Source: an uncultured Gammaproteobacteria bacterium (GTDB lineage Bacteria; Patescibacteriota; Microgenomatia; Levybacterales; GWA1-39-11). Taken from it: a DNA stretch of 64,000 nucleotides. The DNA lies in contig CAZYWG010000001.1 of NCBI GenBank assembly GCA_964651815.1, positions 129,189-193,188 of the forward strand. The letters are read 5' to 3'. Position 1 is the stretch's first letter; every line of letters starts with the position of its first letter. The position numbers and the translations under genes were made by a program. The notes below the pieces were generated by a model. That model was not told where the DNA came from. It saw nothing but the letters and a program-made list of their open reading frames with translations, and ran no database searches. Shown here piece after piece: positions 1-64,000 of this stretch.

Positions 1-276
1 GAAGACTCCGTCCCCACAACAGCTCCAACCCCAGTCCCAAGTGAAACAATTTCTCCTACGCAGGCTTTACAAACAAACGTTTTGATAACAAATACTCCAA
101 CTGGGTTTTTAAGAGTGCGGGCAACACCTTCTGTGGGAGGCACCCAAATTGCAGAAGTCAAACCTGGAGAAAAATATATATATGTAGATGAAAATGATTC
201 CTGGTTTGAAATTCAGTTAAATGACGGATCAAAAGGCTGGGTTAGTAAATCCTACACGCAAAAGGTTAACCAATAA
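1..276 (+). CDS. C-terminal fragment of a larger secreted protein: Pro/Thr-rich linker followed by a bacterial SH3 (SH3b) domain (5' partial; the frame is open from base 1)
   Basis: The frame is open from position 1 and in-frame with listed ORF 82-276. The Thr/Pro linker VPTTAPTPVPSETISPT is followed by an SH3b-like sequence GFLRVRATPSVGGTQIAEVKPGEKYIYVDENDSWFEIQLNDGSKGWVSKSY. Confidence 0.6.
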   Translation, partial: EDSVPTTAPTPVPSETISPTQALQTNVLITNTPTGFLRVRATPSVGGTQIAEVKPGEKYIYVDENDSWFEIQLNDGSKGWVSKSYTQKVNQ

Positions 277-1207
277 AGTAAATAACTGTGATTGCCAAAA
301 TTCCCCAAAGAATAACTGACGCAAGTAACGACTTGTCGGAAAGAAGTACGCGGTCTGGCGACTCTCCTTCGTGTTTTTCGTAAATATCCTGTAAATATCG
401 CATGAGTCCATAAACAACCGGCAGAATTGTTATCATGAGCCACTTTCTTTGAAGATAGTACGGTAAAAAATCGGGAAGCAATATTGAAAGCGAAATCCTA
501 ACGCCTGATGGATTTTCTAGAAAAGTGAAAAGTGAATAAAAAATAAAAGTCGATGTTGCAAAAATTACAGTGTATGCAACTAGCAAATCTTCAGAATAAT
601 GGGATAAGCTCTGTCTAATTTCTTCAACGCGTGTTCCTTTATAAGATCTAAGTAAAGTTAATTCCGATCGCCTTTTCCCAATTGCCAAAAAAAGCGATAA
701 GCAAATAGTAGTTAAGAGAAGCCAAACTGAAAGATGATATCCAGTTATCACTTCCCCAGAAAAAACTCTCAATATATATCCGGTCGCAATAAAAAATATA
801 TCGAATATGACAACTGATTTAAAAACGTAAGAATACAATAATTGAAGTACAAGATAAACAAGCGCCAAAAAGAAAAATGCACTACTAATTGATCTTGAAA
901 TAAGGAGTGCAATAGTTATTATTACTATAAAAATAATAATTGCCTCTGTGGTGCTAATTAAACCGGATGCAATTGGCCTCGCCCGTTTAAATGGATGGAG
1001 TTTATCTTTTCCTATATCAACAATGTCATTAACAATATAAGTGGACGATGAAAGAAAACAAAATGCAATAAATCCAAGAATTACTCTTAAAAGAGCATCT
1101 GCAACAAAAAGTTGACCTCCAAAGATAATCGCCGCAAATAATGCAACGTTTTTAATCCACTGCCGCGGCCTAAGAAGTTTTAAAATATAAAATAAATGCT
1201 TAAGCAT
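266..1207 (-). CDS. UbiA-family prenyltransferase, decaprenyl-phosphate phosphoribosyltransferase (DPPR synthase)-like
   Basis: Polytopic membrane protein with an Asp-rich motif NDIVDIGKDKLHPFKRARPIASG (NDxxDxxxD followed by RPIASG), typical of UbiA/DPPR synthases. Confidence 0.7.
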   Translation of the reverse strand: MLKHLFYILKLLRPRQWIKNVALFAAIIFGGQLFVADALLRVILGFIAFCFLSSSTYIVNDIVDIGKDKLHPFKRARPIASGLISTTEAIIIFIVIITIALLISRSISSAFFFLALVYLVLQLLYSYVFKSVVIFDIFFIATGYILRVFSGEVITGYHLSVWLLLTTICLSLFLAIGKRRSELTLLRSYKGTRVEEIRQSLSHYSEDLLVAYTVIFATSTFIFYSLFTFLENPSGVRISLSILLPDFLPYYLQRKWLMITILPVVYGLMRYLQDIYEKHEGESPDRVLLSDKSLLASVILWGILAITVIYFIG

Positions 1208-2261
1208 TTTCTACTCCTCCCTTTTTAGCAATAAACTTTAGGGTTAAAATAAATGCACCAACTACAACAACTACTAGAATTATAGCAAAAAGCTTGCCAC
1301 GACTCGATAGATTTAAAGCAAAGAACCCAAGCAGCAATGAAACTGCCCAATAAAATATTGCAATTTTTCTTTGTCCAAACCCTTGAGCAAGAAGTAAGTG
1401 GTGCAAATGTTCCCTGTCTCCTTTAAAAGGCGAGCGTCCCGACAAAATTCTACGTAAAAAAATAAACACAAAATCTGCAGCGGGCACTCCCATAACTAGT
1501 AACGCAGTTGCGAGTTTTGCCCCAGACATGATTGATAAAACCCCCAGTAAAAAACCAAGAATTGTTGCCGAATAACCAGGGAAAATTTTAGCCGGATAAA
1601 AATTGTAGAACAAGAATCCCAGTGCTGCTCCTGCAACTATAAAAGAAGCTTCTGCAACAATAATATTTCCTTGTGTTAAAACCGGGAATCTTAGTGAAGC
1701 AATTCCAATAGATATTGCGGCGATTGCTGCAATCCCCGGCATCTGACCATCAACTCCTTTACTCCAATTAAGCATGTTCATAATCCAAACAATCCACAGA
1801 ATTGCGAGTATCGATTGAACTGAAAACGAAATGCCAAAAATATTGTATGTGAAGCCGGCAAAATGTAGTATTCCTCCAAACGGATTTGTAATAAAAGATA
1901 TATGCACACCAATAAAAACAACTATTGCTGCGCAAATAATGTTTCCTCCAAACCTTAAATAAGGCGATAAATCATACCTATCATCTAGAAGTCCAATGAT
2001 AACCGCTAGTCCTCCGGCTAAGATTATTGAAATAAATATTTTATCAAGCGGTATGAAGAACAAAAATCCAAGAATTGCCCCAATATAAATGGGTAAACCG
2101 CCTGCCCTGGGAAGTGTTTTCTTATGGATTATAGCCGGATGCTTGTGTTTTTTGGGATCATCGACCAATTTAAATTTGTTTGCCAAAATAATTGTGACTG
2201 GAATTAGTATTAAGACAACAAAAAATGAAAACAAAAAAGGGATTAAAAAATTAACAATCAT
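1200..2261 (-). CDS. Polyprenyl-phosphate sugar-1-phosphate transferase of the MraY/WecA family (glycosyltransferase family 4)
   Basis: 353-aa polytopic protein with DDRYDLSPYLRF and NMLNWSKGVDGQ motifs resembling the MraY/WecA DDxxD and NxxNxxDGxDG motifs. It overlaps the UbiA gene by 8 nt. Confidence 0.65.
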   Translation of the reverse strand: MIVNFLIPFLFSFFVVLILIPVTIILANKFKLVDDPKKHKHPAIIHKKTLPRAGGLPIYIGAILGFLFFIPLDKIFISIILAGGLAVIIGLLDDRYDLSPYLRFGGNIICAAIVVFIGVHISFITNPFGGILHFAGFTYNIFGISFSVQSILAILWIVWIMNMLNWSKGVDGQMPGIAAIAAISIGIASLRFPVLTQGNIIVAEASFIVAGAALGFLFYNFYPAKIFPGYSATILGFLLGVLSIMSGAKLATALLVMGVPAADFVFIFLRRILSGRSPFKGDREHLHHLLLAQGFGQRKIAIFYWAVSLLLGFFALNLSSRGKLFAIILVVVVVGAFILTLKFIAKKGGVENA

Positions 2262-2264
2262 ATT

Positions 2265-2663
2265 TTAAAAAACCAAAAAAATTATTTGCCCAAATGCTAC
2301 TAAAGATAGCATTGTAAACAACAGGCAATTAAAAGAAAGTATTCTTGAGATAAGAGTATTTGTTCTATAAAATATTGTTGAAAGGATATTGTTTAAAATG
2401 AATACCAACACCAGTATTAATGGAATAAAAAGTATTGCCCATGATGGATAAAGCCTGTCAACGCCCCATGGGTTACTATTAAGTAAAGGAATTAATGGAG
2501 GGAGTTTTGGCAAAATAAACAATATAAATAAAGTTTGTATTACAATTAAAAATTCAGCTGCAGATATAGAATATTTTATTATCTTGTCAGAGAAAACTTC
2601 TTTAAAACTGTCTTTCATAAATAGTTGAATTTGAAAATTTATATCTGAGATCGTAACCGTCAA
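2265..2663 (-). CDS. Small hydrophobic membrane protein, function unknown (start possibly at the internal Met near 2618)
   Basis: ORF with 3-4 predicted TM helices. It overlaps the upstream GT-C gene by 17-62 nt depending on the start. Confidence 0.35.
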   Translation of the reverse strand: MTVTISDINFQIQLFMKDSFKEVFSDKIIKYSISAAEFLIVIQTLFILFILPKLPPLIPLLNSNPWGVDRLYPSWAILFIPLILVLVFILNNILSTIFYRTNTLISRILSFNCLLFTMLSLVAFGQIIFLVF

Positions 2664-4104
2664 GAAAACTTGCTATCTCAGGACCTTCTTTTGTTTGAAT
2701 TATATATCGTGGGTTTTTTTGTGCAATAGCTTTTTTAGTCTCTTCTACCGCATTTTTGTAAAAAGTTATGTGATATGCAACGGCGTAACGCCCTGGCGGA
2801 AGCTTTCCAGTGAGCGCGTATATTTGAGCGCTGTCACTCCACAAGAAAATACCTTGAGACTTAATTGTGTTTAAATTTATAAATCTTGCAATATCATAAT
2901 CACGAGGTGTGTTATGGTCAAAAAAAGTTTGATAAGAAACAAGATTCTTACCTCCTGTAACGAAAGAAAAATAGTTTTGATAATAAGGAATAATTTTTGT
3001 ATAAAATTTAAAATTATGATTTATAAAAAATAAAATAATTAAAATTAGTGGGATTGTAAACATAAGATGTTTTTTACTTTCTATCATATAACCTAATACA
3101 AGCGATGCTGCCGGAAGAACAACCAAGAGATAGTGGGTGTAAGGACGAGCTGAAAAAAAGGCGTCAAACACTGAGAAGAAAAACCAGATGAAAATAACAA
3201 ACCCAAGTTTTCCTAAACTTTTCCTAAAACGAAAAGTAATTAAAGTAGCAATCACGAGTAAGAACAGTTTTAGAAATATCAATCCCATTGGAAAAAGAAA
3301 AAAATTTCCATAACCAACGTACCCAACATTTTGCGAAAAAGTAGCACGGAAAAAATCCAAAATTGCGCTATTTAAAAAGAAATATAACGAAGTTAAAATG
3401 ATGGGAATTATAAACGCTATAAGCAAAACCGTTTCCTGCTGAAAAGTTTTAAAAAGATTTTTTACTTCAATTACAACGTCTTTTTTTGTGAAAGTTATTT
3501 TATCAAAAAACCTCATTCCAAATGTTGCAACTGAAAATGCTGCTAAATCAAAAATTGCAACGATTTTGGTTAAAAAAGCCAGCGAAAGTAATACCCCAGC
3601 CAAACTAATATTCAAAAAGGAATTTTTATTACGGTTTACAAAAAGTAGATAAAAAGCAATAAGTGTGGGTAGAACCATGAAATTTTCAGCATTTGCAATA
3701 TTTCCTTCAATAATGGGCAAACCAAACATTAAAGCAAAAAATGCGGTTGAAATAAAAATAGAATAAATGTTACTAAAAATCTTTTTAGCAATTACAAAAA
3801 ATACTAAAACTGATAATAAGCCGACAATTAAAGAAGCAAGCTTTGAGTAGAACTGATCACCATTAAATAATGCATATATAAGGTATAAAATTGGCGGTTT
3901 GTTGTCCCATATTTGGCTATACAAAATTCTACCATTCCGAATAGCGGAACCAACAACCTCATATATTCCTTCATCACCGTACCAATATGGCTCTGATACG
4001 CTGGGTAAACGAAATAAGGAAAAAAATAAAACTACTATTGAAATAAAAAAAACTTCAATATTATTGAAGTGAATATCTAGAAAATCCTCAATACTTTTGA
4101 TCAT
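2602..4104 (-). CDS. GT-C fold glycosyltransferase, ArnT/PMT (GT39/GT83)-like polyprenyl-phosphate-sugar-dependent transferase
   Basis: 500-aa protein with more than 10 TM helices. The N-terminal loop motif YWYGDEGIYEVVGSAIRNGRILYSQIWDNKPPILYLIYALF is typical of the PMT_2/ArnT family. Confidence 0.6.
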   Translation of the reverse strand: MIKSIEDFLDIHFNNIEVFFISIVVLFFSLFRLPSVSEPYWYGDEGIYEVVGSAIRNGRILYSQIWDNKPPILYLIYALFNGDQFYSKLASLIVGLLSVLVFFVIAKKIFSNIYSIFISTAFFALMFGLPIIEGNIANAENFMVLPTLIAFYLLFVNRNKNSFLNISLAGVLLSLAFLTKIVAIFDLAAFSVATFGMRFFDKITFTKKDVVIEVKNLFKTFQQETVLLIAFIIPIILTSLYFFLNSAILDFFRATFSQNVGYVGYGNFFLFPMGLIFLKLFLLVIATLITFRFRKSLGKLGFVIFIWFFFSVFDAFFSARPYTHYLLVVLPAASLVLGYMIESKKHLMFTIPLILIILFFINHNFKFYTKIIPYYQNYFSFVTGGKNLVSYQTFFDHNTPRDYDIARFINLNTIKSQGIFLWSDSAQIYALTGKLPPGRYAVAYHITFYKNAVEETKKAIAQKNPRYIIQTKEGPEIASFLDGYDLRYKFSNSTIYERQF

Positions 4105-5594
4105 GATTTCTCAGTGACACGGTACTCAAGTCTCTTCCCAATTATCAATTGCACGTGTGATATTAAAGCCGGCAGAGACGAAAGGAAAAAACCGGAAATT
4201 GGCATGAGCACAAATTCAAGCGGAAATATAAATTGCCTAAATTTTGAAACTTTTGTTTTTTTGTTTCTCATATCAAAATCTATGTATATCAAAACAAACA
4301 ATGCGAATAAACATAGCGTTAAAATAAATCCGGACATTCTTGGTAAGTTATACCCAAGACTCGTCCTGGTAAAAACAGGGTTAAGAAAAGCAATTAGATT
4401 GGCTGAGATTGTAATTATGTACCAGTTAACTGGCCAAAGGATATGGTCTAATAGTACATTTCCAACAAGATACGTTTTCTTCCAGAATGGGGCCTCATGT
4501 GCAAGTATCCACCATTTTACATATACGGCATCGTCTGAAATTCCCCATGACCAGCGCCTTTCTTGGTTATATTTGTTAAGAAGACTTTTTGTATAAGTTG
4601 CAGATCTAGGCGCATCCATGGATGTTTTCAAAAAAATTGGATCAACACTTACCTTTCCATTAGTTGCGAAAAACGCCTTAAAGAAAATTCTATAATCTTC
4701 CGGAATTACATCAGTATCCCAATAATTTATTTCCTTTAACAACTTAAAAGAAAGTGAGTATACGGAATTAGGAATTAACCTTAAACCTTGGACTAATAGA
4801 GAAATTCGCCATAAACTCCCAAAAAATGAAATTATCCTAATAAATGAAGGCACCTGCCAGAAATTATTGTATGTAACGTTTGCAGATTGCCAAAAAAGCC
4901 TATGTGGATCAGGAGATCTTAAGAATTCGTAAGACAGATAAGCAAAAAATTGTTGATCAAATATCGCGTCGGCATCTACTGATGAGACGGTTAAAAAGTT
5001 GACGTCGATTTTACGTTCGTCGAGTAAAATTTTTTCAGCGCAACGTCCTGCATATGCTTGATTTGATGATTTTCCTTTTACTTCAAGTGGACTATCCGGG
5101 TGGAAAGTTGAATAAAATCCACCAAAAACGTTTTTATATTCTAACGCAAGCATCTTTGCTTTTTCTTTAGCATCTGTTTCTCTTTCTTCAAACGCTATAA
5201 AAACATAGATTCTTTCAGTCGGAAACGTTTGCTCCCTAAACGAGTCAATTGTTTCTTTAATTTTTGCGAGACTCTCTTGATATGTTGGAATGATTACAAC
5301 GTGCCCTAGTTTTGAAAAATTTGGCAAAACTTTTGCTTTTGAAAGGAAATCAGTTTTTTCAGCTTTTTTAATCTTTCTCGAAGCAATGAAAGCGCAAATT
5401 GCTAAATTCCCGGATTTATAAAGCCAGTACATATTGAAAAAAATTATAAAGTATGCAAGCTGAGTAGGAAAAAAAATCGCACCCCAAAAGGGCATACTTA
5501 TTAAAAAGATTGCAAAAGTTGGAGGAATTATTTCTAATAATCGGATTGATTTTCTAGGGTATCTTGTAAAGATTTTTGTTGCTAGAGTGTGCAT
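4101..5594 (-). CDS. Processive family-2 glycosyltransferase (cellulose/chitin/hyaluronan synthase-like) flanked by TM helices
   Basis: N- and C-terminal TM helices surround a GT2 core with VVIIPTYQES, a DxD-like SSVDADAIF motif and the Q(Q/R)xRW motif QERRWSWG. Confidence 0.7.
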   Translation of the reverse strand: MHTLATKIFTRYPRKSIRLLEIIPPTFAIFLISMPFWGAIFFPTQLAYFIIFFNMYWLYKSGNLAICAFIASRKIKKAEKTDFLSKAKVLPNFSKLGHVVIIPTYQESLAKIKETIDSFREQTFPTERIYVFIAFEERETDAKEKAKMLALEYKNVFGGFYSTFHPDSPLEVKGKSSNQAYAGRCAEKILLDERKIDVNFLTVSSVDADAIFDQQFFAYLSYEFLRSPDPHRLFWQSANVTYNNFWQVPSFIRIISFFGSLWRISLLVQGLRLIPNSVYSLSFKLLKEINYWDTDVIPEDYRIFFKAFFATNGKVSVDPIFLKTSMDAPRSATYTKSLLNKYNQERRWSWGISDDAVYVKWWILAHEAPFWKKTYLVGNVLLDHILWPVNWYIITISANLIAFLNPVFTRTSLGYNLPRMSGFILTLCLFALFVLIYIDFDMRNKKTKVSKFRQFIFPLEFVLMPISGFFLSSLPALISHVQLIIGKRLEYRVTEKS

Positions 5595-5599
5595 ATGTT

Positions 5600-6430
5600 T
5601 TACGGTTTCAGCTGGAACAGGTGCTCAAAATTTGAGTAAATTTGGCTTTGAAAATCAGCAAAAGTCACGCCGGTAAGCTGTGCCAAATAATCACCTATAA
5701 TTATAACATTTTTAGGCTCGTTACGTTGCCCGCGTAACGGAACGGGTGTAAGAAATGGTGCATCTGTCTCGGTTAAAATTCGGTCAAGCGGAACCTCTCT
5801 TGCAAGGTCTGGCAAAGCTACTGTTTCGCCGGGTGCGATACCCTTATAAGTAATATTTCCGTCAAACCCTATAAAAAATCCTAATTCCAGCGCATCTTTT
5901 AAAACTTCTTGAGTCCCGGCAAAACAATGAAACATTCCGGGTGGATTTTGGAAACGACTTTTGTATTCTCCAAGTATTCTAACTACATCTTCGCCGGCCA
6001 AACGATTATGAATTTGCAAAGGTAATTTTAACTCGATCGAAAGCTCAATCTGTTGGCGAAATGTCTCTTCCTGGATTTTCTTATCAACAATCCCGTTCGA
6101 TTTATAAGTATGGTAATCGAGGCCGATTTCACCGATTCCAATGACCTTGTCCCTCTGCGCTATTTTTCGCAAATTTTCAAACCAGTCTTTCTGGAGTTCT
6201 CCTTCAAATTCTTGATCTGCTTTATCCGCATGATGAGGGTGTACACCAACAATTGCATACATATTTTCATATTTATAAGCCAACTCAACAGCACGTATAC
6301 TTGATGGAATACTTGTACCAGTGTTAACTATCGCCTTGACTCCAGCATCGAATGCGCGGCGTGCAACTTCATCATAATCCTGGTCAAACGAGTGTAAATT
6401 TAAGTGACAATGGACATCAATCATAAGCAA
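5600..6430 (-). CDS. tatD: TatD-family metal-dependent hydrolase/DNase
   Basis: Starts MLMIDVHCHLNL, with the IGEIGLDYH and HNR motifs characteristic of TatD. Confidence 0.8.
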   Translation of the reverse strand: MLMIDVHCHLNLHSFDQDYDEVARRAFDAGVKAIVNTGTSIPSSIRAVELAYKYENMYAIVGVHPHHADKADQEFEGELQKDWFENLRKIAQRDKVIGIGEIGLDYHTYKSNGIVDKKIQEETFRQQIELSIELKLPLQIHNRLAGEDVVRILGEYKSRFQNPPGMFHCFAGTQEVLKDALELGFFIGFDGNITYKGIAPGETVALPDLAREVPLDRILTETDAPFLTPVPLRGQRNEPKNVIIIGDYLAQLTGVTFADFQSQIYSNFEHLFQLKP

Positions 6431-6484
6431 TATTTAGTATAAAGTATCATGAATTAAGTATAAAGACGTTGTATAATACGTGAC

Positions 6485-6748
6485 ATGAGTATTTCCCAAA
6501 TTGCCAACATCATAGGCTATATCGCTGCGGGAGTCGGAATAATTACATTTTTTCCTCAAGCTTTCAATGTTTGGAAAACTAAAAATACAAAAAGTATATC
6601 TTTGGGTACTTTCGTTATGCTCGCACTCGTCTCTATTTTGTGGACTACGTATGGATTTCTCATAATTGCTTATCCTGTTATCCTAGTGAATGTAGTTGTT
6701 TTTGTCATGACTGCATATATAACAATTATGAAATTAAAATACAAATGA
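6485..6748 (+). CDS. SemiSWEET / PQ-loop (MtN3-family) sugar transporter
   Basis: 87-aa protein with 3 TM helices and a PQ motif (FFPQAFNVWKTKNTKSISLGTFVMLAL). Size and topology match SemiSWEET. Confidence 0.7.
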   Translation: MSISQIANIIGYIAAGVGIITFFPQAFNVWKTKNTKSISLGTFVMLALVSILWTTYGFLIIAYPVILVNVVVFVMTAYITIMKLKYK

Positions 6749-7050
6749 TCTTAATACTTGTTAGTTTTGAAACAAATGAAGATGCGGACAAAGCCGCAAA
6801 TTTTTTAATTGATAACAAACTTGCTGCTTGCGTTGAAATTTACCCTGTCAAAAACTATTACATGTGGAAAGGTGAGAAAACAGTTGCCGATGAAATTTCA
6901 GGAGTTATCAAAACTGATGACAGATATTTTGAGAAAATCGAACAAGCACTAAAAGAAATTTTGCCCTACGAAATTCCGCAGATTATAGAAATTAAAGCCT
7001 CGAATGTGAACGACCCTTATCTCAAATGGCTCAAAGAATCAGTAAAATAA
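6745..7050 (+). CDS. cutA: CutA1 divalent-cation tolerance protein
   Basis: MILILVSFETNEDADKAANFLIDNKLAACVEIYPVKNYYMWKGE...EIPQIIEIKASNVNDPYLKWL. The ATG overlaps the SemiSWEET stop (ATGA). The longer listed ORF from 6640 has an overlapping, non-homologous N-terminus. Confidence 0.75.
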   Translation: MILILVSFETNEDADKAANFLIDNKLAACVEIYPVKNYYMWKGEKTVADEISGVIKTDDRYFEKIEQALKEILPYEIPQIIEIKASNVNDPYLKWLKESVK

Positions 7051-7366
7051 TCTAAGATTTTAGGGGGTTTGAAGGGAATGTTGTTTTTTTAAATAAATTT
7101 ATTCAAGATTATCTGGTTTTTAATCTCAACTTCCCATTATAAGGCCTGACTATTCTCTGCAAGCGTCTTACCTCTTCCATTCCTTTTGGAGCTTGGCTGT
7201 CCATTCTTTGGCTGCGCGGGCCTGCTGTTGGCCACGCTTGTTTCATCTCGCGCAAATGCTCCACCATTTGCCAATTATTCTAATTCACAAAAAAAATTTA
7301 ATCAAGTATTGTTTTTTTGAGGACTTTGTTGGATTATTTTAATCTCGTATTTTGGGGATTTAAGAA

Positions 7367-9016
<1,650 letters not shown>

Positions 9017-9093
9017 TTAAATTTTTATAATCGATAGATAAAAATTTAAGTCACACTGAGGACCCTAAGTCCGAAGTGCAACCTTAATTTCCT

Positions 9094-9405
9094 CTACCCA
9101 ACGACTGCGAGTATATCTTTTTCCTCAACTATTGTCCATTCTTCATTTCCTACTTTGACTTCATTTCCGCCCCATTTTTTGTACATTACTTTTTCCCCAA
9201 CTTTAACAGTCATTTTCCTAATTTCCCCTTTTGGTGTCACTTCTCCATCTCCTATTGCCATAACCATTCCAACTTGAGGTTTTTCTTTTGCTGTCTCTGG
9301 CAAATAAATTCCGCCTGCGGTTTTTCCTTCCGCTTCAAGCGGTTTTATTAAAACATTATTAAATAGAGGTTTGATTGCTGAATTAGTTGTACTCACTTTT
9401 GTCAT
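9094..9405 (-). CDS. groS: Co-chaperonin GroES (Cpn10)
   Basis: 103-aa protein with IKPLFNNVLIKPLEAEGKTAGGIYLPETAKEKPQVGMVMAIGDG, immediately upstream of groEL on the same strand. Confidence 0.95.
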   Translation of the reverse strand: MTKVSTTNSAIKPLFNNVLIKPLEAEGKTAGGIYLPETAKEKPQVGMVMAIGDGEVTPKGEIRKMTVKVGEKVMYKKWGGNEVKVGNEEWTIVEEKDILAVVG

Positions 9406-9419
9406 AATCTCGATTTAGT

Positions 9420-9448
9420 ATTCTAAGAGAAACTGAAAAATTTGTCAA
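9420..9448 (-). promoter_or_regulatory. Near-consensus sigma70-type promoter for groES-groEL (TTGACA-17-TAGAAT)
   Basis: On the minus strand, TTGACA (9448-9443), a 17-nt spacer and TAGAAT (9425-9420) lie about 14 nt upstream of the groES ATG. No CIRCE inverted repeat was found. Confidence 0.45.
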
Positions 9449-9560
9449 GAGGCTACTCCGACTGCTAATTCATTCTCTAAAAGGCATTTGACTTATATGT
9501 GAAAATTGGCTACGCTATTACAAACGCAAGAATACTGCGTTTTAATCTTATTGTAAAGCC

Positions 9561-10751
9561 GTGAAAATATTATCAAACAAATTTTTTATAATCGGCAATC
9601 TTATCCTTTTGTTAATTGCAATTCCTGTTACTTTATTCTTTGTTAAAAAGCAGCAAGAAGTCAGAAGTAAAGCAGCCGCTTCATCTAAATTGTATTTTGC
9701 ACCATCAAGCATTAATACCTCTACAACCTGTCAGAGTTTCAACGTTGACGTTATGGTTGATCCAGGGACTAATATAGTAAATGTAGTTAAATTATATATA
9801 ACTTATGATCCAACCCTGTTATCTGTTTCGCAAATTACTCCTTCTGATGCGTTTAAAGAAACTCAAAGTGCCGCAAGTATAACTAGCGGCGCTGCTAACA
9901 TAGGATTATCTACTGGGTTTAACGCTACTTCTGTTTCTAGTGTGACAAAAGTAGCAACAATTACATTTATTCCAAAAGGCACTGGCACAGCACAAATTCA
10001 ATTCGATGGGACTCAAACGGCGGTGTACTCCACCGCAAAAGCAGACGGAGCGGTAGAAAATGTTCTTCAAATAGGATCTTTGGCACCGGCAAATGCTACT
10101 ATTGGATCTGCGGAATGCCTATCAGGCCCAACAGGCTCAGTCACACCTACGGGCACGGGCTCGATCACGCCAACTGGATCTATCGCGCCAACAGGAACTC
10201 CTAGTGTAACAACAACTACATCACCAACGCCTTCTGCAGCTACTCTGGCGCCGACTTGCACAAGTTTGCTTGCAAGTCCTTCCACGGGCAACGCCCCGCT
10301 TGCCGTTCTTTTTACAGGACAGGGAAGTGATCCAAATGCAAATGGTCTAATAACTAAAGCGACATTTACTTTTGGTGATGGACAAACGCAAGATGTAACA
10401 ACAGGGCTCAATTTGAAAACTGTTAACACACAAACAAGCCATACATATCAAACTAGCGGATCATTCACAGCAACTGTTTTGTTTACTAATAATCAAAGCG
10501 CAACAAGCCAAATAAGCCAAGCGTGTTCTCAGAGTATAAATGTAACAGCAGCGTCCGGTTCGGCAACTCTTACTCCAACCGCAACCTTAATACCAACGGC
10601 AACGCCGACTTTGGTAGAAAAGCCTACAGCAACACCAACGCTCGTTGAAAAGCCAACGATTGCGCAAACAGGGAGCGTTGCCCAAACCATGGGTACACTT
10701 GGGGTAATAATAATGTCAATAGTTGGCGGCTTCTTCTTGCTAACTCTTTAA
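9561..10751 (+). CDS. Cell-surface protein: N-terminal signal/TM anchor, cohesin-like domain, PKD-like domain, Thr/Pro-rich tandem repeats and a C-terminal hydrophobic tail
   Basis: N-terminal TM helix. Cohesin-like region NVDVMVDPGTNIVNVVKLYITYDPTLLSV. PKD-like region GNAPLAVLFTGQGSDPNANGLITKATFTFGDGQ. Tandem repeat PTATPTLVEK x2. C-terminal sequence IAQTGSVAQTMGTLGVIIMSIVGGFFLLTL. Confidence 0.55.
   Translation: MKILSNKFFIIGNLILLLIAIPVTLFFVKKQQEVRSKAAASSKLYFAPSSINTSTTCQSFNVDVMVDPGTNIVNVVKLYITYDPTLLSVSQITPSDAFKETQSAASITSGAANIGLSTGFNATSVSSVTKVATITFIPKGTGTAQIQFDGTQTAVYSTAKADGAVENVLQIGSLAPANATIGSAECLSGPTGSVTPTGTGSITPTGSIAPTGTPSVTTTTSPTPSAATLAPTCTSLLASPSTGNAPLAVLFTGQGSDPNANGLITKATFTFGDGQTQDVTTGLNLKTVNTQTSHTYQTSGSFTATVLFTNNQSATSQISQACSQSINVTAASGSATLTPTATLIPTATPTLVEKPTATPTLVEKPTIAQTGSVAQTMGTLGVIIMSIVGGFFLLTL
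10593..10658 (+). repeat. Near-perfect 30-nt tandem repeat (2 copies) encoding PTATPTLVEK within the surface protein
   Basis: ccaacggcaacgccgactttggtagaaaag / cctacagcaacaccaacgctcgttgaaaag, read directly from the sequence. Confidence 0.7.
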
Positions 10752-10753
10752 AC

Positions 10754-12571
10754 TTAAGCTTTTAGTACTGCGAGGAAAGCTTCTTTTGGGACATTAACAC
10801 TTCCGATTGTTTTCATTTTCTTCTTTCCCTTTTTTTGTGCTTCAAGAAGCTTATCCTTACGGGTCCTATCTCCACCTGACATCTTTGCCAAAACATTTTT
10901 TGCGTATGGAGTTATTCTTTCACTCGCGATAATTCGTGATCCAACCTGTGCTCTTACAGATACCTCAAATTGATGCCGGGGAATTTCTTGAGCTAACGCT
11001 TTCACAATTCTTCGGGAAAAATCATCAGTTTCGCTTTTATGTACTACAAAACATAACTCGGGAATTATCTCGTGATTAACTGATACATCAACTTTTACCA
11101 AATCCGATTCTCGGAATTCACTAATTTCATAATCAAATGATGAAAATCCAGAAGAAATTGTTTTTAATTTGTCATAAAAATCGTAGATAACGTTTGCTAA
11201 CGGCATTTTAAATTCTATTTTAGTTTGATTTCCAAAATAGATGACATTATTTGTTTCGCCTCGTCTTTTGTGGACCACTTCAAGAACTGCACCCAAATAT
11301 TTTTCAGGCGTATATATTTCTCCCGTCACAAACGGTTCTTCAACTTTCTGATTTGAATTATCAAGATCTTTTGGGTTAGTTACACTTTTTCCGTCTACAA
11401 TGTATTCTATAGATGGAGGGGCCGCAAAAACTTCAACCCCTTCTTCTTTTTCTATTCTTTCAATAACTATTTGCGCATGAAGTAGACCTAAAAAGCCGCA
11501 CCTAAAACCCGGTCCAAAAATACTAGATTGCTCGGGAGTAATAGATAGAGCGGCATCATTAAGCTTTAGTCTATATAAAGCTTTTCTGAGATTTTGAAAA
11601 TCAGAAACAGTTGTTGGGTAAATACTTAAATATACAAACGGTTTTTGTTCTATGTATCTTCCTAAAGATTCTCCCTCGCCGCGCTCATTCAAAATTGTAT
11701 CCCCTACTTTTGCTTGTGTTATATCCTTAATATTTGTAATGATAAAACCTACCTCACCGTTTGTAAGCTCCTCAGAATACATATATGTTGGCTTCATAAA
11801 TCCAACTTGATTTACCAAAACTTTTGACCCGTCCGAGAAAAAAGTTAACGTGTCTCCTTTTTTAATTCTTCCTTGCTTTAATCTGACGTAGATTACAATT
11901 CCCCTATGCTCATCATAAATTGAATCAAAAATTAGGGCTTGGGTCGGGGAGTTAATGTCGCCCGTAGGTCCAGGAACTTTTTCAATAATTTGCTTTATTA
12001 ATTCCTGGATACCCTCCCCTGTCTTTGCCGAAATTCTTAGTATTTCATCTTTTTTATAACCAAAAGTATCAAATATATCTTGCTCTGTTTTTTCAATATT
12101 GGCTGTTGGCAAATCCACTTTGTTTATTACTGGTATAATAGCAAGTCCGAGCTTTGCGGCAAAATTATAATTTGCAACGGTTTGTGCTTGAACTCCTTTT
12201 GTTGCATCTACTAATAAAACTGCTCCATCGCACGCGTATAGTGTACGGACCACTTCGTAAGAAAAGTCAACATGTCCTGGAGTATCAATTAGATTTAGAA
12301 TAAACTTTTCCTCGTTCGCTTCAAAGTCCATTCTCACAGGTGCCAACTTGATTGTTATTCCATGCTCTCTTGAAATTGCGGAACTGTCTAAAAATTGCTC
12401 TTGATCCTTTATGTCTTGTTTTCTGATAGTTCCGGTTATTTCAAGCAACCGGTCAGCGAGTGTTGATTTGCCATGATCAACGTGCGCAATTATACAAAAA
12501 TTCCTGATATTGCTTTGATTCATGTAAGAATTATACATCAAAAAGTTTCTTCCACTTGCAATTTTTGACAT
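10754..12571 (-). CDS. lepA: Elongation factor 4 (LepA); the true start is probably the internal Met near 12523
   Basis: IRNFCIIAHVDHGKSTLADRLLEITG is the GTPase G1 motif, and the full-length protein carries the characteristic LepA C-terminal domain. The first 16 residues look like a non-conserved extension. Confidence 0.93.
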   Translation of the reverse strand: MSKIASGRNFLMYNSYMNQSNIRNFCIIAHVDHGKSTLADRLLEITGTIRKQDIKDQEQFLDSSAISREHGITIKLAPVRMDFEANEEKFILNLIDTPGHVDFSYEVVRTLYACDGAVLLVDATKGVQAQTVANYNFAAKLGLAIIPVINKVDLPTANIEKTEQDIFDTFGYKKDEILRISAKTGEGIQELIKQIIEKVPGPTGDINSPTQALIFDSIYDEHRGIVIYVRLKQGRIKKGDTLTFFSDGSKVLVNQVGFMKPTYMYSEELTNGEVGFIITNIKDITQAKVGDTILNERGEGESLGRYIEQKPFVYLSIYPTTVSDFQNLRKALYRLKLNDAALSITPEQSSIFGPGFRCGFLGLLHAQIVIERIEKEEGVEVFAAPPSIEYIVDGKSVTNPKDLDNSNQKVEEPFVTGEIYTPEKYLGAVLEVVHKRRGETNNVIYFGNQTKIEFKMPLANVIYDFYDKLKTISSGFSSFDYEISEFRESDLVKVDVSVNHEIIPELCFVVHKSETDDFSRRIVKALAQEIPRHQFEVSVRAQVGSRIIASERITPYAKNVLAKMSGGDRTRKDKLLEAQKKGKKKMKTIGSVNVPKEAFLAVLKA

Positions 12572-12609
12572 TTTGTCCTATCCTATATACATTCTTATTC
12601 GCATTTTAA

Positions 12610-14067
12610 ATGCATAATAAAGATACAAAACAATATCCGGCTCCACTTCCACCCTTTGATATAAAACAGCAGCTTAAAGATACAATTCAGGAAAAATGTG
12701 GTGTTTTTGGAATATGGGGAAAGGACTTTGGTGCCTCTCAAATCGCCTATTATGGACTTTGGGCGCTTCAGCACAGAGGGCAAGAAGCAACTGGAATTAG
12801 TAGTACGGACGGCGAAAAATTATACACAAAAAAAGGGGAGGGTCTTGTAGCCCACGTTTATGCCGAAAAGGATTTAATTAAATTAAAGGGACATGCCGCA
12901 ATTGGACATAATCGCTATGGAACATCCGGTAATAAAAGGGTCGTCCATCCTCAACCCGCAACCGGTATAAGCGGTAAATTAGCCCTTGCCCACAACGGAA
13001 ATCTTTTTTCAACAAAAAAACTAGAAGAATTTTTTAGGAAAAATCATATCCAAGCACGAGGCTTAAATGACTCCGAAATGATGCAAAGAGCTTTAGAATT
13101 TGTTTTTACTAAAACAGGATCTTTGGAAAAAGCTGTTAGAACCTGCTTTCCGCTTTTCACAGGAACCTTCTGCTTATTACTCTTAACAAAAGATGAGCTC
13201 GTTGCAGTAAGAGATTCATTTGGAATTCGCCCACTTTGTCTTGGTAAACTCAACAAAGGGTATGTTGTTGCATCTGAAACTTGTGCACTGAACGCTGTCT
13301 ATGCAAAATACATAAGAGAAGTGTTACCCGGAGAAATGTTAGTAATAAATAAAAAGGGATTAAAGTCATACGGACTTGCAACGGGTACACAAAAACTTGA
13401 CGTTTTTGAATTTATATATTTTGCAAGACGCGATAGTGTTCTTCTTGGAAAAAGTGTTAATCAAATTAGAAGAAATTTGGGTATACAATTGGCCCGTGAA
13501 TGCAAAAATTTAAAAGCAGACCTTGTTATTCCAGTTCCTGACTCAGGAATTCCGGCAGCTCTTGGGTTTTCATGGCAAAGTGGAATTCCTTTTGACCATG
13601 GTTTTGTAAAAAATAGATATGTACATAGAACTTTTATTCGTCCTGTCCAGACGCATCGAGAAATTGGTGTTACATTAAAAATTAATCCACTTCCTCAAGT
13701 TCTTGGTGGGAAATCTATTGTTGTAGTGGACGATTCAATTGTTCGCGGCACTACAACTAAAAAAATTATTGCGATGCTTAAAAAAGCGGGGGCAAAAAAA
13801 GTTCATATGATGGTTTCATCCCCTCCAATTAAATATCCGGATTTTTATGGAATAGATACACCTGACCAAAAACAGTTAATCGCCGCGAATATGAATGTTG
13901 AGGCAATTAGAAAATATATTGGTGCAGATACGTTGCATTATCTATCATACGAAGGTTTATTTAATGCGATAGAACTTCCAGAACAAATGTTTTGTACAGC
14001 GCTTTTTACAGGAAACTATCCAATAGACATCATGGAGAAAAAAACCGAGGTCAATTTTGCAGTTTAA
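12610..14067 (+). CDS. purF: Amidophosphoribosyltransferase
   Basis: The N-terminal nucleophile Cys sits in CGVFGIWG. The PRTase motif VVDDSIVRGTT lies in the C-terminal half. Confidence 0.93.
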   Translation: MHNKDTKQYPAPLPPFDIKQQLKDTIQEKCGVFGIWGKDFGASQIAYYGLWALQHRGQEATGISSTDGEKLYTKKGEGLVAHVYAEKDLIKLKGHAAIGHNRYGTSGNKRVVHPQPATGISGKLALAHNGNLFSTKKLEEFFRKNHIQARGLNDSEMMQRALEFVFTKTGSLEKAVRTCFPLFTGTFCLLLLTKDELVAVRDSFGIRPLCLGKLNKGYVVASETCALNAVYAKYIREVLPGEMLVINKKGLKSYGLATGTQKLDVFEFIYFARRDSVLLGKSVNQIRRNLGIQLARECKNLKADLVIPVPDSGIPAALGFSWQSGIPFDHGFVKNRYVHRTFIRPVQTHREIGVTLKINPLPQVLGGKSIVVVDDSIVRGTTTKKIIAMLKKAGAKKVHMMVSSPPIKYPDFYGIDTPDQKQLIAANMNVEAIRKYIGADTLHYLSYEGLFNAIELPEQMFCTALFTGNYPIDIMEKKTEVNFAV

Positions 14068-14702
14068 ATTGTTTTGATTACTGCATTGTCTCCCAAAACT
14101 TCAATCAGACCCTTATTTTCAGCTTTTTTAAGACGCGTGTAAAGAGATTCAACCGTATCGTTTTTTTTAACCGGGACAAATACCCGTTTTAAAACCGGTC
14201 CAAAATCCGCTTTTTCTGTAACAATATGAATTGAAGAAGCAGCTGTACTTAATGTTAAAAAATTTGTAACGGCAGCATCAGTTAACATTCCCTGATTCCA
14301 AGGAATTTCTGTTCCGTCTTCCAAACGGAAAACGCCATTTTCGTGGTCCGGTATGGCACCCGGATGAACGTTAATCGTTTTACCACGAAAAGTTTTAAAA
14401 AATGGTTTAGTCAAAATTCTATTAAATCCCGCGAGGATCGCGGCGTCTATTTTGTGTTTATTCAAAATTTCCGCAATTTCCTGACTGTATATATCTCTGA
14501 ACTTCTCTTTACTTGTTTCTTCAGGTTTTTGATAGGGCGTGACTTTAAAATCGATCTGTTTCTCTTTTGCAATTTTTACACCAGCCGCGTCTTCCCTATC
14601 AGCTATCACAAGTTTTATATAAAACCCGGCGCCAATCAATGCTCTAAGATTTGAACCGGTCCCTTTGTTTGAAACCAAAACCGCAAGTCTAACTTTGTTC
14701 AT
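14064..14702 (-). CDS. purN: Phosphoribosylglycinamide formyltransferase
   Basis: 212-aa formyltransferase domain beginning RLAVLVSNKGTGSNLRALI, with an INVHPG active-site region. Its position in the pur operon fits. Confidence 0.8.
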   Translation of the reverse strand: MNKVRLAVLVSNKGTGSNLRALIGAGFYIKLVIADREDAAGVKIAKEKQIDFKVTPYQKPEETSKEKFRDIYSQEIAEILNKHKIDAAILAGFNRILTKPFFKTFRGKTINVHPGAIPDHENGVFRLEDGTEIPWNQGMLTDAAVTNFLTLSTAASSIHIVTEKADFGPVLKRVFVPVKKNDTVESLYTRLKKAENKGLIEVLGDNAVIKTI

Positions 14703-15808
14703 CTCAAATCAAGTGTATCAGAAGAATAAGTGAGGTTTTTGGGTTTTATGATAACTTGCTTTGGCCCTTTTTCAACGTATCCCGCGTCAATTGCTTGAAA
14801 TTTATTTTGGCGAACAATTTCTAGGGTTTTTTTAACTTCTTTTTGAGGTACAAAAATTACATAATCCTGGCCCATGTTATATGTTTGGTACATTTCATAA
14901 TCATCCAGGTTTGCATGCTTTTGAATAAATCCAAATATTTCCTGCGGCTTAAATATTTTTTCAACTATATATGTGAATGCCGGTTTTGCACGCATAATCT
15001 TTCTCATTCCATGTCCTGAGATATAATTCATATAATGAATATCAACATTTGCGTCAAGTAAATCTTCCACAAGTTTTGCATAAATATTACTTTTATTTAA
15101 AACTGCTTCTCCATAAATCTTTCCGCTAAGAAGTTTTGCACCGTACCCGCCTTTTACTCTTTTTGCAACTGCACGTGCTAAAGAAATTCCACTTGCGTTA
15201 ACTCCCTCGCTTTTAAGGAGAATTATTCTGTCTCCAGCTTTTAATTTTTTATCATGGATAAATCTTTTTGCAGGGCCTATTATTCCAACTGCTGAGCCTC
15301 CGAGATCAATTGTATTTGGAATAATAATTTGTTTAAGAGTTGGTGTCTCACCACCGCCCCAAGAAGCACCTGAAAGGTCACACGCTTTTTTCCAACCCGT
15401 AATTAAATCTTTCATCCGCGCTTCATCCGCAAGCCAATCATTATTCTCTATAGCCCAATATGCATGGACTGTCAGGGGTTTTGCGCCAACTGAAATTAAG
15501 TCATTAATAATGTAGGCGACAGTGTCATTTGCAATAACATCATAGTAAGTTTTTCCGGTAATTTTTCTTGTTTCATCAGCAACTAAATTTTTTGTACCAA
15601 GACCTTCAATCATTGTTGCCATATAAGTACTGCCTTGTTTCCAAACGTATGCTGATTCACCACGGCTCTCAGAAAGTTCTGAAAATCCACGTTTTTTTAG
15701 ATTTATTCCAGTCTTATATGCAGAGTTTTGAGCAAGTTTTTTGATGGGGTCTTTTGTTGAATAATTGTCTCCTACTTGGTAGGAAGTAATTGATTTTTGT
15801 TTTTTCAC
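14699..15808 (-). CDS. purM: Phosphoribosylformylglycinamidine cyclo-ligase (AIR synthase)
   Basis: PurM/AIRS N- and C-terminal domains, including DTVAYIINDLISVGAKPLTVHAYWA. The gene is translationally coupled to purN. Confidence 0.85.
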   Translation of the reverse strand: MKKQKSITSYQVGDNYSTKDPIKKLAQNSAYKTGINLKKRGFSELSESRGESAYVWKQGSTYMATMIEGLGTKNLVADETRKITGKTYYDVIANDTVAYIINDLISVGAKPLTVHAYWAIENNDWLADEARMKDLITGWKKACDLSGASWGGGETPTLKQIIIPNTIDLGGSAVGIIGPAKRFIHDKKLKAGDRIILLKSEGVNASGISLARAVAKRVKGGYGAKLLSGKIYGEAVLNKSNIYAKLVEDLLDANVDIHYMNYISGHGMRKIMRAKPAFTYIVEKIFKPQEIFGFIQKHANLDDYEMYQTYNMGQDYVIFVPQKEVKKTLEIVRQNKFQAIDAGYVEKGPKQVIIKPKNLTYSSDTLDLR

Positions 15809-15812
15809 GATT

Positions 15813-16757
15813 TTAATTAAGATATTTGTTTAGTTCTGATGTTGCCACTGGAATTATACCAGGTTTATAAAATTGTAATGTTCCTGCTAAAATTCCTACT
15901 TTCACGGCTTCTAAAATGTTTGCGCCTTTACTTAAAGATGCAACTAGTCCCGCCATTGTCTGGTCTCCACAACCAGTTTCATTCATTGTCTTGGTTTTTT
16001 TGATTTTGGGAATCTTAATATGCTCCTGGTTATTCTTGTTAAAAAAATAAGCTCCGTTTTTTCCGTTTGTAATTAAAAGATTTTCAACATTTTTTGAAAG
16101 TAGTTTCCTTGCTGCTTTTTGTGCGGATGTAAAATCATTCACTTTTATACCTGTTAATATTTCAGCTTCGTGTTCGTTGGGTTTTAATAAAAAAAGCCTT
16201 TTATTCAAAACTTCTTTTGGATCATTAATATTGGATATTCCACCTGGTTCAATCAAAACTTTCGAATTATATTTATTTGCCATTTTAATAGCATACAAAT
16301 ATGTTTTTACTGGTTGTGTAAATTCAACTATAATGTATTCCGCTCGAGATACAATTCCTTCTGCTTTGTCTATATCTTCTTTTGAAAAATCTTGATTGGC
16401 TCCATGAACCACGTAAATAGTGTTTTCGCCGCTATTATTAACAGGTATTATGCCTATCCCGGGAAATTTTCCTTTTTCATCTACATCAACATAATCCGTA
16501 TTTACGCCTATTTTTTTAAGAGCTTTTATTGGAACTTCCCATAAACCGTATGGATCCTTACTACTTTTACCAATCATTGCAACAGTATTTTTAGAAGTGA
16601 GTACTCCTGTCATTTCCGCGATATTTCTTCCTTTTCCTCCAGCTCCGATCCTGAAATCCTTTGCATATACCATTTGTCCAGACTTTGGAAAATTATCAAA
16701 ACCAGATATGAATATATCGGTGTTCAAACTTCCTATAACAACTATTCTTCCATTCAT
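15813..16757 (-). CDS. PfkB-family carbohydrate kinase (ribokinase-like) embedded in the purine operon
   Basis: The N-terminus VVIGSLNTDIFI...GGKGRNIA and a C-terminal GCGDQTMAG motif (a variant of the GAGD anion hole) identify a ribokinase-type PfkB kinase. Confidence 0.75.
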   Translation of the reverse strand: MNGRIVVIGSLNTDIFISGFDNFPKSGQMVYAKDFRIGAGGKGRNIAEMTGVLTSKNTVAMIGKSSKDPYGLWEVPIKALKKIGVNTDYVDVDEKGKFPGIGIIPVNNSGENTIYVVHGANQDFSKEDIDKAEGIVSRAEYIIVEFTQPVKTYLYAIKMANKYNSKVLIEPGGISNINDPKEVLNKRLFLLKPNEHEAEILTGIKVNDFTSAQKAARKLLSKNVENLLITNGKNGAYFFNKNNQEHIKIPKIKKTKTMNETGCGDQTMAGLVASLSKGANILEAVKVGILAGTLQFYKPGIIPVATSELNKYLN

Positions 16758-16760
16758 ATT

Positions 16761-17567
16761 TTATGACTCTTTGGCAAACTTAATCATTCCTTCAAAAATA
16801 AAACCGCCTAGCGCTTTCACGTTTCCGCGTCTCCAGTTAGGATGCTGGGTTAAATCGACAATTTTTTCAGGATGTGGCATCAGTCCAATTATATGTCCAG
16901 TTGGGTCAGTAACACCGGCAATTGCGTTAAGCGCTCCATTGGGATTTTCAGGATATTTTTGGGTGGGGCTTCCGTGATCATCAACATATCTAACAAAAAC
17001 CAAATTCTCATTTTCAATAAGAGTCAGAGTATTATTATCTGTATAAAATTTCCCCTCTCCGTGATTAACCGCAATATCAACGATTTGCCCAACATAAGGC
17101 TTAAGACAAACCGCCCGCGAATCTTCAATTCTTACTTTGACAAAACGGCATTCAAAATGACCCGAATCATTATTTGTTAAAGTGACATCCATCTCTCCAA
17201 TATGGTTAAACGGAAGAAGCCCAGTTCTTACTAAAACCTGAAATCCATTGCATATTCCAATTACCTGGCTACCTTTGGTTACAAATTCTTCAAGTTGATT
17301 TCTTAAAAAAGATACCAGCTCAGTAGCAAGGATTTTTCCAGAGACTATATCGTCCCCATATGCAAATCCTCCTGGAATTGCAAGTATATTAAACTCTTTT
17401 AATTTGCGGCTTTTATCTCTGAGCTCATTAACGTGGATAAATTCACAATCTCCACCATACTTTTGAAAAGCGTAAGACAATTCTTCGTCACAATTTATTC
17501 CGTCTGCTCTTAAAATACAAACTTTTGGTTTAATCATGGGAAAAATTTCTGCATGGGTTCTTTCCAT
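16761..17567 (-). CDS. purQ: Phosphoribosylformylglycinamidine synthase I, the glutaminase subunit
   Basis: Class-I glutamine amidotransferase with a catalytic Cys in GICNGFQVL and HGEG downstream. It overlaps the 3' end of purL by 34 nt. Confidence 0.88.
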   Translation of the reverse strand: MERTHAEIFPMIKPKVCILRADGINCDEELSYAFQKYGGDCEFIHVNELRDKSRKLKEFNILAIPGGFAYGDDIVSGKILATELVSFLRNQLEEFVTKGSQVIGICNGFQVLVRTGLLPFNHIGEMDVTLTNNDSGHFECRFVKVRIEDSRAVCLKPYVGQIVDIAVNHGEGKFYTDNNTLTLIENENLVFVRYVDDHGSPTQKYPENPNGALNAIAGVTDPTGHIIGLMPHPEKIVDLTQHPNWRRGNVKALGGFIFEGMIKFAKES

Positions 17568-20392
17568 GCATTTTTGAGTGCATCGATATTTTCTTCAAAA
17601 AGATTTTTATTAGATTGGCCGACGGTTATAAAATTATTTTTCGTTGTTTTACCGACTATTTTGTACGGTACTTTCTTAAATAAGTTTCTGGCGACATTGC
17701 TGCTCTCGACTTCCACAATAAAGCAACCTGCCGTTTCATTGAATAAAAAGTTTTCGGCAATTTCTTTTTTTGGGATTTCAATATTTACGCCAACACCACC
17801 CCCAATACACATTTCAAAAATTGAAGTGATTAGACCGCCTTCTGAAACATCATGACATGCAAGGATTTTTCCGCTCTTTATTCCTTTATAAATTGAGGTA
17901 AATATGCGAGGTAAAGTTTTTAAATCAGCTCTTGGGACGTCTCCCCCAGAAATCATTAAGCTTTCTAAAAATACTGATCCTCCCATTGCATCCATGTGTT
18001 GCTTACCGACAAGACAAATGACTGAATCAGCTTTTTTAAAATCTGTTGTTGCCGTCTTTGCCACATCCGGAATCCTGCCGAATGCCGAGATACATAAAAC
18101 CGGAGGAATTTTTAAAATGAAATTATCTTTACCACGGTAAGTTGATGACAGACTGTCTTTTCCGGAAATGACAGGTGTTTTGAAAATTTTCATAAGATCG
18201 CAAACAGCATCAACTGATCGGTCGAGCGACCACAAAGATTCTTCATCAGGAAAAGGCCAAATGTAATTATTGATTAAAGATGCCTCACGATAATCTCCAC
18301 CCACTGCAACATAATTTGATAAAGCTTCAACGCCTGCCCAAATACTCCCCCAATACGGATCAATATTATTGAGAACTGGATTTAATCCATGAGAAACAAC
18401 CATACCGTATGGCTTATTTAAAATTGGACGAACAACAGACGCGTCATTCGGGGCATCAAGTTTCACTCCAGAAAAAGGCTGCACAACGCTTGTCCCTTGT
18501 ACAGTATGGTCATACAAACGGACAATAGGTTCTTTTGAGCAAATATTCCCAGATGACAGAACTTTTTTTAAAACGCTAACCCATTCACTTTTAGTTTTTA
18601 TTCGAATGGATTTACCTTGAACGCGTACCGAAGAGACGGGTTGAATGGGTTTTTTTGCAACCATTTTTCTTTGCGGAAGACCATTGTGTAAGAATCCCAT
18701 ATCAAGATCTGCCACAAGTTCTTTTCCATAATAAACTTCCAGTTTTTTATTTCCGGTAAAAACTCCTAGCTCTGAGAATTCAACATTATATTTTTTGCAA
18801 ATTTTGGCAAATGTTGTAATTTTATTTTTGGGAACTACAACAATCATCCTCTCTTGGGACTCAGAAAGCCAAATTTCCCAAGGGGAAAGTCCCGGGTATT
18901 TTAACCGTTCATTTTTAAGTTGGACTTTTACACCAGTCTCCTTGCCAATTTCTCCAATTGCAGAAGATAAACCACCTCCACCGCTATCTTGAAGTGCCCG
19001 TATTATTTCTTTATCTCTCGCTTCAATTATTGCATCAAACATTCTTTTTTCTTCGATCGCATTTCCTATCTGAACTGCCTGCGCGTTGACTGAGATAGTT
19101 TGGTGAGTCATTTCACCACTGGAAAAAGTTGCGCCGTGAATTCCGTCGCGGCCAACTCTTCCACCCACGCTTATAACTTTATCTCCGACAACGGGCTTTC
19201 CAATCTTTGCGAGTTTTTTTGGTAAAATCCCATATGCGCCAACAAGCACCGTAGGTTTTGCGCGGAAGTCATCATGAAAATGAAATGAACCGTTGTTGGT
19301 TGGAATTCCCATACGGTTGCCGTAATCGCGAACCGCAGCGACAACACGTTTCAGCATATAATCAGGTGCAAGACATCCGGGTGGAAGAATTGATTTTGGC
19401 ATAGTAGGTAGCGCAAGACAAAAAATGTCAGTTGAAACAAGAGTTTTTGCGCCTTGTCCAGTTGCAACAATATCCCTAAACACTCCGCCGGATCCGGTCA
19501 TAGCTCCTCCGTATGGCTCAATTGCCGAAGGGCTGTTGTGAGTTTCCGCCTTTCCGCAAATTGCCCATCCATCATAAAAATCTGTAACCCCCGAATTATC
19601 AACAAATGCTGAGACAATAAGTTTTTTGTGTTTTAAAGCTTCTTTTTGAATTCTTTTAATTAAGGGCTCCTTTGCTTTGCCATCAACAGTGAGCTTTGCC
19701 CTAAATGTCTTGTGTCCCGAATGTTCACTCCAAGTTTGCGCCAACGTCTCAACTTCACAATCTGTTGGATCCCGCTTAATTTTCTCAAAATAAGCCTGAA
19801 TTACTTTCATCTCTGTAAGATTTAAGAAAAGCTTTCCACGCGAGAGTTGAACAAGCTCCTCATCATTCATTTTGCGGATTTTAATAACTTTTGTTTTTCC
19901 AACAATTCCAGTTATCTGAAGTGTTTTTGGTGCTTTTTCAACTATTTGTTCAATCAGCTTGTTGTACAAATTAAGCTTGTTAATATTATCGACAGCGTTT
20001 TTCTTGTTTGCACCAAAAAGGTAATATTCTGTGCTTGCATCGGCTGCTTTGAGTTTAACGTTAAGATCCCGAGCCGCCTTCATAATTGATGCCACCTCAG
20101 GATTCATAACTCCCGGCTTATAGGCAATCTCAATAACTGCAGACTCTGTCTTTGCGAGACCGAAGGTCGAAGCAATCTCTTTTTGGGAGTTTAATGAATA
20201 GATTTGATTTATTTTTTCGCAAAATAATTTTTCTGCTAAAATCTTGGCTGCTTTTTGATCAATTCCTTCAAGCCTATAAACTCGTGCTGTCCTAACATTT
20301 GCTATTTTAGGGTTTTTTAAATCTTGCTTTACGTTGAGGCCTTTTGTGTCGTCTCGGGCTAGAGCCTGTATTACACGAATTGTTTGAATCAT
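17534..20392 (-). CDS. purL: Phosphoribosylformylglycinamidine synthase II (PurL) with an N-terminal ~190-aa extension that looks like two tandem PurS-like modules (a PurS-PurS-PurL fusion)
   Basis: The PurL core begins at ...AQTWSEHSGHKTFRAK. The N-terminal segments IRVIQALARDDTKGLNVKQDLK... and IEIAYKPGVMNPEVASIMKAARDLN... resemble PurS (compare TLKPGVLDPQG). No separate purS ORF is present. Confidence 0.85.
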   Translation of the reverse strand: MIQTIRVIQALARDDTKGLNVKQDLKNPKIANVRTARVYRLEGIDQKAAKILAEKLFCEKINQIYSLNSQKEIASTFGLAKTESAVIEIAYKPGVMNPEVASIMKAARDLNVKLKAADASTEYYLFGANKKNAVDNINKLNLYNKLIEQIVEKAPKTLQITGIVGKTKVIKIRKMNDEELVQLSRGKLFLNLTEMKVIQAYFEKIKRDPTDCEVETLAQTWSEHSGHKTFRAKLTVDGKAKEPLIKRIQKEALKHKKLIVSAFVDNSGVTDFYDGWAICGKAETHNSPSAIEPYGGAMTGSGGVFRDIVATGQGAKTLVSTDIFCLALPTMPKSILPPGCLAPDYMLKRVVAAVRDYGNRMGIPTNNGSFHFHDDFRAKPTVLVGAYGILPKKLAKIGKPVVGDKVISVGGRVGRDGIHGATFSSGEMTHQTISVNAQAVQIGNAIEEKRMFDAIIEARDKEIIRALQDSGGGGLSSAIGEIGKETGVKVQLKNERLKYPGLSPWEIWLSESQERMIVVVPKNKITTFAKICKKYNVEFSELGVFTGNKKLEVYYGKELVADLDMGFLHNGLPQRKMVAKKPIQPVSSVRVQGKSIRIKTKSEWVSVLKKVLSSGNICSKEPIVRLYDHTVQGTSVVQPFSGVKLDAPNDASVVRPILNKPYGMVVSHGLNPVLNNIDPYWGSIWAGVEALSNYVAVGGDYREASLINNYIWPFPDEESLWSLDRSVDAVCDLMKIFKTPVISGKDSLSSTYRGKDNFILKIPPVLCISAFGRIPDVAKTATTDFKKADSVICLVGKQHMDAMGGSVFLESLMISGGDVPRADLKTLPRIFTSIYKGIKSGKILACHDVSEGGLITSIFEMCIGGGVGVNIEIPKKEIAENFLFNETAGCFIVEVESSNVARNLFKKVPYKIVGKTTKNNFITVGQSNKNLFEENIDALKNAWKEPMQKFFP

Positions 20393-20516
20393 AAAAGAAG
20401 AATAAATAACGTCATTCTCATTTTCAACGTTTTATGTATATATTATTTTTCCCGCAAAATCAACACTATTTACTCCTTGCCATATTCAATAAATTATTAT
20501 AAGATATACTTTCTCT

Positions 20517-21680
20517 ATGGCAATGTCTCGTGAAGGACTTACATATAGCACACGGCCGGACCACACACGTTCTCCAGAAAGAGAACGCTTCAACTTGGTT
20601 ATAGCGTCTGATCTTGAAGGCCCACATCTATTAGGGGATACAGCATTAAACGTAATGTCTGCCTATGTTCGTCCCGCAAACGGTGATCCAAATATTGATT
20701 ATGGTGCGGAATTATATGGACAAACATATGAATGGTTTGAAGAAAATTTCGATTCAAAGGGTCTTGGTCAAGAAGGTTCTGATATTGCTTTAGCTCTTGG
20801 TCTACTCATGAATTTTGGTGTTACCGGTAAAAATTTACACGAGCATGCTCTTACCTCAAAGATGGCTCCTTTTTCAGATAAATATAGAAGCTATGCCAAA
20901 TCAGAAAGCGGACTTTTATTTGGTGTGACTACAGCATGGGAGCAACCTCACAAACCAATAGTTCTTGGTCAGTTAAATTTTGACGGAATGAAAGGAACCG
21001 ATTTCCCGATTGATGACTCTACTAGAAAAATGAAAGAGTCCGGAAAATTGGATGAAGAGATGGAATTAGTTGGTAAATTTTTAGAAGACAGTTTTACCTT
21101 AATTGAAAATCGTGCTAATGCGGTTGATGAGGAGAGAGATCTCTTTGCTGTATTGCTCAGAGAAAGAATTAACAAATTTTATGGAGAGGAGATTGGAATA
21201 TCATGGGATGATAAAGGCAAGATGATTCCGGCTGCCGGTGGATTTAGAACTAAGCTTGGAGAAATCATGTCAACTCTTGATGTAATTGGTGATAAAAGAA
21301 AAGAACAGGTGGCTCAAGATTTGTTTACGAATTCTGCAACACCAAATGCGGTAAAACTTGCTATAGGAGATGGATTTAACGACAGGCGTATGCTGGCAAG
21401 CGCCCCTTGGTCAATAGGGCTCAATGGGGCAAAAGCAGCGGAAGCGGCAAAAATAGGTGTTATAACTCCGGATATCAGCACACTAATTGAAATAACGGAG
21501 CTGATTAAAAGGGACCCAAGACCAACACCTGCACGAATTGAACAAGTTGTTTTTGAATCAAATAGAATCCTAGGTGACAGGGCAATTGTGCACGCTGGAG
21601 GGCCACTATCCAAATTTCACCAAGACAAACACCAAGATATGAAAAAGGAAATTAGAGGAAAAGGTGCGCTTCTTCCCTAA
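20517..21680 (+). CDS. Hypothetical protein, possibly a HAD-superfamily-like hydrolase
   Basis: 387-aa protein. The C-terminal GDGFNDRRML resembles HAD motif IV (GDGxNDxxM). The N-terminal VIASDLEGP is a degenerate motif I. GC content is slightly above the local average. Confidence 0.35.
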   Translation: MAMSREGLTYSTRPDHTRSPERERFNLVIASDLEGPHLLGDTALNVMSAYVRPANGDPNIDYGAELYGQTYEWFEENFDSKGLGQEGSDIALALGLLMNFGVTGKNLHEHALTSKMAPFSDKYRSYAKSESGLLFGVTTAWEQPHKPIVLGQLNFDGMKGTDFPIDDSTRKMKESGKLDEEMELVGKFLEDSFTLIENRANAVDEERDLFAVLLRERINKFYGEEIGISWDDKGKMIPAAGGFRTKLGEIMSTLDVIGDKRKEQVAQDLFTNSATPNAVKLAIGDGFNDRRMLASAPWSIGLNGAKAAEAAKIGVITPDISTLIEITELIKRDPRPTPARIEQVVFESNRILGDRAIVHAGGPLSKFHQDKHQDMKKEIRGKGALLP

Positions 21681-21683
21681 AAT

Positions 21684-22637
21684 ATGCCAAGTGTTATAGG
21701 AATCGGATCAACATTTGTCGATTACTTTTTTGAAGCTGATAAGAAATTTCTCAAAGACTACAAGCTCAAACCGGAAGACGACGTTTTTTTTGAAGATAAA
21801 GGTATAACACTAAATCAGATTTTAAGTAAACTTACTCTTCTTTCAAAAAGTCCCGGTGGAATGTCAACAAATACTACCGCTGTTTTATCAAAGCTTGGGG
21901 AAAAAGCAGGATTTTACGGAATTGTAGGCCAAGACGAAAACGAAAAAATATGGAAAGAGAAATTACCAAACGTTGATTTGAGTCATGTAAAAACTCTTGG
22001 GACAACTTCTGTATGCGCATGTATTCTGACAGGGAAACAAAAACATAGACTTTTTATATCAAGTATGAATCACGCAGATAATTTATTTTTTGACAATGTT
22101 GATTATCTTTTTTTAAACAGCGCAAAACTAATTCATGTTTCTCCATTTTTACTTGATCCTGAAGGAACAATTCCCAGAGTCGCCGCTCTCCTTGAAAAAA
22201 TTGATAAACCCCAAATAAGTTTTACTCCAAGCCTTATATATAGTTGGCTAGGGCTTAAGGCAATTGAGCCGATAATTAAAAACGTAGACATTATTTTTTT
22301 TAACACAGAGGAATTAAAAGCGCTTACAAATAAATCCCCAAAGATTGGAAGTAAAATACTTCTAAAGTGTGGTCCCAAAATTGTTGTCTGCACAATGGGT
22401 AAAAAGGGTGTTTTGATAACAACACAAGACATGCAATTTTTAACTAAAACTAGGCCGGTCAAAAAGATAGTTGATTCGACAGGTGCTGGAGACGCTTTTG
22501 CCGCCGGATTTTTATTTGGAATTTTAAATAAAAAAACGCTTCAATGGTCTGCCAGTTTTGGAAATAAAGTTGCTTCAAATGCGCTTACTGATTATGGGCT
22601 TTCTTGGCTAAAAGATTTTAAACCAAGCGATTTATAA
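21684..22637 (+). CDS. PfkB-family carbohydrate/nucleoside kinase
   Basis: DSTGAGDAFAAGFLFGIL is the PfkB C-terminal anion-hole motif. There is an N-terminal GG-type motif. Confidence 0.8.
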   Translation: MPSVIGIGSTFVDYFFEADKKFLKDYKLKPEDDVFFEDKGITLNQILSKLTLLSKSPGGMSTNTTAVLSKLGEKAGFYGIVGQDENEKIWKEKLPNVDLSHVKTLGTTSVCACILTGKQKHRLFISSMNHADNLFFDNVDYLFLNSAKLIHVSPFLLDPEGTIPRVAALLEKIDKPQISFTPSLIYSWLGLKAIEPIIKNVDIIFFNTEELKALTNKSPKIGSKILLKCGPKIVVCTMGKKGVLITTQDMQFLTKTRPVKKIVDSTGAGDAFAAGFLFGILNKKTLQWSASFGNKVASNALTDYGLSWLKDFKPSDL

Positions 22638-22646
22638 CAAAGCGAA

Positions 22647-24302
22647 TTATTGTGGCGTTGGCTTTGGGCTTTCAAAAATCTCCCCAACCTGTCTTAGAAT
22701 TTGATTCGGCTTTTTAAATCTTTTTAGAACTGCAATAATATAATAAGCCTCTTTTATATCAAGGAGCCACGTCAAAAAAATATAAGCCGCGAGTCCTGCC
22801 ACAGAAGCAATACCCGTAAGAAGCAATAAATTGACAGTGCGTGTGGTATCAAAAACTAGTTGGTCTAACAATTTTATTGGTACATAAAGACATATTCCAG
22901 TAATAATAGTTGCGGTGGCTATTTTTGCAAATGAGATTATCATTTCTATTTTGGGCAAAGTGATTTTCTGCTCGAGTAAAACTATCATAATAATTACGCT
23001 CATTACAGACGCCAATGAAAATGCAAATGCTAACGAATATATAGGTAAATGATTTATTAAAATGAAAAAATATGCAATCACTATGTTAAAAAAAACAGAC
23101 CCAAGTGTAACATAAAGCGGCGTTTTTGAATCATGATAAGCATAAAATGCACGAGACAAGAGAAATGACAACGAAGTTGCCGCAACGGAAATTGAAAAGT
23201 AGGCAAGTGTCAAACCTGTCTCAACTGTTGCTGCCCAATCAAAACGAGATGCCCCAAAAAAAAGTCTTACAAGCGGAATTCTAAGAACTATTAAAATCGC
23301 AGAAAGAGGCAGAGTCAAATATAGTATTTGGTTGAAAGAACTCGTAAATATTGACGTGAATTCACTTTTGTTATTTGTTTTAAGTGACATGGCGGGAAAG
23401 GATGCTTGAGCAATTGATTGACCAATTAAAAGCACCGGCGCCATTGCAAGGGTTTGCGCCAAATCCAAAACAACAAGCGAACGTGCCGATACAAATGACG
23501 CAAAGAATACGTTTGCAGTTGCTGCAATTTGTGAAACAACCAAAGTAAAAGATCTTGGTATCATAAGTTTTGTCAATCTATTTACACCAACACTTGTTTT
23601 AAAAGATATAAAAAATTTGAATCCTACATTAAAAAGAAGAGGAATTTGAACTATACAAAAGAAAAGAGATCCGAGCGCGACGCCCAATGTGGCGCCATAA
23701 ATTCCAAAATGGAAAAAATAGGAAAAAATGATTAGTCCAAGAATTATACCCAGGTTATAAAACGCCGATGCAATTCCTGGAATTACAAAATGCTGAAATG
23801 ATTGAAGGATTGCAGTAAAAAGTGTCCCTAGAATAAAGAAAACTTGTGATAATTGAATAATAATCATTAAATTTGCCATAAGAGCGAGTTCTGGTTTTGA
23901 AAAACCAGGTGCAACAAGACTTGCAAGCGGATATGCAAAAATAACAATTATTATGGAAATGAAGATAAAAAATAACGCCCCAATGCTTACGAGAGATGAT
24001 GTAAATTCATACGCTTCTTGTTTTTTGTCCTTACTCAGAAAATCTGTAAATATTGGAATAAATGAAGCTGTAAGAGCGCCCGAAATAACTACTTGAAAAA
24101 CAAAATCTGGCACCCTAAATGCTGCAAGAAAAACCCCTAGATCTGAAGACGCCCCAAAAAGGGCAACAAGCAACCTGTATTTAAGAACGCCGAATAATTG
24201 GGAGAGGATTGTTGTCAGAATTATGAAGGTTGCTGCAGTAAAAATATTTGTTTGACGAGACGTAAATGCATTAATACCCCGCTTTACAATATTTGAAACC
24301 AT
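22647..24302 (-). CDS. murJ: Lipid II flippase MurJ (MviN family)
   Basis: 551-aa protein with about 14 TM helices. The N-terminus ...AATFIILTTILSQLFGVLKYRLLVALFGASSDLGVFLAAFRVPDF is typical of MurJ. Confidence 0.85.
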   Translation of the reverse strand: MVSNIVKRGINAFTSRQTNIFTAATFIILTTILSQLFGVLKYRLLVALFGASSDLGVFLAAFRVPDFVFQVVISGALTASFIPIFTDFLSKDKKQEAYEFTSSLVSIGALFFIFISIIIVIFAYPLASLVAPGFSKPELALMANLMIIIQLSQVFFILGTLFTAILQSFQHFVIPGIASAFYNLGIILGLIIFSYFFHFGIYGATLGVALGSLFFCIVQIPLLFNVGFKFFISFKTSVGVNRLTKLMIPRSFTLVVSQIAATANVFFASFVSARSLVVLDLAQTLAMAPVLLIGQSIAQASFPAMSLKTNNKSEFTSIFTSSFNQILYLTLPLSAILIVLRIPLVRLFFGASRFDWAATVETGLTLAYFSISVAATSLSFLLSRAFYAYHDSKTPLYVTLGSVFFNIVIAYFFILINHLPIYSLAFAFSLASVMSVIIMIVLLEQKITLPKIEMIISFAKIATATIITGICLYVPIKLLDQLVFDTTRTVNLLLLTGIASVAGLAAYIFLTWLLDIKEAYYIIAVLKRFKKPNQILRQVGEIFESPKPTPQ

Positions 24303-24444
24303 ATAAGATCAACAACAGTTAACAATTAACAACCGGCGAAGAGTATTCGGTCAATTGTCAGTTGCTAGAGGTCAATTGTTGTAATATCCAGTATATCATG
24401 CTAAAATTCCCATGCCCAGATAGAAAATGCTGTAATTCTCTGTC

Positions 24445-24801
24445 TTGGAAAATATGCCGGTAATAAAGTCTGCAATTAAAAAATTAAGGAAAGACAGAAA
24501 GCGAGAGCGTGAAAATGACGCTTTCCGTAATGAGCTTGATAAAACTGTAAAAGAGGCTAAAAAATTGAAAACCTCAAAAGCGGTTTCTTCAGCTTCTTCT
24601 ATTTTGGATCGTGCTGTTAAGAAAAACCTTCTTCACAAAAACCGAGCAGCCAGAATTAAATCTTCTCTTGCAAAACTTGCCGGCCCCGTAAAAGGAAAAG
24701 CCAAACTAGCCGAAAAAACCACTTCCGTTAAAACTAAAAGTGTAACAAAAACGAAGTCTAAAAAAACTCAATCAAAACCCCCTAAGAAAACCTCCAAATA
24801 A
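24445..24801 (+). CDS. rpsT: 30S ribosomal protein S20 (bS20) with a Lys-rich C-terminal extension
   Basis: MPVIKSAIKKLRKDRKRERENDAFRNEL...LHKNRAARIKSSLAKL is a bS20 signature. The start is possibly at MPVIKS (24454). Confidence 0.85.
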   Translation: MENMPVIKSAIKKLRKDRKRERENDAFRNELDKTVKEAKKLKTSKAVSSASSILDRAVKKNLLHKNRAARIKSSLAKLAGPVKGKAKLAEKTTSVKTKSVTKTKSKKTQSKPPKKTSK

Positions 24802-24849
24802 GCGCTTTAGCTTTTTGACAAACCCTAAAAAACTCTCTAAACTAAATTC

Positions 24850-25395
24850 ATGCCTGATTCACCACACGTGAAGATTAATCTTATTGGGAAACAAAAAATA
24901 ACCCTTGGGGAGGATTTTTTGAGATGGGCAGTTAAGGCTGGAAGAATTATAATTGTAGTAACTGAGCTTATAGCTCTTGGCGCACTTTTATATCGCTTTA
25001 CAATTGACCGTAAAATAATTGACCTCCACGACAAAATAAAAAACGAACAACTTCTTGTAGAAAGCCAAAAGCCCAAAGAAACCACTTATAGAAGCATCCA
25101 GTCGCGTCTTGACAATGTAAAAACAATACAAGAAGAAACTAAAGCTAAAATCAATATTATGAACAGCATTGTATCGTCAATTTCCGATGGAGATTTCACC
25201 TCAACCAATATAACAGTTGATCAAAACACTATAGAAGTTCAAGGAGTCGCATTTTCAATTTTTCCTATAAATGCTTTTATAGATACTCTTAAAAAGGACC
25301 CTAATGTGACCTCTATAAGTCTTGACGATGTTACGAGCAGCAACCAAGGAGTCGGGTTTAAGATGAGTCTAGAAATAAAAGGACCAAGCTCATGA
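24850..25395 (+). CDS. PilN-like type IV pilus assembly protein (bitopic)
   Basis: Short cytoplasmic N-terminus KINLIGKQK (compare the PilN INLLP start), one TM helix, a coiled-coil region and a periplasmic-type domain. It is translationally coupled to the next gene. Confidence 0.45.
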   Translation: MPDSPHVKINLIGKQKITLGEDFLRWAVKAGRIIIVVTELIALGALLYRFTIDRKIIDLHDKIKNEQLLVESQKPKETTYRSIQSRLDNVKTIQEETKAKINIMNSIVSSISDGDFTSTNITVDQNTIEVQGVAFSIFPINAFIDTLKKDPNVTSISLDDVTSSNQGVGFKMSLEIKGPSS

Positions 25396-26018
25396 AATTC
25401 AAACTACCAAAATTTAATTCACTGAAATTTATACTTATAAAAGAGTATAGAAAATTACAAGCCTACTTAGGTACTATAAATAGCGAAAAACTTAAGGGTT
25501 ATACATATATAGTCCTCACCTTATTTACTGTTTCATTCTTTGGATTGGCCGCAATAAGCCCAACTCTAAATACTGTAATTAATTTAGATAAACAGTTTGA
25601 CGATAATTCCCTTGTTTATAATGCTCTAAAACAAAAACTCTCAAACCTAGTCTCACTTGATGAACAGTACACAAACCTACAGGATGATATAAATTCCGTG
25701 TATTCGGCAATTCCTAAGAGTCCCAAAATACCCTTACTTACGCGTCAAATAGAAAATTTAGCAAAAATGAACAATCTTATCGTTTCCAAACTAACATTCG
25801 GAACAGTAGAAATTTATCCTAATGATAAAGGAATTCCAATATATTCTTTCACATTTACAGTTGAGGTCGTAGGTAATCGTTCTGACGCGAATAATTTTAT
25901 TGCCGACATAATCAATTTTGATAGAATAGTTGGAATTGATAGAGTAGTTACAGGTGTAAATCAGGAGAAACAATATAACTTGTCCTTCACTGGACGCGCC
26001 TATTTTATACCTGACTAA
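25392..26018 (+). CDS. PilO-like type IV pilus assembly protein (bitopic)
   Basis: N-terminal TM helix and a coiled coil, then AIPKSPKIPLLTRQIENLAKMNNLIVSKLTFG, which resembles the conserved PilO core. Confidence 0.5.
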   Translation: MKFKLPKFNSLKFILIKEYRKLQAYLGTINSEKLKGYTYIVLTLFTVSFFGLAAISPTLNTVINLDKQFDDNSLVYNALKQKLSNLVSLDEQYTNLQDDINSVYSAIPKSPKIPLLTRQIENLAKMNNLIVSKLTFGTVEIYPNDKGIPIYSFTFTVEVVGNRSDANNFIADIINFDRIVGIDRVVTGVNQEKQYNLSFTGRAYFIPD

Positions 26019-26019
26019 T

Positions 26020-26328
26020 ATGCTTAAAAACCTTCTTTATTTTGCAATATTTACAACACTTATAGTTTCATCGTGGGTTGTTTTTGGAATTTACCACAGC
26101 AGCGTTACTTCAACTATAACGCCCGATACAACACTGATAATCACGCCTATCCCTTCTAGTTTTGACACCAAAACTATTAATAATATTAAAACCAGGCAAA
26201 TTATCCCCGCAGATATTTCTTTAGCAAGATCCGGGGGGGTAGCATCCAAATCTGGCACACCTTCTATTAACATCCCTTCTCCAACTTCCGTAATAGTTAA
26301 TAATTCTACTCCGTCGGCTGCTTTATGA
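26020..26328 (+). CDS. Small membrane-anchored protein with a Ser/Thr/Pro-rich tail (possibly a PilP-like accessory protein)
   Basis: 102-aa protein with an N-terminal TM helix, directly following the pilN/pilO-like genes. Confidence 0.3.
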   Translation: MLKNLLYFAIFTTLIVSSWVVFGIYHSSVTSTITPDTTLIITPIPSSFDTKTINNIKTRQIIPADISLARSGGVASKSGTPSINIPSPTSVIVNNSTPSAAL

Positions 26329-26329
26329 T

Positions 26330-27799
26330 ATGAAAAAAAAATTGTGGCATAAAAGAATTCCGACATCGGCTGCCTTTCTACTTCTTTTTATAAGTATTTG
26401 GGTAACCTCATTTCTCCTTCAAAAAGGGGCGGTTTTTATTGGCCAAGCGACACCTGATAAAACGCCGCAAAATGTTAAGATTTATAATGTGTCCGATTCT
26501 TCGTTTGCGGTTGCGTTTGCAACATATGACAAAACGGTTTCAGCGCTTCTAGTTGATGTAGACTCAAAAAATTCGAATACAATATTTGATTATAGAGACA
26601 AAAAAGGAGAAGCGAATTTTAATTCACATTTTATTGTTGTGTCTGGCCTATCTCCAAATCATAAATATTCATTTTCCATATTATCTGAGGGACAAACTTT
26701 TAATAATGGGGATTCAAAATATATTGTCAAAACCGGACCAAAAATTTCCTCAAAATCCCCAAATCAAAAGTTAATTTCCGGGAAGGTAATTCTCCCCGAT
26801 GGAACGCCTGCTCCTGACACAATTGTTCAACTTCAGGTTCCTAATGCACAAAGCATAGCTACTGTCACAGATAACAACGGCTCGTATAAAATCCAGGCGA
26901 ATATCATTAGAAGTGCCAATTTATCAACTTATATAAGACTTGGTTCATCAACTGAAATTGTATTAAAATTCTCTAATCAAAATCTTGAGTCAACTATAAA
27001 AAGCATTTACAAATCGGCCGCCACAATTCCTACAGTAACTCTTTCATATAAATATGATTTTACCCGCGTCACAAGTCAAGAATCGGCAACCGCCTCTTCA
27101 CAACTACAAGCACCCGTTCAAATTTTACAGGCTGGTGTCATAAAGATATTAAAGCCGGTGCCTGGTCAATCTTACACAGATTCTCAGCCGGTATTTCAGG
27201 GTATCGCCCTACCCACAGAAAACGTAAGTATTTTAATTAATCCGGATTCAATTAAAGCAACACTGGTTGCGGACAGGAATGGTTTTTGGTCTTATAGACC
27301 AAGTGGGCCTTTATCTCCGGGTGCTCACACTCTTACAATTAAAACCCCGAATAATCTGGGCATTTCAAAAACATTAATTGCCGATTTTAATATTTTTTCG
27401 CTTGGTACACGCGTTACGGAATCAGCGACTCCTTCCGCAACTCCCGTTATAACTTTGGCTCCCACTTTTACACCAACTCCTACTACTGTTCCGACTGTTG
27501 CTCCAACTGCGACTCCAACAATTGCAGTTCAAACTACCCAAAATCCAACTCCTACTGTTGGCACAGTATCAAATCCAACTCCTACTACCGCTCCAACTGC
27601 TGCACCTACCTTGATTGCACTTAACCCTACCTCCACTCCCACTCCAACGGTTGCAAAAGTCGCAACAAATGCGCCAACCGCGAAACCAAAATTGACAGGT
27701 GCAACTCCAGTTCCAACCGGAAGTTCGTCAACTGTAGTTTTTACATTCATTTCTGTTATATTAATAACTGCTGGAAGTGCATTATTGTTTATCCTCTAA
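26330..27799 (+). CDS. Large cell-surface protein: N-terminal signal anchor, FN3/Ig-like domains, a Thr/Pro/Ala-rich low-complexity stalk and a C-terminal hydrophobic anchor
   Basis: 489-aa protein. N-terminal TM helix. Beta-rich domains such as VKIYNVSDSSFAVAFATYDKTVSALL. PT(P/A)T-rich region. C-terminal sequence VVFTFISVILITAGSALLFIL. Confidence 0.5.
   Translation: MKKKLWHKRIPTSAAFLLLFISIWVTSFLLQKGAVFIGQATPDKTPQNVKIYNVSDSSFAVAFATYDKTVSALLVDVDSKNSNTIFDYRDKKGEANFNSHFIVVSGLSPNHKYSFSILSEGQTFNNGDSKYIVKTGPKISSKSPNQKLISGKVILPDGTPAPDTIVQLQVPNAQSIATVTDNNGSYKIQANIIRSANLSTYIRLGSSTEIVLKFSNQNLESTIKSIYKSAATIPTVTLSYKYDFTRVTSQESATASSQLQAPVQILQAGVIKILKPVPGQSYTDSQPVFQGIALPTENVSILINPDSIKATLVADRNGFWSYRPSGPLSPGAHTLTIKTPNNLGISKTLIADFNIFSLGTRVTESATPSATPVITLAPTFTPTPTTVPTVAPTATPTIAVQTTQNPTPTVGTVSNPTPTTAPTAAPTLIALNPTSTPTPTVAKVATNAPTAKPKLTGATPVPTGSSSTVVFTFISVILITAGSALLFIL
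27420..27720 (+). repeat. Low-complexity Thr/Pro/Ala-rich coding repeat region (PTxT units)
   Basis: Repeated act cct / cca act / gct cca codon blocks encoding TPTPTTVPTVAPTATPT... Confidence 0.6.
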
Positions 27800-27820
27800 A
27801 ACTGTCTTAAAATAAAACAC

Positions 27821-29104
27821 ATGAAAATTGGTATTATTGGAGCGGGATTTACTGGACTTTCTGCAGCATTCGCCTTATCAAAAAAGGGACACGACGTTGA
27901 GGTTTTTGAACGTGATGATAAGCCTGGAGGTTTAGCAATTGGATATCAAGAAAAAGAGTGGAAATGGAGCCTTGAAAAACATTACCATCATTGGTTTACA
28001 AATGATAAATTCGTATTGAATCTCGCAAAAGAAATTGGCCACAATGTAATTATTCGGCGCCCAAAAACTTCAAACTTTGTTAATGGCCGGATTTACCAGT
28101 TTGACTCTCCTCGTGACGTTTTGTCATTTCCAGAACTATCTGTATTTAACCGTCTGCGTATGGCTGCAGTAATTGCAACTTTGCGTTACGACCCTTTTTG
28201 GCAGCCGCTTGAGAAATTTAATGCAACCGAATTTTTACCTAAAACGATGGGCGAAGAAGCTTATAGATTAATTTGGGAGCCATTGTTTAAAAATAAATTC
28301 GGACCTTACTCAGATAACATTTCTCTTGCATGGTTTTGGGCAAGAATTGTAAAACGCACACCTTCTCTTGCTTATCCTGAAGGAGGTTTTCTAACTTTTG
28401 CACAGCACCTTCAGAAAGCAATAGAAAAACGAGACGGCAAATTTCAATATAATACAGAAGTTATTGATTTGTCATCAGATAAAAATCCCCACATAAAATT
28501 TTGCAGGGTCGGAACAACTGAAACAAAATTGAAAAGTTATGACAAAGTTATAGTTACACTTCCTTCCTTCCAATTTCTAAAAATCGCACATAATTTACCT
28601 GACGAGTATAAAAATAAATTTGTAAAACTTAAAGGTCTTGGCGCAACCAATCTTATTCTTCGTCTCAAAAAACCATTTTTTCAAGATAATACGTATTGGC
28701 TTAGTATCTGTGATCCAACCTCTCCCATTATGGCAATTGTAGAACATACAAATTTTATGGACAAAAAAAATTATAACAATGAACACCTAGTTTATCTTGG
28801 AAATTATTTACCTGCAGATCACACGAGATTTACTATGGACAAAGTAGAAAAGTTAAAACTTTTTGATTCTTTTTTAAAAAAAATCAATCCCGAGTATAAA
28901 AAGAGTTTAATAGATTATGAGCTATTCAAAGCTCCATTCGCTCAACCAATTATACCGGTTAACTATTCAAAAAATATTCCTCAACATAATACTCCCCTTA
29001 AGAATGTGTATTTAGCAAATATTGAACAGGTTTACCCATGGGACAGGGGGACAAATTATGCTGTTGAACTTGGAGAAAAAATAGCAAATATTGTTTTTAA
29101 TTAA
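27821..29104 (+). CDS. FAD/NAD(P)-binding oxidoreductase of the amine-oxidase/phytoene-desaturase/protoporphyrinogen-oxidase superfamily
   Basis: N-terminal Rossmann fold MKIGIIGAGFTGLSAAFALSKKGHDVEVFERDDKPGG. It is the first gene of a co-directional operon of overlapping genes. Confidence 0.7.
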   Translation: MKIGIIGAGFTGLSAAFALSKKGHDVEVFERDDKPGGLAIGYQEKEWKWSLEKHYHHWFTNDKFVLNLAKEIGHNVIIRRPKTSNFVNGRIYQFDSPRDVLSFPELSVFNRLRMAAVIATLRYDPFWQPLEKFNATEFLPKTMGEEAYRLIWEPLFKNKFGPYSDNISLAWFWARIVKRTPSLAYPEGGFLTFAQHLQKAIEKRDGKFQYNTEVIDLSSDKNPHIKFCRVGTTETKLKSYDKVIVTLPSFQFLKIAHNLPDEYKNKFVKLKGLGATNLILRLKKPFFQDNTYWLSICDPTSPIMAIVEHTNFMDKKNYNNEHLVYLGNYLPADHTRFTMDKVEKLKLFDSFLKKINPEYKKSLIDYELFKAPFAQPIIPVNYSKNIPQHNTPLKNVYLANIEQVYPWDRGTNYAVELGEKIANIVFN

Positions 29105-31320
29105 TGGACTTTCAAAGCATATCTTCTCTTGCCTATTTTGTTTCTTTTCTTCTCCTTATAACTTGCCTTGGAATTCCAATTGTGTTTCTTCTTTTTAAAA
29201 AAAACGGGGATCATGGTTTTGCTTTTTCAAAGCTTTCTGTAATTCTTATTTTATCTTTCACTTCTTGGCTTATAGGATATATGGGAGAGGTATATATTTT
29301 TAAAACAATTTTGGCAGAATTTTTAATAATCGCAATTATTTCCTCGATTGTTTTTTTTAAAAATAAAAAAGACTTAATTAAAACTCTCAAATCTAGCAAA
29401 AAGATATTTATTTTTGAGGAACTTATTTTTTGGATTTTCTTCTTTTCTTTTATCTTAATTCGCGTAGGTAACCCAGACTTATGGCACCCTGTCATGGGTG
29501 GCGAAAAACCGATGGATTTTGCCTTCTTAAATGCAATGGTAAGAACAACTTCTCTTCCACCATTTGACCCATGGTTTGCAGGAAGTACTATCAATTATTA
29601 CTATTTTGGGCAATTTATAGGCGCGACAATTATTAAGCTATTAAATATTCCTTCTGCTATATTCTATAATCTTTTTCTTTCATACCTTTTTGCTCAAGCC
29701 GCGGTGGGCGCAGCATCAATTATTTTTTCATTCACGAAAAATAAGGCGTTTTCATTATTGGGAAGCTTCTTTCTTTTGGTATCAGGCAATTTAGCACAGA
29801 TTCCCGTAATCATTGGCTCATTCAAAACCGCTATTCCTATAAATGGGTGGTATTGGACAGCAACACGAATTATGCCAAATTTTGAAATAAATGAATTTCC
29901 ATTTTTTACATTTCTTTATGCAGATCTCCACTCTCACCTAATTGCGCTTCCCATAGATTTATTTTTAATTGCTCTTCTAACTGAATTTTATCAACTCTTG
30001 AAATCCCAGGAATTAATGCGAGCAACGTTTTTAGTAATTCTCGCATCAATTGTTCTTGGAATATTACGAATGACAAACATATGGGACTACCCTAGCTTTT
30101 TGCTATTTACTTTTTTAGTTATCTTTTTATCAATCTTACATTTTTCAAAAAAAAGCGTTTTTAAACGACTCTTAATAGCGGGTTTCTTATCCGCAATTTC
30201 AGTTGTAGTAAGTAATCTTTCTATTCTACCTTTTATTATTTTTTATAAAACCGGCCCTCTTGGCGCAACAATTTACACAGAGCACCCCACGCGAATATCT
30301 GATTATGTTTTAATTCATGGATTCTTTTTGTTTATATTAATTACTTTCTTTATTGTATTTATTAAATTTAAAAATATTTTTACTCTTTCCAAGATATATA
30401 GGCTCTTTTTGTTTATACCGTTGGCAATTTGCGTTATTTTACTCTCAAAAAGTTTGATCTTTCTAGCATTTATTTCTTTCCTAATTTCATTAACTTTTAT
30501 CACCTTTGTGATAAACAGAAATGACAAACTGGCACCTCCAGTAATTCTATTAATCTTTGCACTTTTCTTGACTTCAATTCCCGATATTATCGACATAAAA
30601 CTCGGTCTCGGAAGAATGAATACCGTTTTTAAATTCTATTTTCAAGGATGGATATTTTTTGCACTTGGATCATCGATTGCCTCATTTTTTATTTTCGAGA
30701 AGATTAAAAAACACTCAACCGTAAAAATCGTCGTAATGGTAATTTTCTTTGTATTATTTGGCGGAACGCTTTTGTATCCCGTGACAGCCACACCTGCAAA
30801 AATTAATGACAGAATGGGGCTAGATAGACGTCCCACTTTAAATGGCGAGCACTACATGAATAATTCCATTTACTACGACAAAGAGGAAAGTATCCCTCTC
30901 CGTTATGACATGTTTGCCATTGATTGGATTAAAAAAAATATAGAAGGAAAACCTGTAATTCTTGAGGCGTCTGTCCCTATTTATCGCTGGGGAAGCCGCA
31001 TCTCAATATATACAGGACTCCCTACTGTACTTGGTTGGGATTGGCACGAAATTGCGCATAGACAATATCTTCCGGCATCAGATATCCAAATCCGCACTGC
31101 TCAAATTCAACAAATATATGAATCAAATGATTTTGAAGCAACAAAAAAACTTTTGGTACTATATAATATTTCATATATTTATTTAGGTCAACTTGAGAAA
31201 GCGTATTACAATACGTCTGGTATTAGAAATATAATTGTTAAACATCCGGCATTTTTTGTGGAAGTTTACAAAAATCCACAAGTTACTATCTATAAGTTTT
31301 TGAATGGAAGATCTTATTAA
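29104..31320 (+). CDS. Chlor_Arch_YYY / DUF2298-like polytopic membrane protein (738 aa), first paralog; probably a GT-C-type transferase
   Basis: About 16 or more TM helices. Motifs EKPMDFAFLNA, DPWFAG, INYYYFG (the YYYxG motif) and GLPTVLGWDWHE. The ATG overlaps the stop of the upstream oxidoreductase. Confidence 0.6.
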   Translation: MDFQSISSLAYFVSFLLLITCLGIPIVFLLFKKNGDHGFAFSKLSVILILSFTSWLIGYMGEVYIFKTILAEFLIIAIISSIVFFKNKKDLIKTLKSSKKIFIFEELIFWIFFFSFILIRVGNPDLWHPVMGGEKPMDFAFLNAMVRTTSLPPFDPWFAGSTINYYYFGQFIGATIIKLLNIPSAIFYNLFLSYLFAQAAVGAASIIFSFTKNKAFSLLGSFFLLVSGNLAQIPVIIGSFKTAIPINGWYWTATRIMPNFEINEFPFFTFLYADLHSHLIALPIDLFLIALLTEFYQLLKSQELMRATFLVILASIVLGILRMTNIWDYPSFLLFTFLVIFLSILHFSKKSVFKRLLIAGFLSAISVVVSNLSILPFIIFYKTGPLGATIYTEHPTRISDYVLIHGFFLFILITFFIVFIKFKNIFTLSKIYRLFLFIPLAICVILLSKSLIFLAFISFLISLTFITFVINRNDKLAPPVILLIFALFLTSIPDIIDIKLGLGRMNTVFKFYFQGWIFFALGSSIASFFIFEKIKKHSTVKIVVMVIFFVLFGGTLLYPVTATPAKINDRMGLDRRPTLNGEHYMNNSIYYDKEESIPLRYDMFAIDWIKKNIEGKPVILEASVPIYRWGSRISIYTGLPTVLGWDWHEIAHRQYLPASDIQIRTAQIQQIYESNDFEATKKLLVLYNISYIYLGQLEKAYYNTSGIRNIIVKHPAFFVEVYKNPQVTIYKFLNGRSY

Positions 31321-32257
31321 AGCAAGAAAGAAAACTCGCAGAGGTTTTCAGGACGAAGATTGGCCAGATCATTACCTTGAAAAAGTGGCTTGTCCGCTGT
31401 GCAAAAGTGATTCCTATAAAAAACTCTACCCAGACTCTTACCGAAGGATCGTGAGGTGTAATAAGTGTCATCTGATATACACTAACCCGCGTCTTAAAAA
31501 AATCCATTTGAAACACCTTTATTCGCAGGAGTACTTCCAAAATACAAATTCTTCCCATTTTGGATACGAAAACTATTTGGATGATGAAGAAAAAATTGTT
31601 AAAACTTTCGCAAAAAGGATGTCTGCGATTGAAAGAGAGTTTGGCCGAGGGAAAAAGGGGAATATCTTAGACATTGGATGCGCAACCGGTTTTTTCTTAA
31701 AAGCAGCAAAAGACGCCGGCTGGCAAGTTGAAGGAGTCGAGATTTCAGAATTTGCTGCCAACTACGCTAAAAATCACTTTAAATTTAAGGTCTACTGTGA
31801 AGATTTTTTAGATATTAAAATTTCAGAAAAGTTTGATGTTATCACAATGTGGGACGTTATAGAACACTTCTATAATCCGCAAGCTGCAATTGAAAAAGCA
31901 AATAAACTTTTAAAACCCGGGGGCTTACTTGTTTTGTCAACGCCAGATGTTGCTTCACTACCGGCCAAAATAACCCGCCACAAATGGGTAGGTTACAAAC
32001 TTTCAGATGAACACTTAACTTATTTTTCTCCCAAAACTATGAAAATCTTCCTTGAAAATTCAGGGTTATCGATTGTGAGGAATGGACATGTTGGAAAACA
32101 CGTTTCACTTGATATGCTTCAGGACAGAGCATCAATTTATAGTCCTGCTTTGGGCCGCGCATTTTCTATTGCAAAACGATTTTTCCCTAAAAATTACTTT
32201 CTTTACATCAATCCATTTGACATAATGTGTGTATATGCAAAGAAAATTCTTTCATAA
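31304..32257 (+). CDS. Class I SAM-dependent methyltransferase with an N-terminal Zn-ribbon
   Basis: Zn-ribbon CPLCKS...CNKCH. SAM motif I ILDIGCATGFF. Acidic motif II-like sequence DVITMWDVIEH. Confidence 0.8.
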   Translation: MEDLIKARKKTRRGFQDEDWPDHYLEKVACPLCKSDSYKKLYPDSYRRIVRCNKCHLIYTNPRLKKIHLKHLYSQEYFQNTNSSHFGYENYLDDEEKIVKTFAKRMSAIEREFGRGKKGNILDIGCATGFFLKAAKDAGWQVEGVEISEFAANYAKNHFKFKVYCEDFLDIKISEKFDVITMWDVIEHFYNPQAAIEKANKLLKPGGLLVLSTPDVASLPAKITRHKWVGYKLSDEHLTYFSPKTMKIFLENSGLSIVRNGHVGKHVSLDMLQDRASIYSPALGRAFSIAKRFFPKNYFLYINPFDIMCVYAKKILS

Positions 32258-32285
32258 TTTCCAAGACACGCTTTCCACTTGATGA

Positions 32286-33989
32286 ATGAAATATAGAGAA
32301 AAAATTTTACTTGGATTAATATTGGCCGGGGCTTTTTTTTTGAGGTCGTACCACATTAATTGGGATCAGGGAACACATCTTCATCCCGATGAGCGTGCAA
32401 TTGTCATGAATACGCTCCCGCTTGCACTTCCCCAAAGCTTATCCCAATTTTTAAGCGTCGCGAGCCCACTTAACCCACACTTTTTCCCTTATGGAAACTT
32501 TCCGCTTTATCTTTTAAAGGCCATTTCAACATTTGCAGCAATATTTAACCATCACCTTGCTGAATATAATGGAATTGAACTTGTTGGTCGATTTATCTCC
32601 TCGCTTATTGATATACTCACGATTTTGTTAATCTTTAAAATGACAAGAATTCTGTTTGGAGAAAAGGCAGGATTTGCAGCAGCTATTATTTATGCACTTT
32701 CTGTTTTCCCAATACAAGCTTCTCATTTTTATGCAGTAGATATACTTTTAACTTTTTTTACAACCTTAACACTTTTCCGTCTTCTACTATTTCATACAAA
32801 ACCCAACATTCTTAATGCAGCATTTGTTGGCATATCTTTTGGACTTTCTCTAGTCACAAAAATAAGCGCTATTCCGCTATTTGCTGCCATAGTTGGAGCC
32901 ATTTCTATAGATTTTGTATTAATTCTTGTGAAAGCTCCACATAAATACAATGTTTGGCTTCCTCATGTTCCAATATTTTTAAAACGGCTGATTCGAGATC
33001 TTCTTTCGATTGGTTTTTTTACCACCCTTACTTTTGTCATTTTTCAACCGTATGCTCTGATTGATTCTAAAGAATTCATTTCTCAAAATTTGCTTCAATC
33101 TCAAATGAGCAATAATGCTTATATTTTCCCGTATACCCTACAGTATGTTGGAAAAATTCCATATTTTTACGAACTAAAGAATTTATTTTTATGGGGGCAA
33201 GGACCTGTAATATCATTATTGTGTCTTTTGGGTGTTTTATTTTTTGCATTGAATTACAAAAATTATCCAAAAGAAGCAAAGTCCAAGACTTTAATAATTC
33301 TATCGTTTTTACTAATTTATTTCTTAATTATTGGAAAATTCGCGGTGGGATGGATGAGATACATGTTACCACTTTATCCGCTACTTAGTATTTTTGGAGG
33401 AACTTTTTTACTTTTTTTAGTTGACAAATATTTTAAGCCTATAAAATTTAACTTTGTAAAAATTTCATTAGGTATCGCAATTTTATTGTTACTTTTAATT
33501 TGGCCAATTTCATTCATGTCGATTTATCAAAAAACAAACACCCGAGTAGCCGCAACAGATTGGATAAATAAAAACATTCCAACCGGTTCACCAATTGCCA
33601 TTGAACACTGGGATGACCAATTACCGCTGTACTCGTCAAATAACTATAATTTCATTATCCTAACGCTTTACGACCAACCCGACGACAAAACAAAATGGGC
33701 TATTATGTCCCAGAAAATAAAAGCCGCAAAATATATTATCATCGCGTCCAATAGGCTTTACATACCACTACAAAAACTTTCTGATTGTAAAAAGTTTAAA
33801 GAATGTTTCCCCTTAACCGCACAGTATTATAAAAATTTATTCTCCGGGAAGCTGGGATTCAAAAAAATTGCAGAATTTTCGTCTTATCCCACTATTCCAG
33901 TATTAAACTTGCAGATTAATGACCAAGGGGCAGACGAGTCATTTACAGTCATTGATCACCCGAAAGTGTATATTTTCAAAAAGGTGTAA
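32286..33989 (+). CDS. GT-C fold glycosyltransferase (ArnT/PMT-like)
   Basis: 567-aa polytopic protein. The first extracytoplasmic loop carries a DE motif (HLHPDERAIVMNT) and there is a C-terminal soluble domain. Confidence 0.55.
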   Translation: MKYREKILLGLILAGAFFLRSYHINWDQGTHLHPDERAIVMNTLPLALPQSLSQFLSVASPLNPHFFPYGNFPLYLLKAISTFAAIFNHHLAEYNGIELVGRFISSLIDILTILLIFKMTRILFGEKAGFAAAIIYALSVFPIQASHFYAVDILLTFFTTLTLFRLLLFHTKPNILNAAFVGISFGLSLVTKISAIPLFAAIVGAISIDFVLILVKAPHKYNVWLPHVPIFLKRLIRDLLSIGFFTTLTFVIFQPYALIDSKEFISQNLLQSQMSNNAYIFPYTLQYVGKIPYFYELKNLFLWGQGPVISLLCLLGVLFFALNYKNYPKEAKSKTLIILSFLLIYFLIIGKFAVGWMRYMLPLYPLLSIFGGTFLLFLVDKYFKPIKFNFVKISLGIAILLLLLIWPISFMSIYQKTNTRVAATDWINKNIPTGSPIAIEHWDDQLPLYSSNNYNFIILTLYDQPDDKTKWAIMSQKIKAAKYIIIASNRLYIPLQKLSDCKKFKECFPLTAQYYKNLFSGKLGFKKIAEFSSYPTIPVLNLQINDQGADESFTVIDHPKVYIFKKV

Positions 33990-34026
33990 TTGTAAAAAGA
34001 ATTTTTATTGTTTAAAATGTATTTTT

Positions 34027-35064
34027 ATGCAAACCGTTCTTATTACAGGTGGTGCCGGCTTTCTTGGAGTGCATTTATCCCGCTTCTTACTCGCAAAGGG
34101 TCTTAAAGTAATTTGCCTTGATATTGAAGAAATAACCGCGTCTGATATCAAAAAAAGAGTTTCATATGTTAACGTTGATATCAGAAATAAAAACGAGCTC
34201 ATCCGTGCATTTAAAAACGTAGACTTCATTGTTCATGCTGCTGCCGCTCTTCCCATAATTCATAGTAAAAACGAAATATTTAAAACAAATATTGACGGAA
34301 CAGAAAATGTACTTGACGCAGCATTTACAAACAAAGTAAAACGTTTAGTCTTTATTTCTAGCACTGCCGTTTATGGGGTCCCAAAACATTTACCCGAAAC
34401 TGAAGGAGATCTTATTAAACCAATAGGCTATTACGGTGAGTCAAAAGTGGCCGGCGAAAAATTATCCCTTTCTTATCAAAAAAAAGGTTTACAAGTAAAT
34501 ATTATTCGTCCCAAAACATTTTTAGGGCCAGAGAGGCTCGGGGTCTTTACCCTTTGGTTTGAAGCAATATATAAAAACAAACCAGTTTTCATTTTGGGGT
34601 CTGGAGATAATTTATATCAGCTCCTTGAAGTTAATGATTTATGCGATGCTATTTATAACGCGCTCACAATTAAAAAATCTGGGGAGGTTTTTAATGCCGG
34701 GGCGCAAGAATTTAGGACCTGGAGGGAGGATCTAGGTGCATTAATAAAACATGCAAAATCAAAATCAAAAATTGTAGGCTTCCCTGTTTTACCTTCACAA
34801 TTAGCACTTTCAGTTCTTGAAAAATTAAATCTTTCACCAATCGTTGCGTGGCATTATAAAACACTTCCAATTAATTCTTACGTAAGTATAGAAAAGGCAA
34901 AAAAGATTTTAAATTTTAAACCAAAAAAAGGGAACCAAGATATTTTAATTGAGAGTTATGATTGGTATGCTAAAAATAGGAAAAAATTTATTGGAAAAAC
35001 AGGAAACACCCATAGAACACTTTGGAATTTTAAATTGCTTGATATTTTTGACAAATTATCATGA
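34027..35064 (+). CDS. NAD-dependent epimerase/dehydratase (SDR family, UDP-sugar epimerase-like)
   Basis: MQTVLITGGAGFLGVHL has the GxxGxxG motif, and the catalytic YxxxK sits in YGESKVAGEK. The listed ORF start at 33919 overlaps the upstream gene, so the ATG at 34027 is preferred. Confidence 0.85.
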   Translation: MQTVLITGGAGFLGVHLSRFLLAKGLKVICLDIEEITASDIKKRVSYVNVDIRNKNELIRAFKNVDFIVHAAAALPIIHSKNEIFKTNIDGTENVLDAAFTNKVKRLVFISSTAVYGVPKHLPETEGDLIKPIGYYGESKVAGEKLSLSYQKKGLQVNIIRPKTFLGPERLGVFTLWFEAIYKNKPVFILGSGDNLYQLLEVNDLCDAIYNALTIKKSGEVFNAGAQEFRTWREDLGALIKHAKSKSKIVGFPVLPSQLALSVLEKLNLSPIVAWHYKTLPINSYVSIEKAKKILNFKPKKGNQDILIESYDWYAKNRKKFIGKTGNTHRTLWNFKLLDIFDKLS

Positions 35065-35615
35065 AGACAAAAATTGGGTTTGATTTTGACAAAATATTTG
35101 TATCATATCCTCCAATTATTCCGGGCTTTTTAATTGAATATTTATATAAGAAGAAAAACCATAATCTTTCTTATAGAATCCCTGGTAAGGTAGAGCAAAA
35201 GATAAGGGTTCTCTCTCATACACCAATTTTTCGTCGTCCTATAAAATCTAACATTGATGCACTTAAAAAAATTTTTGATTCAAAGGAATTTAAAATATAC
35301 TTAATTTCAAGCAGGTTTTCATTTTTAAAAAAAAGGACAGATGACTGGAACCATAAACACAAACTCTCCAGTTTTTTTGAAAACATGTACTTTAACTTTG
35401 ATGATAAACAACCGCATATTTTTAAAAAAACAATCATTAAAAAGGAAGGTATTCAAAAGTTTGTGGATGATGATCTTGATCTTTTGCGATATCTTGCTAA
35501 AGAAAACGAGGACGTACAATTTTATTGGCTGAGTGATAATCATCATTTGACAAAATTACCGGAAAATATCAAAAAAATTAAAAATTTGGAAGAATTTAGA
35601 ATTAAATATTTATGA
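35061..35615 (+). CDS. Hypothetical protein, possibly a HAD-like phosphatase
   Basis: 184-aa protein. FDFDKIF is a motif I-like DxD sequence. VDDDLD is motif IV-like. Translationally coupled to both neighbours. Confidence 0.3.
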   Translation: MKTKIGFDFDKIFVSYPPIIPGFLIEYLYKKKNHNLSYRIPGKVEQKIRVLSHTPIFRRPIKSNIDALKKIFDSKEFKIYLISSRFSFLKKRTDDWNHKHKLSSFFENMYFNFDDKQPHIFKKTIIKKEGIQKFVDDDLDLLRYLAKENEDVQFYWLSDNHHLTKLPENIKKIKNLEEFRIKYL

Positions 35616-37762
35616 TCACACAAGATTTTCTGTATGTTCTCCAGTGGTGGATTCCCTTTTTTATATTGGGAATAGTTTTTTTCCCGTTAACATCTCTTGT
35701 ATTTGAAAACTTTTTGGATAAAGGTTATATTTTTTCAAGAGTAATTGCTATTGGTATAATCTCCTATGTTGTTTTTGTAATTAACGAACTTCACCTCCTA
35801 AAATTTAATACTCCTACGATTCTATTTGTTGTCTTTCTTTTTCTTATTGTTAATATTTTGATTTTTCATAAAACTAAATCCATTAACTTCAAAAAAATAA
35901 ATTACAAAATCATTATTTTTGAAGAGCTTTTATTTTTAGTAGGAATTATTATTTGGTCTTATGTCAGAGCACATGAACCAAGTATTAATGGACTTGAAAA
36001 GTTTATGGACTTTGGATTTCTGAATTCTATTTTAAGATCTGATTATATGCCACCAACTGATATGTGGTTTACACCGCTACCAATAAATTATTACTATTTT
36101 GGTCACCTAAGCACTGCCGTTATTACCAAACTCTCTTTTTTACCATCATTTTTAACATTTAATCTAATGATAGCAACTCTGTTTTCTTTTACATTTAGTC
36201 TTTCTTTCTCTCTTGCTTCAAACTTAATTTCTAAAGCTATTTCTGTTAAAAAAGGAATTTTTGGAGGATTTATTACGGCAATTCTTTTAACTTTTGGAGG
36301 TAACCTTCACATGATTTATGCATTATTTAAACCGTATGATGTAACCAACCCTGTCCCCTTTTGGAAACTTTCATTTTCCCCGCTTACTTTCCCAAATAGC
36401 TATTGGTATCCAAATGCAACGCGTTTTATTCCCTACACTATCCATGAATTCCCAATTTATTCATTTGTTGTATCCGATCTTCACGGGCATGTAATTGACA
36501 TAATGTACGTGCTCTTATCAATTACTTTAATCTACGCCCTTTTTATTAAAAAGGGGATTGATAAGGTGACACTCGTTTTAATATCTTTTTTCCTTGCAAT
36601 AATGTACATGACAAATGCGTGGGATGGTGGAATTTATTTAATGCTAGTGTGCATAATACTATTCATCAAAAATTGGCACTATATAAAAATCCGTAAAGGT
36701 CAAAAAATCTTATCAATTCTTAACCATCTTGAATTATCTAATATTAAAGTTTTTTTAACAAAACTTTTTAAACCTGCTATTAGCACTTTTATTTTATTTG
36801 TTATTTTTTCACTCCCGTTTAACATCTATTTTCAGACAGGGGCGATAGTACATGGTATTGGAGTTGTCTGCGCGCCAAGTTTTCTGACTAATATTGGTCA
36901 CTTGGGCCCGTTCTTATTTGAAGCGTCACATTGCCAAAAATCCACATGGTGGGAACTCTTAACTCTTTACGGATTTTTCTACTTTTTTGTTTTATCGTTT
37001 TTGATTTTTATATCCCGGAGCAAAAAATTGAATTTGCTAACTGAAGACTTCTTTATTTTAGCGTTAATTCTAATTTCAACTCTATTGATAATTATTCCAG
37101 AATTTTTCTATCTTAAAGATATTTATCCTGCTCATTATCGTGCAAATACCATGTTTAAACTTGTTTACCAAGCATTTATGATGCTCTCGATTGTTTCGGT
37201 TTACGTTTTAGTCAGAATTTTGAATAAAACAAAAAATATTTTCTTTTACATCATGAGTGCAATTTTAATCATCCCAATTCTTATCTATCCTTATTTTGCA
37301 ATTAGGTCATATTATGGAGATTTTAAGAACTATACTGGAATTAATGGTTCGCTTTATCTTAAAACACGCTACCCGGATGATTACTCTGCAATAAACTGGA
37401 TAAATACCAACATTCAGGGCCGACCGGTGATGGTAGAAGCACAAGGCGATTCTTACACGGATTACGAAAGGATTTCAGCAAATACAGGCCTTCCAACAAT
37501 TCTTGGCTGGACAGTCCATGAATGGCTTTGGCGTGGGACGTATGATATTCCAGCACCGCGAATTCAAGAAGTCAAAGATGTTTATGAAAATCCGGATGTT
37601 AATAAAACACGACAGATATTAAAAAAATACAATGTGCAGTATGTTTATATAGGAACACTTGAGCATCAAAAATATGTAAATTTAAAAGAGGACAAATTTG
37701 ATAAACTTGGTAAAGTGGTTTTCCAGCAAGGACAAACAACAATCATTAAACTATCTATTTAA
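35612..37762 (+). CDS. Chlor_Arch_YYY / DUF2298-like polytopic membrane protein (716 aa), second paralog
   Basis: Same architecture and motifs as the 29104-31320 gene: EKFMDFGFLNS, DMWFTP, INYYYFG and GLPTILGWTVHEWLW. Confidence 0.6.
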   Translation: MITQDFLYVLQWWIPFFILGIVFFPLTSLVFENFLDKGYIFSRVIAIGIISYVVFVINELHLLKFNTPTILFVVFLFLIVNILIFHKTKSINFKKINYKIIIFEELLFLVGIIIWSYVRAHEPSINGLEKFMDFGFLNSILRSDYMPPTDMWFTPLPINYYYFGHLSTAVITKLSFLPSFLTFNLMIATLFSFTFSLSFSLASNLISKAISVKKGIFGGFITAILLTFGGNLHMIYALFKPYDVTNPVPFWKLSFSPLTFPNSYWYPNATRFIPYTIHEFPIYSFVVSDLHGHVIDIMYVLLSITLIYALFIKKGIDKVTLVLISFFLAIMYMTNAWDGGIYLMLVCIILFIKNWHYIKIRKGQKILSILNHLELSNIKVFLTKLFKPAISTFILFVIFSLPFNIYFQTGAIVHGIGVVCAPSFLTNIGHLGPFLFEASHCQKSTWWELLTLYGFFYFFVLSFLIFISRSKKLNLLTEDFFILALILISTLLIIIPEFFYLKDIYPAHYRANTMFKLVYQAFMMLSIVSVYVLVRILNKTKNIFFYIMSAILIIPILIYPYFAIRSYYGDFKNYTGINGSLYLKTRYPDDYSAINWINTNIQGRPVMVEAQGDSYTDYERISANTGLPTILGWTVHEWLWRGTYDIPAPRIQEVKDVYENPDVNKTRQILKKYNVQYVYIGTLEHQKYVNLKEDKFDKLGKVVFQQGQTTIIKLSI

Positions 37763-38921
37763 CGCCATTTGTGGGCGTCTCCCCAACTTTTGTTATCCCT
37801 TCCTTTCCAACTGTACAAACACTACCTTCTGTAATACATGCCACATAATCATGTATTTCCGAAAAGTCATTTTCGCCTACGCGTGGTGAAAGAATAAACT
37901 GAAATTGCTTATCTGATGTTGGGACGGGTTGTGATAAAAGTCCAAATGTACCCTGATAAACGTTGCCTGAATCAATCACATAACTTTGTGTTTTTGCATT
38001 TTGCATTTTGCGTGCGAGATTTATAAAATCATCATATTCATTAGCTTGAATATCAGTATCAATATTACTTTTTAATATATTAAAAATTCCAAATATTTTG
38101 ACGGGATTAAGAATAATCCCTAAGGATAAAACTTTTTCTTTAACTGCTGAAATTACTTCTTGTTGACGCTTGCTCCTTGCAAAATCAGATCCTTCTTCAC
38201 CTACTCCGTGACGCGACCGAGAAAATTCTAGTGCTAAATTTCCATCCATATGTTGAAGCCCAGCATTTACATGCAGGTGAACATAACGGCATGGGAAATA
38301 TGTCCAAATATCCTGTTCTGCTGACGCGGTTGCCGTAAAATCTTTAATATCTTGATCAGAATGATCACAAGTATCCGCTTCTTTTCCTTCAACTGGATAA
38401 TTATAATCATCAAGAGTATGAGAGACATTCACATCAACACCTCCCAAATAATCAATCAATTTAACAAAACCCGAAAAATCAATAACAACAACGTAGTCAA
38501 TTGGAACTCCGGCTACTTTCTCAACAACTGCTTTGGCATAAAGCTTTCCCTGATTATTTTGTTTCTGTCCAAGCGCGTAGGCTAAATTAATTTTACCCTT
38601 TATATCATCAACCCACAGATCTCGTGGAATGGAAATTAGACCCGCAGAGTCTTTTGAAGGATTTACCATTGCAAGAATAATGGTGTCTGTTAAATCAGGG
38701 CCGTCATGTGTTCCACCACCTCGACCTAGTATTAAAATATTTATATTACCGCTTTTTTCTTCTTTTAATTGAAGCTTTTGGTTAAGAACAAATTTATAAA
38801 TTAAGTAAGACGCGGCAATCAAAAATATTGCTAGAATAATAATTATAAAAGGGTTATTTTTTTTAAGCATTTTTAACAATTGAGGCAAAACTTTCGGGGT
38901 CGCGGCTTGATCTACCAACAA
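37755..38921 (-). CDS. LytR-CpsA-Psr (LCP) family cell-envelope polymer transferase
   Basis: N-terminal TM helix, then ILILGRGGGTHDGPDLTDTIILAMVNPSKDSAGLISIPRDLWV, the LCP core motif. The start is probably the internal Met near 38870. Confidence 0.8.
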   Translation of the reverse strand: MLVDQAATPKVLPQLLKMLKKNNPFIIIILAIFLIAASYLIYKFVLNQKLQLKEEKSGNINILILGRGGGTHDGPDLTDTIILAMVNPSKDSAGLISIPRDLWVDDIKGKINLAYALGQKQNNQGKLYAKAVVEKVAGVPIDYVVVIDFSGFVKLIDYLGGVDVNVSHTLDDYNYPVEGKEADTCDHSDQDIKDFTATASAEQDIWTYFPCRYVHLHVNAGLQHMDGNLALEFSRSRHGVGEEGSDFARSKRQQEVISAVKEKVLSLGIILNPVKIFGIFNILKSNIDTDIQANEYDDFINLARKMQNAKTQSYVIDSGNVYQGTFGLLSQPVPTSDKQFQFILSPRVGENDFSEIHDYVACITEGSVCTVGKEGITKVGETPTNGVK

Positions 38922-39540
38922 GGACTCCTGATATATTTTCCATTGCAGTAAATTTTCCTACGTTCTCTGGATTTACACTTCCGCCATATAAAACGAGTTG
39001 AAGATCCGGGTATTTACCTTTTACTGTTTTTGCAACCATTTCAGCATTTTCAGGAGTGTCAGGCTTGTCAGAACCTATTGCAAATGGAGGCTCGTAAGCC
39101 ACTACAGAAACGCCTTGAGGAATGGGTGTGTTTTCATCTTGAATACAAAAAATTGGAATTAAACCTGCATTAATCGCGGTCGCTACCTTTTTTGAAAGCA
39201 TTTCATCATTTTCTCCAAAATTCTTTCTCCGCTCAGAATGCCCAATAATTGCGTATTTCACAAACTCCGCTGCTTGATGTGCCGACACTTCACCTGTATA
39301 TTCTCCGTCTTCAAAAGGCGCAACGTCCTGCACGCCAAGTGCAATTGGCAAACTATTTGCTCTAATATATTTTGCCGCGTCAGGAACAGAAAGAAAAGGT
39401 GGACAAATCACAATTTTATTGTTTGACTGACTTAAAGATTCAAGAAGCGCTCCTATTTTTTCAAAATAACTTGTGGCTTCGACTGAAGTCATTTGCATTT
39501 TCCAATTACCAACAGTTAATAACTCTTTCATATGATACAA
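38863..39540 (-). CDS. tpiA: Triosephosphate isomerase
   Basis: The N-terminal catalytic motif GNWKM, the active-site motif IIGHSERR, the catalytic glutamate in AYEPPFAIGS, and C-terminal YGGSV. Confidence 0.9.
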   Translation of the reverse strand: MYHMKELLTVGNWKMQMTSVEATSYFEKIGALLESLSQSNNKIVICPPFLSVPDAAKYIRANSLPIALGVQDVAPFEDGEYTGEVSAHQAAEFVKYAIIGHSERRKNFGENDEMLSKKVATAINAGLIPIFCIQDENTPIPQGVSVVAYEPPFAIGSDKPDTPENAEMVAKTVKGKYPDLQLVLYGGSVNPENVGKFTAMENISGVLVGRSSRDPESFASIVKNA

Positions 39541-39582
39541 TTTAAGGTGACTTCTCCAATTTTCATACTATTATAACAGCAT

Positions 39583-41430
39583 ATGAATGATATTCTCAAT
39601 AAATTAAATGCGGAGCAAAAAAAGGCGGTTACACAATCTGATGGTCCTATGATTGTTTTGGCTGGAGCAGGCTCCGGTAAAACAAGAGTTTTAGTCCACC
39701 GTGTTTTATATCTAGTCCTCGAAAAAAAGGTAAACCCTTCAAATATTTTAATGGTTACTTTTACCAATAAAGCTGCCGGTGAAATGCTTGAGCGAATTAT
39801 TAAAACGTTCGACCAATATAAAATAAGCGAACAACCTGTGGTTGGTACATTTCATGCAATTTGTGCCAAGATTTTAAGGCGTGAAGGAAAAAACATTGGA
39901 ATTCCCGTGGGTTTTCAGATATTTGATGACCAAGACCAACTTGAAACAATAAAGGAAGCATTTTCATTTCTTGATATTTCAATTAAAGATATAAAGCCGA
40001 GAGCTGTTTTGGCAACTATTTCCCAGGCAAAAAATCAAATGATAGATGAAGCTTCTTATGAATCCCTGGCGCGTGGTTATTTTCAGGAAACAGTTGCAAA
40101 AGTTTATCCTGTCTACCAAGCCTTACTCAAAGACCACGAAGCGCTTGATTTTGACGATTTACTTTTAAAAACTGTTGAGCTTTTCAAAAAAACTCCATCA
40201 GTTTTAAACCAATACCAGTACAGGTTCCAATATGTAATGGTTGATGAATATCAAGACACTAATGAGGCGCAATATAGATTAACAAAACTCCTTGGTGGAA
40301 AAAACAGAAACATATGTGTTGTAGGGGACTTTTCCCAAAGTATTTACTCTTTCAGGGGAGCGGATTTTAGAAATCTTGAAAAATTCAAGCGCGATTTTCC
40401 GGAGTGCGTAACTTTCCCACTTTCTCAAAATTATCGTTCGACTCAAAAAATTCTTGACGCTGCGACTACTGTTATTTCAAATAATACCCTTCACCCTGTG
40501 TTATCACTTTGGACTAAAAATGAAGAAGGTGAGGAGGTAGTAATATTTTCAGCCGAAAACGAACACAACGAAGCGGAATTTATTATTCAACAAATAATTA
40601 CTTCGCAACAAAAAAATCCAGATTTGCATCTTCGGGATGTTGTAATTTTATATAGAACTAATGCTCAGTCACGAGCTTTGGAAGAAACTTTTTTACATAA
40701 CTCTGTGCCATATGTACTTGTTGGCGGCACGCGTTTTTACGAAAGAAAAGAAGTTAAGGATGTACTCTCCTATCTTTCATATTTAGCAAATAATAAAAAC
40801 AAAATCGCTTTAAAAAGAATTGAAAAAATAGGAAAAAGACGCATGGAAAAACTTTTGGAATACGTAAATGAGGTAGCAAAAGAAGGTTTAGAAAAAAAAG
40901 CGACTATCGAAATATTGGATGAAATTTTGATCAAAACGGATTACATAGCGCTATACGACGACAAAGACCCAGAGGATAAACCGAGAATTGAGAATATTAA
41001 AGAACTCCGCTCCGTTGCAATTGAATTTCCAAACCTTAATCAATTTTTGGAAAATGTCGCTCTAGTTGAGCAAGATTATCACAGTATGCCAGATAGACAA
41101 GTTAAAAACCCAGACGCAATAACTCTTATGACAATGCACGCTGCAAAAGGGCTAGAATTTAAAATTGTGTTTATTGTGGGAATGGAAGAAGGCCTTTTTC
41201 CACACAGCCAATCTATGTTTGACGCCGGGGAAATTGAGGAAGAAAGACGTCTTTGTTATGTTGGAATAACTCGTGCGAAAGAAAAATTATTTCTTACGTT
41301 TGCAAAACGACGATTATATTTTGGACAAACAGTTTCTAACCAAATTTCAAGATTTATATACGAGTTGCCTGAGGAAGTTTTGAAAAAAAATTATATAGAA
41401 AGATATTCTGATGAACCGAGTTTTCTATGA
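39583..41430 (+). CDS. UvrD/PcrA/Rep-family ATP-dependent DNA helicase (short form, 615 aa)
   Basis: The N-terminus has Walker A (GAGSGKT), Q motif and helicase motifs II (VMVDEYQDTN), IV and VI. The C-terminus carries VGITRAKEKLFLT. Confidence 0.88.
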   Translation: MNDILNKLNAEQKKAVTQSDGPMIVLAGAGSGKTRVLVHRVLYLVLEKKVNPSNILMVTFTNKAAGEMLERIIKTFDQYKISEQPVVGTFHAICAKILRREGKNIGIPVGFQIFDDQDQLETIKEAFSFLDISIKDIKPRAVLATISQAKNQMIDEASYESLARGYFQETVAKVYPVYQALLKDHEALDFDDLLLKTVELFKKTPSVLNQYQYRFQYVMVDEYQDTNEAQYRLTKLLGGKNRNICVVGDFSQSIYSFRGADFRNLEKFKRDFPECVTFPLSQNYRSTQKILDAATTVISNNTLHPVLSLWTKNEEGEEVVIFSAENEHNEAEFIIQQIITSQQKNPDLHLRDVVILYRTNAQSRALEETFLHNSVPYVLVGGTRFYERKEVKDVLSYLSYLANNKNKIALKRIEKIGKRRMEKLLEYVNEVAKEGLEKKATIEILDEILIKTDYIALYDDKDPEDKPRIENIKELRSVAIEFPNLNQFLENVALVEQDYHSMPDRQVKNPDAITLMTMHAAKGLEFKIVFIVGMEEGLFPHSQSMFDAGEIEEERRLCYVGITRAKEKLFLTFAKRRLYFGQTVSNQISRFIYELPEEVLKKNYIERYSDEPSFL

Positions 41431-42446
41431 GCGAATTTATTGATGTTAACGACTCCAAAAAGGAAGAATTTAATAAAGTGGTCAATCACCCATTACAATC
41501 TTTTGAATGGGGTGAGTTTCGCAAAAAAACCGGGATTAAAGTAATAAGACGGGCTCTTATCCAAAATGGACAATTTGTAGATGGATTTACTGTAACTCTT
41601 CATAAAGTTCCTAAAACAAAATACTACATTGGGTATTTGCCTAAAGGAAATGAACCAACAAAAGAAGTCATCGAGGAACTCAAAAGAATTGGAAAGGAAA
41701 ATAATTGCATATTTATCCAACTTGAACCAAATATCATAAGTCTTAAATCTGAAGTCTTAGGTCTTCTAAAACCCGCTGCCCACCCCCTGTTTACAAAATT
41801 CACTTTTGTTCTTGACCTAACAAAATCAGAAGATGAACTGTTAAAACAAATGCATTCAAAAACACGTTATAACATCCGTGTTGCTGAGAAACATAATGTA
41901 AAAGTTTCTGAAGATAATTCTGAAAAAAGTTTTGTAGAATATTTAAAACTGATGCTCACAACCACTAGTCGCCAGGGTTTTTATGCACACACGCCAAGCT
42001 ATCATGAAAAACTTTTCGAGACTTTGCCAAAAGAAGAGGGACCAAATATCTTATCTTACCATTTACTAAATGCGCAATTCGATTCTAAAACTTTAACTTC
42101 TTGGGTTTTATTTGTTTTCAAAAATCATCTTTATTATCCTTATGGTGCGTCCAGCCGCGAACACCGCGAAACAATGTCTAACAATCTTGTTGCATGGGAA
42201 GCAATCAAATTCGGCAAAAAACTAGGACTTAAAAAATTTGATATGTGGGGGGCACTCGGGACAGAACCCGATAAAAACGACCCATGGTATGGCTTCCATA
42301 GATTTAAAGAAGGTTACGGCGCAGAACTTGTAGAATTCGTTGGATCATATGATCTTATTGTAAAACCTAAACTTTACGAACTATATAAAGTCGCTGATAA
42401 ATTCCGCTGGGAATTATTAAGAGTAAAGAAAAAAATTCTTAAATGA
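41427..42446 (+). CDS. FemAB-family peptidyltransferase (peptidoglycan interpeptide-bridge formation, FemX-like)
   Basis: 339-aa protein with two GNAT-like halves. LQSFEWGEFRKKTG is an N-terminal FemAB signature. Translationally coupled to the helicase gene. Confidence 0.75.
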   Translation: MSEFIDVNDSKKEEFNKVVNHPLQSFEWGEFRKKTGIKVIRRALIQNGQFVDGFTVTLHKVPKTKYYIGYLPKGNEPTKEVIEELKRIGKENNCIFIQLEPNIISLKSEVLGLLKPAAHPLFTKFTFVLDLTKSEDELLKQMHSKTRYNIRVAEKHNVKVSEDNSEKSFVEYLKLMLTTTSRQGFYAHTPSYHEKLFETLPKEEGPNILSYHLLNAQFDSKTLTSWVLFVFKNHLYYPYGASSREHRETMSNNLVAWEAIKFGKKLGLKKFDMWGALGTEPDKNDPWYGFHRFKEGYGAELVEFVGSYDLIVKPKLYELYKVADKFRWELLRVKKKILK

Positions 42447-42972
42447 TTTTATAGAGGTACATTTCGTTCTTTCTGTCTTCTCCTACAAGCTGTATTTTTT
42501 TATCCTGTTCAAACTTATATCTGTAGCTTACAACTTTTGTCCCTTTTTTTAACTCTTTAAACAATTTTGGTTTCAGTTTTTCAAGGACCCTTGGGACAAG
42601 ATAAACAAAGACTATTGTTGCACTGTTTAAATTGATGTTAAAAAAATTACCTTTTTTAAGTGTTACTTTTTTTCCAACTTTGTTTAATACAACATTTAAC
42701 TTAGCGGTTAAGTGTCTTATTGGATCTATTTCAACACCAAAACATTTCGCGTCAAAATTTTTTGCCACTGTTACCAAAAACGTTGCGTCACCACTTCCCA
42801 ATTCATATACGATATCTTTTGAATCTATTTTTGCGAGTTTAGCCGCAGCTTTTGCTTTTCTTCCGCTTGTCCGCCACCAAGGACTCCAGGGACTATCAGG
42901 CGGCCAAACACACGACAAAATAATAAGTAGTATAAATACAAAAAAAATAAGTACCAAATTGATAATCATCAT
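42439..42972 (-). CDS. Small class I SAM-dependent methyltransferase with an N-terminal TM helix
   Basis: VYELGSGDATFLVTVAKNF is SAM motif I (ExGxGxG), followed by motif II-like sequence FGVEID. Confidence 0.65.
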   Translation of the reverse strand: MMIINLVLIFFVFILLIILSCVWPPDSPWSPWWRTSGRKAKAAAKLAKIDSKDIVYELGSGDATFLVTVAKNFDAKCFGVEIDPIRHLTAKLNVVLNKVGKKVTLKKGNFFNINLNSATIVFVYLVPRVLEKLKPKLFKELKKGTKVVSYRYKFEQDKKIQLVGEDRKNEMYLYKII

Positions 42973-43248
42973 TTAAATTTTAATCAGCACTTTTCCCAAA
43001 ATATTTTCTTTCTTAATTGGTTCGACTTTTAAACTATCGTTCATATTGTCTCCCCCAACAACAAAAAATTCTTGATTTATTTTTGTGATACGTTTGATGA
43101 TAATTCTATCATTATATTTGAACAAGATCACATCACCAACGCGAGGGTCTCTGAAAAAATAAGGAATTGAGCTAATAATTACATGATTGTTGGGCTTGAA
43201 TGTAGGCAACATGCTATGACCTGAAATCTTAAACAAACCGAGGATCAT
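42973..43248 (-). CDS. sodX: NiSOD maturation protease SodX (small S26-family signal-peptidase-like serine protease)
   Basis: 91-aa protein. SGHSMLPT contains the SGSM-type nucleophile, and KRITKI contains the general-base Lys. It lies immediately downstream of sodN. Confidence 0.75.
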   Translation of the reverse strand: MILGLFKISGHSMLPTFKPNNHVIISSIPYFFRDPRVGDVILFKYNDRIIIKRITKINQEFFVVGGDNMNDSLKVEPIKKENILGKVLIKI

Positions 43249-43253
43249 GGAGA

Positions 43254-43784
43254 TTATTTGTGCATCACTATTTCTCCGCCAGTTGGATATCCAGATGGAA
43301 CGTGGATAGATTCAAGGTTTTTTGTTTTGTAAAAAATCTCGGCAATTTTTTGAGTATTTTCGAGAAGCTCATTTGCTGCAACTTTATCAATATTCTGTCT
43401 GACTTTAATAGAAAGTTTTACGGTGGACGACAAAAGCGCTTGAAGTTCTGGATATTTCTCATGGTGCTCGGGTTTAAAATAATCATTTTCAAGAGTCCCC
43501 AATTCTTCTTCAACTATTCCACCGTGCTCTTCTTTTACATGAACCATCCGTGCAATATCATGTTCTGTTTTTGTTTCATCTTCCCTTTTCAATTCGCTGA
43601 TTAATGAAGTCATACGAATAACCGTATGCGCTGCCATTTGAATACCATGAACATCATAAACCCCGCATGGTATATCACAATGCGCATAAGCAATTGGCGT
43701 AGGAATTAAATTGACAAAAAGAGGTATAATTTTTAGAACTTTTTTTGTCACCCTGAACGAAGTGAAGGACCTTATACTCACCAT
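43254..43784 (-). CDS. sodN: Nickel-containing superoxide dismutase precursor (NiSOD)
   Basis: The Ni-hook motif HCDIPCGVYD (43653-43682) follows a 34-aa leader ending AYA. Confidence 0.9.
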   Translation of the reverse strand: MVSIRSFTSFRVTKKVLKIIPLFVNLIPTPIAYAHCDIPCGVYDVHGIQMAAHTVIRMTSLISELKREDETKTEHDIARMVHVKEEHGGIVEEELGTLENDYFKPEHHEKYPELQALLSSTVKLSIKVRQNIDKVAANELLENTQKIAEIFYKTKNLESIHVPSGYPTGGEIVMHK

Positions 43785-43928
43785 AATTCTATATTAGACT
43801 AACACATGAAGGTTTGAATTTCAATATAAATCTGCAATAAATATGAACATATCCAAAACTACCATTTGATGGATCGCAATCTAGACTATAATAAACGCGT
43901 TAAGAAAATATGTTAAAGAATAAAAATC

Positions 43929-44480
43929 CTAAGCGGCTTTTCTCAGCTCTTGAGTAACAAATCTTTGTATTACCGGTACTGCTTGACCAGGCACCGGCAT
44001 ACCTCTTTGAATTCCCATCTCCGAAAGCTTTTGCGTCGCCCCTGACCAACCAACTAATTCTGAGATTGGATCAACCTTCTCATTGGTTCTAGACTGGTAA
44101 GTAACTATCAACTCTTCACCATTTTTTACACCTACAATTAAGGCTTTTTTACCCTCTGACCAAGTAAGATACCTTGCTGCAATACCAAAGAAATCTTGCT
44201 CCTCAGGAATAATATCACCGGAGTGTCGTGGTAAATCCAATCTTACCAAACTCACTGTTTTGCAAATCTGTCCAGGTTTTCCTAACCCTCCAAGAACCTC
44301 TTGATTCACAAGCTCAAGTGAAGGAGTTACATGCAAACCTTCCAAAACCTGCCTGCCAAAAACAGCATTTAATCTTGCGAGGCTCTCAGGATATGGCGAG
44401 ACATAAGGCTCGGCTTTATCAACGATTTTTCCTTTGTCTCTTGCTAAATCCCTTAAACTATCAATGAATTGTTCTGCCAT
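43929..44480 (-). CDS. Hypothetical protein (183 aa) with no recognisable motif and slightly elevated GC
   Basis: Clean ORF co-directional with the downstream ATP-cone nuclease gene. No TM helix. GC is visibly higher than its flanks. Confidence 0.4.
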   Translation of the reverse strand: MAEQFIDSLRDLARDKGKIVDKAEPYVSPYPESLARLNAVFGRQVLEGLHVTPSLELVNQEVLGGLGKPGQICKTVSLVRLDLPRHSGDIIPEEQDFFGIAARYLTWSEGKKALIVGVKNGEELIVTYQSRTNEKVDPISELVGWSGATQKLSEMGIQRGMPVPGQAVPVIQRFVTQELRKAA

Positions 44481-44514
44481 ATTAATTGTGATTTTACAAC
44501 TTATAAGCTATTTG

Positions 44515-45351
44515 TCAATTTTCTCCGCAGATAAGACTAGCGGATTTTTTAATTTCGGCAACTCTTTGTTTATCTATCATGTATTTGGTAACAAATTCAT
44601 CTTCGGGAATTTTTATAAGATCTGAGGCGAGCACAATATCATTGTCTATCAATCTCCTTTTTTCTTCGGTTGTCAGATCTGTCATTATCGTCACAGGGTA
44701 CATTTTTGGCCTCTCAACAAAGTCTTGAAGACTTTCATTATCCGGATAATTCCACGCAAGAGTCTTTATTCCTTTACACTCGGCATATGTAATTGCATCA
44801 ACCGTAAGCTTTGTATTTGTTGCCACCCACACGGCCTCTATCTTGTTTCTTTCCTTAATATCAAGGAATCTGGCATAAGTATAAAGCAAAACTTGCACAT
44901 CTGTTTTTCCAAAACTTTGATTGTGGAATTTTGCCTCAATTATTTCCCTCTTCCCATTTTTCTCAAGTAAAACATCTATCTCATGAGAAACACATTCACC
45001 TTGCATTATAAGATCAACCTGAGTTTTATATCCTTGACTCTCAAAAATTCTTGCTAAATATTGCTCGAATGGAAAACCGGTTGGTCCAAGTTCAAAAATT
45101 CCCTGGCGTAGATTAAAACGCAAAGCGCTTTTTCTATCTTTATGGACCAAAAATTCCCTGATGTGATAAAAAATCTCATCAGTTGTAATTGTATTATCCG
45201 TTTGGACCCGTTCTTTAATGTGCTCAAGGACGCGGTCAAAAAGCTCTTTTGGAACTCCACTTCTTTCCATGGAGCGAATAACGCGCATATCATCAAACAC
45301 AACCTGCTCTCCATCTCGCTTTATAACGGTTATTGGGGACTGGGCAGTCAT
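44515..45351 (-). CDS. ATP-cone domain fused to an Mrr-type (PD-(D/E)xK) restriction-endonuclease-like domain
   Basis: N-terminal ATP-cone ITVIKRDGEQVVFDDMRVIRSM. C-terminal Mrr_cat-like YLARIFESQGY...HEIDVLLEKNGKREIIEAKFHN with a D...E.K catalytic pattern. Confidence 0.6.
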   Translation of the reverse strand: MTAQSPITVIKRDGEQVVFDDMRVIRSMERSGVPKELFDRVLEHIKERVQTDNTITTDEIFYHIREFLVHKDRKSALRFNLRQGIFELGPTGFPFEQYLARIFESQGYKTQVDLIMQGECVSHEIDVLLEKNGKREIIEAKFHNQSFGKTDVQVLLYTYARFLDIKERNKIEAVWVATNTKLTVDAITYAECKGIKTLAWNYPDNESLQDFVERPKMYPVTIMTDLTTEEKRRLIDNDIVLASDLIKIPEDEFVTKYMIDKQRVAEIKKSASLICGEN

Positions 45352-45414
45352 ATATTGTATATTATGCCAATTTTCTTAATTAAAAGGAAGGATTTTCAAG
45401 TATCCGATCTATTC

Positions 45415-47223
45415 TTAAAAGCTGGAAAGTAATGCTTGGATATCAGTGTTTAGAATTAGATACGCACTTTCATTAACATGTTTTCCTCGCTGCGCGCCTA
45501 AATCATTTAACAATGCGCTCAACACATTCTTTTGGGAAGTTTTATCTTTTGATGCACTCTGAACTTTTGAAAGTAAATCTTTACAAATCCCAGAATTATC
45601 TATACTCCCGTTATTACAAAGAGTATTTATATCATTAATAAGACTATTAAAGGTAATCAATTTGGTAATTGAATCATTTTGTGAGTTGTTATGGTTAAAG
45701 TTAATGACATAAATATCACTGTTTGTGTTAATTAAATTCCCAAAAAAGTCTCCTGTTACATCTTGGGCGGTGTTATCAAAAAGGTCAGATTCAAGGTGGT
45801 AGCTTTGATTTGTAGGGGAAGAAATAGTTACATAATATTTGCCACTTGATGGCTTTTTGATATAGTAGATCTTAACTGGGTCTCCACTCGCCACTCCTTC
45901 TGGATCGTCTATTAATGGTTGCTCCATAACTACTCCACCAACAGGAAGGAAGTTTTGATCTGTTACAAAAATATTCACAGAAGGATTAACATACAGCTCA
46001 ATCAGCGATCCGTCGGAATTTGCTGGTGCAAAATGTTTTATTGAAGAAAAAACACCACCATAATCTGTCAAAGTTGTTTTGTTATAAAAGGGATCGTTTA
46101 TAGAAAATGTTGCACTAGTAGTACCGGTTGTAATTACAAAATGGCCACTGTTATTGACCCCAAGTATGTCTGGCTGATGATTTTGTATATCTGTAGTTAA
46201 CTGGGTGTTTGTTGCAGCCGCGAGTGGATCAAACTCTAAAAGATCGTAATGAAAATTAGGATTTGCTGATCGAGCAAGATGTGATAGTTTTGAAATTGCA
46301 CCCCAATTGACATATCCATTCTCAATGTAAGACTTTGAATTTGTCTCAAACCAACTATTTAAAGTTCCAGGGTTTAAGTCTGTTCCATCTGGGAGGTGTG
46401 TGATTCCATAGTATCTTAATAGCATTACGGATGAAGTTAGCGCACATCCCCATCTTGAAATATCTGTTGCTTGTGGAGGAGTCAAGGTTGGCGCCCAAAG
46501 ATTTGCAGAATCATAAAGTTGCCCACCCCAAGCATTATCTGTTTGCTTAAGAAGCGGGACACTAAGATTAACAGAATTACCGTCAATGGTACTAACAACA
46601 ATATTGTCAAAATGAGTTTCACTTGAAGAATCACCACCTACACCCGCTCTCAATCCTATTGTACCTAAAGGCAAAGGTGATGATAAATATATCTCCCTAA
46701 CAAGCAAATTATTTATAAAAACCTTTATATCATCAACATTTACAATAATCTTAACATGATAAGTGCTACCATTTTGATAGTTTTGAGGTACGTTCACTAA
46801 TATCTGGTCTATTGGACCTCCAATTGCGAAATCTCCAGGTGATTGGAAGTGAACTTCGTACAAGGTTAAGGAATTTGGCTCAATTATGTAAGGAAGGTTG
46901 TGATCTGTCCCATTTACAAATTTCATATCCAGTTCTATTTCATATTTGTTTAGAGGAGTAGTCCATTCGGATGGTTTAGGGATTATATTACTTGCACAAC
47001 TAGGTTCGTTTTGAATTTTCATCACAACTTCACCATTCTCTACTACCCATTGAGCACTACATGTAGGTGGAAAATTAAACGGTATCCAGCGAGATGGAAA
47101 TGAATCATTAGGATAAGAATCAAAATTGTCTTGAAATATCGTTGAGGCAAAAATATGTTTCGTAAAAATCGGCGAAAGAAAAAAACACAGCAAAACTAAT
47201 AGGGCAAGATATAGTCTTTTCAT
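45415..47223 (-). CDS. Secreted multidomain protein: signal peptide, LamG/ConA-like domain and a C39-like papain-fold cysteine peptidase domain
   Basis: Signal peptide MKRLYLALLVLLCFFLSPIFTKHIFAST. DNFDSY...HFDNIVV is a LamG_3-like signature. VPLLKQTDNAWGGQLYD...RWGCALTSSVMLLRYYG is Peptidase_C39_2-like with a candidate catalytic Cys. Confidence 0.45.
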   Translation of the reverse strand: MKRLYLALLVLLCFFLSPIFTKHIFASTIFQDNFDSYPNDSFPSRWIPFNFPPTCSAQWVVENGEVVMKIQNEPSCASNIIPKPSEWTTPLNKYEIELDMKFVNGTDHNLPYIIEPNSLTLYEVHFQSPGDFAIGGPIDQILVNVPQNYQNGSTYHVKIIVNVDDIKVFINNLLVREIYLSSPLPLGTIGLRAGVGGDSSSETHFDNIVVSTIDGNSVNLSVPLLKQTDNAWGGQLYDSANLWAPTLTPPQATDISRWGCALTSSVMLLRYYGITHLPDGTDLNPGTLNSWFETNSKSYIENGYVNWGAISKLSHLARSANPNFHYDLLEFDPLAAATNTQLTTDIQNHQPDILGVNNSGHFVITTGTTSATFSINDPFYNKTTLTDYGGVFSSIKHFAPANSDGSLIELYVNPSVNIFVTDQNFLPVGGVVMEQPLIDDPEGVASGDPVKIYYIKKPSSGKYYVTISSPTNQSYHLESDLFDNTAQDVTGDFFGNLINTNSDIYVINFNHNNSQNDSITKLITFNSLINDINTLCNNGSIDNSGICKDLLSKVQSASKDKTSQKNVLSALLNDLGAQRGKHVNESAYLILNTDIQALLSSF

Positions 47224-47294
47224 TTATTAATGTGTATAATCTCAATAATAAGTTATTATTTTAAAGCAATTCAATATCCATTTAGTGCATAGGA

Positions 47295-48098
47295 ATGAGT
47301 AAATCTATATCAATAATTTACGTCTACTATAACACCCCACATGAAATATTAGACTCCATTAATTCACTTAGGAGTGCTGCTTCCAATTATGAGGTTATAA
47401 TTGTCAACAACAAATCAACTAGACCTCTCCCAGAAGAAATAAAGAAAAAAAAACACCTGAAGATAATTGACAACATTGAAAACGTGGGTTTTGGGAAGGC
47501 TGCGAATCAGGCAGTTAAACTTGCCCGCGGAACATATGTGATGATTTTAAACCCTGATACTGTATGCTATACAAAATCAATTGATCTTATGGTAGCAAGG
47601 ATGCAACTAGATAAAACAATTGGGGTATTGGGTCCACAACAAGTTAATAAACAGGGCGAAATTTTACATAGCATTGGTTCTATGCCAATGCTTCCAGATG
47701 CAATCTTTGTTTTTTCTTTTTTGAGGAAAATTTGGCCAAAAAATCCATACAAAGAAAAATTTTGGGCAAAAGGAATAGATAGAACTAAAGAGCAAGAGAC
47801 AGAAACCATAGGTGGTGCGTGTATGCTATTCCCAAAAAAAATATTTGATGCAGTTGGTGGTTTCGACGAAAGATTCTTTATGTATTTTGAGGAGGCAGAT
47901 ATTTGCTTGCGAATAAAAAAACTCGGATACAAAATTTTTTATTATCCCAAAGCAAAAATAATGCACTTAGTTGGTAAGAGTACTTCAGATAAAGATTGGA
48001 TTAAAAAAACGTTTGAAAAAAGCAGGTACGAATTTTTTAAAAAATATTATCCTTTTCCTACTGCATTACTTAGTGAATTATTTCTTCGGTTATTCTAA
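47295..48098 (+). CDS. Family-2 glycosyltransferase
   Basis: SIIYVYYNTPHEILDSINSL...YEVIIVNNKST is a GT2 N-terminal signature, and there is a DxD region. Confidence 0.8.
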   Translation: MSKSISIIYVYYNTPHEILDSINSLRSAASNYEVIIVNNKSTRPLPEEIKKKKHLKIIDNIENVGFGKAANQAVKLARGTYVMILNPDTVCYTKSIDLMVARMQLDKTIGVLGPQQVNKQGEILHSIGSMPMLPDAIFVFSFLRKIWPKNPYKEKFWAKGIDRTKEQETETIGGACMLFPKKIFDAVGGFDERFFMYFEEADICLRIKKLGYKIFYYPKAKIMHLVGKSTSDKDWIKKTFEKSRYEFFKKYYPFPTALLSELFLRLF

Positions 48099-48169
48099 CT
48101 TCATTATTATTGCGCGGAAAATATAGTCTTCTTCATACGCTGTAAAAATTACTAATTGATTGTGTGATT

Positions 48170-48841
48170 TCAGATTTCCTTTGTAGACTTCTTAAGTCTA
48201 TATATTCCATGTTTTGCACAAATAGGAAAATTAAATGGTGTAGCATTTATATACTGTATAGTCATGTCTTCCAATCTTAATCCGGGTAAACTTTCAACCA
48301 ACTTTAACATATCTTTTTTTGTCCTAACGTACTTTCCTTGCTCGAGTATTTTATAATAATGCATAAATTTTGGGTCATTTTTCTCTGGCAATAATGGTTC
48401 AACTACAACTAAGATTCCATTTTTAGACAATATTTTAGCAGCAGCGATTGATAATTTAATTGCCATACTGTTATCTATATGATGGATTACACCTGCAAAA
48501 AGTATATAATCAAATTTTTTTGTGGTTTTTTTCACAAAATCCCTTAAATCACTTGCAATAAAATTGAAATTGTTTTTTTCCTTAAAGGCATTCTTCGCAT
48601 ATTTTATTGCAGCATTATCTAAATCTATTCCAGTATAGTTAATGTTTTTATTTTTTAAAAAAGCCTTTGCAGTAATACCTGTTGAACAGCCAATTTCTAA
48701 AATATTTGTTTGATTTCCATAATAGACTTTACATAATTTCCTTTTATCAACTGCCCCTCCCGCAAAATATTGAAATAAAGTCCATAGGCGCGGGAAATTT
48801 GCTTGTGAAAGAAATGGGTTGGAATTTTTTTTTGTTGACAT
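48170..48841 (-). CDS. Class I SAM-dependent methyltransferase
   Basis: SAM motif I ILEIGCSTGITA. Confidence 0.75.
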   Translation of the reverse strand: MSTKKNSNPFLSQANFPRLWTLFQYFAGGAVDKRKLCKVYYGNQTNILEIGCSTGITAKAFLKNKNINYTGIDLDNAAIKYAKNAFKEKNNFNFIASDLRDFVKKTTKKFDYILFAGVIHHIDNSMAIKLSIAAAKILSKNGILVVVEPLLPEKNDPKFMHYYKILEQGKYVRTKKDMLKLVESLPGLRLEDMTIQYINATPFNFPICAKHGIYRLKKSTKEI

Positions 48842-48888
48842 TCTACTTATTTAAAGTATTTCTTATCCAGTCATATCAAAAACTATGA

Positions 48889-49671
48889 TTAAAACTTTGT
48901 TTTTAAATTACCCGTTTTTTTTAATTGGTTTTTCTCATAATACAAAAGGACATCACCACAATAGAACATGGAAACAAAAGGAAGTCTCTCAAAAAAAGGT
49001 TGCACCGTCTGTAAAAACTGAGCAAATTTTTTGTTACAAAAATATGGAATAATTACACAATAGTTTTGCTTTTTAACGAAAAAACCATTTTTTTTAAACC
49101 ATTTATTTATCAGTGGAGGAAAGTAAGATTTCTCTTCATGTTCTATGTGATAAGGCGATACTTTTTCAATTACCTTTAGGATTGGGTTATATCCGTTACA
49201 TTCCAAAACAACTACTTTATCCACAACCTTGGTAACACTTTCAATTGCTTTTTTTGGTTCATAAAGATGATGCAATACGCCTCTTATGATAGCTACGTCA
49301 AATTCTCCTTTTTTTATTTTTTTATCGATATCATATATACTTGCTTGGAAAAATTTTATTTTCCTGAGTTTTCCTTTCTTTACCTTCTCCTGAGCAAACT
49401 TAATCCCCATTTTTGAATTATCAAATCCTACTATTTTTTTGGGGCTAACTTTTTTTAACAATTCTAAAGTAAATGTTCCATCTCCACACCCAACATCTAA
49501 TATTTTTTTATTACGCCCGATTTTTAAAAGAATTGTGTTGACAATTTCATCTGTTTGCCTTTTTGTTGCAAGTCTCGCTGAAAGCCGACGAATATCTGTG
49601 TATATATACCTTCCTGTTTTTGCAACATCTTTGTTATAAACGCTTATAACCTTTTCTTTTTTTATTCTCAT
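48889..49671 (-). CDS. Class I SAM-dependent methyltransferase
   Basis: SAM motif I ILDVGCGDGTFT. Confidence 0.75.
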   Translation of the reverse strand: MRIKKEKVISVYNKDVAKTGRYIYTDIRRLSARLATKRQTDEIVNTILLKIGRNKKILDVGCGDGTFTLELLKKVSPKKIVGFDNSKMGIKFAQEKVKKGKLRKIKFFQASIYDIDKKIKKGEFDVAIIRGVLHHLYEPKKAIESVTKVVDKVVVLECNGYNPILKVIEKVSPYHIEHEEKSYFPPLINKWFKKNGFFVKKQNYCVIIPYFCNKKFAQFLQTVQPFFERLPFVSMFYCGDVLLYYEKNQLKKTGNLKTKF

Positions 49672-49677
49672 AAATCC

Positions 49678-51381
49678 CTATTTTTCAATAAGCCAATTTT
49701 CAAGTAGTAAGCCGTCTAAACCACTATGCGTAAATGTCCAATACGCAGTTTGCAAAGTCCCACACAGCGGATACCCATGAATATTAAATGAGGTGTTTAA
49801 TAACCCACCAACACCCGTAATTTTTTTAAATTCCTTCAAAATACTCTCAAGACCCGGATTCCATTCGTTAACAGTTTGAGGTCTTGTTGTTAAATCAAAG
49901 GGATGAAGTCCTGCAATAATATCTTTTGCCTGTTCGGTTGTATCAAAAGCCTCAATCATATACGGTGAGAATCTGCTTTTTTTAACATATTTTGGCTGAT
50001 CCCCCTCTAGAATTGCTGGGGCAAACGGCATCCAGAAATCTCTTTGCTTAATCGCAACATTAATTTTTCTGATTATACTCAGATTTCTTGGGTCGGCTAA
50101 AATACTCCTATTTCCAAGAGCTCGGGGACCAAATTCATCTCTTCCAGCAAATCGCGCAATGACTTTTCCATTTTTAAGATATGATGAAACTTCTTTCGCA
50201 GACACTTTTCGCGGCTTTTTTTTTAATTTTTTAGATGAAATAAAATCTGTAATTTCTTCTTCGGTATATTGATGGCCATAATAAAGGCTGTCTATTATTG
50301 TTTTTTTTGCAGTTAATTTGTTCTTTTCACAATATCTATAATATCCCTCTAAAGCCACTCCTACTGGAGCTCCACCATCTTCTGCTGCTGGATATACAAA
50401 AAAACTTTCAACCTCTGGAAGTTCACGAATAAGCTTATTGGTTTTAACATTTAAAAAGGACCCTCCTGCACAAACTATTTTATGAATTTTAGTTTCTTTA
50501 ATTGCGTTTTTTACCCAATTCACAACTAGTTCTTGAAAATATTCTTGAGTTGCTGCGGCAATGTTGTCAAAACGCTTACCACGAAGCATTTTTTGATAAA
50601 CCTTTTGCATTTTTTTTAAATAGTGACCAGATATATTTTCAAACTCAAGTGGATTACCTGGATTAATTCGCACAACATTCCTTAAATCATCAATTATACC
50701 GGTTGATTTACCGTATGGTGCAAGACCCATTACTTTATATTCGTGTTCCCACCTTTTCATACCAAGATATGCTGTGATTTCAGAATATAGATTATTGCCG
50801 ATACTGTCATAATAACTTGTCTCAGCTATTCGCTTCATATTAAATTGGCTACCTATACTCACTGTCGCTGAAATACTATCTCCCATTCCATCCAAAGTAA
50901 ATATCAGGGTTTTTTCACTCCATGGTCTTTGATAAAAAGCACATGCAGCATGGACAATATGATGTTCTATGAACTGAATTGGCTTTCCATACATACCTAG
51001 CATTTCTAACTGATTAATGAGCTCTTCTTTTTTTCGAAAGAGATGAAATAATGCAACAGCTGAGTGACTGAGCCATTTTTGGTGAAACCATGGTGAGAAA
51101 ATTTCCGCGAGCAAATGTACTGTATTTTTTTCTACCTTTACAGGGTTGTCGAGCCTTAGTAAACTTGCAATAGTAATAAGAGTCACGTCTCTAGGAGAAA
51201 TGCCAGAAATTTCAAACACTTTTTTAATTGCTAATTTTGGAACTCCTGAAAAGTTTTTTTCATTATTCAACCGTTCTTCGTTAATTGCAGCAATAACCTT
51301 TCCATCAACAACTAACGCTGCCCCGGCATTATGTCCGTCATGAATACCTAATATTACAATTTTATTCTGTGTCGTTTCCAT
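49678..51381 (-). CDS. Carbamoyltransferase of the NodU/CmcH/TobZ family (O-carbamoylation of a sugar or secondary metabolite)
   Basis: 567-aa protein. N-terminal Kae1/YgjD-like domain ILGIHDGHNAGAALVVDGKVIAAINEERLNNEK plus a C-terminal carbamoyltransferase domain. Confidence 0.8.
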   Translation of the reverse strand: METTQNKIVILGIHDGHNAGAALVVDGKVIAAINEERLNNEKNFSGVPKLAIKKVFEISGISPRDVTLITIASLLRLDNPVKVEKNTVHLLAEIFSPWFHQKWLSHSAVALFHLFRKKEELINQLEMLGMYGKPIQFIEHHIVHAACAFYQRPWSEKTLIFTLDGMGDSISATVSIGSQFNMKRIAETSYYDSIGNNLYSEITAYLGMKRWEHEYKVMGLAPYGKSTGIIDDLRNVVRINPGNPLEFENISGHYLKKMQKVYQKMLRGKRFDNIAAATQEYFQELVVNWVKNAIKETKIHKIVCAGGSFLNVKTNKLIRELPEVESFFVYPAAEDGGAPVGVALEGYYRYCEKNKLTAKKTIIDSLYYGHQYTEEEITDFISSKKLKKKPRKVSAKEVSSYLKNGKVIARFAGRDEFGPRALGNRSILADPRNLSIIRKINVAIKQRDFWMPFAPAILEGDQPKYVKKSRFSPYMIEAFDTTEQAKDIIAGLHPFDLTTRPQTVNEWNPGLESILKEFKKITGVGGLLNTSFNIHGYPLCGTLQTAYWTFTHSGLDGLLLENWLIEK

Positions 51382-51683
51382 ATTATGCTAGTATTAATTT
51401 CTAAATCTAAAATATTGCAAGTGGAAAATGAAAATCCCAAAAAAAGCTTTATTTTTCCTGCTCGCTAATTGCTGAATTATATCACACGTTGCGTTCCTTA
51501 GAATAATTCAATAGTGTGATTGTTATGCATTAAATTGGAGAGGTTTAATACTTTGTTAACACCTCTGTCAACCATAAAATTTGGTAAAAAATTATTTAAG
51601 TGCTATCCACTAAAATACAATACGTTGACAATTATGCTATGTATGCTAGTATCAAATTTAAATCATGAAAATAAAACCTCCAA

Positions 51684-53030
51684 ATGTATAATTTTTTCAA
51701 AAAAAATTGGATTTATTTTTCCACAGGATTCATCCTTCTAATTGCTAATTCGTTACTTTTTATTCTCTCAAAACCGGCTGTTGCAATGGAGCTTTTTTAT
51801 TATCCTTGGCTAATTGAAAAAGGCCTCCTCATATACAGGGATTTTTACCATGACCACGGTCCATTACTTAGCTATCTTCTTGCTCCTTTAACTTTAGATA
51901 AATCATTACTTACACTTAAAATGTTTTATATTTTGGTACAAGACGTTAACCTAGCGCTTGTTTTAATCATAATAAAAAGATTTTCTAAGTTTTCGGGTTT
52001 TATTGTTGGAGGGATAGTTTTTATATTGTTAAATTTTATCTTCTCGTACATGTATTTTTGGGACGAGCAGCTAATTGCAACATTTTTTTTGTTAATTTTT
52101 TATGTCCTTAGCATTAAAGATTTTCCATTAAAAACAGCAGTCCTTGGCGTTCTGATTGGACTTTTAGCCTTAATAAAGCCTAACGTAGTGATTATCACAA
52201 TTCCTGTATTTTTTTTATATAAAAGGAAATCTTTCTTATTTTATACAATTTTGGTTTGGTTAATTGCCACGTTATTTTTTTTAGTTCAACATGCGGTTCC
52301 TAATATTATTGATAACGTCATTTTATATAACATCTTTTATCAAAACTTCTCCAGAAACAGCTATCCTTATCTCGAAACCCTTAAAAACCTACAATTTTTC
52401 CTAAACTTTCTCCTTGTCATTTCCATTTTTGCGGTCTTTAACATAAATAAAAAAAACATTAATGTCAGATTGCTCATTTTCATGTTGGTATCGTTAGTCA
52501 CAATATACCCAGAGTTGGGCTATATGCGTTTTGTCCCTTTTGGGGGATTTTTTGCTATTTTTATAGCTTATTTATTTACTATTACTAATAAGAAATTATT
52601 TTTTCTAGCTGTATTGATTTTATACATGGTTGGTTTTTCTTTACAAATAAAAAGCATAATAAAAACCCATCAACATTTAATATCAGTGACTGAAGGTAGT
52701 AGGAACCTGAAGATTGTAAGTTATCTAAAAACAAATAATCTCTATGAGAAAAATTTTTACATCATGAGCAATAATCCCGAAATATATTATATGCTTGACA
52801 GGCCGATTCAACTGTACTTTCCCTTAATGTACCCGAATCTTTCAAGCTACTATAAGAACTATCAACAAACATATATTAATGACTTAAACAGAAATAAAAC
52901 TTACACAGTAATAATTCCACAACCGCTAAGCGTAATTTATGCACAAGCCACTACTCTAATTGCTTTTGTAAAAACAAACTATAAACTTTCTTACAAAGAT
53001 AAAGATTTTTTAGTTTATACAAAAAGATAA
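51684..53030 (+). CDS. Polytopic membrane protein, GT-C-like (DUF2029/mannosyltransferase-like), function unknown
   Basis: 448-aa protein with about 11 or more TM helices and a small extracytoplasmic C-terminal domain. Confidence 0.4.
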   Translation: MYNFFKKNWIYFSTGFILLIANSLLFILSKPAVAMELFYYPWLIEKGLLIYRDFYHDHGPLLSYLLAPLTLDKSLLTLKMFYILVQDVNLALVLIIIKRFSKFSGFIVGGIVFILLNFIFSYMYFWDEQLIATFFLLIFYVLSIKDFPLKTAVLGVLIGLLALIKPNVVIITIPVFFLYKRKSFLFYTILVWLIATLFFLVQHAVPNIIDNVILYNIFYQNFSRNSYPYLETLKNLQFFLNFLLVISIFAVFNINKKNINVRLLIFMLVSLVTIYPELGYMRFVPFGGFFAIFIAYLFTITNKKLFFLAVLILYMVGFSLQIKSIIKTHQHLISVTEGSRNLKIVSYLKTNNLYEKNFYIMSNNPEIYYMLDRPIQLYFPLMYPNLSSYYKNYQQTYINDLNRNKTYTVIIPQPLSVIYAQATTLIAFVKTNYKLSYKDKDFLVYTKR

Positions 53031-53236
53031 ATTGATTAGGTGATAAATTATTCTACCTCATAAATGCGAGTTTTATTGGTGAAACTTTATTTAGCTTCAA
53101 ATTTACCATATAAATATCTGTAATTAACTAGGAAAAGAATTGCATAAATTATGGCATTTAATTTTAGCGTAATTTCCTTTCTTAAATAGTTGTTTAAGTG
53201 TTGTTGCAACCCTAAGCGCTTGCTATAATTGCGGGA

Positions 53237-54184
53237 ATGCAAACTAAAAACGTTTTTGTGACTGGTGGGACCGGATTTATTGGAGCAAACCTTATATACA
53301 GGTTGATTGGAAAAGGATTTACCATACATCTTCTCGTAAGAAAAGAAACAAATTTTTGGAGATTAAAAAAAATTCAAAATAAAATTCACACCCATTTTGT
53401 CGATCCTTTAGAACTGGGTGCTTTATCATCAACATTGAAAAAAATAAATCCAAATGCAATTTTTAATTTAGCGGCATACGGTGGATCATCATCAGAAACA
53501 GATATTCAGGAAACAATTCAAGCGAATATAAATATCACAGCAAATTTGCTGCTCGCTAGTCAAAACATCCCTTATAAAATTTTTGTGAATACCGGGTCGT
53601 CTTCAGAATACGGTTTTAAAAAAAATGCAATGAATGAAAATGATGCGCTTTCACCTAGCAGTTTTTACGCAGCAACAAAAGCTGGCGCAACATATTTATG
53701 TCAAGTTTTTTCAAAACAATATAAAAAACCAATCGTCACACTTCGTCCCTTCTCTGTTTACGGACCTTACGAGTCAAAAAACCGTTTTATCCCTACAATT
53801 GTTCAAAATCTTATCAACAAAAAAGACATAAATGTTACAAAAAGCCCATCACGACGAGATTTTATTTATATTGATGATATAATCGATGCGTATATTAAAA
53901 CTTATCAACTCGGCAAAAAATTAGGCGGTGAAATTTTCAATCTTGGGACAGGAAAAGAATATTCAAATCAAGAAGTGATAGAACAACTTTTTAAAGTATC
54001 AAAGAAAAAAGTTGCGGTAAATCATGGCGCATATGCAGAACGTTCCTGGGACACTCTCCACTGGAAAGCAGATATTTCAAAAGCCAAAAAAGGGCTTGAC
54101 TGGAAACCTAAATATACACTTGCACAAGGTCTAAAAAAAACGTTTAGATGGTTTTCTGAAAATTCAACTCTGTATGAAAATTAA
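53237..54184 (+). CDS. NAD-dependent sugar-nucleotide epimerase/dehydratase (SDR)
   Basis: VFVTGGTGFIGANL (GxxGxxG). YAATKAGA contains the YxxxK catalytic dyad. Confidence 0.85.
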   Translation: MQTKNVFVTGGTGFIGANLIYRLIGKGFTIHLLVRKETNFWRLKKIQNKIHTHFVDPLELGALSSTLKKINPNAIFNLAAYGGSSSETDIQETIQANINITANLLLASQNIPYKIFVNTGSSSEYGFKKNAMNENDALSPSSFYAATKAGATYLCQVFSKQYKKPIVTLRPFSVYGPYESKNRFIPTIVQNLINKKDINVTKSPSRRDFIYIDDIIDAYIKTYQLGKKLGGEIFNLGTGKEYSNQEVIEQLFKVSKKKVAVNHGAYAERSWDTLHWKADISKAKKGLDWKPKYTLAQGLKKTFRWFSENSTLYEN

Positions 54185-54929
54185 CAGAACATCAAAATCA
54201 TTTGAAAAATTTATTAAAAAGCTTTCCACCGAGCAAAAAAAATTAAGAATTAGAATCCTTGAAATTTCTAACGCTGCACAAATTAGCCATATTGGTTCTT
54301 GTTTTTCTTGTGTAGATATAATTGCAGCGATTTATAAAGTGAAAAAACCGGTAGATAAATTTGTATTGAGCAGCGGGCACGCCGGCGTTGCGTTATATTC
54401 GGTCCTTGAAAAAAAAGGGATGATGAAATCTCCCAGTATCGGAAATCTTCACATACACCCTGACAGGAACATCAAAAATGGAATTTACGTCTCAACGGGA
54501 AGCCTAGGACAAGGCTTACCAATTGCCGTTGGGTTTGCACTTGCCAATAGAAATGAGAATGTTTATTGTGTGGTTTCTGATGGGGAGTGTTTTGAGGGAA
54601 GTATTTGGGAGTCAATAAATATTGCATCAAGTCAAAGACTTGGAAATTTAAAAATAGTCGTTAACGCGAATGGTTTTGGGGCTTATGGGAAAACAGATGT
54701 AAACAAACTCGCTCCTAAGTTTATTGCTTTTGGAGCACGTGTTACAACTCTAGACGGACATGATGTCAAAAAAATTTCTAGTGCACTTTCCAAAAAGATA
54801 AAAAATAAACCAGTTGTCATTATTGCAAAAACTACTGTTGAGCAACTTCCTTTTTTACAAGGGCAGGATGCACATTATAAAATAATGATAGCAGAAGAAT
54901 TTAAGCTTGCCCGAGAAATCTTAAAATGA
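54174..54929 (+). CDS. Split transketolase, N-terminal (ThDP/PP-domain) subunit
   Basis: GH...ThDP-binding GDG...N motif (VVSDGECFEGSIWE...VVNANG). Confidence 0.8.
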   Translation: MKINRTSKSFEKFIKKLSTEQKKLRIRILEISNAAQISHIGSCFSCVDIIAAIYKVKKPVDKFVLSSGHAGVALYSVLEKKGMMKSPSIGNLHIHPDRNIKNGIYVSTGSLGQGLPIAVGFALANRNENVYCVVSDGECFEGSIWESINIASSQRLGNLKIVVNANGFGAYGKTDVNKLAPKFIAFGARVTTLDGHDVKKISSALSKKIKNKPVVIIAKTTVEQLPFLQGQDAHYKIMIAEEFKLAREILK

Positions 54930-55450
54930 AAGCCAAATTGCAAAAACTTAATATCAAACATCGTCATCCCACAATGAGGGGATGGTTTTCCTATGAACTT
55001 TATAATCTTATGTTGAAAGATGACAAAATATGGGTAATAGTTGGTGACTTAGGATATAAAATGTTCGACTTTATAAGAGAGGCTTTCCCCGAGCGATTTA
55101 TAAATACAGGGTCCGCGGAACAAGCAATGATAGGAATTGCAATAGGTCTTGCACTTCAAGGAAAGAAGCCTTTTGTTTATTCAATTACGCCATTTCTTCT
55201 CTATCGTCCATTTGAAACGATAAGAAACTATATTAATCAGGAAAAAATCCCAGTCCGTTTAATTGGCGCCGGACGAGATCGTGATTATCTACATGATGGG
55301 TTTTCTCATTGGGCAGAAGAGGATAAAAAAATAATGAAGATTTTTGGAAATATAAATTCTTTATGGCCAAGCAAAAACGAGGATATTCCATCACACGTTA
55401 AAAAAATGGTAAATACTAATAAACCATGGTACATTAACCTTAAGAAATAG
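54926..55450 (+). CDS. Split transketolase, pyrimidine-binding (Pyr) domain subunit; short form with no C-terminal domain
   Basis: FINTGSAEQAMIGIAIGLALQGKKPFVYSITPFL is a Pyr-domain signature. Only 174 aa, against a typical ~300-aa C-subunit. Confidence 0.7.
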   Translation: MKAKLQKLNIKHRHPTMRGWFSYELYNLMLKDDKIWVIVGDLGYKMFDFIREAFPERFINTGSAEQAMIGIAIGLALQGKKPFVYSITPFLLYRPFETIRNYINQEKIPVRLIGAGRDRDYLHDGFSHWAEEDKKIMKIFGNINSLWPSKNEDIPSHVKKMVNTNKPWYINLKK

Positions 55451-55452
55451 AT

Positions 55453-56397
55453 ATGAAGAAAAAAATTTCAGCAATCATTGCATGTTATAAAGACGGAGAA
55501 GCAATTCCTGTGATGTATAAAAGACTTTCCGAAACTTTCAAGGCATTGAAAATTGATTATGAAATAATTTTTGTAAACGATGGCAGTCCTGATAATTCAG
55601 AGGAGGTAATAAGTAAAATCGTTGCAAAAGATGGACACGTTATAGGAATTAACCACTCAAGAAATTTCAGCTCCCAAATGGCATTTACAAGCGGAATGGA
55701 TATCTCAACGGGCGACGCAATTGTTTTTCTGGACGGAGACTTGCAAGACCCTCCTGAGATAATAAAAGACTTCTATAAAAAATGGATTGAAGGATATGAT
55801 GTCGTTTATGGTATCAGAGCAAAACGCGAAGCACCAATGTGGATGGCTCTTTCTTATAAATTATTTTATAGAATTTTTAATAAAATGTCCTACATAAAAA
55901 TGCCATTGGACGCTGGAGACTTTTCACTTATTGATAGGAGAGTGGTTGAAGTTTTAAAACAGTTTCCTGAAAGAGATAGGTTTCTACGGGGTCTTCGCGC
56001 TTGGGTAGGCTTTAAGCAAACTGGAATAAAATACGTAAGACCGGAAAGAATGTTTGGAAAAACAACAAATAATCTGTTCAAAAACATCAATTGGGCATTT
56101 AAAGGTATATTTTCTTTTTCGTATGTACCTTTGCAAATTATGACACTTATTTCTTTCTCAATATTTGTTTTGGCAATTATTGGAATTATTTTCCAAATTA
56201 TTATCCGTCTTTTTTTCAACGTAACCCCGCAAGGAACCACTACTGTTTTAATCGTCATATTATTTTTAGGTGCATTGCAACTTCTTGGCATAAGTATTCT
56301 TGGACAATATATGGGGAAAATTTTTGAGGAAGTAAAATTACGTCCAAAATATATTGTAAAAAGTATTATTAAACATTCCAACCCTCGTAGAAAATAA
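55453..56397 (+). CDS. Polyprenyl-phosphate glycosyltransferase of the GtrB/DPM1 type (GT2 domain with two C-terminal TM helices)
   Basis: IIACYKDGEAIPVMY...IIFVNDGSPDNSEEV...FLDGDLQDPPE contains the DxD motif. Two C-terminal TM helices. Confidence 0.85.
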   Translation: MKKKISAIIACYKDGEAIPVMYKRLSETFKALKIDYEIIFVNDGSPDNSEEVISKIVAKDGHVIGINHSRNFSSQMAFTSGMDISTGDAIVFLDGDLQDPPEIIKDFYKKWIEGYDVVYGIRAKREAPMWMALSYKLFYRIFNKMSYIKMPLDAGDFSLIDRRVVEVLKQFPERDRFLRGLRAWVGFKQTGIKYVRPERMFGKTTNNLFKNINWAFKGIFSFSYVPLQIMTLISFSIFVLAIIGIIFQIIIRLFFNVTPQGTTTVLIVILFLGALQLLGISILGQYMGKIFEEVKLRPKYIVKSIIKHSNPRRK

Positions 56398-57308
56398 TGA
56401 TGAAAGATGGACATCTCATAACTACTCATTGTGCCATCTGTGGTTTTGCCGAAAAAAAAGAAGAACTTTACACCACAACTTTTGATACTAAAAAAATAAA
56501 TAGTAAAACTTTTTCTGCCCGCCGTACTCCAGACCGCATGCATTACAGATTTGTCAGGTGTAAGAAATGTGGCCTAATTTTCTCAGATCCTATTCTCCCA
56601 GAAAAAAAGCTTAATGAACTTTATAAAAAAAGTGGCTTTACATATAGTCAGGAATCAAAATACCTTAAGAACACATACGGCTATTATTTATCGAAAATAA
56701 TTCCCAAAAAAGGAAAAGTTAAACTTCTTGATATTGGATGTGGCGACGGATTTTTTATGGAAGAAGCAAAAAATCTTGGGGCTACTGACATTTTTGGTAT
56801 TGAACCGGGTGCGCCATCTGTAAAACATGCACCTCAAAATATCCAAGGTAACATTAAAGTTGATATTCTTAGAAAAGGATTATTTAAACCCGGAACATTT
56901 GATATTATTACTTGTTTTCAAACCCTTGACCATATCCCTGATCCAAATGAGTTCCTAAAAATAACAAGAAATCTTCTAAAAAAGGGTGGCAAGGCACTAT
57001 TTATACAACATAATACTGATGGACTTTCCGTAAAAGTCCTGCATGAAAAATCCCCGATATTTGACGTTGAGCACATTTATTTATTCAACAAAAAAACACT
57101 CAAAAAGATTTTTGAAAAAAATGGTTTTAAGGTCAAAGGCGTATTCGATGTTAAAAACTGTTATCCAATATCATACTGGACACGTATGCTCCCTTTTTCA
57201 AGAGGGTTTAAAAAAATAATTCTGCCATTTCTTGACATAACAAAAATAGGTCTTATACCAATAACGATAGGTGCCGGTAATTTAGGAATAATCGCGGAAA
57301 AAATCTAA
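56397..57308 (+). CDS. Class I SAM-dependent methyltransferase with an N-terminal Zn-ribbon; paralog of the 31304-32257 gene
   Basis: CAICG...CKKCG Zn-ribbon. LLDIGCGDGFFMEEAKNLGA. Confidence 0.8.
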   Translation: MMKDGHLITTHCAICGFAEKKEELYTTTFDTKKINSKTFSARRTPDRMHYRFVRCKKCGLIFSDPILPEKKLNELYKKSGFTYSQESKYLKNTYGYYLSKIIPKKGKVKLLDIGCGDGFFMEEAKNLGATDIFGIEPGAPSVKHAPQNIQGNIKVDILRKGLFKPGTFDIITCFQTLDHIPDPNEFLKITRNLLKKGGKALFIQHNTDGLSVKVLHEKSPIFDVEHIYLFNKKTLKKIFEKNGFKVKGVFDVKNCYPISYWTRMLPFSRGFKKIILPFLDITKIGLIPITIGAGNLGIIAEKI

Positions 57309-57340
57309 TACTTATATTATGAATGTACCTTGTTATTATA

Positions 57341-57736
57341 TTATCTGTCTTTCAATCTGTAAACAAATTTTAACCCAGACCAAATATCATCAATTGCCGC
57401 AACCTTTACATCAACTAACCCATTTTCAAGTCCTTCTTCCCGAATAATATTTTCATTCAGATCTGTTTTAACGCCAGACATTTTTTTGGGCCATGAAATC
57501 CAAAGTGTTCCATCTTTGTTTAAGTGATTGCGAACACTCTCGAAAAATTTTTTAAGCTCCTCCTTACTTTTTGAGAAAAAGTGAACGTAATCAAATTCCC
57601 CTTCCAATTTTCCCTTAGTTTGAAGATTAACACCGAGCGCTTGACGAAATGTTTGTGGTTCATTGATAAAAATTATCTTATAATCCGGTTTTATTCCTAA
57701 TTTTTTAATCAATGGCGTTCCTGAATACCCAACCAT
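57341..57736 (-). CDS. Hypothetical small cytoplasmic protein
   Basis: 131-aa ORF with no recognisable motifs. Confidence 0.4.
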   Translation of the reverse strand: MVGYSGTPLIKKLGIKPDYKIIFINEPQTFRQALGVNLQTKGKLEGEFDYVHFFSKSKEELKKFFESVRNHLNKDGTLWISWPKKMSGVKTDLNENIIREEGLENGLVDVKVAAIDDIWSGLKFVYRLKDR

Positions 57737-57796
57737 ATTTTGTAGTTTATCATAATTGCCCTACTTGAATTAAATCTCCTTTGCTATACTAAATAA

Positions 57797-58342
57797 ATGG
57801 AATGGGAATCTTGGCAATACAAAAATTTAACAATATTATTTTTCTCATTTCTTCTGTCTCTCGCGCTCGGAAGTTTTAAACCGTTCCACGAATTCCTTTT
57901 TACTGCCGGGTATTGGTCCGCATTTCTAGCCGGAGTAATTTTTGTTTTTACTTTTAGTGCCCCGATTGCTGCCGTTATACTTTTGATTCTTGCCGAAAAA
58001 CTTCCTATTTTCCTTGTGTTAGTTGCTGCCAGTTTTGGCGCAATACTCTCCGACTTTACAATCTTCCGTTTGTTCAAAGATGGTCTTGCTGAAGAAATCG
58101 AACCACTTTATGAAAATCTAGGCAAAAATCATTTTAAACATATATTGCGAACCAAACATTTTAGGAGACTTCTCCCTGTAATTGGCGCGATAATTATTTT
58201 GACTCCTCTTCCTGACGATGTGGGAATAAATCTTATGGGAATTCACAAACTAAAAAACCAACAGTTTTTGGTTTTGTCAGCGCTTGTTAACGTTGTTGGA
58301 ATAATTTTTATTCTTCTCCTATCTTTTGTGATCAAACCCTAA
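57797..58342 (+). CDS. Hypothetical membrane protein (about 5 TM helices)
   Basis: Hydrophobic 181-aa ORF, translationally coupled to the next gene. Confidence 0.4.
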   Translation: MEWESWQYKNLTILFFSFLLSLALGSFKPFHEFLFTAGYWSAFLAGVIFVFTFSAPIAAVILLILAEKLPIFLVLVAASFGAILSDFTIFRLFKDGLAEEIEPLYENLGKNHFKHILRTKHFRRLLPVIGAIIILTPLPDDVGINLMGIHKLKNQQFLVLSALVNVVGIIFILLLSFVIKP

Positions 58343-58344
58343 AT

Positions 58345-59517
58345 ATGCTGTTTAGCAACAATAAATTTTGGTATGGATTTATTATTTTTATAGCATTAAA
58401 CATTTTTTTATACGTTTTTATTTTTAAGTTTAACAAAATCCCTTTTGATTCATTTGATTACACGTATAATTCCCACCACTATCTTAGAGACAACAGGATA
58501 GATAAAGGCCCCTTTAATTTTTTGCGTTCTTTAGGGCAGTATGACGCACAATGGTATCTAAAAATTGCAAATGATTCTTATCCTACGCTTCCAAAAAATA
58601 TTGATATGAATAATAAAAAAGTTATGGATGGCCTAACTTTTGCTTTTTTCCCTTTTTATCCTCTGGCAATTCGAACAATAAATTACGCTTTTAAAAATGT
58701 AGAACTTAGTGCCTTTGTTCTTTCTAATTTGCTATTACTTCTCGACTTTATCAGTCTTTTTTTTGTTGTTTCAAAATTATATAAGATAGATATAGCATTA
58801 AAAACTATTTTTCTTCTCTTTCTTTTCCCATTTTCTATTTTCTTTAGAAGTTATTTTACAGAAAGCCTACTGCTTCTAGAGCTTGTTTGGTTTTCCCATT
58901 TTTTAATAAATAGAAAGTGGATTTTTTCGTCCATTATTTTAGGCCTTATGATAGTTACTCGGGGAGCAGGAATATTTATCCTCCCTGTATTTTTCTATTT
59001 TCTATACAAAAATACCAAAACCAGAAATTTAAATCTGCAGTCTTTCTTTTGGATTATCTTATTTTCTCTCACACCTTTGTTTTTATGGCTTTCTTATTGT
59101 TATTTACAGACCGGAAACGCTCTATATTTTTTGTCCATAAGAAGCGTATGGTTTTCTGATCCCGTTCCAATATTACATAACTTTCTTATGATTTTTCTAT
59201 TTTGGAAATTACCGCTTCACAATTTTCATACTTCACAAATAGATGTAACAACAATAATAGTTTTACTCGCTCTTTTGATTAAAAGTAAAAAAATGATTAA
59301 ACCGGAATTATGGCTGATAAGTTTTGCGCTTTGGTTAGGCCCGCTTCTCACAACTGATACTATGTCTTTCACCCGATACCAAATAATATCGTTTCCTATA
59401 TTTATATATCTAGCTCAAATTTTAGTAGGCTATAAATACTGGGCTTTGACAATAATTTTCTTTTTAGGTTTACTTTTTACTTCTCTTCTTTTTGTAAATT
59501 GGTACTGGCTCGGGTAA
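58345..59517 (+). CDS. Polytopic membrane protein, GT-C-like glycosyltransferase candidate
   Basis: 390-aa protein with about 10 TM helices and an extracytoplasmic loop near the N-terminus. Confidence 0.4.
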   Translation: MLFSNNKFWYGFIIFIALNIFLYVFIFKFNKIPFDSFDYTYNSHHYLRDNRIDKGPFNFLRSLGQYDAQWYLKIANDSYPTLPKNIDMNNKKVMDGLTFAFFPFYPLAIRTINYAFKNVELSAFVLSNLLLLLDFISLFFVVSKLYKIDIALKTIFLLFLFPFSIFFRSYFTESLLLLELVWFSHFLINRKWIFSSIILGLMIVTRGAGIFILPVFFYFLYKNTKTRNLNLQSFFWIILFSLTPLFLWLSYCYLQTGNALYFLSIRSVWFSDPVPILHNFLMIFLFWKLPLHNFHTSQIDVTTIIVLLALLIKSKKMIKPELWLISFALWLGPLLTTDTMSFTRYQIISFPIFIYLAQILVGYKYWALTIIFFLGLLFTSLLFVNWYWLG

Positions 59518-60699
59518 CGCTTTACTTTGGTAAAAAATACTTAGCATCACAGATAAAAGAAAGCTGATGATACCAAAAGTTGAAAACAATCTAATAAGAT
59601 TCCTAAAAGGCGCATAAATTATAAAACCAAATGGGTCAATAATTGCAATAAATCCTACAATAAAAATTACATACCACCAAAATGGTATATAGAAATTCTT
59701 TTCCAAATTCTTAACCATTATCAATAACGGGAGTAGCAATATCGCTATGTTCCAATCAAAAGTTACGGGAAAAGCAAGTAGCGCAGTTGTTAACATTACT
59801 CCTTCTATTAACAAATCATCTTTTAAAAACCGTCTGTAACGATATATAAAAATCAAAACTATAATAACAACAATTAATGACATTGTGTATCCCAATATAT
59901 ATGTAATATTACTTGGGAGTTGTAATAAAAGAGGATTGATTTTCAGGGGGATTCCATGAGCCTCAAAAGTGGAGCCAACAAAAAGTTTTGCAAATAAACC
60001 ACTTAAAGAAGTATTACTGATATTTGAAATCCAAGCATTTTCATATATCCTCACAGGGCCGAGGTATGTTTTGTAGGTTTTTGGTCCGAACAAAACGAGC
60101 GTTGTCACAACGCCAACAATGCAAGTAAAGATTGCTGAAATAAAAATTTTTTTCTTTCCTAAAATATAAATTCCAATTATTAAAACCGCGGGCCAAATTT
60201 TTATTAGGGCTGCAACACCCAGCAACAATCCGGACAATAAATCATTATTCTTTTTTCTCGCAATCCATGATGAGACTAGTAAAAATAGGAGTATTTGATT
60301 TAAATTATGGAAAACGCTTGATGTAAAAAGTGGCGACCATAAAATACTCAGAGATAAAAAAACTGATAAATTTTTAATAGAAAACATTTTTAATGTCTGT
60401 AAAATTCCAATCCCTGCTGCAATATAAAAAGATAAAGAAATAACAGACCATATAAGACTCGCGTCTTCCAAAGAAAACATCTCAAATGGATAAAAAAATA
60501 AGACTGAAAAAGGTGGATGAGCATCATATTTTAATTTGGGACATGAAATACGTGAATATATTGATTTATGGTTTACAAAGTTTTTAACAGCGGAATAATC
60601 CTGACAAAAGTCGCCACTGATAACACTCAATTGAACGCTTATCCTGAAAAGAACAAGAAAACTTATGAGTGATAAAAAAATCCAAACAAATCGAGTCAC
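59470..60699 (-). CDS. Polytopic membrane protein, DUF2029/GT87-like GT-C glycosyltransferase candidate
   Basis: 409-aa protein with about 11 TM helices. ALIKIWPAVLIIGIYILGKKK is a KIWP-type motif seen in DUF2029 mannosyltransferase-like proteins. Convergent 48-nt overlap with the 58345-59517 gene. Confidence 0.45.
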   Translation of the reverse strand: MTRFVWIFLSLISFLVLFRISVQLSVISGDFCQDYSAVKNFVNHKSIYSRISCPKLKYDAHPPFSVLFFYPFEMFSLEDASLIWSVISLSFYIAAGIGILQTLKMFSIKNLSVFLSLSILWSPLFTSSVFHNLNQILLFLLVSSWIARKKNNDLLSGLLLGVAALIKIWPAVLIIGIYILGKKKIFISAIFTCIVGVVTTLVLFGPKTYKTYLGPVRIYENAWISNISNTSLSGLFAKLFVGSTFEAHGIPLKINPLLLQLPSNITYILGYTMSLIVVIIVLIFIYRYRRFLKDDLLIEGVMLTTALLAFPVTFDWNIAILLLPLLIMVKNLEKNFYIPFWWYVIFIVGFIAIIDPFGFIIYAPFRNLIRLFSTFGIISFLLSVMLSIFYQSKALPEPVPIYKKKRSKK

Positions 60700-60846
60700 A
60701 GAAGTAGTATATATTATTGCGCGTTTGGTGCGGACCGTCGCAGACGATGTTCGAACTTTTTGTGCACAAAATCAATGCGTCTTCCCGTTATATTCTTAAC
60801 CTCAACCTCGGTTGACATTCATTGATAATTCATAAATACTGAATTA

Positions 60847-61842
60847 GTGGAAAACAATCAACTATCCCAAACTTCACAAGTTCCACCTGTTCAACCGGTT
60901 TTCCAAACTAAATCTCCCGGTCAATTAAAGTCTACTTTCCATATTCCTAAATTAATTATGTTTGGGATTATTTTGCTGATTCTTATTTTGATTGTCCCGG
61001 TTAGTATATATGTTTTAAAAGTATTTGAAGCAATTCCTAAAGCAAACTGGAAAACATACACAAATAATATTTATCACTATTCATTTCGATATCCTTCAGG
61101 GGACACCGTTGAAGAAACTGTACCGGATCGTTTTGGTAGCTCGGTAACAATATCAGACAGCGAAGGGATAATTAATGTTGATGTGAATCCTATTAACTTA
61201 CCTGATTTCCATAAAATTTCTGGAGATTCAGTAAATAAAAGATCATTCAACGGGATATCATGGTACATACACACAACTCAAGGTACTGACTGCTCCCATG
61301 GATGTTTAAGTAGTCTTCCTTCAACTGTAACTTATCAAACTGAAAAAGATGGCGATGCCTATACTTTCAGCTATGATTATTATGGAAATAAACCACTGCT
61401 ATATGATGCTATTTTTTCAACCTTCAAATTTACAGACCAAACAAAGACAGCAATAAGTCTGACCCAAGAACTTAATAATTTCCCCATATATCCTGCTGCT
61501 ATATATACTTCAAAATCTATCAATGGATCTTGTCTCCAGCAAACACTAGGTCCAAATGAATGCATTAAGGGATATACGGTATATAAATTCGGATTTCATG
61601 AAAATGAAGAAACAGTAATGAATTGGTATAACGGAAAGGAGTTCCCAACCGGATGGAGCTGTATGGTATTTGGTGCAAAGAATACTCACACTTATAAGAA
61701 TATATCTGAAGAATATTCTCCTTCAGGACATTTTACTCCTTACGTATATTCGTACTTGGATAGTTTATGTTCTAACAATAATTTACGCTATAAATTGAGG
61801 ATATCCTCAGATCAAACTATCTTTGTCGGAATACCTGATTGA
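60847..61842 (+). CDS. Secreted/membrane-anchored hypothetical protein
   Basis: N-terminal TM helix/signal anchor (LIMFGIILLILILIVPVSIYVL), then a Cys-containing globular domain. Confidence 0.4.
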   Translation: MENNQLSQTSQVPPVQPVFQTKSPGQLKSTFHIPKLIMFGIILLILILIVPVSIYVLKVFEAIPKANWKTYTNNIYHYSFRYPSGDTVEETVPDRFGSSVTISDSEGIINVDVNPINLPDFHKISGDSVNKRSFNGISWYIHTTQGTDCSHGCLSSLPSTVTYQTEKDGDAYTFSYDYYGNKPLLYDAIFSTFKFTDQTKTAISLTQELNNFPIYPAAIYTSKSINGSCLQQTLGPNECIKGYTVYKFGFHENEETVMNWYNGKEFPTGWSCMVFGAKNTHTYKNISEEYSPSGHFTPYVYSYLDSLCSNNNLRYKLRISSDQTIFVGIPD

Positions 61843-61913
61843 CCCTTCATTTCGTAAACGGGGGGAGGACCAACTTCTTTGGCCTTGCCAAACTAAGCCT
61901 TGGCGAAGTTGTG

Positions 61914-62000
61914 CGGAGAGGGCGAGATTCGAACTCGCGGTGACGTTGCCGCCACAAAGGTTTTCAAGACCTTCGCACTAGACCACTATGCGACCTCTCC
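61914..62000 (-). tRNA. tRNA-Ser (anticodon TGA)
   Basis: Folded manually. Acceptor GGAGAGG/CCTCTCC. 3-bp D stem. Anticodon stem AAGGT/ACCTT with loop CTTGAAA. 18-nt variable arm. T arm GCGAG-TTCGAAT-CTCGC. Discriminator G. CCA is not encoded. Confidence 0.85.
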
Positions 62001-62041
62001 ACTGAAAAGTAGGCAAAAAATTAACTTATCTACTTTTCAGT
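62000..62041. repeat. Perfect 13-bp inverted repeat (hairpin) filling the spacer between the two tRNA-Ser genes
   Basis: cactgaaaagtag (62000-62012), a 16-nt loop, then ctacttttcagtg (62029-62041). Confidence 0.8.
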
Positions 62042-62042
62042 G

Positions 62043-62128
62043 CGGAGGAGACAGGATTCGAACCTGCGAGAGCCTTACGGCTCAGGGATTTAGCAAACCC
62101 CCTCAGTGGGCCACTGTGACACTCCTCC
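62043..62128 (-). tRNA. tRNA-Ser (anticodon GCT)
   Basis: Acceptor GGAGGAG/CTCCTCC. 3-bp D stem TCA/TGA. Anticodon stem GGGGT/ATCCC with loop TTGCTAA. 17-nt variable arm. T arm GCAGG-TTCGAAT-CCTGT. Confidence 0.8.
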
Positions 62129-62230
62129 AAAATCAGGATGCGTCTTAAACGCTCCTCCAAAAATTAGTATCTAATTATATCAGGCAGAGCCGTAATTTAA
62201 AACAGAACGAAATCTTAATTTGTTATTTGT

Positions 62231-62656
62231 TTGTTAAGGCTTTATGAGCCTATTTTGGTTGCCGAAAAAGCTATCCTATGCTATGATTTAAGCATGACAA
62301 ACGCAGTTGCTGAAACTGAAATGAGTTCTGTGAATCCGCCCGAAAGTAAGCCAGTTACTCTTTTACCAGAAGTTACTGGGAGTGGCGTAAAAGCTATTCA
62401 ACCGGATAAGCATATGAATGAAATTATAGATGCACATCCGGAAGAATCTGTAATGCCCGCCGCCCAATCTGTCCCAACACCAACAGCTTTAAGCGAAACG
62501 CTTATGGTTCCCATAACTCAAACTACTGAAGTGTTATCTCCGGATAGAAAAAGTGACGCTACACAAACTTCAAGATACGCAAAATTTGTAAATATGTTAA
62601 ATAAAATAAGATCTGGAATTAGAGCTGGAAAAGGAGGACAAAATGGGATTAGATAA
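62231..62656 (+). CDS. Hypothetical soluble protein (141 aa)
   Basis: ORF immediately upstream of, and overlapping by 14 nt, the ATPase gene. No motifs recognised. Confidence 0.3.
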   Translation: MLRLYEPILVAEKAILCYDLSMTNAVAETEMSSVNPPESKPVTLLPEVTGSGVKAIQPDKHMNEIIDAHPEESVMPAAQSVPTPTALSETLMVPITQTTEVLSPDRKSDATQTSRYAKFVNMLNKIRSGIRAGKGGQNGIR

Positions 62657-64000
62657 TTTCACTCAGGTATTTATAAATGTACTTTTCGCGTTTTTACTCG
62701 CTTTTGTCCTTGCGTCAATTGTCATTGGGTGTTTAGCGGGGATTGTTCTTGCAGTGGGTTTTTGGAATAAAAGTAAAAAAAGGCACGAACGCGCACTTGA
62801 TACAACTCTTCTTGAAGTATCTCTTCCACGCGAAAATGAAATTAAGATTGACGCGGCAGAACAACTTTTCTCAAGCGTTATTTCTATCAAAGGTACAAAA
62901 GGAATATTTTCTTTTCTTAAAAACGCTGATAGCATTTCGTTTGAAATAGTCGCGCGTCCTCAAGACATTAGATTTTATGTTGGAGTACCAAATAAACTTC
63001 GTGACATGGTTGAAAAACAAATCCACGGAAGTTATCCTGACGCGCAAATTCTTCAAGTTGAGGACTACAATTTGTTTGAAACCCCGGGACACGTTGCGTA
63101 TTCGTCGCTCAAACTTAAAAAATCAAATTATTTACCCATAAAAACCTATAAGGATTTGCCTATTGATCCTCTATCGTCAATTACTAGCACGATAGCTAAA
63201 ATGACAGAGGGTGAAGGCGCTTCAATTCAGATTCTAGTGACTCCTTGTGGTGATTCCTGGAAAAAGGCAGGACGCGAATATATTACAACTACCAAAAAAC
63301 GCGAGGCAAATCCAGAGACTGCTAAGTATTCCGTTGACCAAAAAGAACTTGAATCAATTGAACAAAAAATAACAAAGCCGGGTTTTGCAGTATTTGTAAG
63401 ACTTCTGGTTGTCTCCTCAACCAAAGAATCATCGGAAGCGCATCTTACAAATATTAAAGGTTCTTTTTCACAATTTGAGTCTTCATACAACGCGTTTGAG
63501 GAAGAAAAAAACAGGTTTTTTAAAGGAATGGCAATTGTTGATTTTATTTACCGCCAACTACCCCTTATGCCAAAAGTTTTGGGAATTCTAAATACAGAAG
63601 AGCTTGCAACAATTTTTCATTTTCCAAACAAAACGGTTGAGACGCCGGGGATTCATTTTCTTGGGGCTCGCGTCGCACCTGCTCCTGCAAACATTCCAAC
63701 CAGCGGGCTTTATCTTGGGAAAAGTATTTACCGTGGACAGATTCGGGAAGTATACATGAACGATGATGACCGGAGACGCCACATGTATATAATAGGTAAG
63801 ACAGGCGTGGGAAAATCAGAATTTTTGAAGGATATGATTCTTCAAGACATTCGCAACGGCAAAGGGCTCTGCTTCATTGATCCTCATGATACAATAGACA
63901 TGATCTTGCCGCTTATCCCACCGGAACGTGCTGAAGATGTTATCCTGTTTGACCCTTCAGATACGGAACGCCCAATGGGTGTAAATTTCTTAGACGCCCA
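62643..64000 (+). CDS. Membrane-anchored P-loop NTPase (VirB4/VirD4/HerA/FtsK-like, AAA_10/DUF87-type), 3' partial
   Basis: Re-translated by hand: no stop codon from the ATG at 62643 to the window end (452 or more codons). A strong AGGAGG RBS lies 5 nt upstream. N-terminal TM helix VLFAFLLAFVLASIVIGCLAGIVLAV. Walker A HMYIIGKTGVGKSEF, followed by GLCFIDPHDT and VILFDPSD. Confidence 0.6.
   Translation, partial: MGLDNFTQVFINVLFAFLLAFVLASIVIGCLAGIVLAVGFWNKSKKRHERALDTTLLEVSLPRENEIKIDAAEQLFSSVISIKGTKGIFSFLKNADSISFEIVARPQDIRFYVGVPNKLRDMVEKQIHGSYPDAQILQVEDYNLFETPGHVAYSSLKLKKSNYLPIKTYKDLPIDPLSSITSTIAKMTEGEGASIQILVTPCGDSWKKAGREYITTTKKREANPETAKYSVDQKELESIEQKITKPGFAVFVRLLVVSSTKESSEAHLTNIKGSFSQFESSYNAFEEEKNRFFKGMAIVDFIYRQLPLMPKVLGILNTEELATIFHFPNKTVETPGIHFLGARVAPAPANIPTSGLYLGKSIYRGQIREVYMNDDDRRRHMYIIGKTGVGKSEFLKDMILQDIRNGKGLCFIDPHDTIDMILPLIPPERAEDVILFDPSDTERPMGVNFLDA

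Follow-up and report, generated by a model that had tools for sequence, protein, structure and literature searches.

The 64,000-nt stretch of DNA analysed here, hereafter the window, ends inside a reading frame that its list of open reading frames does not contain. This locus raises the question of which protein the frame encodes and with which machinery that protein would work. The first-pass annotation described an uninterrupted frame of 452 codons from an ATG to the window end and read its product as a P-loop ATPase of the VirB4/VirD4/HerA kind. Direct translation confirms the frame: 452 sense codons follow one another with zero stops, whereas the remaining five frames over the same stretch contain 16–43 stops. 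The chance of 452 open codons is ~3e-15 at the local base composition. The frame is absent from the list because ORFs running off the source go unlisted. Because it is 77–79% identical over 96–100% of its length to full-length database proteins (P0001 and P0002), it represents a gene and not a chance opening. Full-length relatives are 776–791 aa long, and of the gene for this ~790-aa protein the window contains 57%, from the 5' end. No frameshift interrupts its alignment with the family, and the visible part keeps every invariant family residue. The AGGAGG reported 5 nt upstream of the ATG is also present and sits within the 3' end of the upstream ORF. The features of the locus are summarized in Table 1.

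Table 1 Features at the 3' end of the window (positions in the window)
Feature	Position	Strand	Description	Basis
Small upstream gene	62294..62656	+	120 aa from ATG 62294	ORF open from TTG 62231; family HMM
Shine-Dalgarno sequence	62632..62637	+	AGGAGG, 5 nt before ATG 62643	Read from sequence
ATPase gene, 5' part	62643..64000	+	452 codons, about 57% of the gene	Open frame, homology, no frameshift
N-terminal hydrophobic segment	62664..62765	+	aa 8–41, single predicted membrane anchor	Hydropathy, flanking charges, model
DUF8128 domain	62790..63662	+	aa ~50–340	AlphaFold2, Foldseek, PF26449 in relatives
Walker A / P-loop	63795..63818	+	GKTGVGKS, aa 385–392	Sequence; invariant in family

The protein begins with a single hydrophobic segment, in agreement with the one N-terminal TM helix proposed at first. 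The segment is hydrophobic without interruption (maximum Kyte-Doolittle value of a 19-mer, 2.9). The 7 residues before it contain no K/R, and the 15 residues after it contain 5. AlphaFold models the N-terminal segment as one long helix (aa 3–52), and the hydrophobic feature is found in relatives as well. An N-out/C-in topology is predicted for this anchor. The domain of about 350 aa that had been described as unknown corresponds to DUF8128, for which AlphaFold2 gives a pLDDT of about 90 in the window protein. When the model of this domain was submitted to Foldseek, every one of the top 14 PDB matches was R388 TrwK/VirB4 (E 6e-8 to 3.5e-5, probability 1.0). Consistently, a full-length model is collinear with TrwK over about 870 columns (E 1e-16). 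According to these models, DUF8128 is a cytoplasmic alpha/beta domain with a fold like that of the VirB4 N-terminal domain. The likeness is visible in structure only and not in sequence: when the N-domain profile was compared by hhalign with three VirB4-like neighbours, the probabilities of 0.1–0.2 amounted to no signal.

The membership of the window protein in DUF8128 was assigned through the PF26449 annotation of its relatives. This precomputed annotation is present in all of the best 120 of more than 5,300 relatives. These 120 share 56–79% identity with the window protein and have the same length class, motifs and upstream partner. More than 5,300 relatives have the architecture PF26449 + TrwB_AAD_bind + TraG-D_C. 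With the window N-domain as query, 2,384 cluster representatives with the domain were retrieved, the domain being always N-terminal, and the same C-terminal ATPase is found in 48 of 48 full-length DUF8128 representatives. The window gene is a further member of a known, annotated Patescibacteria family, for which NCBI uses the names 'type IV secretion system DNA-binding domain-containing', 'TraM recognition domain-containing' and 'DUF87 domain-containing' protein. Apart from the cut at the window end and a low-confidence loop after aa ~139 that is shorter by about 9–12 residues, the window copy does not differ substantially from other DUF8128 proteins. A literature search on DUF8128 found nothing relevant.

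The RecA-like ATPase domain begins at the Walker A box, and most of it lies beyond the window end. The Walker A box and the strings GLCFIDPHDT and VILFDPSD that come after it are present as originally described; the box, GKTGVGKS, fits the pattern GxxGxGK[ST] of HerA-FtsK ATPases. In orthologues, the Walker B and ANQ motifs (LYVDEFQNF and VANQ), which fall outside the window, are nearly invariant, and LYVDEF is intact in the full-length ones. A helical insertion lies between the Walker A strands and Walker B (about aa 465–594 in the model of the orthologue P0040, a region outside the window). The window fragment gives weak P-loop profile matches to the DUF87, FtsK_SpoIIIE, TrwB_AAD_bind, TraD, TrbC and HerA models; DUF87 scores 23.2 bits, equal to its cut-off, and TrwB_AAD_bind scores 15.4 bits, under its cut-off of 20.5. 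Full-length relatives reach 26–34 bits against TrwB_AAD_bind, about 26 bits against TraG-D_C (cut-off 22) and up to 29.4 bits against T4SS-DNA_transf (cut-off 20.1). Thus, T4SS-DNA_transf, which the first-pass annotation suggested as a check, does match, as do TrwB_AAD_bind and TraG-D_C, but the AAA_10 and VirB4 (PF03135, CagE_TrbE_VirB) profiles suggested along with it have no match at E up to 1 in the fragment or in full-length orthologues. On aa 383–701 of an orthologue, the NCBIfam models SXT_TraD (5e-15) and VirD4-like CD1115 (1.8e-12) rank before VirB4_plasma (5e-4). All scores fall far short of the curated NCBIfam cut-offs, those of the T4CP equivalogs included, and the best values for VirB4_plasma are 3e-4 to 5e-4, confined to the P-loop.

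VirB4, TrwK included, never came up when PDB sequences were searched with the fragment, with an orthologue or with the family profile; the family profile gave weak matches to TrwB and DotL only. Structural superposition of the ATPase half on TrwB and Cag-beta gives target-normalised TM-scores of 0.5–0.6 (about 430 aligned columns and about 0.6 for the P0040 model against TrwB). ABC_tran and KAP_NTPase profiles have no match at E up to 0.1–1 in the fragment or the full-length orthologues. The results for the latter rule out an ABC or KAP NTPase, the two identities that had been named as possible refutations. Of the kinds of P-loop ATPase proposed at first, the profiles thus point to VirD4/TrwB, and the sequence comparisons support assignment to the T4CP branch (TrwB/VirD4/TraD) and not to VirB4, HerA, ABC or KAP.

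The window family shares with T4CPs such as VirD4, TrwB and TraD the RecA-like domain, Walker A and B with a helical insertion between them, and an N-terminal membrane anchor. In addition, its ATPase half has its best sequence-profile matches and a good superposition among T4CPs, and its distant relatives adjoin relaxase genes. However, the N-terminus of a VirD4-type T4CP has at least two TM helices, whereas the window family has one hydrophobic segment and carries DUF8128 between anchor and ATPase. None of the five architectures of the published T4CP classes has an alpha/beta domain of ~300 aa at this place. Furthermore, unlike T4CPs, the family has no relaxase or T4SS gene near it in Patescibacteria, and its scores stay far under the NCBIfam equivalog cut-offs. 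With VirB4/TrwK of R388 (7o42, 7o43, 8rtd) it shares the order of an N-terminal alpha/beta domain and a C-terminal RecA-like ATPase. It differs from VirB4/TrwK in that its N-domain has no detectable sequence similarity, its ATPase is closer to T4CPs by sequence, and its gene is not encoded beside VirB3, TrsD or VirB6.

The ORF 62231–62656, which had been proposed as a possible partner gene, exists and is a conserved, probably translationally coupled neighbour of the ATPase gene. Its TAA stop (62654–62656) gives a 14-nt overlap with the ATPase start. The start at ATG 62294 was chosen from the family alignment and is probably the true one. At nearly all of 81 loci, an ORF on the same strand adjoins or overlaps the start of the ATPase gene, and at 69 of the 81 it belongs to one family; the window ORF matches the HMM of this family with 18.4 bits (E 6e-7, against six sequences). 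The pair of small ORF and ATPase gene is kept in 80 species-level genomes. Most of the product is disordered and acidic, its C-terminal helix is basic, and it has no Pfam, NCBIfam, PADLOC or PHROG match. The family evolves fast but is under purifying selection, as substitution rates indicate: dN values lie far beneath those of dS, and the one pair whose dS is not near saturation has an omega of about 0.10. Partner families of Microgenomatia and Paceibacteria differ in sequence, and the small partners across Patescibacteria are soluble, charged and largely disordered proteins with a helical C-terminal part, none being a membrane protein. The upstream protein is probably a partner or adaptor of the ATPase. 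By analogy, the arrangement resembles TraG-TraJ, TraJ/TraI of pIP501 and CagZ-Cag-beta (8dol), in which a small gene lies beside that of a coupling ATPase and its product presumably binds the ATPase; the CagZ-Cag-beta structure is among the fold matches of the full-length model. However, TraJ-type partners are multi-TM membrane proteins, whereas those of Patescibacteria are soluble and disordered.

The window and the related Levybacteria loci are ordinary chromosome. The first-pass annotation advised a search for VirB6/VirB8-like, relaxase and competence genes nearby, but this search came out negative: no T4SS component, VirB6/VirB8, relaxase, competence gene or integrase was detected among the 30 ORFs scanned in the window, 6 of which have no Pfam match, or within 10 kb at the Levybacteria loci (L001, L002 and the recurrent neighbour families of 81 loci). 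Therefore, a link to DNA transfer is unproven at the window locus. In two Paceibacteria loci, the gene lies within 6–10 kb of pilin/PrgI genes or of dnaA. The Levybacteria neighbourhood is stable and of a housekeeping kind (NrdR, RNR, Cob_adeno_trans, a Xer-type recombinase and a DivIC-like protein). This gene order is not kept in the window or in L001, its closest relative, and the small ORF alone stays linked there. The Xer, DivIC and RNR neighbours therefore reflect lineage synteny and form no functional unit with the ATPase; these neighbours and a 384-aa one were rejected as functional partners.

Distant relatives that combine these two domains are carried by plasmids and phages; the Bacillus plasmid and phage proteins among them show 21–25% identity. 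Both domains were confirmed with separate HMMs and hhalign (E 1e-13 to 1e-23 for the N-domain, 1e-22 to 1e-38 for the ATPase). The relative on small B. subtilis plasmids is an 886-aa 'DUF87 domain-containing protein'; on one B. subtilis plasmid, a replication-relaxation protein and then Tcp-like T4SS genes come after the relative. The order on an Embleya plasmid is PrgI, ATPase, the relative, replication-relaxation protein and NlpC/P60. In conjugative clusters of Bacillus and actinomycete plasmids, the relatives hold the position of a coupling protein, beside a relaxase-type gene and a VirB4-like ATPase. In phage G, a VirB-like gp155 precedes the relative gp156, which together with SPO1 gp27.4 represents the Bacillus phage relatives (phrog_5156, match E 4e-94); no T4SS genes surround the SPO1-type relatives. 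Unlike the window protein, the Bacillus versions seem to lack an N-terminal hydrophobic anchor. They are borne by plasmids or phages, and on plasmids they are linked to relaxase and T4SS genes, unlike those of Patescibacteria.

In a published survey, 5,713 VirD4-type T4CPs are counted in 2,918 of 3,035 Patescibacteria genomes, and Levybacteria genomes are listed with one T4CP and a separate VirB4/TrsD/VirB2 cluster. Because these genomes list a single T4CP, we infer that the window family corresponds to the T4CP rows of the survey. The DUF8128 subfamily is near-universal in Patescibacteria. We consider it somewhat better than an even chance (about 0.55) that the window ends in a two-gene operon whose second gene encodes a membrane-anchored HerA-FtsK ATPase of the T4CP branch (VirD4/TrwB), DUF8128 subfamily. 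The ATPase would insert with N-out/C-in topology and form a hexameric ring at the membrane, where its VirB4-like N-domain would dock onto membrane partners, most plausibly those of a chromosomal MPF-FATA-like T4SS (VirB4/TrsD/VirB2) encoded elsewhere. ATP hydrolysis would then pass a substrate to the T4SS channel. Because relaxases are absent, a conjugative relaxosome is a less likely substrate than a protein or than DNA handled independently of a canonical relaxase. The upstream protein, which is small, disordered and fast-evolving, would be produced in step with the ATPase and act as its adaptor or regulator, a role for which the CagZ-Cag-beta and TraG-TraJ pairs would be precedents. Counting against this explanation are the absence of T4SS and relaxase linkage, the single TM segment, the missed NCBIfam cut-offs and the non-membrane nature of the small partner, as well as the facts that T4CPs are seldom near virB4 and commoner than VirB4, that the T4CP homologue of S. 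epibionticum is reported as non-essential and that the ATPase domain lies mostly outside the window. It also counts against it that Wang et al. recognized no coupling protein in the essential T4SS cluster.

Several of these points would also fit an exapted translocase that works independently of a T4SS, a possible but clearly less probable explanation. Such a membrane-anchored hexameric pump, acting alone or with the small partner only, might take up or export DNA or a different polymer, or might handle the chromosome at division, and would no longer feed a T4SS channel. According to the survey, only 148 of the 5,713 Patescibacteria T4CPs are near virB4, T4CP homologues occur in 2,918 genomes against 2,417 with VirB4, the T4CP homologue of S. 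epibionticum is reportedly non-essential where the T4SS is essential, and the authors allow for exaptation. The very strong conservation of the ATPase (mean column identity 73–74%; dN/dS 0.016 in one computable pair), the stable housekeeping neighbourhood in Levybacteria, a ComM gene about 400 nt downstream of the ATPase gene in one Nealsonbacteria genome, and the SPO1-type relatives without T4SS genes point the same way. However, that neighbourhood does not persist in the window and L001, two-domain relatives sit inside conjugative T4SS clusters, and an N-domain modelled as VirB4-like points to docking on the membrane parts of a T4SS. Papers on Saccharibacteria reportedly mention FtsK, and therefore a replacement of FtsK is probably not needed; such a role was given low weight. 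It is improbable that the protein, instead of being a coupling protein, is a divergent assembly ATPase of the VirB4 type and thus a second paralogue of VirB4. This identity would agree with TrwK/VirB4 being the best structural match, collinear over both domains, for the N-terminal fragment as well as for the full-length model. A membrane segment in front of two domains is also reminiscent of VirB3-VirB4 fusions. Against this stand the lack of any VirB4 profile match except the one of 5e-4 at the P-loop, the failure of the family profile to find VirB4 among PDB sequences and the hhalign result for the N-domain. Moreover, the plasmid and phage G relatives co-occur with a separate VirB4-like ATPase, those on plasmids adjoin a relaxase gene, and Levybacteria genomes already hold a bona fide VirB4, according to the survey.

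A reading of the gene as foreign to the chromosomal core is more improbable still; under it, the gene would be carried or left behind by a mobile element (an integrative element or a prophage), or would belong to a defence system such as MADS. Its relatives on plasmids and in Bacillus phages, the phrog_5156 match and the two tRNA-Ser genes just upstream, which are typical integration sites, would speak for such an origin, as would a match of PADLOC mad8 to the ATPase domain (E 1e-16 in P0040, 4e-7 in the window fragment). However, the mad8 match is confined to the generic ATPase core, and neither an integrase, a relaxase, a phage gene nor another mad gene was detected in the window. No methyltransferase or defence cluster lies beside the gene in the window or the related loci, and IMG/VR contains no relative of the Patescibacteria clade. 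The conservation of the gene pair across 80 species-level genomes and of chromosomal synteny also argues against a mobile origin, and the GC content of the locus (0.37–0.41) is not sharply different from that of its surroundings (0.30–0.37). A literature search on mad8 returned nothing relevant. Least probable of all is a pseudogene that is disrupted shortly beyond the window end. The 3' 43% of the gene does lie there, and the window-end sequence has no exact match in the metagenome contigs scanned. However, the 452 visible codons run on without stop or frameshift, the visible invariant residues are kept, neither the RBS nor the coupled gene upstream is damaged, and the ATPase family is under strong purifying selection.

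The annotation of the window gains a real gene missed by the ORF track together with a small partner gene, and the family assignment moves to the coupling-protein type. The T4SS is essential for epibiotic growth in S. epibionticum, the sole Patescibacterium genetically tested. The T4SS of Patescibacteria is without a recognizable relaxase, and the coupling-type ATPase is encoded elsewhere. A broader and rather doubtful proposal is that DUF8128 proteins are coupling-type ATPases in which the two-domain plan of VirB4 survives as an ancestral state, so that they would form a living link between VirB4 and the canonical VirD4. In Patescibacteria, they would have lost their linkage to relaxase and channel genes, acquired small disordered partners that differ between lineages, and been kept by nearly all genomes. 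Their role would be that of a motor for transport that needs no relaxase and matters for the host-dependent lifestyle, such as the import or export of nucleic acid or protein at host contact. The VirB4-like N-domain, absent from the published T4CP classes, the small fast-evolving partner and the two-domain plasmid and phage relatives may help to frame experiments, while the gene itself remains an ordinary member of a large, already annotated family. Finally, the 'MsbA' labels carried by the phage relatives are a database misannotation.

The reading frame that opens at ATG 62643 continues to the end of the window (62643-64000) for 452 codons without a stop. The first-pass annotation had described this open frame together with an AGGAGG 5 nt before the ATG, a single N-terminal transmembrane helix, a Walker A box and an overlapping upstream ORF, all of which are present (Table). 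The other five frames contain 16-43 stops over the same interval, and at the local composition (A 0.34, T 0.32) 452 open codons in a row would arise by chance with a probability of about 3e-15. The frame is absent from the ORF listing because ORFs running off the source are left out. By the positive-inside rule, the anchor is predicted to be N-out/C-in, with the remainder of the protein in the cytoplasm.

Over 5,300 relatives emerged from a search of 5.8 billion proteins. The top 120 show 56-79% identity, are nearly all 776-791 aa long and come, where named, from Levybacteria, Microgenomates, Beckwithbacteria and the 'Patescibacteria group'. The domain order in their precomputed annotation is PF26449 (DUF8128) + TrwB_AAD_bind + TraG-D_C, sometimes with T4SS-DNA_transf or DUF87. 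NCBI names relatives 'type IV secretion system DNA-binding domain-containing', 'TraM recognition domain-containing' or 'DUF87 domain-containing' protein, and UniRef 'DUF8128 domain-containing protein'. The window gene is a further member of this large, already annotated, functionally uncharacterised family. The fragment aligns with its relatives without a frameshift and retains all invariant residues of the visible part; beyond its end, the Walker B of orthologues, LYVDEFQNF, hardly varies, and a VANQ motif is also present. The window protein is about 9-12 residues shorter than most relatives at 63060-63070 (aa ~139-142), which corresponds to a loop with pLDDT <50 in the model of P0040, a full-length orthologue, and this loss is probably harmless.

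Because the window end cuts the ATPase domain, the fragment alone gives weak matches around the P-loop (DUF87, FtsK_SpoIIIE, TrwB_AAD_bind, TraD, TrbC and CedB models). Full-length orthologues score above the Pfam thresholds of coupling-protein models. In NCBIfam they match SXT_TraD (5e-15) and VirD4-like CD1115 (1.8e-12, aa 383-701), with CedB/CedD, HerA and VirB4_plasma (5e-4) well behind, every match lying far below the equivalog cut-off. TrwB and DotL are the only matches of the family profile among PDB sequences. Together, these profiles place the ATPase by sequence in the type IV coupling protein (T4CP) branch. Of the earlier 'VirB4/VirD4/HerA-like' label, the VirD4 part therefore stands; sequence profiles place the protein outside VirB4 and HerA, as well as outside the ABC or KAP NTPases named as refuting cases. 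The annotation was essentially right and the finding is real; we regard the family identity as secure, with very little room for doubt.

The region of about 350 aa formerly listed as an unknown domain is present and is now recognised as DUF8128, with a fold like the VirB4 N-terminal domain. AlphaFold2, run on a 46-sequence alignment, predicts a tandem alpha/beta domain at aa 50-340 of the window protein (pLDDT ~90), the cut ATPase part being unmodelled as expected. The top 14 Foldseek matches of this model in the PDB are all TrwK/VirB4 chains of the R388 type IV secretion system (T4SS; E 6e-8 to 3.5e-5, probability 1.0, 375-465 aligned columns), and TrwB, HerA and FtsK are not among the matches listed (E up to ~1e-2), indicating that the VirB4 N-terminal domain, not the RecA fold, is matched. 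The full-length P0040 model (pLDDT 78.8) has TrwK as its best match, collinear over about 870 columns (E 1e-16), followed by Cag-beta, TrwB and HerA over the ATPase half; against TrwB the target-normalised TM-score is about 0.6 over ~430 columns at 16-18% identity. When DUF8128 alone was the query, 2,384 representatives (50% clustering) were found, always with the domain in N-terminal position, and the same ATPase follows in all 48 full-length representatives. As a 31%-identical branch of the family occurs in Paceibacteria, Parcubacteria and Nealsonbacteria, the order TM + DUF8128 + T4CP-like ATPase is a fixed trait of at least two major classes of Patescibacteria. A T4CP review (2020) distinguishes five architecture classes, none with a DUF8128-like domain, and a literature search found no mention of DUF8128.

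Relatives also exist outside Patescibacteria. PHROGs gave an unexpected and strong match (phrog_5156, 4e-94), and tblastn against phage and plasmid collections found relatives that align with most of the protein at 21-30% identity. The phage relatives number 39 records, 35 of them Bacillus phages, including G (gp156), SPO1 (gp27.4), SPO1-like phages and 0305phi8-36, and often carry the wrong label 'MsbA' ('lipid A export ATP-binding/permease MsbA'). The 316 plasmids include 91 from Streptomyces, 55 from Bacillus, 33 from Staphylococcus and 19 from Clostridium, besides haloarchaea and Sulfolobus. One HMM for the N-domain and another for the ATPase, each derived from the Patescibacteria family, match these phage and plasmid proteins, for instance a B. 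subtilis plasmid relative (3.7e-23 and 2.1e-35) and gp156 (1.8e-23 and 2.9e-38), hhalign gives 98% probability for plasmid and phage relatives, and neighbouring VirB4-like ATPases do not match the N-domain HMM. A replication-relaxation protein and a Tcp-like Gram-positive T4SS come after the relative on the 24.7-kb B. subtilis plasmid, and an Embleya plasmid has the order PrgI, XF1762, ATPase, relative, replication-relaxation protein, NlpC/P60; no T4SS genes lie near the SPO1 relative. These contexts argue that the subfamily holds the coupling-protein position in monoderm conjugation systems, in agreement with the published derivation of the Patescibacteria T4SS from the monoderm MPF-FATA type (PMC12102498). 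Large Bacillus phages encode two-domain relatives of a coupling-type ATPase, paired with VirB4-like gp155 in phage G.

The small upstream ORF is, judged by its sequence, a real, fast-evolving gene. It belongs to a Microgenomatia family with a low-complexity, Q/S/P-rich N-part, common short motifs (…pEv..aGVe…, …LPmT…) and a terminal helix (…dS..WLa.l..k), whose HMM it matches where the motifs lie (18.4 bits; E 6e-7 for a set of six sequences); Pfam, NCBIfam, PADLOC and PHROGs give no match. The family alignment puts its start at ATG 62294, giving 120 aa. Median pairwise identity is 27% in this family versus about 70% for the adjacent ATPases. Wherever a pair could be computed, dN (0.15-0.56) stays well under dS (>1.1 or saturated); in the sole pair with dS not near saturation, omega is 0.096 versus 0.016 for the ATPase. 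No Shine-Dalgarno precedes ATG 62294, and translation of this gene might start on a leaderless mRNA. The ATPase ribosome-binding site lies within its other end, where its stop overlaps the ATPase start; this overlap argues for coupled translation of the two genes. In a survey of 81 related loci from species-level genomes, a small ORF occupies position -1 on the same strand in nearly all and belongs to one family in 69; conservation as a neighbour is thus borne out, and the suggested partner role stays putative. A promoter-like site (TTGCCG, 17-nt spacer, TATGAT, TG extension; 62259-62287, +) ends 6 nt before ATG 62294.

The window region is collinear with L001, the contig of the closest relative. 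Farther recurrent neighbours in the survey (NrdR, RNR, Cob_adeno_trans, a 384-aa unknown protein, a Xer-type recombinase and a DivIC-like gene) reflect lineage synteny, because they part from the ATPase gene in the window and L001; a tRNA-Ser pair replaces the Levybacteria 384-aa/Cob_adeno_trans/RNR block, marking a synteny breakpoint. The Paceibacteria neighbourhood is otherwise unlike that of Levybacteria. There, a small upstream gene of a different family (121-142 aa) occurs in at least five of six loci, and a downstream pair, a soluble protein of ~490-630 aa and a conserved one of ~70 aa (MtN…LP.lDeeeR..L..tLk.i.lLD.Eek), both without a Pfam match, in three to four of six; with the ATPase these may form a four-gene module. 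On L086, a closed Nealsonbacteria chromosome, ComM (Mg-chelatase-like competence protein, 12837-14357) lies ~400 nt downstream of the DUF8128 gene, and a T4SS-like cluster (18035-22454: KsgA, a pilin-like 410-aa gene, an 825-aa unknown gene, PrgI) starts ~6 kb downstream, so that pilin-like and PrgI genes lie 6-10 kb from it. Another Paceibacteria locus has the ATPase gene next to dnaA/dnaN and a pilin-like gene on the far side of the origin.

The best-supported reading, at a probability of roughly 0.55, is a coupling-type ATPase that serves a T4SS with the help of a small partner; the value is held down by the functional link to the T4SS, which is only moderately supported, though the family identity is secure. 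The ATPase would be hexameric, membrane-anchored and ATP-driven, binding membrane partners through its VirB4-like N-domain, the translationally coupled small protein would be an adaptor or regulator, and the T4SS served would most plausibly be a chromosomal one encoded elsewhere. Quinonero-Coronel et al. 2025 (PMC12102498) surveyed 3,035 Patescibacteria genomes and reported VirD4-type T4CP homologues in 2,918 of them, 5,713 in total, of which only 148 lie near virB4; VirB4 occurs in 2,417 genomes, and relaxases are nearly absent. The Levybacteria entries of their Table S3 show a VirB2-TrsD-VirB4 cluster and a single 't4cp1' match away from virB4, presumably the DUF8128 protein. As no relaxase is present, a canonical relaxosome is an unlikely substrate. 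Wang et al. 2023 (PMC10633639) found a T4SS cluster essential, without recognizable coupling and relaxase proteins.

Such phyletic and positional uncoupling from virB4, together with very strong conservation, favours an exapted translocase independent of any T4SS, a tentative reading clearly less probable than service to a T4SS; the authors of the genome survey remark that the T4CP homologue of S. epibionticum is not essential, and they hold exaptation possible (PMC12102498). A divergent VirB4 paralogue, as the TrwK-like fold might suggest, is improbable given the sequence profiles. Cargo of a mobile element or defence system is slightly more improbable still: PADLOC mad8 (MADS system) matches the P0040 ATPase core (aa 372-699) at E 1e-16, which suggests that mad8 itself is a coupling-protein-like ATPase, and no other mad genes lie near the Patescibacteria ATPase genes. 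IMG/VR holds no relative of the Patescibacteria clade, and GC content around the locus reveals no sharp island. Least probable is a pseudogene cut short beyond the window. Three side results are possibly worth a specialist's attention: DUF8128 folds like VirB4, a small partner gene is ever-present, and Gram-positive plasmids and Bacillus phages carry two-domain relatives. Alone, these fall short of establishing a new type of system.

Features of the ATPase gene, its surroundings and related loci
Feature	Position	Strand	Remarks
Shine-Dalgarno AGGAGG	62632-62637	+	5 bases ahead of ATG 62643
Hydrophobic segment QVFINVLFAFLLAFVLASIVIGCLAGIVLAVGFW	aa 8-41		one unbroken stretch; no K/R before, five K/R within next 15 residues
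Walker A GKTGVGKS	aa 385-392, nt 63795-63818	+	
Small upstream ORF	62231-62656	+	TAA 62654-62656, 14 nt inside ATPase gene
tRNA-Ser (anticodons TGA, GCT)	61913-62000, 62042-62128	minus	directly upstream of small ORF
Phage G gp156	L091 4860-7337		follows 'VirB-like' ATPase gp155
SPO1 gp27.4	L088 4941-7661		
Paceibacteria downstream protein genes	L084 10457-12374; L093 10462-12583; L094 11121-12820; L085 10556-12052		

The VirB6/VirB8-like and relaxase genes envisaged nearby were not borne out: a Pfam scan of 30 window ORFs detected no T4SS component, relaxase or integrase. These ORFs are housekeeping or envelope genes, six of them without a Pfam match, and include PurL, LepA, GroEL, MurJ, UvrD, two DUF2298 proteins, LytR, FemAB, Ni-SOD, an Mrr-like nuclease, Peptidase_C39_2, glycosyltransferases, methyltransferases, a carbamoyltransferase, an epimerase and split transketolase halves. 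The last protein gene ahead of the tRNAs (60847-61842, +) encodes 331 aa with an N-terminal hydrophobic segment and has no Pfam match. The two paralogous DUF2298 genes encode large membrane proteins (29104-31320, 738 aa; 35612-37762, 716 aa; both +) and lie within 6 kb, with a PMT_2-type glycosyltransferase between them. The transketolase-like pair (54174-54929 and 54926-55450, +) consists of a TPP-binding and a pyrimidine-binding half overlapping by 4 nt, and lies within a ~13-kb block (~47-61 kb) of glycosyltransferase, methyltransferase, epimerase, carbamoyltransferase and GT87 genes that is missing from the otherwise collinear L001.
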